From a virus (taxonomy: Duplodnaviria; Caudoviricetes): 32,960 nt of DNA. Shown piece by piece: positions 1-32,960 of this stretch. Location of the stretch: positions 1 to 32,960 of IMG/VR virus record IMGVR_UViG_3300038675_000799. One strand, written 5' to 3'. How positions within the stretch are numbered: position 1 is the stretch's first letter; each line of letters starts with the position of its first letter. Made by a program: the position numbers and the translations under genes. The notes beneath the pieces are model-generated. The model searched no databases. It was given only the letters and a program-made list of their open reading frames with translations, and was not told where the DNA came from.

Positions 1-406
1 CGACGAACCGGCCGCGGTTGTCGACGGGGCAGAAGCGGTCGGTGTCGACGCCGTTTGGGATGAGCCAAACGCGTTCCATGCCGACGCCGGCCATGATCTG
101 GAGCCCCTCGTTGTTCTGGCAGATGACGCCGGCGGACTCCTGGATGAATGGCCGGCACTTTGAGAGCTGGTCCCCGGCCCGATCGCCGCCGGACGTGAAG
201 CCCCAGATGAACGGGACGCCGGTGTCCAGGATGTGCTTGAACAGGTAAGGGTAGCCACGCATCCAGACGAGATCGCACTGTCGGGCTTCGCGGACGGTGG
301 GCCGGGCCGTAAAGACAAAGTTGTGCCGCAAAAGGCGGCGGGCGATCTCGCGGGCCGTTGTGGACCAGCACCAGGAGGAGGAATCGACGACGGTATATAT
401 TTTCAT
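1..406 (-). CDS. Glycosyltransferase, GT-B/GT4-like (3' end truncated by window edge; not in the ORF track)
   Basis: Manual translation from ATG 406, which overlaps the polX stop (ATGA): MKIYTVVDSSSWCWSTTAREIARRLLRHNF...CDLVWMRGYP...RVWLIPNGVDTDRFCPVDNRGRFV. IPNGVDxxxFxP is the typical GT4 inter-domain motif. Confidence 0.8.
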   Translation of the reverse strand, partial: MKIYTVVDSSSWCWSTTAREIARRLLRHNFVFTARPTVREARQCDLVWMRGYPYLFKHILDTGVPFIWGFTSGGDRAGDQLSKCRPFIQESAGVICQNNEGLQIMAGVGMERVWLIPNGVDTDRFCPVDNRGRFV

Positions 407-888
407 TTTCGGTTTTCTGGTTCGGTCCATTTCATGCCGGCAAAAAGGAACAGGTCGGTCTCTTCCCTGCATGGGGTTTTGGGGTTGAAGGGTCCGGCGA
501 GGTAACCGCCGGCTGGGGTATAGCCATTGTTCTTGAGGGCGGCCATGAGGCGGCGGGAGAAGTCGGCGGGGCCGGTGCGGATGGCGAGGATGTAACCCCA
601 GTTGTCGCGGTCGGCCAGGAAGAGGTCGAGGTCAATGCCGTCAGGAAGGCGGCGGCGGGTATATCGGCAGGGCAGCTCGCCCTTGACCTTCGGCCACTGG
701 TTGACGACCTCGGCAATGCCTGTGGAGAACAGGTTTACCTCGTATGGTTTCGGGATGGCGACGACTTCGATGTCGCCGACCTCCGGGGCCTTGCGGCGGA
801 TGCTGCCGGCGATGAGGAGGCGGATACAGTGAGGGGCGAGGGCGTCATAGACGCGGCCGGCGATCTGCTGGGCGGCGGCGAGGTTCAT
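403..888 (-). CDS. Minimal family X DNA polymerase / Pol beta-like nucleotidyltransferase (161 aa)
   Basis: Motifs IAGSIRRKAPEVGDIEVV, IDLDLFL and WGYILAIRTGPADFSRRL...GY, and C-terminal EETDLFLFAGMKWTEPENR, match PolX palm and thumb motifs. No 8-kDa, fingers or PHP domains. Confidence 0.85.
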   Translation of the reverse strand: MNLAAAQQIAGRVYDALAPHCIRLLIAGSIRRKAPEVGDIEVVAIPKPYEVNLFSTGIAEVVNQWPKVKGELPCRYTRRRLPDGIDLDLFLADRDNWGYILAIRTGPADFSRRLMAALKNNGYTPAGGYLAGPFNPKTPCREETDLFLFAGMKWTEPENRK

Positions 889-1595
889 GTATAAGCCAAC
901 TGACGTTGGTGGAGAAGATCAGCTCCGGAGATTGGCCGGGATAGGTTTGTTTTCATGCCGTCACGGAAGCCGCTGGCGGCGGAGTCGTCTTGCACACGGA
1001 ACCTTACCGGCGGCATTTCCCAGGTCTTCCAACGTTCGGCGATGTAGGTGTAGCGGCGGCGTTTTTCCATAAAGTTGGTTGCCATGAGCGCGGCAGCCAT
1101 CTCCATGCTCACAGCGCGGGATACGCTCAGTTTGTCGAGATTCTTCCGGATACCTTCAACGAACCCGAGGATAAAGCTGCGCCGCTTGTTGGTGGTGACG
1201 CGCCGGCGGGCGGCGGCCTCGTCCTTCGCCCAGGCCGCCATGGACAGGCGGCAGGCTCGGACGACGTAGACGTAGGCATATTCGGCGACCTGGATGTCCG
1301 GGGCGCGGCCTACGATCTTTAGGTTGTTCCAACCGCGGATGATCTGGACGGAGAAGAAGTCCTGGACGAGGCCGATGGCCAGGCGCTTCTCATAGTGCAG
1401 CCTGGTCTCAATACGCTCCTTGTGGCGGATGCCGGCGACTTCGTTATCCGGATCGATAGACGCCAGGCGCAGGCCGTTGATCTGGGCGAGATCCATAGCG
1501 CGCTGGAGTGCCAGGGCTGCCTCGTGCGGGTTGCTGCTGCGCGAAAGGCGCAGGAGCTTTTTGATGCGGTCCAGGATGCGGTCGTCTTCGGTCAT
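885..1595 (-). CDS. DUF2786-domain protein
   Basis: N-terminal ILDRIKKLLRLSRSSNPHEAALALQRAMDL signature; later SFILGFVEGI. Common in early regions of Mu-like phages. Confidence 0.85.
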   Translation of the reverse strand: MTEDDRILDRIKKLLRLSRSSNPHEAALALQRAMDLAQINGLRLASIDPDNEVAGIRHKERIETRLHYEKRLAIGLVQDFFSVQIIRGWNNLKIVGRAPDIQVAEYAYVYVVRACRLSMAAWAKDEAAARRRVTTNKRRSFILGFVEGIRKNLDKLSVSRAVSMEMAAALMATNFMEKRRRYTYIAERWKTWEMPPVRFRVQDDSAASGFRDGMKTNLSRPISGADLLHQRQLAYT

Positions 1596-1597
1596 GG

Positions 1598-2353
1598 CTA
1601 GAACGGCACGTCGCCGTCAGTGGTGGTGGTGTCGAGGGTGTGTGAGGCGTGGGCGGGATCGGGCTCCTGTGGGCTGTCCTGGACCGCGCGGATGGCCTTG
1701 AGTTCGCCTTCGGCCTTGCGGAGGAGGGAGTCGTGCCAGCGGACGAGCTCGGGGACGGGGAAGCCGTTGGCGGAGGAGACGACGTGGATAACAGCTATCA
1801 TCTTCTGGCTGAGGGCTGCGGAGGCGTGGTGCGGGGCGTGAGCGATGGTGGCGGATGCGCGCCGGGGGAGGTGGTGCTTGGAGAAGCCGTAGCGTTTGCA
1901 TTCGCGCTGGATCTGGACGTCAAGCATGGCGATGACCTTTTTGAGCAGCTCGGCGGGGCAGTCGTCGAACTCGCCAGGGGGCAGCTTCGACTGGCCGTAG
2001 ATGGCGCGGACATATTCCCAGGTGACTTCTTCGCATCGGAGGAAGGAGAGATCGACGGCCATCATGCGGAGGACCCAGCGGTGGCGGTTCTCTTCGTCCT
2101 GGGCGAGGTCGCGGATCAGGGTTTCATCGTCGGCTTCTTCGGCGAAGGCCAGGAGGACCTGGCCGAACTGCGCCGGCTTGCGGATGTCGGCGGTGGACTG
2201 GACGCCGGCGCCCTTGGCGAGAACGGTCTCGTACCAGGTCCGGTAGCCGTTGGCTTTCTTCTTGTGCGGGTCGAGGCCGCGCCGGGCGCAGTGATGCGCC
2301 CAGGCGGCGTTGACGAGGGGCGTGAGCTTGCTGAATTGGGCGGGGGTCAGCAT
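1598..2353 (-). CDS. Hypothetical protein, possibly GemA/gp16-like
   Basis: YRTWYETVLAKGAGVQSTADIRKPAQFGQVL loosely resembles the GemA N-terminus; located downstream of gam. Confidence 0.45.
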   Translation of the reverse strand: MLTPAQFSKLTPLVNAAWAHHCARRGLDPHKKKANGYRTWYETVLAKGAGVQSTADIRKPAQFGQVLLAFAEEADDETLIRDLAQDEENRHRWVLRMMAVDLSFLRCEEVTWEYVRAIYGQSKLPPGEFDDCPAELLKKVIAMLDVQIQRECKRYGFSKHHLPRRASATIAHAPHHASAALSQKMIAVIHVVSSANGFPVPELVRWHDSLLRKAEGELKAIRAVQDSPQEPDPAHASHTLDTTTTDGDVPF

Positions 2354-2359
2354 GGCGGG

Positions 2360-2887
2360 TCAGCCATCCTGCGCCTGTTCGTCGCGGGCGACTTCGATGA
2401 AGAAGGTCTCGGCCTGGTCGACGCGGAGGCCCATGGTGAGGAGAGCGGCAGTGCCGATGGAGTCGCGGGCGGCGAGGAGGCCTTCCTTGTCGATCTCTTC
2501 CTTGGTTCGGACGTAGGAGGGAAAGGCGAGTTTGACGAGGCCGAGGGCCTTGGCCCAGGTGACGCCGCGGACGGTCTTGAGGGCCGGGGGCGAGGTGCGG
2601 TAGCCGCAGAGTCCGTGGACCATCTCGACGGACTTCTTCTTGGCGAAAGCCTCGGGATGCTTATCGGCCCAGGACTGGACCTTGGCCCGGAGGAGGTCGC
2701 GGGTTTCGGTGAGGGCCTGGATGTCGGTTTCGAACTGTTCGCGGACTCGGGCGAGCTTCTCGTTCATTTCGGCGGTGACGCCGTCGAGCTTGTGGACGGT
2801 GATGCAGAGATCGCGCATGGCGTCCTCGGCCTGGTCGCGGGTGTAGTTCCGGGTGGCGATCTGCTGGAGTTGTTTCTTGGTGCTCAT
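2360..2887 (-). CDS. gam: Mu Gam-like host-nuclease inhibitor (DNA end-binding)
   Basis: 175 aa with an N-terminal coiled coil, KKKSVEMVHGLCGYRTSPPAL, YVRTKEEIDKEGL and GLRVDQAETFFIE. AAGGA RBS. Confidence 0.92.
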   Translation of the reverse strand: MSTKKQLQQIATRNYTRDQAEDAMRDLCITVHKLDGVTAEMNEKLARVREQFETDIQALTETRDLLRAKVQSWADKHPEAFAKKKSVEMVHGLCGYRTSPPALKTVRGVTWAKALGLVKLAFPSYVRTKEEIDKEGLLAARDSIGTAALLTMGLRVDQAETFFIEVARDEQAQDG

Positions 2888-2912
2888 GGATTTTCCTTAT
2901 GGGGTTGAATTT

Positions 2913-3083
2913 CTAGATTTCGATATCGAACCAGGCGAGGAGCGGGCGGAGCATTTCCGCCAGGAGGCATGGTTGGCGGGGCTGGCTGCGCTTGTGGGCG
3001 CGGCGCAGGCGGAGGCGCTGGAGGAGCGATGGGCGGAAGGGCGGGCGGCCGCCGTTGGCGCGGATAAAGGATTTGTAGCTCAT
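2913..3083 (-). CDS. Small basic hypothetical protein (56 aa, MSYKSFIR...)
   Basis: GGAGG RBS and ATGA overlap with the upstream ORF; real start lies inside ORF 2913..3707. Confidence 0.5.
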   Translation of the reverse strand: MSYKSFIRANGGRPPFRPSLLQRLRLRRAHKRSQPRQPCLLAEMLRPLLAWFDIEI

Positions 3084-3436
3084 GCGAATGCCTCCTGCGG
3101 GTGGCCCCAGGAGTGGAAGGCCTTGTCGACCTCCATGGCGCCGGCGGTCATGCGGGCGGCCTGAGAGAGCAGCGTGTTCTTGCAGGCGGCCGCCTCCTCG
3201 GGCGTGGCGTGGCGCATGTGCTTGAAGCCGTGCTGCCCGAAGATGACCACGCCGCGCGACGCCTCGCGGGCGGCGCGGACGCGGCGCTCGGACCAGTCGA
3301 GGGCCTTGCAGAGCTGCTTGCGGGATTGCCAGCGTCCAACCAGGAGGAGGTGGCTTGTGAGGATGGCGACGTCTTCTTCGCGCTGCCGGCGGCGCTCCTC
3401 GAAGAGATCGAGCTGATTGACGAGGGAGGTGTTCAT
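3080..3436 (-). CDS. Hypothetical protein, probable HTH
   Basis: WQSRKQLCKALDWSERRVRAARE is HTH-like; AAGGAG RBS; ATGA coupling. Confidence 0.7.
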   Translation of the reverse strand: MNTSLVNQLDLFEERRRQREEDVAILTSHLLLVGRWQSRKQLCKALDWSERRVRAAREASRGVVIFGQHGFKHMRHATPEEAAACKNTLLSQAARMTAGAMEVDKAFHSWGHPQEAFA

Positions 3437-3807
3437 GGCGTGGCTCCTTCCGTGGGGCGCGAGACGACCAGGTCAACAACCGCGCGTGTGCCGTCCATGT
3501 GGCCGATGACAACAGCGGAATGGTCGCTGCCCGAAGCGTGGTCGACACCGATATAGACCGGCCCGCGCTCCCAGGACTTGTAGCCGCAAGAGATGCACCG
3601 GACGCCGCGATGGCGGACGTCAAGGCGAAGGGTCCCTGTTGTGCAGTTCGGGCAGCGCTCCTCGGGCTCGTTGAACATGCCACAGAACTCTTTCCGGAAT
3701 TGATCATCCGGCTTCGCGTCGGGCTTGCGCAGCAGGCCCCGGTGATCGTATGCGCGGAGCTGGGAGGCGACCAGGGAATCGCGGAACCACTGTGGCAGCT
3801 GGTTCAC
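3433..3807 (-). CDS. Zinc-ribbon hypothetical protein (124 aa, GTG start)
   Basis: GTG 3807 overlaps the MuB stop and follows GGAGG. CPNC...CISC, then YIGVDHASGSDHSAVVIG. Confidence 0.6.
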   Translation of the reverse strand: MNQLPQWFRDSLVASQLRAYDHRGLLRKPDAKPDDQFRKEFCGMFNEPEERCPNCTTGTLRLDVRHRGVRCISCGYKSWERGPVYIGVDHASGSDHSAVVIGHMDGTRAVVDLVVSRPTEGATP

Positions 3808-4910
3808 TTGGCACCTCCGGCGGACTTGTCGGACAGGGAGAGGAGGGTGTTGTAGGCCTTGGCGAAGTGCTCCCAGGCGAAGTCGCGGCGGAGGTTGGCG
3901 GCATAGCGGGCGCCCATCTTCAGGTAATGGCAGAAGACGCCGATGCCATTCTTTTCGCGGATGGTGCGGATGATCTCCAGGACCTCGCGCTCGGGCTTGG
4001 GGAGACCGAAGGCTTTGGCGGCGATGAGAAGGAAGTCGGCCTCGGGGGCGAGATCGGGGAGCTGCAGTTTGATGACGCCCCGCTTCGAGACTTGCTTGAG
4101 GACGTGGGCGAGCTTGCCGCGCTCGATTTCGTCGCGGCCGATGTTGGTCATGCACAGGACCATGCCGCAGCGGGTGCGGTCATGGATCTCGCGCAAGAAC
4201 TCCAGGATGGAAACGGCGCTGGTCTTGAGGTAGGAGATGAATGCCTCGTGGACTTCGTCGATGATGACGACATTGGAGGAGTCGATGGACTTGAGAATGC
4301 GCTCGCGGATGCTCTCGAAGGAGGTGTTGGTGGAGACGTAGCAGGCGCGGGCGACCTCCTTGGCGACCATCTGGATGCCGCCTTTGGAGGGCAAGCGGAC
4401 ATACTTGGTGGTGCCGTGGTTGTTGGTGCGGGCGAAGTGCTCCAGGGCGTAGGTCTTGCCGGTCTGGCTTTCGCCCCAGATCATGGCGATGGACTGGCTG
4501 GCCCAGGCGGCGTGGCAGACCTGCTGGACCTTGCGGCCGATGGAGGTCTCGACGAAGGGGACGTCGTTGATGTGGCCGCGGATGTCGATGAGTTTCTTGA
4601 ACCGCTCGATCTTTCCGCAGACGTTGGAATACTTGGCGCCGTAGGTGCCGTTGAAGGCGCGGTAGATGGTGGTGCTGTCGACGCCGAGTTCGGTAGCGGA
4701 CCGCGAGAGGCTCCAGCCGTTTTCCTTGGCATAGGCGTAGAACCACCAGACGAGATCGGCCTCTTCCTGGGTGGCCTTGCCTTCTTTCACCACGGCCGCC
4801 AGGGCGGGCTTCACCTTGTCGCCGCCGACGTTGAGGTGGGCGTTGGTTTTTTCGAGGTACTGCTGCTCCTGGTCGTCGGGATCGGGGGCGGCGGTTTTGG
4901 GGGTCGTCAT
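3804..4910 (-). CDS. MuB-like AAA+ transposition ATPase with N-terminal HTH
   Basis: Walker A GESQTGKT, Walker B VVIIDEVH, FLREIHDRTRCGMVL, HTH LSRSATELGVDSTTIYRAF. AGGAGG RBS before ATG 4910; directly downstream of the transposase. Confidence 0.93.
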   Translation of the reverse strand: MTTPKTAAPDPDDQEQQYLEKTNAHLNVGGDKVKPALAAVVKEGKATQEEADLVWWFYAYAKENGWSLSRSATELGVDSTTIYRAFNGTYGAKYSNVCGKIERFKKLIDIRGHINDVPFVETSIGRKVQQVCHAAWASQSIAMIWGESQTGKTYALEHFARTNNHGTTKYVRLPSKGGIQMVAKEVARACYVSTNTSFESIRERILKSIDSSNVVIIDEVHEAFISYLKTSAVSILEFLREIHDRTRCGMVLCMTNIGRDEIERGKLAHVLKQVSKRGVIKLQLPDLAPEADFLLIAAKAFGLPKPEREVLEIIRTIREKNGIGVFCHYLKMGARYAANLRRDFAWEHFAKAYNTLLSLSDKSAGGAK

Positions 4911-4942
4911 GGTCTTTCCTCCTGTGGTTGTTCCATGCGGGT

Positions 4943-7087
4943 TTAGTCTTGCGATCCGGGCCGTGGCCCGAAGATGGCGGAGAGGTCGGCGGGGGCCTCG
5001 GGGGCGTCGCCGGCGTCGGGATCGGGGCGGGAGCATGCGGAGAGCAGCGCATCCATGTCGCCGTCGTTGGCGGCGTCGCGGGCGCGGTCGCGGACGGCGC
5101 GCTCTTCGGGGGTGAGGACCATGCCGGAGAGCAGCGCCTTATTGTGGGCGCGCGTGCGGGCCTCCTCCCCTGCCCGGTCGGCGTGCCGCATGCGATACGG
5201 GAGCATGGCGACGGTTTCGAGATGGGCGGCCTGGCCCATGGCGGCGTGGGCGGTTTCCATGTCGGCGTGGCTGGTGACGATCTGCTCGGAGAGGACGCCG
5301 ACGATCGCGAAGCGCGCATCCAGGACGCAGAGGCGCGAGGGGTCGAATGGGTTGAGGATGGTGTTGTAGGTCTCGCCATCCTTGAGGAGGATCTCGCGGC
5401 CGTGGGGATCGACGGCGATGGCGGGGAAGCGGAAGACGTGGCCGCGGCGGACCTCGGCATCCTCGAAGGTGATGGCGTGGTTGCGGACCTTGCGCTCGAC
5501 CGCGAGGTCGGGGCCGACGATCTCGACGGCGGCGGCGAGAGGCAGGCGGCGGAGCTGGCGGCGCTCGGTATTGAACGCCTCCAGGCGGGACATGCGGCGG
5601 GATACGTTAAGCTCGGGGTTGGCGCGAAGCAGGGCGTTGACGGCCTGGCCCTCGTGGGGGGGCAGTTCTGCGATGGCGCTGTAGGGGAAGAAGTCCAGGG
5701 ATTGGAGAGAGGGGCGGAAGCCGGAGATGAGCAGGCCGGCCTCTTCCCAGCCTTCCAGCTCGTGGTCGGTGAAGCGGGAGATGGCGTCGTAAAACTCGTC
5801 GACGATCTTGGCGTAGGAGGCGGCGGCCATGACGGGCGCGCGGATCTCGTTCAAGACCCATTGCAGGCGCTCTGCAGGCATGATGCCGGCGGCGTGGTCG
5901 ATGGCGGCGACGAGCTCCTTGTGGTAGCCCTCGCGGCCGTGGTGGTCCTCGGGGAGGTTGGTGCGGGAATTGCCGCCGGTCTGGCCCGGCAGCCATTTGC
6001 CGGCGAAATGGATCAGCCGGTGGGAGGATTCGATGGCGGCCTTGAGGCGGGGGTTGCCGCCCTGCCTTCCGGACCACGAGCCAAGCAGCGCGGGCTTGTC
6101 CTGGATGCCGCCGGTGAGGACCTTGATCTTGCCTCCGGAATAGCGCGAGAGGATCTCGGCGACGCGGTCGCCGACCGCGGCGGTGCCGTGCTCGACAAAG
6201 AACAGGCAGCGCTCGGGCCAATAGCCCACGCTGCAGAAGTCGTGGGCGACCAGGAAGCGCATGTCGGATTCGCGCAGATTGATCCGCTTGCCGGTGGCCT
6301 CGTCCTTGAGGCGGAACTTGCCGCCCCAGGTTTCCTTGTGGGCGGAGAAGACGTCCAGGATGGCCAGCTCCATGTAGCGGACAAACTCGCGCGACGAGCC
6401 CAAACGGTGGCAGTCCACGTCGTGCCAGACGTCGTCCGCCATCTTGACCTCGCCGACGTGCAGGCCGACGCGGGTGCGGACAACCATGGGCGCGTGCTGG
6501 CGGGCGGCGGCGCGGCCGACGCCGGAGAGCGCTCGCTCGTAGGTGGTGAGCTTGGCCAGCTTGGCGAGGTTGCTATAGGACCAGCCCAGCGGATAGCCGC
6601 CGATGCCCGGCAGCGGCCAGGCGGCGTAGCCGGGGATGGCGGCCTTGGACGTGCGCGCGGACTTCCACAGGGCAATGGCGGCCTTGCGCGCCTGGCGGAT
6701 GTTGCCGCCGTAGTTCTCGGCCAGGCCCTTGATCCAGTTGGCGAAGGCCATGCGGTCCGCGGCGTCCACGTCCGCCATCTTGGCGGCTACGGCGCGCTGG
6801 CGCTTGTCCAGGAGCCCGCGCCAGCCCTCGCGCTGGAGGGCGTCGAACTTGTTCCGGGCGGTCTTGACGGGCACGCCCATGGCGCGCGCGGCCTCCGCCA
6901 GGCGTAGCCCCCTCCCCGCCCGAGGGCCTTCCACCACTGGCGCGAGCGCATCGATCCAGGCGTTGACCTGGTTCTTCTGCCCCAGCGGCAGGGCGCCGAT
7001 GGCGGCGGCCTGTTCGGGATCTTCCATCGGCCTCACCATCTCCGCGATGGTGAGGCACTCGGACCGGCGGGCGTGGGTAAGGTGCAT
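4943..7087 (-). CDS. MuA-like DDE transposase (714 aa)
   Basis: N-terminal HTH (LAEAARAMGVPVKTARNKF...GWRGLLDKR); catalytic-core motifs ADDVWHD, ILDVFS, VEHGTA and GNPRLKAAIESSH; C-terminal NPFDPSRL. Adjacent to MuB. Confidence 0.9.
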   Translation of the reverse strand: MHLTHARRSECLTIAEMVRPMEDPEQAAAIGALPLGQKNQVNAWIDALAPVVEGPRAGRGLRLAEAARAMGVPVKTARNKFDALQREGWRGLLDKRQRAVAAKMADVDAADRMAFANWIKGLAENYGGNIRQARKAAIALWKSARTSKAAIPGYAAWPLPGIGGYPLGWSYSNLAKLAKLTTYERALSGVGRAAARQHAPMVVRTRVGLHVGEVKMADDVWHDVDCHRLGSSREFVRYMELAILDVFSAHKETWGGKFRLKDEATGKRINLRESDMRFLVAHDFCSVGYWPERCLFFVEHGTAAVGDRVAEILSRYSGGKIKVLTGGIQDKPALLGSWSGRQGGNPRLKAAIESSHRLIHFAGKWLPGQTGGNSRTNLPEDHHGREGYHKELVAAIDHAAGIMPAERLQWVLNEIRAPVMAAASYAKIVDEFYDAISRFTDHELEGWEEAGLLISGFRPSLQSLDFFPYSAIAELPPHEGQAVNALLRANPELNVSRRMSRLEAFNTERRQLRRLPLAAAVEIVGPDLAVERKVRNHAITFEDAEVRRGHVFRFPAIAVDPHGREILLKDGETYNTILNPFDPSRLCVLDARFAIVGVLSEQIVTSHADMETAHAAMGQAAHLETVAMLPYRMRHADRAGEEARTRAHNKALLSGMVLTPEERAVRDRARDAANDGDMDALLSACSRPDPDAGDAPEAPADLSAIFGPRPGSQD

Positions 7088-7096
7088 ATCAGGCTC

Positions 7097-7318
7097 CTAT
7101 GGTTTCCGGAAACTCGGAGGCGTTGGAGATGGTGTTGGCGGCCTGTTGGACGGCGGTTCGCCGCCATCCCCGACGCCCGACGCGCGCTTGGCGTTTTTCG
7201 TCTCCCGGTTGGACAAGACGATTCCGATGAACAGGAAGGCTATGAAGCCATAGGCATCGCCTCGCTGCAGGTAAACACCCGCGGAAAGGAAGCAAACGAC
7301 AAAGCCCATGACATTCAT
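7097..7318 (-). CDS. Small membrane protein (73 aa, MNVMGFVV...)
   Basis: Two hydrophobic stretches; ATGA overlap with the upstream gene. Confidence 0.5.
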   Translation of the reverse strand: MNVMGFVVCFLSAGVYLQRGDAYGFIAFLFIGIVLSNRETKNAKRASGVGDGGEPPSNRPPTPSPTPPSFRKP

Positions 7319-7515
7319 GCCGGCACCGCCTTCCGCTTCTTGGCGAGGGCGCAGAGGATGCGGGCGGCCTGGGCGCGGTAGTGGCGAGGCTCGCGCGGGT
7401 CGGTGTAGACCCGCAGTTCGTCGCGGCGCTTGAAGAACGCCAGGCATTCCGGGCAGAGCATGGTGTCGGGCTTCTTCTTTCCGCCGCAGGGGCAGATAGT
7501 GTTTTCGTAGCTCAT
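7315..7515 (-). CDS. Small zinc-finger protein (66 aa)
   Basis: CPCG...LCPEC; ATGA coupling. Confidence 0.65.
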   Translation of the reverse strand: MSYENTICPCGGKKKPDTMLCPECLAFFKRRDELRVYTDPREPRHYRAQAARILCALAKKRKAVPA

Positions 7516-7664
7516 GACTTTTTCACCCCTTTATCCCGGCGGGGCCGCCGCGGAACTTCAGGCAGGGCGAAGGGGTCGCGCAGGGTCAGGCGGCGGAGGA
7601 TGGTGGCGTGGTTGCGGCGCTCGGTGGTGCGCAGCCGCGGCAGGCGGATGGCGGCGTATTTCAT
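7512..7664 (-). CDS. Small basic hypothetical protein (50 aa, MKYAAIRLPR...)
   Basis: Fills the gap exactly, with ATGA overlaps at both ends. Confidence 0.55.
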   Translation of the reverse strand: MKYAAIRLPRLRTTERRNHATILRRLTLRDPFALPEVPRRPRRDKGVKKS

Positions 7665-8380
7665 GGCTGCCACCTTCCCCGGAGGTTCTTGGCGATTGCG
7701 CGGAGCTCGCCGTCCAGGAGATCCTCGGCCAGTGCCAGGGCGATGCCCAGGAGGACCCGTTTTTTCTCGTCGCCCAGGCGCAAATGAAAGCGCTTCTCGA
7801 AAACAGCCACGCCGATCTGCCCGAGGGTGTCTTCCGAGAAAATGGCCTCCGCCTGCTCCTGCTCGCGCGTCAGGCTGCGGGCCGGGCGGCCGGCGCCGGG
7901 GCGCGCCCCGCCGGATGCCGGCAGCGCCGAGCGGGCCTTGCGGATGCCGAAGTCGAACTCCAACTGCCGCGCGCTCTTCCCGTCGATGGCGCCGTCGATC
8001 AGCTCCCGGATCTTGGCTTCCTTCTTGGACAACTCGGCCGCCGGGGCGGTCAGCAGCCGGTGCACGTTTGTCGTCAGCGGAATCGACAGGGCTTCCCGAA
8101 GGCCGAGAGCCAGCTTGTAGAACCCGTAGGCCACCTTATAGTTGATAGAGGGGCAGAACTCTTCGAGCCAGCCCATCAGGCCTTTTCCGCGAGTCTGCGG
8201 GCCGTGGGAAGAGTTGTTCTGTGACGACAGAACAACTTTCAGCTCCATCATCATGGCCCCGAAGACCAGGATTTCGCGGGTGCCGGAGATGGCCTTGCGG
8301 TACTGGTCCTGGAGCTGCGCGGCGATCTGGACTTCGGCCGGGATGGGGTCGGCGGGGATTGTGGCGATGGCTTTGGTCAT
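7661..8380 (-). CDS. Hypothetical protein, DUF3102-like
   Basis: GAGG RBS before ATG 8380. ILVFGAMMMELK...GLMGWLEEFCPSINYKVAYGFYKLA resembles the DUF3102 pattern. Confidence 0.6.
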   Translation of the reverse strand: MTKAIATIPADPIPAEVQIAAQLQDQYRKAISGTREILVFGAMMMELKVVLSSQNNSSHGPQTRGKGLMGWLEEFCPSINYKVAYGFYKLALGLREALSIPLTTNVHRLLTAPAAELSKKEAKIRELIDGAIDGKSARQLEFDFGIRKARSALPASGGARPGAGRPARSLTREQEQAEAIFSEDTLGQIGVAVFEKRFHLRLGDEKKRVLLGIALALAEDLLDGELRAIAKNLRGRWQP

Positions 8381-8652
8381 GACTTCCTCGCGCATTTTGG
8401 GTGGAAATGTCCGGTCAGCTTTCCGGTATCGCGATCTAGGAACCGCGCGATTCCGCCGACGTCGTGCATGAAATCGGCGTCGCGGGCGGTGCATAATTTG
8501 TCGAAGTCGAGCGGGCATCCGTTGCTGCTGCATGCGTCCAGATCCATCCGGATGCTCACGAGAGGACGTTTGTCGCCCAGGTTTTTGGCGCGCTTGGCCA
8601 AGAGCAGAATCAATCCGCTCTCGTACTTTGTGGCGTTGAATTTTGGGATCAT
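8377..8652 (-). CDS. DUF6874-like phage protein (91 aa)
   Basis: MDLDAC...PLDFDKL...DFMHDVGGIARFLDRDTGKLTGHFHPK pattern; AGGAG RBS. Confidence 0.7.
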   Translation of the reverse strand: MIPKFNATKYESGLILLLAKRAKNLGDKRPLVSIRMDLDACSSNGCPLDFDKLCTARDADFMHDVGGIARFLDRDTGKLTGHFHPKCARKS

Positions 8653-8882
8653 GTGCGGATCTCCTGGCAGGCGGTGGCGCGCCAGGTATTGGGCTGGCCG
8701 GCCACGGGGTTGAGGTTGAAATGGCGGTTGCCGAAGAGTTTGTCGGCGTGGCGGTGGGCGGCGTTGATGGCGCCCTGGGTACAGGTGGTGCGCTGCCCGC
8801 CGCCGGTGGCCATGTAGGTGCTGCCGAGATCGCGCACGCGGATGACGTGGGTGCTGGCCTTGGTTCGGTCGATTCGTCTCAT
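8649..8882 (-). CDS. Hypothetical protein (77 aa, MRRIDRTK...)
   Basis: GGAGG RBS; ATGA overlaps at both ends. Confidence 0.6.
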   Translation of the reverse strand: MRRIDRTKASTHVIRVRDLGSTYMATGGGQRTTCTQGAINAAHRHADKLFGNRHFNLNPVAGQPNTWRATACQEIRT

Positions 8883-9022
8883 GCCCCTGCCCTCCGGCGG
8901 TGGCGCAGGGCGGCGGCGAGCGGCGCGCCCTGGATGGTGGCGACGGGGCCGGCGTCTTCTCGGTCCCACCAGTTGAGTTCTTCGACGCCGAGCCAGCGGC
9001 GTATTCTTTTGATCAGGCGCAT
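8879..9022 (-). CDS. Hypothetical protein (47 aa, MRLIKRIRR...)
   Basis: AGGAGG RBS just upstream of ATG 9022; alternative in-frame start at 9046. Confidence 0.55.
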   Translation of the reverse strand: MRLIKRIRRWLGVEELNWWDREDAGPVATIQGAPLAAALRHRRRAGA

Positions 9023-9042
9023 GGGTTTCCTCCTGTGGTTGT

Positions 9043-9465
9043 TCATGCTTCGGTTTTTCTGGCTGCGACGAAGGCGGGAATGCCTGCGCGCAGAAAGCGG
9101 AGCCCCCGCTCGCCGTAGCGGCGAACGGGCGCGGGGGCGGTCTTGGCGGCGGCCAGCCGGCGGGCGTGGCGCGTGGAAAAATCGAACAGGTCGGCAAACT
9201 CGTCCGCTCGGAGCGTGGCCTTCACCGGCGGATCGAAGCGCCAGGCGCGGTCCAGCCACGCCCACAGGCTGTTCGCCAAAATGCGGCGGTGCTTGCGCGG
9301 GCTTGACAAATCCTCGTTCACGACGATGGCCTCGACCTTCCCCTCTTGCACCAGGCCCAGGAGCTGGTCTTCCGGAATGCCCGCCACTTCCGCCGCCTTC
9401 GACAGGCGAAGCGCGACGCGGAAATCGTTCGCGAAAGCAAATTCTCCCTGGACGGGCTCGGGCAT
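9043..9465 (-). CDS. DNA-binding protein with two tandem excisionase/MerR-type HTH units
   Basis: LRLSKAAEVAGIPEDQLLGLVQEGKVEA...RRILANSL and LRADEFADLFDFSTRHARRLA...GLRFLRAGIPAF. Confidence 0.7.
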   Translation of the reverse strand: MPEPVQGEFAFANDFRVALRLSKAAEVAGIPEDQLLGLVQEGKVEAIVVNEDLSSPRKHRRILANSLWAWLDRAWRFDPPVKATLRADEFADLFDFSTRHARRLAAAKTAPAPVRRYGERGLRFLRAGIPAFVAARKTEA

Positions 9466-9663
9466 TTAATCCACCAGAATGGGTTGCGGGATTTTAATCT
9501 CGCCGGCCTCGATTTGCGGAAGGACGACGTGTACGCACAACTTGATGAGGGCGCTGCGGTTGTCGATGCCCATGGTACGGACAGCGCGGTTCATTCGGAT
9601 GATTTCAGCCCCACGGAACCGCGTCGGTATGGGCCGAGAAATATCGTCTTTTTCCGTCTTCAT
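9466..9663 (-). CDS. Ribbon-helix-helix (CopG/Arc-like) regulator; first early gene (Ner/Cro position)
   Basis: Beta strand PIPTRF, helix A, then NRSALIKLCV helix B. Confidence 0.8.
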   Translation of the reverse strand: MKTEKDDISRPIPTRFRGAEIIRMNRAVRTMGIDNRSALIKLCVHVVLPQIEAGEIKIPQPILVD

Positions 9664-9670
9664 GCTTCCT

Positions 9671-9699
9671 ACCGTATACCACTGTTATACGGCACGCAA
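9671..9699 (-). promoter_or_regulatory. Leftward early promoter, probably giving a leaderless mRNA
   Basis: Minus strand: TTGCGT (9699-9694), 17 nt, TACGGT (9676-9671), 7 nt, ATG 9663. Confidence 0.6.
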
Positions 9700-9739
9700 G
9701 AAAATTTTCGTGCTTTTTTCAGAGGTTGCGGTATACGTT
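9672..9739. promoter_or_regulatory. Candidate operators of the lysis/lysogeny switch
   Basis: CCGTATA-N7-TATACGG palindrome (9672-9692), GAAAATTTTC palindrome (9700-9709), second GTATAC core at 9731-9736. Confidence 0.55.
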
Positions 9740-9749
9740 ATGGCAGAAC

Positions 9750-10061
9750 ATGAAAGGGGACATTTCCAAACCAATTCCAACGCGGTTCTCTGAGCCGGAG
9801 ATCCGTCGCATGGATTGTGCAGCGAAAAAAAGCGGTCTAGGCACCAGGTCCACTCTGATTAAATTCTGCGTTAAAGTGTTTCTTGACGACCTGGAAGACC
9901 GCGGTGTGCGTGCGCTGCCGAGGGACTGGAAATCAATCGTCGAAACTCTTGACAACCGAACTACAGCGAGCCGCGATGCCGGCAACGTATTCAAGGTGGC
10001 AGACAAAAACGGCCGCTATGTGATTAGACGGAAAACGAAAGCCAAAAAGGAGGAGTCATGA
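9750..10061 (+). CDS. Ribbon-helix-helix regulator with C-terminal extension; candidate repressor
   Basis: MKGDISKPIPTRFSEPEIRRMDCAAKKSGLGTRSTLIKFCVKVFL; paralogue of the divergent gene 9466..9663. Confidence 0.8.
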   Translation: MKGDISKPIPTRFSEPEIRRMDCAAKKSGLGTRSTLIKFCVKVFLDDLEDRGVRALPRDWKSIVETLDNRTTASRDAGNVFKVADKNGRYVIRRKTKAKKEES

Positions 10062-10246
10062 AAAAGGTTCTTATGGTGGCGGTGGCGATGCTGGCAGCGG
10101 GCGCCTATGGCCAGAACATCTATGTGACAAAAAGCCAGGAAAAGACATCGGCAGACCTTCCTATGGCTTACGATGCTGAGTTGACTGAAGTAGTTCGAGA
10201 CGGTGTTCAGCTCATGGGAACATACGGTTCAGGAGACGGTCCATAA
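10058..10246 (+). CDS. Small exported protein (62 aa)
   Basis: AGGAGGAG RBS; signal peptide MKKVLMVAVAMLAAGAYG. Confidence 0.6.
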   Translation: MKKVLMVAVAMLAAGAYGQNIYVTKSQEKTSADLPMAYDAELTEVVRDGVQLMGTYGSGDGP

Positions 10247-10265
10247 AACAACGGAGAAATGAACG

Positions 10266-10601
10266 ATGAGCCAAGACAAAGACGAGATTGCGAGCGGAAA
10301 GCCTAGCGAGGCGCAAGCTGTGGACCGTATCCTGGAACCGATTGTTCAACTTTCCCCGTGCCCGTGCTGCGGAGTCGTCCCGGACAAGGCGAACTTCCGC
10401 TGTGGCGATGTGTGCTACGACTATGCGGAAGGCTACCGCATTTTCTGCACCAACCGCGATTGTCCGACGCGCCCGAACGTGTGCTCGCGGAACCGGCAAG
10501 GCGCCGAATCCGGTCAGCCGGAAGACATCACTCGGCGCTGGAATGCGCTTACAAAGGAAGAAGCCGAATCGGAGCGATATGCACACTTCTTTGCTCTGTG
10601 A
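10266..10601 (+). CDS. Lar (restriction alleviation)-like zinc-ribbon protein
   Basis: LSPCPCCG...YRIFCTNRDC...ITRRWN matches the Lar-family PCPxCG...CxxC...WN pattern. Confidence 0.6.
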   Translation: MSQDKDEIASGKPSEAQAVDRILEPIVQLSPCPCCGVVPDKANFRCGDVCYDYAEGYRIFCTNRDCPTRPNVCSRNRQGAESGQPEDITRRWNALTKEEAESERYAHFFAL

Positions 10602-10853
10602 GTTGAACAATCAAAAACACCGGGTCCACCACATACCGTTGGGTTCGGATTACCTTCACGGCGTCAACGTCATCAGGGGGCTTTATTATGCGCGACTTTT
10701 CATTTGCAGAGCCGAAGGATATCGGACCGGGGCAGGTCGCTTATATTGATAAATGGATGGACACACGCGGAATAATTCCCGGAAAAATTGAATGGGTCAT
10801 TACCGGGCAAATGCCATAATTATCTGTAGCGGGTACAACGAAAGGAGCGGAAA

Positions 10854-11129
10854 ATGAAAAAGGCAGTTGTTTTTCTGGCGGCGGCGATGCTGGCGGCAAG
10901 CGCGTTCGGAGAAATCACGCTGGCACAGTTTAACCGTGTGAAAAACGGCATGAGCTTTTCGCAGGTGAAGTCTATTCTTGGACCTCCTACAGTCGAGTTC
11001 ATGCGCGTGGAATACGGAGACCATTCTGAAGTCGTTTATCAGTGGGAAACCCGCGACGGAACGGGAACGGCTGGTGTAGGCCTGATGAATGACAAGGTGA
11101 CGGCAAAGACGCAGTTCGGTTTGAAGTAA
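10854..11129 (+). CDS. Exported BLIP/BamE-fold protein (DUF3862-like); possible superinfection exclusion
   Basis: Signal peptide ending AFG; ITLAQFNRVKNGMSFSQVKSILG...YQW...KVTAKTQFGLK; AAGGAG RBS. Confidence 0.75.
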   Translation: MKKAVVFLAAAMLAASAFGEITLAQFNRVKNGMSFSQVKSILGPPTVEFMRVEYGDHSEVVYQWETRDGTGTAGVGLMNDKVTAKTQFGLK

Positions 11130-11154
11130 TCTTCCATACCGTGGAAGACGGGCG

Positions 11155-11192
11155 ACGCCCCGAGGGTTAATCCTCGGGGCGTTTGCTTTTCT
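11155..11192 (+). terminator. Rho-independent terminator ending the lysogenic transcript
   Basis: ACGCCCCGAGG-gttaat-CCTCGGGGCGT stem followed by TTGCTTTTCT. Confidence 0.8.
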
Positions 11193-11452
11193 GTGAAATA
11201 GCGTGCCAGCAAGGCGGGCGGGGGCCTGCATGGGGTGAATTATCTGATTCTATGGCGCACGATGTGCGCCATGAAAAGAGGAGGACTCATTCAGCGCGGG
11301 CACGCGCACACCGACATTACCCATGCAACCGCCGGGCGGCCGGCGGGGGCTTCGCATGGAGCAATCCACGCGGGCTCGAAGCACACCGGGCTTTACTTCC
11401 TCCTGGCGGAGTCCGGATGCAGCAGCCGCCGCTATTTACCCACGGAGAGAAC

Positions 11453-11827
11453 ATGAACGAAGCGGTTGTGGTCGGGCTGATCGTGGCGGGGCTGACGGGA
11501 ATCCTCGGGCTTGGGGTGGCGTGGAAGAAGTTTTCGGGGGACCCGGAGCCGCGGCGCATCGAGCCGCAGCCGCTGGTGGTGACGGAGGCTCCGCGCTACA
11601 TGCTGCAGGGCGACTGCGCGAACCGCTGCGACGCGCTGGCCAAGCGGATCGACGACGTCGAGCGGCGCAACAACGAGGACATGCGGCTCATCCGCGAGGA
11701 GCTCTCGAAGCTGGGCCGGGGCACGGAGAACGTGCAGCGCCGGGTCAACGGCATGGCCACCACCGTCTACATGATCGCCGGCAAAATGGGGCTGTTCCCG
11801 CAGATCCCCGAGGAGATGGAAGGATGA
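11453..11827 (+). CDS. Membrane-anchored coiled-coil protein (Mu gp25/DUF2730 position)
   Basis: N-terminal TM helix plus coiled coil; GGAGAG RBS; first late gene. Confidence 0.7.
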   Translation: MNEAVVVGLIVAGLTGILGLGVAWKKFSGDPEPRRIEPQPLVVTEAPRYMLQGDCANRCDALAKRIDDVERRNNEDMRLIREELSKLGRGTENVQRRVNGMATTVYMIAGKMGLFPQIPEEMEG

Positions 11828-12081
11828 ACCGCAAAGAGCAGATCGCGATTTCGATCCTGAAGAACCTGGAGCTGTCGAACGGGCGGATGATGCGGGAGGA
11901 GATCCTCCACCGGATCGTGATGCTGGAGCTGGCGCACCTGCGCGTGTCCACCACGGAGATCCGCGCGGCGCTGGAAACCGCGGAGGCCGCCGGCAAGGTG
12001 GCCAGCGACCGCGACGACTACGGGAACGTTTCGTTCGTGCTGACCTCGGCCGGCAAGGCCGAACTGCTGGCGAGGGGATAG
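11824..12081 (+). CDS. Mu gp26-like winged-helix protein (85 aa)
   Basis: MNRKEQIAISILKNL...VSFVLTSAGK; lies before gp27/gp28 equivalents. Confidence 0.7.
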   Translation: MNRKEQIAISILKNLELSNGRMMREEILHRIVMLELAHLRVSTTEIRAALETAEAAGKVASDRDDYGNVSFVLTSAGKAELLARG

Positions 12082-12085
12082 GACC

Positions 12086-12634
12086 ATGCCGCGCGTGCCC
12101 AGAAAAGACGGAACGGACCGGCGCCCGAGGAGCGACTCGGCGCTGATGAGCCTGCCGGACGACCGGCAGCGCGAGCTGTTCGACTTCTGCGACGGCCTGC
12201 GCAGCGAGGGCCTGCGGACCATCCGCGAGCGCCTGGGCGCCGAGAAGGGCGTGACGGTTTCCCTGGGCACGCTGTCGAACTGGCTCAACTGGTACAGCCT
12301 GCGCGCCAAGGTTCAGGGCGTGGCGGCCATGGCCGACGACCTCGCGCGCATCCTGAAGGAAACCCCCGGCCTGGACCTGGACGACGCCAAGATCATGCGC
12401 ACCGCCCAGGCGTTCTTCGAGGCCCGCGCCATGCAGGAGAACGACGCCGAGACCTACGTCAAGCTCGCCGGCGTCCGCCGCGGCACCGCGGAGATCCAGA
12501 TCAAGCAGCGCCGGCTGTCGCTGGAGGAGAAGAAGCTGCGCCAGGCGGACGAGGCCAAGGCGGTTGTCCAGGACAAGACCCTCACGCCGGAAGAAAAAGA
12601 CCTGCGCTACAAGAGGATTTTCGGGGTCGGCTGA
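12086..12634 (+). CDS. Mu gp27-like protein (terminase small subunit, DUF3486-like)
   Basis: SALMSLP...HTH VSLGTLSNW; C-terminal LTPEEK...IFG; directly precedes TerL. Confidence 0.75.
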   Translation: MPRVPRKDGTDRRPRSDSALMSLPDDRQRELFDFCDGLRSEGLRTIRERLGAEKGVTVSLGTLSNWLNWYSLRAKVQGVAAMADDLARILKETPGLDLDDAKIMRTAQAFFEARAMQENDAETYVKLAGVRRGTAEIQIKQRRLSLEEKKLRQADEAKAVVQDKTLTPEEKDLRYKRIFGVG

Positions 12635-14019
12635 TGCCCATCACCTCTCCAATCGATCTGCTCTATCCCTACCAGCGCCGCTGGTACGACGACCAGTCCC
12701 GCTTCAAGGTGGGCGTGTGGTCGCGCCAGACCGGCAAGGATTTCACCACGGCCGCCGAAGTGGTGGCCGACGCCATGCAGCGCGCGCGGTCCGATTGGAT
12801 GATCGCCGCGCCTTCCGAGCGCCAGGCGCTGGAGAGCCTGGAGAAGTGCAAGGAGTGGGTCGAGGCGTTCGGGCTGGCCATCGTGGACCAGCAGATCGAG
12901 CGCGACGCGCCGGGCGCGCTGATGAAGAGCGGCAGCGTCGTGATTCCCAACGGCACGCGCATCATGGCCGTGCCGGGCCGCCCGGACACGGTGCGCGGCT
13001 TTTCCGTCAACCTGGCCCTGACCGAGTTCGGCTTCTTCGACGATCCGAACGCGACATGGCGGGCGGTGCTGCCGTCCATCACCAACCCGCTGCGCGGCGG
13101 CGCGAAGAAGGTGCGGGCCATTTCGACGGCCAACGGCAAGACCGGCCGAGGGGCTAGGCTTTTCAAGATGGTCGAGGGCGCGCGGAATCCCAAGCCCGGC
13201 GCGAAAATGCAGTGGAGCCTCCACCTCAACACGATCTACGACGCGGTGAAGGATGGCCTGCCCATCGACATCGAGGAACTGCGCGAAGCCCTGGACGACG
13301 ACATCGGCTGGCGCCAGGAATACCTCTGCGAATTTCTCGACGGCTCGAACGTGCTGCTGCCTTACGACCTGATCGCCCTGGCGGAGGATTGGGGCTGCTC
13401 GACCACCATCGACCACGAGTTTTTCACCAACCCCGGCAGCCGGCGGCTCTATTGCGGCGTGGACTTCGGCCGCACCAACGACCCGAGCGTCTGCTGGACC
13501 TTCGAGAAGGTCGGCCCGATCCTCTTCACTCGCGAGGTGCTCGTCCTGGACAACATGGACAGCCCCGCGCAGCAGGAGATCCTGCGCATGCGCATCGCGG
13601 CGGCCGAGCGCACCTGCTTCGACTACACCGGCCCCGGAATCGGCCTGGGCGACTATCTCGCCAAGGAGCACGGCGTCTACAAGCCTGAGCAGCACCAGTT
13701 TGGCCGGATCGAGCTCTGCACGTTCACCGCGAAGTTCAAGCGCGAGCTGTTCCCCACGCTGCGGCAGCGGTTCGTCGCGCCGACGACGGTGCGCGTACCG
13801 GTGGATATCGAGGTCCGCGAGGATCTCCACGCCATGCAGCAGATCGTCACCAACGGCGAATACAGCTACCAGGCGCCCCGCACGAAGGACGGCCACAGCG
13901 ACCGCTGCACGGCCATGGCGCTGGCGGTGCGGGCGGCGGCGGACGAGGCGGCCACCTGCGACTACGAAGAGGCGAGCGACGAGCGGCGCGTGCGGCGCGG
14001 CCGCGGGGCGATGGTTTAG
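12634..14019 (+). CDS. Terminase large subunit (Mu gp28-like)
   Basis: LYPYQRRW, WSRQTGKD, PDTVRG, LTEFGF, ISTANG, WRQEYLCEF, GVDFGRTND and GHSDRCTA. Confidence 0.95.
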   Translation: MPITSPIDLLYPYQRRWYDDQSRFKVGVWSRQTGKDFTTAAEVVADAMQRARSDWMIAAPSERQALESLEKCKEWVEAFGLAIVDQQIERDAPGALMKSGSVVIPNGTRIMAVPGRPDTVRGFSVNLALTEFGFFDDPNATWRAVLPSITNPLRGGAKKVRAISTANGKTGRGARLFKMVEGARNPKPGAKMQWSLHLNTIYDAVKDGLPIDIEELREALDDDIGWRQEYLCEFLDGSNVLLPYDLIALAEDWGCSTTIDHEFFTNPGSRRLYCGVDFGRTNDPSVCWTFEKVGPILFTREVLVLDNMDSPAQQEILRMRIAAAERTCFDYTGPGIGLGDYLAKEHGVYKPEQHQFGRIELCTFTAKFKRELFPTLRQRFVAPTTVRVPVDIEVREDLHAMQQIVTNGEYSYQAPRTKDGHSDRCTAMALAVRAAADEAATCDYEEASDERRVRRGRGAMV

Positions 14020-14028
14020 GAGGAACGG

Positions 14029-15552
14029 ATGAGCTGGATCAACACCATTCTGGGGCGGGCGCGGGACCGGGCGGCGCCGAACGCCGACGCCGCGCGCGCC
14101 GAGCAGGACATCCGCGGGCGCTTCAACCCCGTCCGCCAGCTGGAGCCCGCGAACCTCTCGCGCTGGATCGACGAGTTCGAGGCCGGCAACCTGCGCAGCC
14201 TGGCGCGGCTGCTGGACGCGCTCTCGGAGCGCGACGAGACCTGGAAGGCTTCCCAGCGCAAGACCGTCCGCAGCGTGTCGCGCTGCCCGTGGGACATCCG
14301 CAAGAAGGACGGCCACGAGAAGGACCCCGCCGCCAAGGCCCACTACGACGCGCTCGTGGACGTCTATTCCAACCTGCGCGCCACCTCGCTGCTCAAGAGC
14401 ACGCACGTCGGCGGCGTGGCCCGCCTGGTCCGGCAGATGATGCTGGCCGAGCGCGACTACTATTCGACCCACGAGCTGGTCTGGCGCGTCCAAAACGGCA
14501 AGCTGCGCCTGCGCGCGGTCTACGTTCCTCTCTGGATGTTCGAGGCGCGCACGGGCGCGCTGCGCTTCCTCCCCAACGAGTTTTCCCTGGTGGGCGAGCC
14601 CCTCCTGCCCGGCGAGTGGCTGACGCATTGCGGCGACGGCCTCGGCATCGCCTGCTCGATCTGCGCGGCCTACAAGCGGCTCTCCATGGCCGACTGGCTG
14701 GCGTATGGCGAGCACAACGCCACGCCGGGGCTCCACACCAAGACGCCCGCCAAGATCAACAGCCCCGAATGGCGCAAGGCCGTCGAGGCCACCCGCGCCT
14801 TCGCCAAGGAGTGGGCCATCGTCACGGGCTCCGACGTGGACATCTCCAAGATCGATCTTTCCTCCTCCGGCAGCCTGCCCTACCAGACGTTCATCGAGAT
14901 GATGAACAAGGGCATCACCGCGCTGTGGCGCGGCGGCGACCTCTCGACGGTCTCGGCCAATTCCCAGGGGGCCAGCCTCCAGGGCGAGGAAATGGACATG
15001 CTGGAGCAGGGGGCGGTGGAGGACATCGCCGAGACGCTGCGCACCCAGGTCGACCCGTTCGTCATCGAATACTACTTCGGCCAGGGCGTGGAGCCGCTGG
15101 CGGAGTTCGCCCTCTCGCCCGTCAGCCGGCCGAACGTGGACCAGGAGATCAAGATCAACGAGCACCTGTCCAAGGCCGGCGCCAAGATCCCCATTGCCGA
15201 CGAGCTGTCCCGCTTCGGCCGCCGCGCGGTCGACCCGGACAATCCGGACGACACCCCCATGCAGGCCCCGGCCGAGCCGACTCCGGGAATGGGCGCCCTT
15301 TCCCTGGGCAACGAGGCCCCCGCCGGCGATGGCGAGGATCTCGCCGCCGCCATCGCCCAGGACCTCAAGCCCGTCGCCGCCCGCCTCGACGAGCTTCTCA
15401 AGGCGGAAAACGGCGACCTGAAGGCCGCCGCCGCCCGCCTCCTGGAGGAGCTCCCGGAACTGGCCGAAAAGGCCCTGGCGGACCCCGCCGCCGCAGCCCT
15501 GATCGAAAAAGCCATGCGGCAGGCCGCCGGGCTGGAGGAGGAGGGCCAATGA
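14029..15552 (+). CDS. Portal protein (Mu gp29/DUF935-like)
   Basis: 507 aa directly after TerL; DWLAYGEHNATP and FIEMMNKGITALWRGGDLST pattern. Confidence 0.88.
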   Translation: MSWINTILGRARDRAAPNADAARAEQDIRGRFNPVRQLEPANLSRWIDEFEAGNLRSLARLLDALSERDETWKASQRKTVRSVSRCPWDIRKKDGHEKDPAAKAHYDALVDVYSNLRATSLLKSTHVGGVARLVRQMMLAERDYYSTHELVWRVQNGKLRLRAVYVPLWMFEARTGALRFLPNEFSLVGEPLLPGEWLTHCGDGLGIACSICAAYKRLSMADWLAYGEHNATPGLHTKTPAKINSPEWRKAVEATRAFAKEWAIVTGSDVDISKIDLSSSGSLPYQTFIEMMNKGITALWRGGDLSTVSANSQGASLQGEEMDMLEQGAVEDIAETLRTQVDPFVIEYYFGQGVEPLAEFALSPVSRPNVDQEIKINEHLSKAGAKIPIADELSRFGRRAVDPDNPDDTPMQAPAEPTPGMGALSLGNEAPAGDGEDLAAAIAQDLKPVAARLDELLKAENGDLKAAAARLLEELPELAEKALADPAAAALIEKAMRQAAGLEEEGQ

Positions 15553-15713
15553 GTCGGAAATCCCCAACCGCCGCCTTTGGCCCCAGGATCGTTTCTAAGG
15601 GGGGCTTCTCCGGACCCGATCACACGCGCGTCCGGACCCCCTTCAGCCGTTTTGCAACGGCTTTGCAATGGGTCAAATCGGCATACGAATCGGAAGGGAC
15701 GGAATCGGCATGA
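15549..15713 (+). CDS. Possible 54-aa bridging ORF (MSRKSPTAAF...)
   Basis: GGAGG upstream; ATGA overlaps with both the portal stop and the protease start. Confidence 0.35.
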   Translation: MSRKSPTAAFGPRIVSKGGFSGPDHTRVRTPFSRFATALQWVKSAYESEGTESA

Positions 15714-16813
15714 AATTTTTTGGAAAACGGGCGTGTTTCGCCTCCGTGGCGGTCGCCAACGAGTTCAAACTGGGGGCCATCGCCTCCGACAAAGGCCGGC
15801 TCTACATGCCGTATGGCAAGTACCCCCGCGCGGTCACCATCAAGGGCAAGGGCCGGCGCCAGGTCATCCAGGTCTGGGACCGGGATGCCGCGGAAGCCGT
15901 TTCGACCAAGATCGCCAACGCCGTCGCCGCCGGCGATCCGGGCCTGCCGGTCTACAACGGCCACCCGGACGTGCCCGAGCTGGCCGCCAAGTATCCCGAC
16001 AAGGGCTCGGTGGGCTGGCTGGTCGCCCTGGAGGTCGCCAACGAGGGCGCCACGGCCGTCGTGGAGTGGAACGACGCGCCGCCCAACAAGCGCTTCCGCT
16101 GGTTCTCGCCCTATTGGGACGTGGCGCTCGATTCCGAGACCGACGACGGCACCACCGTCCACGCCTACGTCCACAACATGGATTCCATCGGCCTGACCAA
16201 CACGCCCGCCATCCACGACTTCCGCCTGCCGAACGAAGAGGCCCCCGAGATCGATCTCAAAGAAGAAACCAACCCCGAAAGGAAAAATACCGTGAACAGG
16301 GAACAACTCATCGCGCTGCTGGGCCTGCCCAGCGATGCGGACGATGCCGCCGTCGAAGCGGCCATCAAGGCGCTGGTCAAGCGCGCCGCCGACGCCGAGG
16401 CCTCGCTGGCCAATGCCGAGGCCGACAAGACCGACAAGGAAACCCAGTTGACCGAGGTCACCGCGGCCAAGGCCGACCTCGAAACCAAGCTGGCCAACGA
16501 GCGCGCCGCGCGCGTCGACCTGCTCACGCAGTCCGCCCTGGCGGATGCGCGCATCACCCCCGCGGACCTGCCCCGCTGGAAGAAGCTGCTCACCGAGAAC
16601 TTCGACGCCAACTCCGTCGCCCTGGCGAACGAGCGCCCGAAGCTCAAGACCGAGCAGGTCGCCGACGCCGGCCAGGCCATCTCGGTGGCCAACACCGCCA
16701 GCCGGATCCAGCAGATCACGTCCGCCGTGGAAGCGAAGGTTTCCACAGGCCTCTCCTACGACCGCGCCTACGCGGCGGTGCGCCGGGAGCAGCCGGACCT
16801 GTTCAAGAAGTAA
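15710..16813 (+). CDS. Prohead protease/scaffold (Mu gp32 I/Z-like)
   Basis: YNGHP, GW, VEWN, RWFSPYW and IGLTNTPAI, followed by an Ala-rich coiled coil. Confidence 0.9.
   Translation: MKFFGKRACFASVAVANEFKLGAIASDKGRLYMPYGKYPRAVTIKGKGRRQVIQVWDRDAAEAVSTKIANAVAAGDPGLPVYNGHPDVPELAAKYPDKGSVGWLVALEVANEGATAVVEWNDAPPNKRFRWFSPYWDVALDSETDDGTTVHAYVHNMDSIGLTNTPAIHDFRLPNEEAPEIDLKEETNPERKNTVNREQLIALLGLPSDADDAAVEAAIKALVKRAADAEASLANAEADKTDKETQLTEVTAAKADLETKLANERAARVDLLTQSALADARITPADLPRWKKLLTENFDANSVALANERPKLKTEQVADAGQAISVANTASRIQQITSAVEAKVSTGLSYDRAYAAVRREQPDLFKK
16292..16813 (+). CDS. Nested in-frame scaffold protein (Mu Z-like)
   Basis: GAAAGGAAAAATACC-GTG internal start giving (M)NREQLIALLGLPSDADD; same leader motif as the next gene. 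Confidence 0.65.
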   Translation: MNREQLIALLGLPSDADDAAVEAAIKALVKRAADAEASLANAEADKTDKETQLTEVTAAKADLETKLANERAARVDLLTQSALADARITPADLPRWKKLLTENFDANSVALANERPKLKTEQVADAGQAISVANTASRIQQITSAVEAKVSTGLSYDRAYAAVRREQPDLFKK

Positions 16814-16843
16814 AAACCAAACCCCGAAAGGAAAACAGAACCC

Positions 16844-17368
16844 ATGAACCCGATCCTGATTCTCATGGCGGCACTGATCGTGTCGGCCATTGCCGCGCTG
16901 CTTTGGCGCAGCTCGCGGCCGACGACCCTGTCGATCGCCAACGACGCCCCCGGCGGCACCCGCCCGACCGGGCGCATCACGAAGACGATTGCCTCCGGCA
17001 ACACCATCCTCGAAGGCATGCTGCTCAAGCTCGTCTCCGGCGAGGTCGCCATCTGCGGGGCCAATGACGTGCCCTTCGGCGTGGCCGAAGACGATGGCGC
17101 CGCTGGCGACATCATCTCCGTGGCCATCCTGGGCGCGGCGACCGGAACGGTGCGTATGATCGCCTCTGAGGCCATCACCGCGCCGGCCATCCTGGTACCG
17201 ACCGCCAACGGAGAAGTCGCGGCGCTCGCCGCCGACGCCTCGCTCGTCAGCGAGACGCGCTACCACATCGTCGGCCACGCGGTCGAGGATGGCACCGAGG
17301 ACGAGACCTTCGAGGTCGCGCCCACCTTCGCGATCTACAACTACACCGAGGACACGGTTTCCACCTAG
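16844..17368 (+). CDS. Capsid decoration/cement protein (DUF2190-like) with N-terminal hydrophobic leader
   Basis: PFGVAEDDGAAGDIISVAILG...IVGHAVEDG; lies between scaffold and capsid genes. Confidence 0.75.
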   Translation: MNPILILMAALIVSAIAALLWRSSRPTTLSIANDAPGGTRPTGRITKTIASGNTILEGMLLKLVSGEVAICGANDVPFGVAEDDGAAGDIISVAILGAATGTVRMIASEAITAPAILVPTANGEVAALAADASLVSETRYHIVGHAVEDGTEDETFEVAPTFAIYNYTEDTVST

Positions 17369-17396
17369 TCCGCAACCCAAGAAAGAACACCCGACC

Positions 17397-18407
17397 ATGA
17401 AAATGGACAACATCTTCATCCTTGGCGCGAGCCAGGACATCCCGGTCGGCCGCATCGCGGTCGCCAACGAGACGCGCTCCGACAGCGCGACTCTCATCGA
17501 AGCGCTGACGGCCTATGCCGCCGGCTACAAGGACCCCGAGAACCTCGACGAAGTGCTGGAGTTCTTCGCTCCGGCGGTCCCCGTTTCCCGCCGGTTCGAG
17601 TACCGGGTCCATGGCGCGTTCGACGATCTCTACTCCGAAGACGCGGACGGCGACGTCCGGGCCATCGGGGCGGACTTCAAGGTCATCCGGACCAAGGGCT
17701 CGCTCGTGCAGGCCAAGACCGCCAACAAGGGCCTGACCGAAGCCATCGACCTCGACGAGATCGAGGACGATGTCGAAGGCCAGAAGCAGCTGAAGGTCGC
17801 GCGCCTCAAGCGCATCCTGGTCCGCACCGAGCTGATGCGCGCCATCGCGCTGCACCTCATCGCCGCGGGCGCCGCGAAGCAGAAGAACTGGGCCTCCACC
17901 GGCGACAAGACCGACCCGGACAGCGATGTCCTGGCGGCCATCGACGCCGTGCGCACCAGCGCCAATGGCGGGTTCTGCAACCGGGTGTCCTACACCGACA
18001 GCGCCTGGACGCGCCGCGTCCTGGGCCTGCGGGCGCTCAACACTCCCGGCGGTTATGCCAGCTCGGGGATGACTCCCGAGCAGGTCGCCGCCTTCCTTGG
18101 CGTCCAGGGCGTCAAGCGCTGCGAAGGCGTGTACTACAACAAGGCCGCCGATACCAAGCGCAGTGGGATCGGCAAGGCCAGCACCGCCGGCTATCTCGGC
18201 CGTGTGCTGGGCTTCTATGGCCAGTCCGGCATCAGCAAGGACGACATGAGCACCCTCAAGCGCTTCATTTCGGGCACCATCGACGGGTCCGCCTGGCGCG
18301 TCTATGAGGACCAGAAGAGCGCGAAGATCCTCCACCTGACTGTTGAGCACAACTCGCTCATCGCCACCACGCTGGCCGGCAGCAACTTCTCCCTGGAGGT
18401 GAAGTAG
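17397..18407 (+). CDS. Major capsid protein (336 aa)
   Basis: Size and position; LTAYAAGY...FFAPAVPV N-terminal pattern; strongly GC3-biased codons; followed by a hairpin. Confidence 0.8.
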   Translation: MKMDNIFILGASQDIPVGRIAVANETRSDSATLIEALTAYAAGYKDPENLDEVLEFFAPAVPVSRRFEYRVHGAFDDLYSEDADGDVRAIGADFKVIRTKGSLVQAKTANKGLTEAIDLDEIEDDVEGQKQLKVARLKRILVRTELMRAIALHLIAAGAAKQKNWASTGDKTDPDSDVLAAIDAVRTSANGGFCNRVSYTDSAWTRRVLGLRALNTPGGYASSGMTPEQVAAFLGVQGVKRCEGVYYNKAADTKRSGIGKASTAGYLGRVLGFYGQSGISKDDMSTLKRFISGTIDGSAWRVYEDQKSAKILHLTVEHNSLIATTLAGSNFSLEVK

Positions 18408-18423
18408 CTGATTGGCTGATGCC

Positions 18424-18457
18424 AGCCGGGGGCGGCCGAGCCGCCGCCCCCGGCTTT
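18424..18457 (+). terminator. Hairpin after the capsid gene (partial terminator or mRNA stabiliser)
   Basis: 12-bp perfect stem AGCCGGGGGCGG / CCGCCCCCGGCT with a short T tail. Confidence 0.6.
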
Positions 18458-18473
18458 ACCCGAGGAAAAAACC

Positions 18474-18920
18474 ATGGCCTGGAAAACCCTAGACGAAACA
18501 AGCGTTCTGAGCCGCCTGACGGATGCCGAGGTGTCCGCCCTGAAGACGGCCGCGACGCGCGCCGGCCAGCCCGACACCATCGCCGAAATCATCGGCCAGG
18601 TCGTCCAGGATTGGCGCGGTCTGCTGCGCCGTCACCATGTCCTGGCCGAAGGCTCCACCATTCCCTCCGAGATCGAGAGCCACGTCCTGGCCGAGATCCG
18701 CTACCGCCTGTTCACTCGCCTGCCCGGCATGAAGTCCCTCCTGGACGAGCGCCGCGTCGAAGAGTGGACCGAGGCCAACCGCACCAAGGGCCGACTCAAA
18801 AACTACGTCTTCGAGGACGCCATCGCCGCCGAGGCCACCGCCGCCATGCCCCAGGCCGGCATCGAGCTGACCAAGAGCGACAACCGAATTTTCACCCGCG
18901 AAAAACTCGCCGGACTTTAA
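18474..18920 (+). CDS. Head-tail connector (Mu gp36/DUF1320-like)
   Basis: 148 aa after the capsid gene; helical; IPSEIESHVLAEIRYRLFTR...RR; C-terminal FTREKLAGL. Confidence 0.75.
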   Translation: MAWKTLDETSVLSRLTDAEVSALKTAATRAGQPDTIAEIIGQVVQDWRGLLRRHHVLAEGSTIPSEIESHVLAEIRYRLFTRLPGMKSLLDERRVEEWTEANRTKGRLKNYVFEDAIAAEATAAMPQAGIELTKSDNRIFTREKLAGL

Positions 18921-18923
18921 CCC

Positions 18924-19763
18924 ATGACCCCCGGAGAATCCATCCTCGCCAAGGCCCTGATGCCCACCACGGCATCCAGCGCCGAGATCCGCGCCACCGT
19001 CGCCGCGCAGATCCGGGAGCGGTCGTTGTTCTCCGCCCGCACGCCCTCCGCCCGCTATCTCGCCAAGCTCCAGGAGATTCTCGCCCAGGTCGCGGACGGC
19101 CGAATGAACCAGGCCGCCGCCCGCAGCGCCCTGCGCGAGTTCGGCCGCGCCATCGGCTACACCCCAGAGGGCGGCTTCCCCGGCGAGGCCGCCACGCCCC
19201 CGGCCGAGGCCGGCGGCCTGCGCGATCTGCTCTCTCCCCGCCGCCTGCGCTTGGTGCTGGACACCAACCGCAAGCTCGGCAGCAGCGCCCGGCAGCAGAT
19301 GGACGGCGGCAGCGACTACGCCCTCTATGCCTATCCCGCCTGGAGCCTGGAGCGCCGCGCCAGCCGCCGCGCCCCTCGGATCGATTGGGCCGAGCGCTGG
19401 CGCGCCGCCGGCGAGGCCGTCGCCTGGCAGGGCGCCGCCAAGGGCACGTCCGGCGTGTTCGGCGGCGTCCGCATGGTTGCCCTCAAGAACTCGCCGATCT
19501 GGCAGGCCATCGGCGACGGCGCAGGCGGCTTCACCGACACCCTCGGCGTCGCCATGCCCCCGTTCGCCTACGGCTCCGGGTTGGGCTGGGTGCCCGTCAA
19601 GCGCGACGAGGCCGAAGCCCTTGGCCTGCTGCGCGACGGAGATCCCGGCGCCGCCGCCATGGACCTTTCGCCCACCCAGAAGGAGTGGGACGGCTTTTTC
19701 GACGCGCTGGGCGAAGGCGGCGTCGCCGATCTCGTCCGCAAGCTGGGAGGCTCCGCCGCATGA
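18924..19763 (+). CDS. Mu F (gp30)-like head morphogenesis protein
   Basis: RSLFSAR...RRLRLVLDTN...YPAW...PPFAYGSG. Confidence 0.75.
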   Translation: MTPGESILAKALMPTTASSAEIRATVAAQIRERSLFSARTPSARYLAKLQEILAQVADGRMNQAAARSALREFGRAIGYTPEGGFPGEAATPPAEAGGLRDLLSPRRLRLVLDTNRKLGSSARQQMDGGSDYALYAYPAWSLERRASRRAPRIDWAERWRAAGEAVAWQGAAKGTSGVFGGVRMVALKNSPIWQAIGDGAGGFTDTLGVAMPPFAYGSGLGWVPVKRDEAEALGLLRDGDPGAAAMDLSPTQKEWDGFFDALGEGGVADLVRKLGGSAA

Positions 19764-20383
19764 TCGCCCTCGAAACCACCGTCGATCTTGGCCAGTACGG
19801 CGTCACCGCCGCCGCGCTGCGCAACCTGTTTTCCCCCGCCGGCAGCCGCGAGATCAACGACTCCGCCGCCACCGAGGTCGCCGAGCTGGTCCGCAAGCAC
19901 ATCGCCGACTACGCCCGCACCGCCCACACCACCGCCGACACCATCGAGGGCGGACCCGCCACGCGCACCGGCCATCTGGAATGGCCCAACACCGATGTCG
20001 TCAAGGGCGACGTCACCGCCGAAGAGGCCACCGTTGAAATCGCCTCCCCCGGTTTTCGCCGCGCGCTCGGCCCGCTGCGCATCGTGCCGAAAACCAAGCC
20101 CAAGCTCACCGTCCCCGTCCACGCCATGACCTACGGCCGCACCGTCGCCGATCTCGTCGCCGATGGCGTCAGGGTCTTCCGCCCCCGCGGCCGCGACTTT
20201 CTCGCCACCACCAAGAAAACCGCCGATGGCGCAGCCCTCATCGTGCTCTACGCCCTCAAGGACGAAGTCACCCTCCGGCACCAGCCCGATCTGCTGCCCA
20301 AGGACCAGGCGTTCAAGGACTCCGCCCGCGACGGCGTGTTGAACCTGCTGCGCGCCAAGCTCGCCAGAAGGAGCGCCGCATGA
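19760..20383 (+). CDS. Virion morphogenesis / tail completion protein (Mu G-like)
   Basis: GGAGG RBS before ATG 19760; IVPKTKPKLTVPV...LYALKDEVT...LLP. Confidence 0.65.
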   Translation: MIALETTVDLGQYGVTAAALRNLFSPAGSREINDSAATEVAELVRKHIADYARTAHTTADTIEGGPATRTGHLEWPNTDVVKGDVTAEEATVEIASPGFRRALGPLRIVPKTKPKLTVPVHAMTYGRTVADLVADGVRVFRPRGRDFLATTKKTADGAALIVLYALKDEVTLRHQPDLLPKDQAFKDSARDGVLNLLRAKLARRSAA

Positions 20384-20823
20384 CGCCCGACCCCAACATC
20401 GACTTCATCACCGAGGGCGAGAAGCGCGTCCAGGCCGAGCTGCTATCCGGCAACTGGTTCCAGGGCGTCACCGTGCTCACCAACGCGAACGGCGACCTGG
20501 AGGCTTCTATCGACACAGCCCTGGCGGAACTCGGGCTCTTTGCCATCGTCCGCGTCTACGACGGGAAAATCCCGGAGCAGGGGACCTCCGAGCCCTGGGC
20601 CTGCGAAATTGTCGTCACCGAAAACGCCCTATTGAACCGCGGCAAAGGCAGCACCGGCAAGACCGCCCGCATGATGGTCCAGAAGATCATCGCCGCCCGC
20701 ACCGTCGCCGTCCACTTGGAGACCGCCAGGGAAATGCCGTCCGGCAGCCATGTCGTCTGGCAACTCAAAGGAACCGTCGAAGTCGCAATGGCCGGGGACC
20801 CGGCCACCACCACCACTGGATAA
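20380..20823 (+). CDS. Putative tail terminator protein
   Basis: 147 aa immediately before the tail tube gene; ATGA coupling. Confidence 0.5.
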   Translation: MTPDPNIDFITEGEKRVQAELLSGNWFQGVTVLTNANGDLEASIDTALAELGLFAIVRVYDGKIPEQGTSEPWACEIVVTENALLNRGKGSTGKTARMMVQKIIAARTVAVHLETAREMPSGSHVVWQLKGTVEVAMAGDPATTTTG

Positions 20824-20847
20824 CGCGAAGAAAGGAACGCAGCAGCC

Positions 20848-21810
20848 ATGGCAAGAACACGCGGATTGACCCTCAAAGGGCCGGCCATCATCACCCGGAA
20901 CAGCCTCGTTTACCGCACGGTCGGCGGAATCAAGATCAACCTCTCCCTGGGGACGTTCGAGATCCAGTCCGACGAAGCGCCCGTCATCGACGAGCGCCTC
21001 CAGAACATCCCCATTGAGATCGAGTTCACCCCGGTCGGCATCGTCACCGAGGCCATTCTCGGCGCGCTTTATGCGCCGCTGTCCATGGCGGTCGGCACCA
21101 GCCTGTTTGGCGAAACGGACATCCCGGCCGTCATCACGCCCCTCACGGGCAAGGAGCCGGTCACCTTCCATTGCACCGGCTTCACCGCCATGCCGGACAT
21201 CATCTGGTCCGCAACCAAGACCATGCTCGGCCCCTGCAAGCTCACCGCCATCCTCGCCAACGGCAAGGAGTGGAACGATCTCGCCGCGCGCATGACGGTT
21301 GGCGATGACGTGACCGCCCCGACGCTGGCCGAGATCGATCCCGCCACCATTCCGACGCACCCCGCCCGCGTCCGCTACGGCGAGGAGTCGCCCTGGGACG
21401 AGCTCGGCAACCGCTCCGGCGTCGTCGCCAGCTTCGCCCTCCAGGCCGACCCGGACGAGGAGGACGAGATGGGCGTCTTCGATTACATCCACGCCGGCGT
21501 GAAGGTCAACGTCAAGCTCAACCCGGTCGGCGTGAACGTCGCCCAAGTCCTCGCCGAAGTGCAGCTCCAGGGCGAAGGCGTCCGCCGCGGCATGTCCCTG
21601 GCATCCCGCGCCAAGGAGCTTGTTGTCGAGAGCGCCTACGCCGGCGGCATCGACCTGGAGATCCCCAAGGCGGTCCTCAAGCCCGGACAGATCATCTACG
21701 GCCGCGGGCAGGAGCGCTTCGGCGACATGGACTTCGCCGCCCTCCAGACCACCGGCGTCCCCGCCACCGTATCCATCCACGCCGACGAAGACACCAGCGG
21801 CAGCACCTGA
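20848..21810 (+). CDS. Putative major tail tube protein (320 aa)
   Basis: Position; beta-rich with two similar halves (IEIEFTPVGI / VNVKLNPVGV); no sheath gene seen. Confidence 0.65.
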   Translation: MARTRGLTLKGPAIITRNSLVYRTVGGIKINLSLGTFEIQSDEAPVIDERLQNIPIEIEFTPVGIVTEAILGALYAPLSMAVGTSLFGETDIPAVITPLTGKEPVTFHCTGFTAMPDIIWSATKTMLGPCKLTAILANGKEWNDLAARMTVGDDVTAPTLAEIDPATIPTHPARVRYGEESPWDELGNRSGVVASFALQADPDEEDEMGVFDYIHAGVKVNVKLNPVGVNVAQVLAEVQLQGEGVRRGMSLASRAKELVVESAYAGGIDLEIPKAVLKPGQIIYGRGQERFGDMDFAALQTTGVPATVSIHADEDTSGST

Positions 21811-21830
21811 TCCGCTGGCAGGAGGCAACG

Positions 21831-22808
21831 ATGGCCACCAAGATCACACTTCGGCCCGAGGGCGCCACCGACAGCAGCCAAGATGTGCCGCTGGCGGACG
21901 GCGCGGACCGCTCTGCGGACAACGTCCGCGGGCCGGCGTCCGGAACGGTCAACGTGGCCATCGGCGTGCAGCAGTTCAACGCCATCCGCGCGGAGAGTGC
22001 GAGTTTCTTCCCGCGCGGCAATCGGGCGGGAACCTACACGTTCGAGGCTTCCCGCCGTTTCGCCGCCATGGCCGACGCCGGCCGGTTTATGCTGACCCAC
22101 GGCATGACCGTCCCGGCGGCCGGGACGCTCATATTCGACTTTGGCGACACATCTGCCACGCCGACGCCTGGGAAGTATGTCGTGCTCTTTGGCTGCGCGA
22201 TTCGCCAGGTCGGCCTGCCGCGCCGCGTCGGCGTCCACATCGTGACGTCGTACACTGTTAATTTTTCCTCGGCCGCCGAGGTGGATGTGGAGGATCTGGC
22301 AGACGAGATCGAGACGCGCACGCCGAAAGGGATTGTGCAGCCCTCCACCATCAAAACCAACTGTGGCGGCACGTCGCTCAAGGGCACCGAGTGGACGGCC
22401 GACGACAACTACAACGCCGGCACCGTGGCGGGGGGGGCGTCCGACGAGGTGGAGCTGGCCGATGGCACACCGGCGGCGGTCTATGCGCGGTGGCGCGAGG
22501 GGGCAGAGGTGGTATACGAGATCGATCTGCCCGCCGGCGCCTATGACGTGCGCCTCCATTTCGTCGAGCTGGAGGAGGAGGCCGCCGCCGCCCGCGTCTT
22601 TGACATCACCGTCAACGAGTCCCTGGAGTTCGAGGATTTCGACATCTATGACCAGGTCGGCGCGGCCAAGGCCCTCGTCGCCGGCGTGGATGGTGTCGAA
22701 GTCACCGACACGCTGACCATCACGCTCACCGCCACCACCGGACTCGCACTGATCTGCGGGATCGAAGTGGTCCCCCACGCGGAATTTGAACTGCCGGAGG
22801 AAACATGA
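21831..22808 (+). CDS. Tail protein with C-terminal malectin carbohydrate-binding domain
   Basis: NCGG...WTADDNY...YEIDLPAGAYDVRLHFVEL...RVFDITVN...DFDIYDQVG...ALICGIEV. Confidence 0.85.
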   Translation: MATKITLRPEGATDSSQDVPLADGADRSADNVRGPASGTVNVAIGVQQFNAIRAESASFFPRGNRAGTYTFEASRRFAAMADAGRFMLTHGMTVPAAGTLIFDFGDTSATPTPGKYVVLFGCAIRQVGLPRRVGVHIVTSYTVNFSSAAEVDVEDLADEIETRTPKGIVQPSTIKTNCGGTSLKGTEWTADDNYNAGTVAGGASDEVELADGTPAAVYARWREGAEVVYEIDLPAGAYDVRLHFVELEEEAAAARVFDITVNESLEFEDFDIYDQVGAAKALVAGVDGVEVTDTLTITLTATTGLALICGIEVVPHAEFELPEET

Positions 22809-25800
22809 AACGCCTTTGCACAGCCCTTGCCCTGGCCTTGCTGGCCGGCTGCACCCCCGCCCTTGCCCAGGATCTCAACGTCCGCCAGTTCGACCGCACG
22901 GTGGACCCGCGTAACGTCACCACCACGGACAAGCTCACTTGGTACGCGGGAGAAAGCATCGAATACATCATCCGCAGCCGCCGCGGCCGCGAGGTTGTCG
23001 ACGTGCCGCCGGAGAGCACGGTGGTCTGGCGCGTGCGCCAAGACACCAACGACTACCTCGTGGCTGCCGGCGAGGTCGTCACCAACGGCACCGTGCGGTT
23101 CGCCGTCTCGGCCCCCGCCGCCAACCTCCCGGCTGGTGCTTATACATCCTGGGCGCAAGCCTACCAGGGCACCAACCTGGTCGGCGTCCTCGACCGCACC
23201 AGCGTCGAGGTCAAATGGCGTCCTGGCGACGACTACGCCATCGTGCCCCCGATCACCAACCTCTTTGACCAGGTCCTCGCCGCATGGAACACCGAATGCT
23301 CCGCCGCCCTGGCCGCCGCCTTGGCCGCCGTCGCCGGCGTCGAGAGCAACGTCACGGCCCTCGCCGAGACCGTCGGCGGCATCACCGCCGAAAGCCTCGG
23401 GGCGCTGACAGCCGAAACCGACCCCGCCTGGACCGCGGCATCGGGCTCCGTTGTCTATGCGACGACGCCCGGCTACACCGCCGCCGTCGAGCAGGCCGCC
23501 TCCGCCTATGGCTGGGGCGATCACTCCGCCGCCGGCTACCTCACAGAGGAGACCGACACCGCGGCCCTGTCCGCCGTCGCTGCCGTCAGCGGACGCGTTG
23601 ACACGGTGGAGGGCTGGGGCGATCACTCCGCCGCTGGCTACCTCACAGAGGAGACAGACGCCGCCGCGCTGTCCGCCATCGCCGCCGTCTCCGGCCGCGT
23701 GGACACGGTCGAGGGCTGGGGCGACCACGCGGAGGCGGGGTACCTGACCGCGGAGGCCGACGCCGCGGCGCTGGGTGTTATCGGCTCGGCCACCAACGCG
23801 CTTCTCGACCTCGCGGGGGCGCGGGCGATGACGGGGAATCTGAACATGGCTGACGGCAATATCACGAATGTAAACAACATCGACGTTGCCACGCTTTCGG
23901 AAGCCGGTTCTTTGTCTGGGATAGACATCGCGGATTCAGAGTTTACGGGACAGTGGAACTTTGCCGATCAACTGACCGTTCGCGGCTCGAAAATTCTGCT
24001 GGAATCTACGCTGATACAGCCGAGCTGGGTCACCTCATCCGCCGCGTACACTAACCCTATTTCCCTGCCACACCTGTTTACCACAAACCTCAGCTTTGTG
24101 GACACGGTCCCTCTGCCGGAGAGCGCCACCAGAGTCTTTATCACCACGACAAACGACGAGTCGCGCTCAAGCGGAAATCTGCGCCTGATGATTGGTGATG
24201 TCGAGCTGGCTTCCTATATGCCGGAGTGCGACGGCTCTACCCATCAACTGGACTTCTCGCAGGCACTCGTCCCCACTGGATCAAGCATCCGCGTTGTGTT
24301 TATGGAGTTGCCGAGCGCGTCTGGCGTTACCTCCGCACCGCCATCTATCACTGACATGCAAGTGTGGACAATGGCTGACCCGGCGCAGGTGGGACGGAGA
24401 TTGGACACAGCCAACTCAATCTATGAGGGAGATGATCCGTTATATCCTCGGCAATGGCTCAACCTCCGAAGCGGGGAGGCCCTGGCCGCCGCCGCCCTCG
24501 CCGCGGCGAACGCCGAAACTCACTACCGCACCGCGCCGACCGACCTACAGGGCCAGCCCGTCAGGTGGAATCCGCGCTTCGACACCGTCGCGGCCAGCAA
24601 CAGCCTGTCCACGCTTTATGGCGGATCGACCGCCCTGCGGCTGGACGGAGAGGGCGCGGCCGTCGTGCCGGAAATCCGGGCGTTCGCGGTCGAGTCCGGG
24701 GAAGTCGCCACGCTGACGGTGTGGAGCTATAGCGGCGGAGCGACCAATCTGGTGCCGGAAGTGACGACCAACCTTATAACGGGGATTTGGGAGCGTAAGC
24801 CTGAAAGCATCGTTTCGGCGACGAACATCGACGCCTTTACCGCGCAGGTCGTCTTCACTAACGATTTCGAGCGTCTTCTCTACGTGCGGCTGGTGGACGT
24901 TTCAGGCGGTACCGGCGTGCCGGTTCTCCGGGTGTTCGGCGGCATCGCGTTCGGCGACGGCGAGGCGATCACCGACTGGCCCCAAGGCACGATCCTCGGC
25001 GCGACGATCAACGGGCCGCATACCGTCGCCACCAACGACGGCATCCTTGAGTTCACCGTGGCCTCGGGCGGCGCCGGCTGGACGAACCTAGCCTTTTCCG
25101 GCACCGGCAACGCCATCACGGGTGCGACGGCGGCGGCGGACACGCTTACGCTGCAGCGCGGCGAAATTGAGGGCGGCACCCCCACCACCAACGCGCTTCT
25201 CGACCTCGCCGGGACGCGGGCGATGACGGGGCCGCTGAATATGAATAGCAACGCAATAACAAAAGTGTCCTATGTCACAGGAGATACCGGTAAGGGGCTG
25301 TTCTTCGACGATAACTCCCTTGATTTCTGGGATAGTTCGGCAATTTTCAACGCAGACGGCACCAACGTCTGGCAAGGCCGCGTGAACGACACCGAAGCCT
25401 CGCGCATCGCCGCGCTGGCCGAGGGTGCAGGCGGCGGCAACCTCATCGCCACCAACACGCCTACGGCTGGGCAAATGCTCTACGCTTCCGGGACAGACAA
25501 CTCCACGCTCTACTGGGCAGCGGCACCGGAAGGCAGCACCGGCACCGCCAGCGTAGGCGTCGAGGGCGATGTCCTGACGTACCCATTCGCTACCAACATC
25601 GCCCTGCTGGCCAGCACAAACCTCTGGCCCCAGCGAATCCTGGAAGTGACGAACGACTTCACTTTGCAAGTCCCGACGATGGCCGACACCAACGCTGCCG
25701 GAATCATCTGGCTGACCGTCCCGTCAATTAGCACCCACACCGCCACGATCCCAACCAGTTCCCCGGCAATCCTTGGCTATGTCCCCAGCCTGTCAACAAA

Positions 25801-25870
25801 CGCGGAGTCCGAGTTGCTTTTCCGTTGGACTCCGCAGGCCACCGGCTGGCGGATGTGGAGGTTCCGCTGA
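22805..25870 (+). CDS. Tail fibre/adhesin-like protein (1021 aa) with signal peptide/lipobox
   Basis: MKRLCTALALALLAGCTPALAQD; BppU-like N-terminal region; YLTxETD fibre-type repeats; two LDLAGxRAMTGxLNM repeats. Confidence 0.75.
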   Translation: MKRLCTALALALLAGCTPALAQDLNVRQFDRTVDPRNVTTTDKLTWYAGESIEYIIRSRRGREVVDVPPESTVVWRVRQDTNDYLVAAGEVVTNGTVRFAVSAPAANLPAGAYTSWAQAYQGTNLVGVLDRTSVEVKWRPGDDYAIVPPITNLFDQVLAAWNTECSAALAAALAAVAGVESNVTALAETVGGITAESLGALTAETDPAWTAASGSVVYATTPGYTAAVEQAASAYGWGDHSAAGYLTEETDTAALSAVAAVSGRVDTVEGWGDHSAAGYLTEETDAAALSAIAAVSGRVDTVEGWGDHAEAGYLTAEADAAALGVIGSATNALLDLAGARAMTGNLNMADGNITNVNNIDVATLSEAGSLSGIDIADSEFTGQWNFADQLTVRGSKILLESTLIQPSWVTSSAAYTNPISLPHLFTTNLSFVDTVPLPESATRVFITTTNDESRSSGNLRLMIGDVELASYMPECDGSTHQLDFSQALVPTGSSIRVVFMELPSASGVTSAPPSITDMQVWTMADPAQVGRRLDTANSIYEGDDPLYPRQWLNLRSGEALAAAALAAANAETHYRTAPTDLQGQPVRWNPRFDTVAASNSLSTLYGGSTALRLDGEGAAVVPEIRAFAVESGEVATLTVWSYSGGATNLVPEVTTNLITGIWERKPESIVSATNIDAFTAQVVFTNDFERLLYVRLVDVSGGTGVPVLRVFGGIAFGDGEAITDWPQGTILGATINGPHTVATNDGILEFTVASGGAGWTNLAFSGTGNAITGATAAADTLTLQRGEIEGGTPTTNALLDLAGTRAMTGPLNMNSNAITKVSYVTGDTGKGLFFDDNSLDFWDSSAIFNADGTNVWQGRVNDTEASRIAALAEGAGGGNLIATNTPTAGQMLYASGTDNSTLYWAAAPEGSTGTASVGVEGDVLTYPFATNIALLASTNLWPQRILEVTNDFTLQVPTMADTNAAGIIWLTVPSISTHTATIPTSSPAILGYVPSLSTNAESELLFRWTPQATGWRMWRFR
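23510..23773 (+). repeat. About 2.6 tandem copies of a 102-bp (34-aa) repeat, GWGDHSAAGYLTEETD...
   Basis: GGCTGGGGCGA units start at 23510, 23612 and 23714. Confidence 0.95.
23790..25231 (+). repeat. 47-bp direct repeat pair (23790-23836 and 25185-25231), 2 mismatches, in frame
   Basis: CCACCAACGCGCTTCTCGACCTCGCsGGGrCGCGGGCGATGACGGGG; copies 1395 bp apart. Confidence 0.9.
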
Positions 25871-26655
25871 TGCGCGTTGCGGCATCCATTCTTTTCCTGC
25901 TGACCGCCACGGCTGCGCTTGCGCTGGACCCACGAGCTGCGCTCCTGCTGGATGGCATGCCGAGCGCGGATGGGCTCATGGCCGAATATCAGGTTTTTGA
26001 TAATGCTGATGACACCTGTTGCGCGGCGCATGCCACTCTCGGCAACGGTGCGACGGCGCACTCCCGCCGCCTGTGGTTCGACGGCGCGGACGATTACGCT
26101 CGCACGGCCAGCAACGATGCGCTCAACGTGACTACAAAGCTAACCGTCATGGCGTGGATTTACCCGACGAATATCACCGGCAAGACTACCGGCGGGAGCG
26201 GCCAGGCAGTCGCGTCGCGCTACGACACCGCAGGGAACAACCGATCGTGGGAGTTGGCGGTATCTCTTATCGCAACCCCCTTTATTGCAGGAGGCGTGGC
26301 GGTCCAATTCGGCTCGCCATCCACCGGATTATATACCGGCCGCGTCGGAATTCGCCCAGGACTCACCTATTCTGACAAGCGTTTCCCCGGCATCCTCAAT
26401 AACGACACCTGGTATCACGTCGCGTTCACCTACGATTCCGGGACGGTGCTGATCTACGTCAACGGGGTAGAGTACGCGCCGGAGGGTTACGGGACAATTC
26501 CAACCGGCCTCCGCACGTCATCCCTGCCGCTGACAATCGGAAATGTTCATGGCAACGAACATGGGTTCATCGGCGGAATTGGCCCTGTAAAGATTTACCG
26601 CCGCGTCGCAACCGATGAAATCATGAGAGACTTTTTGAGAGGACCGCCGCAATGA
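25870..26655 (+). CDS. LamG/concanavalin A-like lectin domain protein with signal peptide
   Basis: MRVAASILFLLTATAALALD; LWFDGADDY, LTVMAWIYP, WYHVAFTYD, IYVNG, LTIG and FIGGIGPVKIYRR. Confidence 0.88.
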   Translation: MRVAASILFLLTATAALALDPRAALLLDGMPSADGLMAEYQVFDNADDTCCAAHATLGNGATAHSRRLWFDGADDYARTASNDALNVTTKLTVMAWIYPTNITGKTTGGSGQAVASRYDTAGNNRSWELAVSLIATPFIAGGVAVQFGSPSTGLYTGRVGIRPGLTYSDKRFPGILNNDTWYHVAFTYDSGTVLIYVNGVEYAPEGYGTIPTGLRTSSLPLTIGNVHGNEHGFIGGIGPVKIYRRVATDEIMRDFLRGPPQ

Positions 26656-27164
26656 AAAAACTCGCAACGCTATTGATTCTTGCCGCCGCCGCCGCCGCCG
26701 CCAGCGCCTCGCCAATGCTGGCCCCGGACGGCGCCTACCACGCCGCCCCGCCGTCGCGCCTTGAAACGCCGGATGGTGTCGCCACCATCGGGAACCCGGA
26801 CGCGCTGCTTGCCTACGGATGGGCTTACGCCAGCCCCGAGCGCATCGCGGCGGAAGAAGCCGCGCAAGCAGCCGCGCAGGCCGAGGCCGAGGCCGCCGCG
26901 AGCCTGCCGCTCCAATCGGCAACCGGGTTCGCCGTCCAAGACAGCGACGGCCACTGGATTGAGCTTGAGCCAACCGGCGACGGCCTGCCGGTCATCGGGG
27001 TCCGGGTTTCCAACTCCCCCCTCACGCCGGAGGAACGCGCTGCCATGAAAGCGGAGAGAAAGACCGCACACGACGCGCTCAAAGCGGCGTCGCAGGACAA
27101 GAAACTGAACGATAAGGCCAAGGTCGCCCTGTTGATGAAGGCTGTCTTTGGTGTGGAGGAATAA
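26652..27164 (+). CDS. Exported hypothetical protein (170 aa)
   Basis: Signal peptide MKKLATLLILAAAAAAASA; GAGGA RBS; ATGA overlap. Confidence 0.8.
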   Translation: MKKLATLLILAAAAAAASASPMLAPDGAYHAAPPSRLETPDGVATIGNPDALLAYGWAYASPERIAAEEAAQAAAQAEAEAAASLPLQSATGFAVQDSDGHWIELEPTGDGLPVIGVRVSNSPLTPEERAAMKAERKTAHDALKAASQDKKLNDKAKVALLMKAVFGVEE

Positions 27165-27166
27165 CC

Positions 27167-27277
27167 ATGTTGCGCGGCGGCGAGAAAACAACCAACCGGC
27201 GAGCCAACGCTTGTCGGAATCATTCGGTCGTATTCTTCCACTACGTCGCCGCGCTTTTTGAAAGGAACCGGACATGA
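27167..27277 (+). CDS. Possible 36-aa bridging/leader ORF (MLRGGEKTT...)
   Basis: GGAGGAATAACC-ATG; its stop overlaps the next start (ATGA). Confidence 0.35.
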   Translation: MLRGGEKTTNRRANACRNHSVVFFHYVAALFERNRT

Positions 27278-27693
27278 AATACGCTCAAATCTTCGCAATC
27301 GGAACCATCCTCGCTGTTCTCTGCGCCCTCGGAGGAATGGGCTGCTCCAACCTCGGCGGCCTCGGCCGCGCGGCCTCCGGCCTCGCCGGCCTGGTCGCCC
27401 CCGAGCACAAGGCCACAGCAGACAACCTCTACGCGCTCCTCCGCGACGACCAGCTCGCCTCGTCACTCGACGTCGAGGTGGCCCTGGAGGACAAGGAGGG
27501 GCGGATCTACCGCAAGGGCGACCTCACGCCTGTGGTTTTGACCTCCCGCCGCGCCTACACCTGGGACAGCCTGCCCGCCGGCGCCTGGGACAGGTTCCTC
27601 GGTGCCGCGCCGGACCGCTCCGGCGTGGCCGCCCAGCGCAAGGCCCTCGCCGACGCCCTCGCCGCCGTCCCGTCCACGCCATCCAAAAAGTGA
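27274..27693 (+). CDS. Putative lipoprotein (139 aa)
   Basis: Hydrophobic leader ending GMG-C-SN; AAGGA RBS. Confidence 0.7.
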   Translation: MKYAQIFAIGTILAVLCALGGMGCSNLGGLGRAASGLAGLVAPEHKATADNLYALLRDDQLASSLDVEVALEDKEGRIYRKGDLTPVVLTSRRAYTWDSLPAGAWDRFLGAAPDRSGVAAQRKALADALAAVPSTPSKK

Positions 27694-28499
27694 ACTCCGT
27701 TTCCACCAAGACCGGCGCGGACTATCAGCGCTTTGAGGATCGCCTGCCCACGCTCCGCCTGACCGACGCGGAGATCCTGGCGCTCCAGACCACGGCCCTC
27801 CGGATCCTGGACTCCGGCGAGATCCGCTGGAATCACCTGGAGGATGCCCTGGGCGAGGTCTTCGGCCCGGACGCCATCCCCGGACTGATCGACGCCCTCC
27901 GCAACCGCACCCCCGTCGCCGCCTGGTCCCGCCGCGACACCGTCCGCCTCATCGCCGCCCTCTATCCTTATATACCAGGCGAGACGGAGGGCAAAAAGGC
28001 TGCCTGGGTGGTGGACCAGGCGCAGCCGTGCTTCGACGCCGACCGGTGGGATGCAGAGATCTTCCCCTTTGTCCTCCAACGCATCGAGGAGTACCGCGCC
28101 GCCGGCGGAACCCTCGACCGCTGGCCCGACGTCGTCGAGCCGCCAGAGCCAGCCGCGCCACGGACTCTCACCGGCGCCGAGCGGGGGTTCCTTTGGAAGC
28201 CCCTGGGCGACCACGCGGACATCGTCCGCGTCCTTCTGCCGCCAGAATACACCGGGCTGGTGGACCGTGGCAGCGTCGAGATCTGGCACGCGGGGCAGCT
28301 CGTCGAGAGGCTGCGATCGACCGGCGTTGCCAACGGCGGCCGCGAGCACTTCGCCGGGGCGAAACCCGGCGGCGCCTACAACGCCTGCAGCCAGGTCCGC
28401 GCCACCGCCCAAGGCGTCACCTTTGTGTGGGTCATCAGCTCGCCTGGATCGCGCAACGAGGACGTCGTCGCGACGGTCCTTGGGGAGCCAGCCACATGA
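27690..28499 (+). CDS. Hypothetical protein (about 269 aa; start uncertain)
   Basis: GTG 27690 overlaps the upstream stop; two domains joined by PPEPAAP. Confidence 0.65.
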   Translation: MNSVSTKTGADYQRFEDRLPTLRLTDAEILALQTTALRILDSGEIRWNHLEDALGEVFGPDAIPGLIDALRNRTPVAAWSRRDTVRLIAALYPYIPGETEGKKAAWVVDQAQPCFDADRWDAEIFPFVLQRIEEYRAAGGTLDRWPDVVEPPEPAAPRTLTGAERGFLWKPLGDHADIVRVLLPPEYTGLVDRGSVEIWHAGQLVERLRSTGVANGGREHFAGAKPGGAYNACSQVRATAQGVTFVWVISSPGSRNEDVVATVLGEPAT

Positions 28500-29140
28500 G
28501 CGCCGTCGCCCCCATTGCAGCCGCCGTCGCCAAGGTCCTCGCCAAGGCCGCCTGGAAGCTCGTCCGAATGTGGGCGCACAAAAAGGCCCGCGTCCGCGGT
28601 GAGTGGCTCGGGCGCTGGAAAAGCGTTACGCCTGCCGACCCTGCCGCCGCCGTCCAGGCAGGCTACAACGCGGACACGCCCACGCGGCTCATCATCAACG
28701 ATCCCATCGACCCGCGGCGCTGGCGGCATGAGTCCGGCGCCGAGTACATGCCGGACACCCCCGGCATCACGGACGGCGGCTCTACGCCGCCCCTCGCCCG
28801 CGACGCAGTCAAAAAGTGGGCGGACCTCGATCCCTTCGGCACCTTCGTGGATGCTTTCTTTTTCCATGACGCGGCCTACCGCGACGCCGGCTGCTGGGTC
28901 CGCCTGCCCAAGGCCGAGGCCGCCAAGCATGGCCTCTCCATCCCCAAGGGCTCTGACATCTCGGAGTGGACCTGGATGCCCCTGACCCGCGCCATGGCCG
29001 ACACCCTTCTCTTCCAGCAGATGCCGAGCCTCGGCGGACGCAACGGCGAGGTCCAGGCCATCTTCCGCGCCGTCCGAGTCGGCGCCGCCCGAGCCTGGCG
29101 CAACCACCGCCGCCGCGCCGCAAACAGGAGCGAAGTCTGA
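28496..29140 (+). CDS. DUF1353-family protein
   Basis: ITDGGSTP, AFFFHDAAY and RAMADTLL...AIFRAVRVGA. Confidence 0.75.
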   Translation: MSAVAPIAAAVAKVLAKAAWKLVRMWAHKKARVRGEWLGRWKSVTPADPAAAVQAGYNADTPTRLIINDPIDPRRWRHESGAEYMPDTPGITDGGSTPPLARDAVKKWADLDPFGTFVDAFFFHDAAYRDAGCWVRLPKAEAAKHGLSIPKGSDISEWTWMPLTRAMADTLLFQQMPSLGGRNGEVQAIFRAVRVGAARAWRNHRRRAANRSEV

Positions 29141-30966
29141 TGGCTAACGACATCGATGTCAAAATCGGCATAACCACAAAGGGCGACGCCTCCGGTGCTC
29201 AGGCCGTTGACAAGGCCCTCGACGAGGTCAAGCAGTCTGCCCAGGAGGCCGCCGCCGCCGCCGGCGACGCCGCCGCCCAGGCCGCCGACAAGGCCGCCCA
29301 GGCAGCCGATAAGGCCACCACAGAGGTCAAGGAGCTGGCCGCCGAAATGGCCAAGGACCCAGGCACCGGCGGCCTCTCCGACGCTATCGGCGACCTGGAC
29401 GCTAAAATAACCAGCCTTTCCGACGAGAAGAAAAAGGCCGGTGTCGCCGGGCTGTCGCGGGCGCTGGAGGGGCTTGCACGAGGCGACATCGCTACGGGGG
29501 TTGGGGGGGCTGCGGAGGCGCTCTTCCAAATGGCGCAGGCAATCCCCAATCCGGGCGCAGCCATTGGGCTATCGCTCGCCGGAATTGCGATCTCCGGCGT
29601 TCTTAAAGCAATCCGGAGTGATGCTTCAGATACCGCCGAGACGTTTAGAAATGAGTTCGGCGAGACCCTGGACGAGGAGATGGCGCGCCTGGAAGCGTGG
29701 TCGCAGGTGGAGATGGAGTGGGCCGGTGTAAAGGCGGCCAACGAAAACATCATCAAGGATTTTTCCTCGGTGGTTGCGGCCGCGGCTGCGACGCAGCAGG
29801 CGATCGAGATGATTTTCACGGCGAACATCGGCTCCAAGGTGGCGGGGCTGGAACGGGAAAAGCAGCAGGCCGTTGAGTCAGGAGACAAGGAGAAGGCCGC
29901 TGAGATCGATCGCCAGGTGGACCAATTGCGGCAGTATGAGGAGCTGGTCAAGCTCAACACCAGCATCGCAGAAGAAAAGGCTAAGCTCGAAGAGCTGAAG
30001 GTCAAAATCGAGGAGCAGGCGGCGGCCGCGAGGAAAACGGCCGAAGAGGCCGAGGCCGGCAAGCAAGAGCTGATCGACCTTAAGGAGAAAATCACTGCGC
30101 TATGGGGCAACTCAGACGCCACGCGTCCGGGCTCATCCGCGCACACCGAGCTCATTAATAGTTTGCAATCCAAAGCGGATTACGCGGGCGAAGAGGCTTC
30201 CAGACTTGCCCGGATCAAGGGCTACGAGGACGTAGCCGCCGCCCGCCGTCTAGAGGAGGATTCCCTCCGCAAGCTCGCGACTGAAATCTCTGGACTCTCG
30301 GATAAAATTGATCTTGTAGCGGACCAGGAGACCACCCTGGCTAAGACCCGCGAGGAATCCAACGAGGCCGCAAAAAAATCGCAGCAGGAGTACACCGCGG
30401 TTAAGGCTCAAATCGAAGCTCTGGAGATCCAGCTCAAGGATCTCGCTTCGGCCGCCGGTCCGGATGTCGCCGGCCAGGCTGCCGAGCAGGCTGCCTACAT
30501 GACCGAGGCGACGACAAAGATTCTCGAGGACATGGAAACCCTTGTCATCGAAGATGGCGAAAAAATCAAGCAGGCCGGCGAGGCGGCATTCAAGGGAGCT
30601 CAGGAGGCGGCCGGGGATCTGGACGGAGCCCGCAAGGCTTATGAAACGTCCGCAACCCAAATGGGCGAGGCCATCGGGAAGATCGAAGAGGCGGCGGAGA
30701 AAATCGGCAACGAGGCCGAGGAGGGGGGGGATCAAATTAAGCAGGGCGCCCAGGAGTTTCGCACGAAGCTCGGAGAGGCCGCCGGCCTTTTCTCCCAGGC
30801 GGCCTTTGACCTAAATTCAACAGCTACCGGCGTCGCCCGCCAAGCCGCCGACCTCGCGGCCGAGCAGCGGCGCGTCGCCGCAGAGGTCGCTGTCCTGCGC
30901 CAGCAGACCTCCGCAGCACTCGCCGACTCGGCCATGGCGCTGGCTCAAATCCGCAACAGGGGTTAG
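29140..30966 (+). CDS. Tape measure-like protein (608 aa)
   Basis: MANDIDVKIGITTKGDASG N-terminus; long Ala/Glu-rich helical body with a short hydrophobic segment. Confidence 0.8.
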   Translation: MANDIDVKIGITTKGDASGAQAVDKALDEVKQSAQEAAAAAGDAAAQAADKAAQAADKATTEVKELAAEMAKDPGTGGLSDAIGDLDAKITSLSDEKKKAGVAGLSRALEGLARGDIATGVGGAAEALFQMAQAIPNPGAAIGLSLAGIAISGVLKAIRSDASDTAETFRNEFGETLDEEMARLEAWSQVEMEWAGVKAANENIIKDFSSVVAAAAATQQAIEMIFTANIGSKVAGLEREKQQAVESGDKEKAAEIDRQVDQLRQYEELVKLNTSIAEEKAKLEELKVKIEEQAAAARKTAEEAEAGKQELIDLKEKITALWGNSDATRPGSSAHTELINSLQSKADYAGEEASRLARIKGYEDVAAARRLEEDSLRKLATEISGLSDKIDLVADQETTLAKTREESNEAAKKSQQEYTAVKAQIEALEIQLKDLASAAGPDVAGQAAEQAAYMTEATTKILEDMETLVIEDGEKIKQAGEAAFKGAQEAAGDLDGARKAYETSATQMGEAIGKIEEAAEKIGNEAEEGGDQIKQGAQEFRTKLGEAAGLFSQAAFDLNSTATGVARQAADLAAEQRRVAAEVAVLRQQTSAALADSAMALAQIRNRG

Positions 30967-30968
30967 CC

Positions 30969-32780
30969 GTGCAGGAGTGGACCATCAACAACGTCTCCCT
31001 GGCCGACCTGGGCGTCGACTCTCTCCAGCTGCACCTCCAAAACCAGGACGACGACTACGTCGATATCCGGTTCCCCCGCAACTACGACGCCGCCCTCCCG
31101 GACGGATTCGACGTGGACGCTCCGCTCGTCGTTCGCTGCGGTTCAACCGTCGTCTTCCGCGGCGAGGTCGCCACCCCCTTGCAGTCCGCCTCCGCCTTCG
31201 CCGAATACCGCTCCGTTTTCGCCTACGGACCGTGGCATCGCTTCCGCGAGATGCCTTTCCTTTATATGTACCCCTACGTCACCGGCGCCGCCCTCTCGAC
31301 TCACGGCGTCCTCGGCGGCAACGCCTCGGACCTCCTTAACGCCATTCTCACCACCAATGCGGATGGCATCGTCCAGGTCGGCACCATCGATGTCGGCTCC
31401 CTGGCCATCCCCGAGACCGAGGTCTACGACCAGACCCTCGCACAGGCCCTCCAGGCCGTCCTTCGCTACATTGTTGGCGCCGTCGTCGCCTTCGACTACT
31501 CCACCGCGCCCCCCACAGTCCACATCGTCGCCGACAACTCTACCTCCCTCACCTCCGTCCCCATCGACATTAACGACGGCCTCAACTCCGCCTTCAACCT
31601 CTCCCCCCTCTACGCCCGCCTGATTTCCGGCGTCACCCTCCAATACGAGGCGACCGGCCAGGTGCAGACTGGAGTGCTTGAATTTAAGCAATCTTACGAT
31701 GTGCCTGTGACCGATGACACGATCGATACGCCGTCGCAATGGTCTGGGTTCTTCATCCTCGGGAGCGATTCCGCCGGCGACGCCGCCTCGCGACGCCATT
31801 TCCGCCGGACGATCCGGCTGGAGGGCGCATACGATATTTCATCGTATGTGTGGCACGGGCAGGTGTGGCCCTACTGGCCCCTGGAACAGGCGCCGAACTC
31901 CTCGGGCAAACAGTTTACTCTCGATACTCTCCTGAGCGTCACAACCCAGAGTGGCTATACCGCTAAAAACCTCCGCATCTACATCGACCGCGCATGTTAT
32001 TTCACGAAGTTCTGGTCGTGGGCCAGCAACGCCAATATGTCGTTCAATTTTGGTGGTCACACGGGCGCACAGCAGGCCAATGTCGGAGGCTTCACCAACT
32101 TTGACTCCGCTCTGCCAGGCGGCACCGGCTTGGAGTGGCTGTCTGCGGGGGGGGGCGATGTCTACTCGTCGCTCAAATATCTCCGGCCCCTCATGCGGAC
32201 AGGCTTGCCTTATACTTCGAGGTCCCAGCCGATTACCCTGACCGGACACCCTTATTTAATCACACATCTCTGGGGGCCGAGCTCTCCGGTGAACAATCTC
32301 GACCACTTCTTCCAAACCGAAGAACTTCCCGGCGCTCGTGTGGCGGCATTCGGGTGCAGATGGGATTCATCCGGCGGAACTATCCGAAACTGGACTCCCG
32401 ATGGTACAGTCTACCGTATTCCATTCGTCGACGACCGAACTGTTGGCGCAATTAACAGCTCAACCGGCCGCTTCGACCACGTCAAAACGGTCGATAACTC
32501 CTCCGCCGTTCTACCCGAGGCCGGCATCGCCGCCCAGCTTCTCGCCGCCAACAACCGGCTGCTTTATGAGGGCCGCCTGACCCGCCTCCTCGACGACCCC
32601 TCCGACTTCGCCGGCCTGAACCGGAAGGTCCTGTTCACCAACCTGGCCGTAAGCGCCCTGGTACAGCGCCTCTCCTACGACACCGCCACCGGCCTGGCCG
32701 ACCTCACCTTCGGCGCCCCCACCCACCTCGGCCCTCAAGATCTCATCGCCCTCCAGCGCGCCGGCAAGTCCCCTGCATAG
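30969..32780 (+). CDS. Tail tip/hub-like protein (603 aa)
   Basis: Follows the TMP; VVFRGEV N-terminal hub-like pattern; C-terminal ADLTFGAPTHL. Confidence 0.65.
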   Translation: MQEWTINNVSLADLGVDSLQLHLQNQDDDYVDIRFPRNYDAALPDGFDVDAPLVVRCGSTVVFRGEVATPLQSASAFAEYRSVFAYGPWHRFREMPFLYMYPYVTGAALSTHGVLGGNASDLLNAILTTNADGIVQVGTIDVGSLAIPETEVYDQTLAQALQAVLRYIVGAVVAFDYSTAPPTVHIVADNSTSLTSVPIDINDGLNSAFNLSPLYARLISGVTLQYEATGQVQTGVLEFKQSYDVPVTDDTIDTPSQWSGFFILGSDSAGDAASRRHFRRTIRLEGAYDISSYVWHGQVWPYWPLEQAPNSSGKQFTLDTLLSVTTQSGYTAKNLRIYIDRACYFTKFWSWASNANMSFNFGGHTGAQQANVGGFTNFDSALPGGTGLEWLSAGGGDVYSSLKYLRPLMRTGLPYTSRSQPITLTGHPYLITHLWGPSSPVNNLDHFFQTEELPGARVAAFGCRWDSSGGTIRNWTPDGTVYRIPFVDDRTVGAINSSTGRFDHVKTVDNSSAVLPEAGIAAQLLAANNRLLYEGRLTRLLDDPSDFAGLNRKVLFTNLAVSALVQRLSYDTATGLADLTFGAPTHLGPQDLIALQRAGKSPA

Positions 32781-32809
32781 CCTCCTGCAGCCAGCCTGCA
32801 ATCCGCCCA

Positions 32810-32857
32810 TTTTCCCAACTGCGTGATAACTTTTCCCAACTAGGGCGCGCGGATACA
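32810..32857 (-). repeat. Phage right end (attR) with transposase-binding repeats
   Basis: TTTTCCCAACT at 32810-32820 and 32831-32841. The minus strand reads TGTATCC... from 32857, similar to the TG...CA ends of Mu. Confidence 0.75.
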
Positions 32858-32960
32858 GGTCGACGTTCTGGATGCTGTTGAGGGCGAGGTTTTCGCGGGC
32901 GGCCGCGACGGAGGGGGGGAAGCTTTCGACGCCGATGACGCGGTCGGCGATGCCGGCGAG
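32858..32960 (-). CDS. Fragment of host 23S rRNA m5U methyltransferase (RlmD/TrmA family), interrupted by the phage end
   Basis: LAGIADRVIGVESFPPSVAAARENLALNSIQNVD matches the SAM-binding motif II region of this family; only 34 codons are visible. Confidence 0.65.

Follow-up and report, generated by a model that had tools for sequence, protein, structure and literature searches.

Tail-fibre-type proteins in a lineage of Mu-like transposable phages carry predicted secretion signals and the core head and tail proteins do not, so that the fibres are likely to be made outside the cytoplasm. We analyzed a stretch of 32,960 nucleotides (the window; positions 1 to 32,960 of IMG/VR record IMGVR_UViG_3300038675_000799), which is truncated at its left end. 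The hosts of its phage are little-studied Verrucomicrobiota bacteria. Matches to transposase A and B, Gam, and the Mu-type portal and protease were found in the window with Pfam and PHROGs; no sheath gene was recognized in the window phage, and no cultured phage of the group was matched among 50,697 GenBank phages. The presence of leaders on four genes of the window, and the lineage-wide pattern in dozens of relatives, are confirmed; we infer the mechanism. Completion of tailed-phage particles is generally assigned to the cytoplasm and to the time before lysis, and export signals are limited to lysis and moron proteins. Neither exported tailed-phage fibres nor the Thr-Asn motif reported below was found described in the openly accessible literature searched, which included PMC10769870, PMC3556154 and PMC6920513.

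Leader-bearing genes of the window

The genes considered here, all on the + strand, are as follows.

20848..21810, +, probable major tail tube protein, without leader, after a tail-terminator-like gene
21831..22808, +, Dit-like protein with C-terminal malectin domain, without leader; stop codon overlapping the start of the fibre gene ('Dit', as against another tube-fold protein, is a putative name from position)
22805..25870, +, mosaic tail-fibre-type protein, 1021 aa: leader, anchor, WGDH-type fibre repeats (approximately residues 198-320) and modules common to other exported fibres (PHROG 9729 and 22284; mosaic map)
22805..22867, +, fibre leader of the Sec type (predicted, 21 residues), which contains a lipobox-like LAGC and has an ALA|Q signal peptidase I site
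22868..23254, +, BppU-N-type immunoglobulin-like anchor domain of the fibre, residues 22-150 (AF2 pLDDT 88; Foldseek against PDB and BFVD; VIA-align)
25870..26655, +, leader and LamG/concanavalin-A-like protein, 261 aa from the ATG (Pfam PF13385)
26652..27164, +, exported protein of 170 aa, conserved in its C-half and variable in its N-half (leaders in homologues)
27274..27693, +, probable lipoprotein, 139 aa
27690..29140, +, two uncharacterized genes (269 aa and 214 aa), coupled behind the lipoprotein gene; no Pfam family
29140..32780, +, probable tape-measure and hub genes, without leaders, putatively named from position, composition and synteny with loci L046 and L047

A preliminary description of this DNA had proposed that four ORFs of the late region begin with export signals. 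All four lie where they were described and are positive in our own hydropathy/charge heuristic, which was used rather than SignalP, so that cleavage is predicted. By our arithmetic, the chance of four leaders in a row at a background of 6.5% is about 2e-5. The starts of these ORFs are well supported. Three of the four overlap the upstream stop codon, and purine-rich ribosome-binding-like sites lie upstream of the fibre, 170-aa and lipoprotein genes. The proposed coupling thus holds for three starts but not for the lipoprotein gene, which lies 109 bases from the 170-aa gene and is coupled instead to the gene that follows. For the LamG ORF, the ORF finder gave an upstream TTG at 25825; the ATG is at 25870. 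Within the fibre gene the next ATG comes only at codon 342, TTG12 falls within the leader, and GTG33 has no ribosome-binding-like site and translation from it would truncate the first strand in the predicted structure (residues 26-34), leaving no usable internal start before that strand. Internal ATGs are found at codons 22-37 in the three small genes (LamG, 170-aa and lipoprotein).

The signal peptidase I site predicted for the fibre is supported by 10 close homologues, in which A21 is invariant and Q22 nearly so. The lipobox-like LAGC of the same leader is present, and its C16 is nearly invariant in these homologues. The motif is common in the close clade only; the pattern occurs in 17 of 124 leader-bearing family members and was rejected as a family trait. 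PHROGs tail-fibre matches over residues 198-286 agree with the tail-fibre-like nature claimed for the 1021-aa protein, as a Laminin_G_3 match (Pfam, E 2e-18) does with the LamG identity of the 261-aa protein. The latter is likely to be a fibre-tip adhesin, with the adhesin role putative, and a leader-bearing LamG gene occupies the same slot in L047. The 170-aa protein is likely a fibre chaperone or accessory: Atlas pointed only weakly, with scores of 0.81 and 0.78, to proteins of the XkdW/YomQ type encoded beside fibres, and there was no convincing PHROG match among 44 members of its family.

Lipoproteins are ordinary in lysis and envelope cassettes (spanins), and the lipoprotein gene probably belongs to such a cassette rather than to the tail. 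Its GMG-C box is non-canonical, the 51% identical homologue in L046 has LCG-C, and lipoprotein-like genes lie at the matching position in L044 and L047. The protein has no family match (Pfam, PHROGs), no fibre-like domain and no Thr-Asn signal.

Leaders across related prophages

The leaders are retained in relatives, a point on which the preliminary description had asked for a check. Using a profile that left out the leader, we found leaders by the heuristic in 124 of the best 150 anchor-domain homologues (133 if longer N-regions are counted); for the 170-aa protein the same heuristic is positive in 80 of 83 homologues. Core proteins of related prophages (virion and packaging) are positive in 4/189 cases, or 12/185 with alternative starts allowed. 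Long non-core proteins encoded between tube and hub bear leaders in 21 of 25 cases. A basic residue is found at positions 2-7 in 119 of the 124 leader-bearing anchor homologues, and a small-residue site at the domain start in all 62 anchorable cases, with Gln at +1 in 24. The leader sequences diverge, yet the basic N-region, the hydrophobic core and the small-residue site at the boundary are kept.

The anchor domain is prophage-bound and not scattered through host chromosomes: the tube gene is present in 13 of 17 genomes with the anchor domain, compared to 33 of 401 overall in the class of G001 (P 1e-12). Locus counts come from our own gene caller, which set some starts wrongly (Dit-like genes of L044 and L047; fibres of L100, L103 and L125), and are approximate, with some loci from one genome (G002, G086, G160, G200, G206). 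On these counts, 25 of 35 loci have one of two genes behind the Dit-like gene: in 11 it encodes a leaderless adaptor and in 14 a BppU-type protein. Eleven of the 14 BppU-type proteins have clear leaders and three have them by a longer N-region or corrected start; homology between adaptor and BppU-type protein is weak (hhalign E 1.7e-4, probability 50%). The fibre gene lies just upstream of the tail-terminator gene in 4 loci, beside the head-tail adaptor gene where the latter was seen. Export had been presented as a feature of the tail module; in relatives it extends further, to a small protein encoded beside the major capsid gene and to the fibres whose genes adjoin the head-tail adaptor gene. 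Scans of viral contigs with the fibre as query gave no relative, and the terminase scan gave 43 loci with mostly unrelated tails.

Anchor domain of the fibre

The preliminary description had suggested a search of the fibre for a BppU domain, and a BppU-type anchor fold was found directly behind the leader. Its best match by VIA-align is BppU of phage TP901-1 (Z 11.5 to 4v96 and 10.8 to 3uh8). The top seven matches all come from the baseplate, neck or tail tip of phages (Z 8.9-11.5), with an rmsd of 2.5-3.0 A across 99-118 residues and a sequence identity of 6-11%. In six of these seven solved structures the match starts at chain residue 1-4, indicating that those chains have no leader. The window protein has no match to Pfam BppU_N (PF10651); a leaderless homologue, P0252, matches this family with E 1.4e-4 and 22 bits against a cut-off of 23.1. 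A sequence search of solved structures with the fibre body returned nothing useful. Complex prediction with two Dit-like domains and the anchor domain gave a score of 0.00, which is evidence neither for nor against docking.

Neighbouring genes and the late region

Residues 1-160 of the Dit-like protein were modelled at AF2 pLDDT 90, and their Foldseek matches are tail-tube and baseplate tube-fold proteins; the malectin match has E 2e-17 (Pfam). Related Dit-like proteins are mostly 120-190 aa without the lectin. Neither the tube gene (Pfam, PHROGs) nor the tape-measure and hub genes gave a significant family match, and sequence searches of solved structures with the Dit-like alignment, the adaptor and the 269-aa protein returned nothing useful. 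For the 269-aa protein, 13 of its 66 homologues bear a leader. The late region of relatives contains DUF1353, lipase-, patatin-, subtilase- and permuted-papain-like genes together with lipoprotein genes. No endolysin was recognized in the window or in the genes scanned in relatives, each of which was covered in part, and holin-like matches were found in 2 of 91 proteins scanned. A search of 20300-29300 for a separate promoter-like site was negative, as was a scan of 103 proteins for autotransporter, T9SS or PEP-CTERM domains. Contigs from RNA libraries (four runs, chosen by this region) over 12900-32800 were mostly fibre-gene pieces of related phages, and such contigs cannot rank expression.

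Thr-Asn dipeptides in exported proteins

An approximately 3-fold excess of Thr-Asn dipeptides in the exported anchor-domain proteins is a new finding. The window fibre contains 23 against 5.6 expected, a number reached in none of 20,000 shuffles. Thr-Asn is the top dipeptide of exported anchor-domain proteins (observed/expected 3.2-3.4), and the ratio for the exported post-capsid protein is 3.6, compared to 1.06 for core proteins, 0.86 for leaderless adaptors and 1.14 for leaderless fibres. Elsewhere in the phylum, seven long proteins that are headed by an adaptor and have no leader give 12 observed against 19 expected. The excess is not present in the LamG, 170-aa and lipoprotein genes of the window. 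Of three hosts, two show the excess in their exported proteins, G001 (2.04 vs 0.86) and, to a weak degree, G307 (1.21 vs 0.75), and the closest host, G002, shows no contrast (1.28 vs 1.27; 28 exported proteins). The Thr-Asn-rich host proteins include pilin-like proteins and extracellular enzymes.

Because leaderless homologues and leaderless fibres do not have the excess, a structural cause is disfavoured. The excess suggests selection for an envelope modification, and Thr-Asn may mark a modification such as glycosylation. Classical N-glycosylation was considered: N-x-S/T is not enriched (0.99-1.13), and no STT3-type transferase scored over cut-off in 5 hosts. A possible protein-modification system of these hosts could be approached through this excess.

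A possible two-compartment assembly and its alternatives

The reading that we consider best, and hold to be somewhat probable, is that maturation of the fibres takes place in the periplasm and that they are added to particles during lysis. Assembly would be divided between two compartments. The proteins of the head, tube, distal tail and hub carry no leaders; the fibre, lectin and helper, which bear predicted secretion signals, would be folded and possibly modified in the periplasm; and the BppU-type domain would dock these parts on finished particles once the inner membrane gives way during lysis. Late docking is feasible, since attachment as the final step, in lysates too, is known for fibres and decoration proteins (T4 in vitro complementation). 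The export of receptor-binding parts proposed in the preliminary description thus stands as the best reading, with their joining of virions and its timing presumptive, as are leader cleavage, periplasmic folding, presence in the virion and the docking partner. Since no endolysin was recognized, the lysis step is itself presumed. On a broader and more tentative view, which we regard as possible but somewhat short of probable, the whole lineage may complete its virion outside the cytoplasm: secreted fibres, lectin tips, a chaperone and a capsid-decoration-like protein would be modified by an undescribed Thr-Asn-reading host envelope system and clipped on as the cell opens, giving a host-type coat.

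Some observations weigh against two-compartment assembly. The leaderless Dit-malectin protein and the 603-aa hub could supply receptor binding without exported fibres, the pilin-like and extracellular Thr-Asn-rich host proteins fit surface display equally, and the lipobox-like Cys of the close clade could tether the fibre to the membrane. The same direction is taken by the Thr-Asn results for G002 and for the LamG, 170-aa and lipoprotein genes of the window, and by the negative STT3 scan of 5 hosts. The main rival explanation, which we judge unlikely, is that these are former fibres redeployed on, or shed from, the host envelope, where they would act as adhesins, mask receptors or serve as decoys against related phages, similar to the MAT (mosaic adhesive trimer) fibres of Bdellovibrio, with the virion binding through Dit-malectin and hub. 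Exported phage-like fibres on bacterial surfaces are known (PMC10769870), the fibre repeats are common to exported bacterial fibre-like proteins, surface types occur among the Thr-Asn-rich host proteins, and the Dit of the window is a leaderless sugar-binding protein. However, stop/start coupling places the fibre genes within a late operon in which no promoter-like site was found, the virion-anchor fold is retained and its slot is taken in other loci by a leaderless homologue, the related Dit-like proteins mostly have no lectin, and the anchor domain is found with prophage genes. If surface display were true, prophages would give their hosts shuffled surface fibres, a less surprising outcome that is nonetheless undescribed for this group in the literature searched.

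It is quite unlikely that particles instead enter the periplasm or membrane vesicles, ahead of classical lysis or in its absence, and are completed in that place, with egress machinery encoded by the lipoprotein gene and its neighbours. The failure to recognize an endolysin in the window and the scanned G001 prophage genes, along with the lipase- to papain-like and lipoprotein genes of relatives, would fit such a route; on the other side are the holin-like matches, the truncated left end of the window, the partial scans of relatives and the ability of divergent lysins to escape profiles, and we know of no mechanism that moves a tailed particle across an intact membrane. Improbable as well is that the leaders do not export the virion form but act as membrane tethers for assembly or as lipoprotein anchors, or that translation from internal starts skips them and yields copies in the cytoplasm. 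The internal ATGs of the three small genes, the lipobox-like Cys and P0021, an in-frame fusion of Mu gp36 and a fibre that retains its leader internally, are consistent with this; the fibre of the window has no usable internal start ahead of its first strand, divergent leaders conserve their three-part pattern, and the Thr-Asn excess tracks the leader, not the fold. Chance or a gene-calling artefact, although Ala/Leu-rich starts are common in GC-rich DNA and the leader test is heuristic, is very improbable and already contradicted by the leader counts of core proteins compared to homologues of the anchor domain and the 170-aa protein.

If two-compartment assembly is true, secretion of outer virion parts adds a periplasmic step to tailed-phage morphogenesis, gives phages access to host envelope modification and accounts for leaders overlooked by annotation pipelines.

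Comparison with known systems

The window phage has transposase A/B, Gam and Mu-type head genes in common with Mu-like transposable phages that have non-contractile tails. Unlike these, it bears leaders on peripheral structural proteins, its fibre genes precede the tape-measure gene, and it has no recognized endolysin.

The fibre has an N-terminal immunoglobulin-like fold in common with BppU (ORF48) of lactococcal phage TP901-1; further kin of the anchor fold are found in 80alpha (6v8i), NF5 (9m8o), the Sf14 neck (9c39), Douge (8zdo) and the T5 tail tip (7qg9). As with BppU-type genes, whose neighbours are Dit or neck genes, the fibre gene adjoins a Dit-like gene. Leaderless synthesis in the cytoplasm is a defining feature of BppU-N-domain baseplate and neck proteins, whereas the anchor of the window sits behind a predicted secretion leader.

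As described in PMC10769870, MAT fibres have a signal peptide, a beta-rich domain of ~130 aa, a mosaic phage-like fibre and varied tips, and are chromosomal and surface-displayed, with an S74 domain at the end of 13 of 21. We found no S74 match in the window or among the scanned proteins of relatives, and a profile of 13 exported bacterial fibres judged MAT-like, used as stand-ins, aligned over the leader only (probability 5%). The window fibre and the Bdellovibrio MATs have in common a leader followed by a beta-rich domain of ~130 aa and a mosaic fibre; unlike the chromosomal MATs, the window fibres are encoded in coupled phage late operons and carry a virion-anchor fold.

Predicted Export Signals on Four Late Genes

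The preliminary description had assigned export signals to four consecutive late genes, and basic-hydrophobic leaders are indeed found at all four N-termini, at the positions claimed.

22805–25870, plus strand: fibre-like protein, 1021 aa
25870–26655, plus strand: LamG protein
26652–27164, plus strand: 170-aa protein
27274–27693, plus strand: lipoprotein

Leaders (predicted secretion signals) were called by a hydropathy and charge rule calibrated on core proteins (head, tail and packaging) of related prophages, of which 4 of 189 were positive, or 12 of 185 with the start chosen freely. The start of the fibre gene and the stop of the preceding gene overlap, and a ribosome-binding-like site is present; no usable alternative start precedes the first strand.

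Fibre residues 22–150 have a confident predicted fold (pLDDT 88). The BppU domain raised as a possibility earlier is borne out in this predicted structure as a BppU-type anchor fold: the best PDB matches by Foldseek were the baseplates of 80alpha, TP901-1 and NF5, the best viral matches were BppU-domain proteins, and the top seven by VIA-align were phage baseplate, neck or tail-tip entries (Z 8.9–11.5), with the match beginning at residue 1–4 in six. Downstream lie fibre repeats with PHROG tail-fibre matches. The fibre body is a mosaic of modules common to other exported proteins, and its last 110 residues share 83–86% identity with the tips of two proteins whose N-domains are different. The gene upstream (21831–22808) encodes a tail-tube/Dit fold with a malectin domain and has no leader.

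The fourth gene fits the proposed tail module less well and is probably ordinary: its lipobox is non-canonical (a 51% identical homologue has a better one), it has no fibre domain, and it is coupled to two uncharacterised genes. A lipoprotein is expected in a lysis or envelope cassette, and the gene is likely part of one.

Phage and Host

Judged from its gene matches, the window is most of one Mu-like transposable phage, with transposase A and B, Gam, terminase, Mu-type portal, protease and head genes recognised by Pfam or PHROG. The left end of the 32,960-base record falls within a gene.

2–406, minus strand: truncated glycosyltransferase-4-like gene, end of early region (Pfam E 5e-4, under the cut-off)
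403–888: DNA-polymerase-beta-like gene, preceding the glycosyltransferase-4-like gene
10854–11129, plus strand: 91-aa leader-bearing BLIP/DUF3862-like gene, between early and late regions

The polymerase-like gene is the end of the prophage in the related genome G001; the 91-aa gene looks like an ordinary exported moron. Past the hub gene, 32780–32960 enters the minus-strand end of a host-like gene, presumably for an RNA methyltransferase by motif (no Pfam match), which puts the possible right end of the prophage near 32860. The closest named syntenic loci lie in Verrucomicrobiota MAGs, and we infer the class Kiritimatiellia because Kiritimatiellota make up most of the Atlas cluster of a linked gene. 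Between 0.84 and 1.00 of the region's words are contained in three bioreactor runs from a single study, and one of these runs may be where the record comes from.

Conservation of the Predicted Leaders

An anchor-domain profile built without the leader matched 228 proteins among 1.84 billion searched. Leaders are kept in 124 of the best 150 of these homologues (133 with longer N-regions counted) and in 80 of 83 homologues of the 170-aa protein. Of the remaining 17 of the best 150, we read most as truncated gene models or sequences missed by the heuristic, and two as internal or repeat matches; two more (P0241, P0252) truly lack a leader. The fibre lipobox holds in the close clade, where the cysteine is kept, and fails as a family trait; because the pattern occurs in only 17 of the 124 leader-bearing homologues, the family signal would be of the signal peptidase I type. 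The related locus L047 also has two genes with leaders behind its fibre, one for a LamG protein and one for a protein of 176 aa. On a single 4.6-kb contig, P0021 has a Mu gp36 head-tail adaptor joined in frame to a fibre homologue, with the leader internal; this is read-through, error or a real fusion.

Among 401 genomes of G001's class, the tube gene occurs in 33, the anchor domain in 17 and both in 13 (P 1e-12), and the pattern recurs across 42 related loci. Of 35 loci, 14 have a gene for a BppU-type protein after the Dit-like gene, and 11 have one for a leaderless 200–230-aa adaptor. Alignment of the two profiles is weak (94 columns, E 1.7e-4), and the iterated BppU profile did not match the adaptors. 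In four loci the fibre gene is found in the neck region, ahead of the tail terminator. Leaders occur in 21 of the 25 long non-core proteins encoded between tube and hub. The textbook, leaderless state does exist in relatives, since seven long proteins (603–1032 aa) in a phylum-wide sample open with the adaptor domain and lack a leader. Separately, the reduced elements L240-L242, L244 and L246 contain portal, protease and capsid genes and, behind them, a single long adaptor-headed protein that lacks a leader; no tube gene was recognised close by, and the flanking genes are host-like.

Thr-Asn Excess in Exported Proteins

In exported anchor-domain proteins no dipeptide is more over-represented than Thr-Asn (observed/expected 3.2 and 3.4), and Thr precedes 35% of all their Asn. 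The window fibre has 23, against a maximum of 17 in 20,000 shuffles; the LamG, 170-aa and lipoprotein genes of the window show no excess. Elsewhere the ratio was 1.06 for core proteins and 1.14 for 76 leaderless fibres; leaderless adaptors gave 0.86 and Dit-like proteins 0.37. The seven long leaderless adaptor-headed proteins have 12 vs 19 expected, and the two leaderless anchor-family members 0.3–0.4 per 100 residues. In sampled host DNA, exported proteins showed an excess in G001 (2.04 vs 0.86; 74 and 201 proteins), a weak one in G307 (1.21 vs 0.75) and none in G002 (1.28 vs 1.27; 28 and 96 proteins). Thr-Asn tracks the leader rather than the fold, evidence in favour of genuine passage across the envelope. 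Sequence-directed glycosylation occurs in other bacteria, and by analogy Thr-Asn is likely a site of envelope modification; we hold this as a hypothesis because N-x-S/T is not enriched and an STT3 search of five hosts found none past the cut-off.

The Head Region

L044:2674–3057, with counterparts in some 20 related loci: beta protein of about 125 aa, Thr-Asn-rich and with a leader, directly after the major capsid gene

This protein, which the window lacks, has a leader in 16/16 clustered copies and a Thr-Asn ratio of 3.6; in the Atlas, clusters from Verrucomicrobiota, Kiritimatiellota and phages are among its structural neighbours. It is a candidate exported capsid decoration protein. In the window, 15710–18407 (plus strand) encodes short (L/I/V)-A-N-(E/D) motifs, likely prohead-protease cleavage sites, near the N-termini of the protease, cement and major capsid proteins; the portal C-terminus, too, shows the motif. 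In the cement protein a hydrophobic extension at the N-terminus runs up to such a motif, as it does in the relatives L113, L120, L123 and L136.

Proposed Route of Assembly

The best reading, towards which we lean, is assembly in two compartments. Core parts would assemble in the cytoplasm while the peripheral ones would be exported as the late genes are expressed, take up their fold in the periplasm and join the particle when the cell lyses. Such a route explains why the anchor fold is retained, why the genes sit where they do in the operon, why the BppU-type protein alternates with a leaderless homologue and why leaderless fibres are scarce. Display of the exported proteins on the host surface, or their use as decoys, is unlikely: the MAT fibres of Bdellovibrio offer a precedent and the Dit-malectin protein is leaderless, but late-operon coupling without a promoter is left unexplained. 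Early egress of particles into the periplasm is still less probable, its weak basis being that no endolysin was recognised in the window or among the late-region genes scanned in L098, L099, L104-L107; L044, L047, L120, L136; L046; L103; and L126. The late genes of these loci do include ones of the subtilase, permuted-papain-like, serine hydrolase, patatin or GDSL lipase type. Slightly less probable again are leaders that act as tethers or are bypassed by internal starts, a reading more apt for the small genes than for the fibre.

No cultured phage matching this group turned up among 50,697 GenBank phages, and literature searches found no paper describing export of such fibre parts in a phage. 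The component parts are of known kinds and their predicted export in a phage would be the new element; if assembly does proceed in two compartments, the route would be categorically new.
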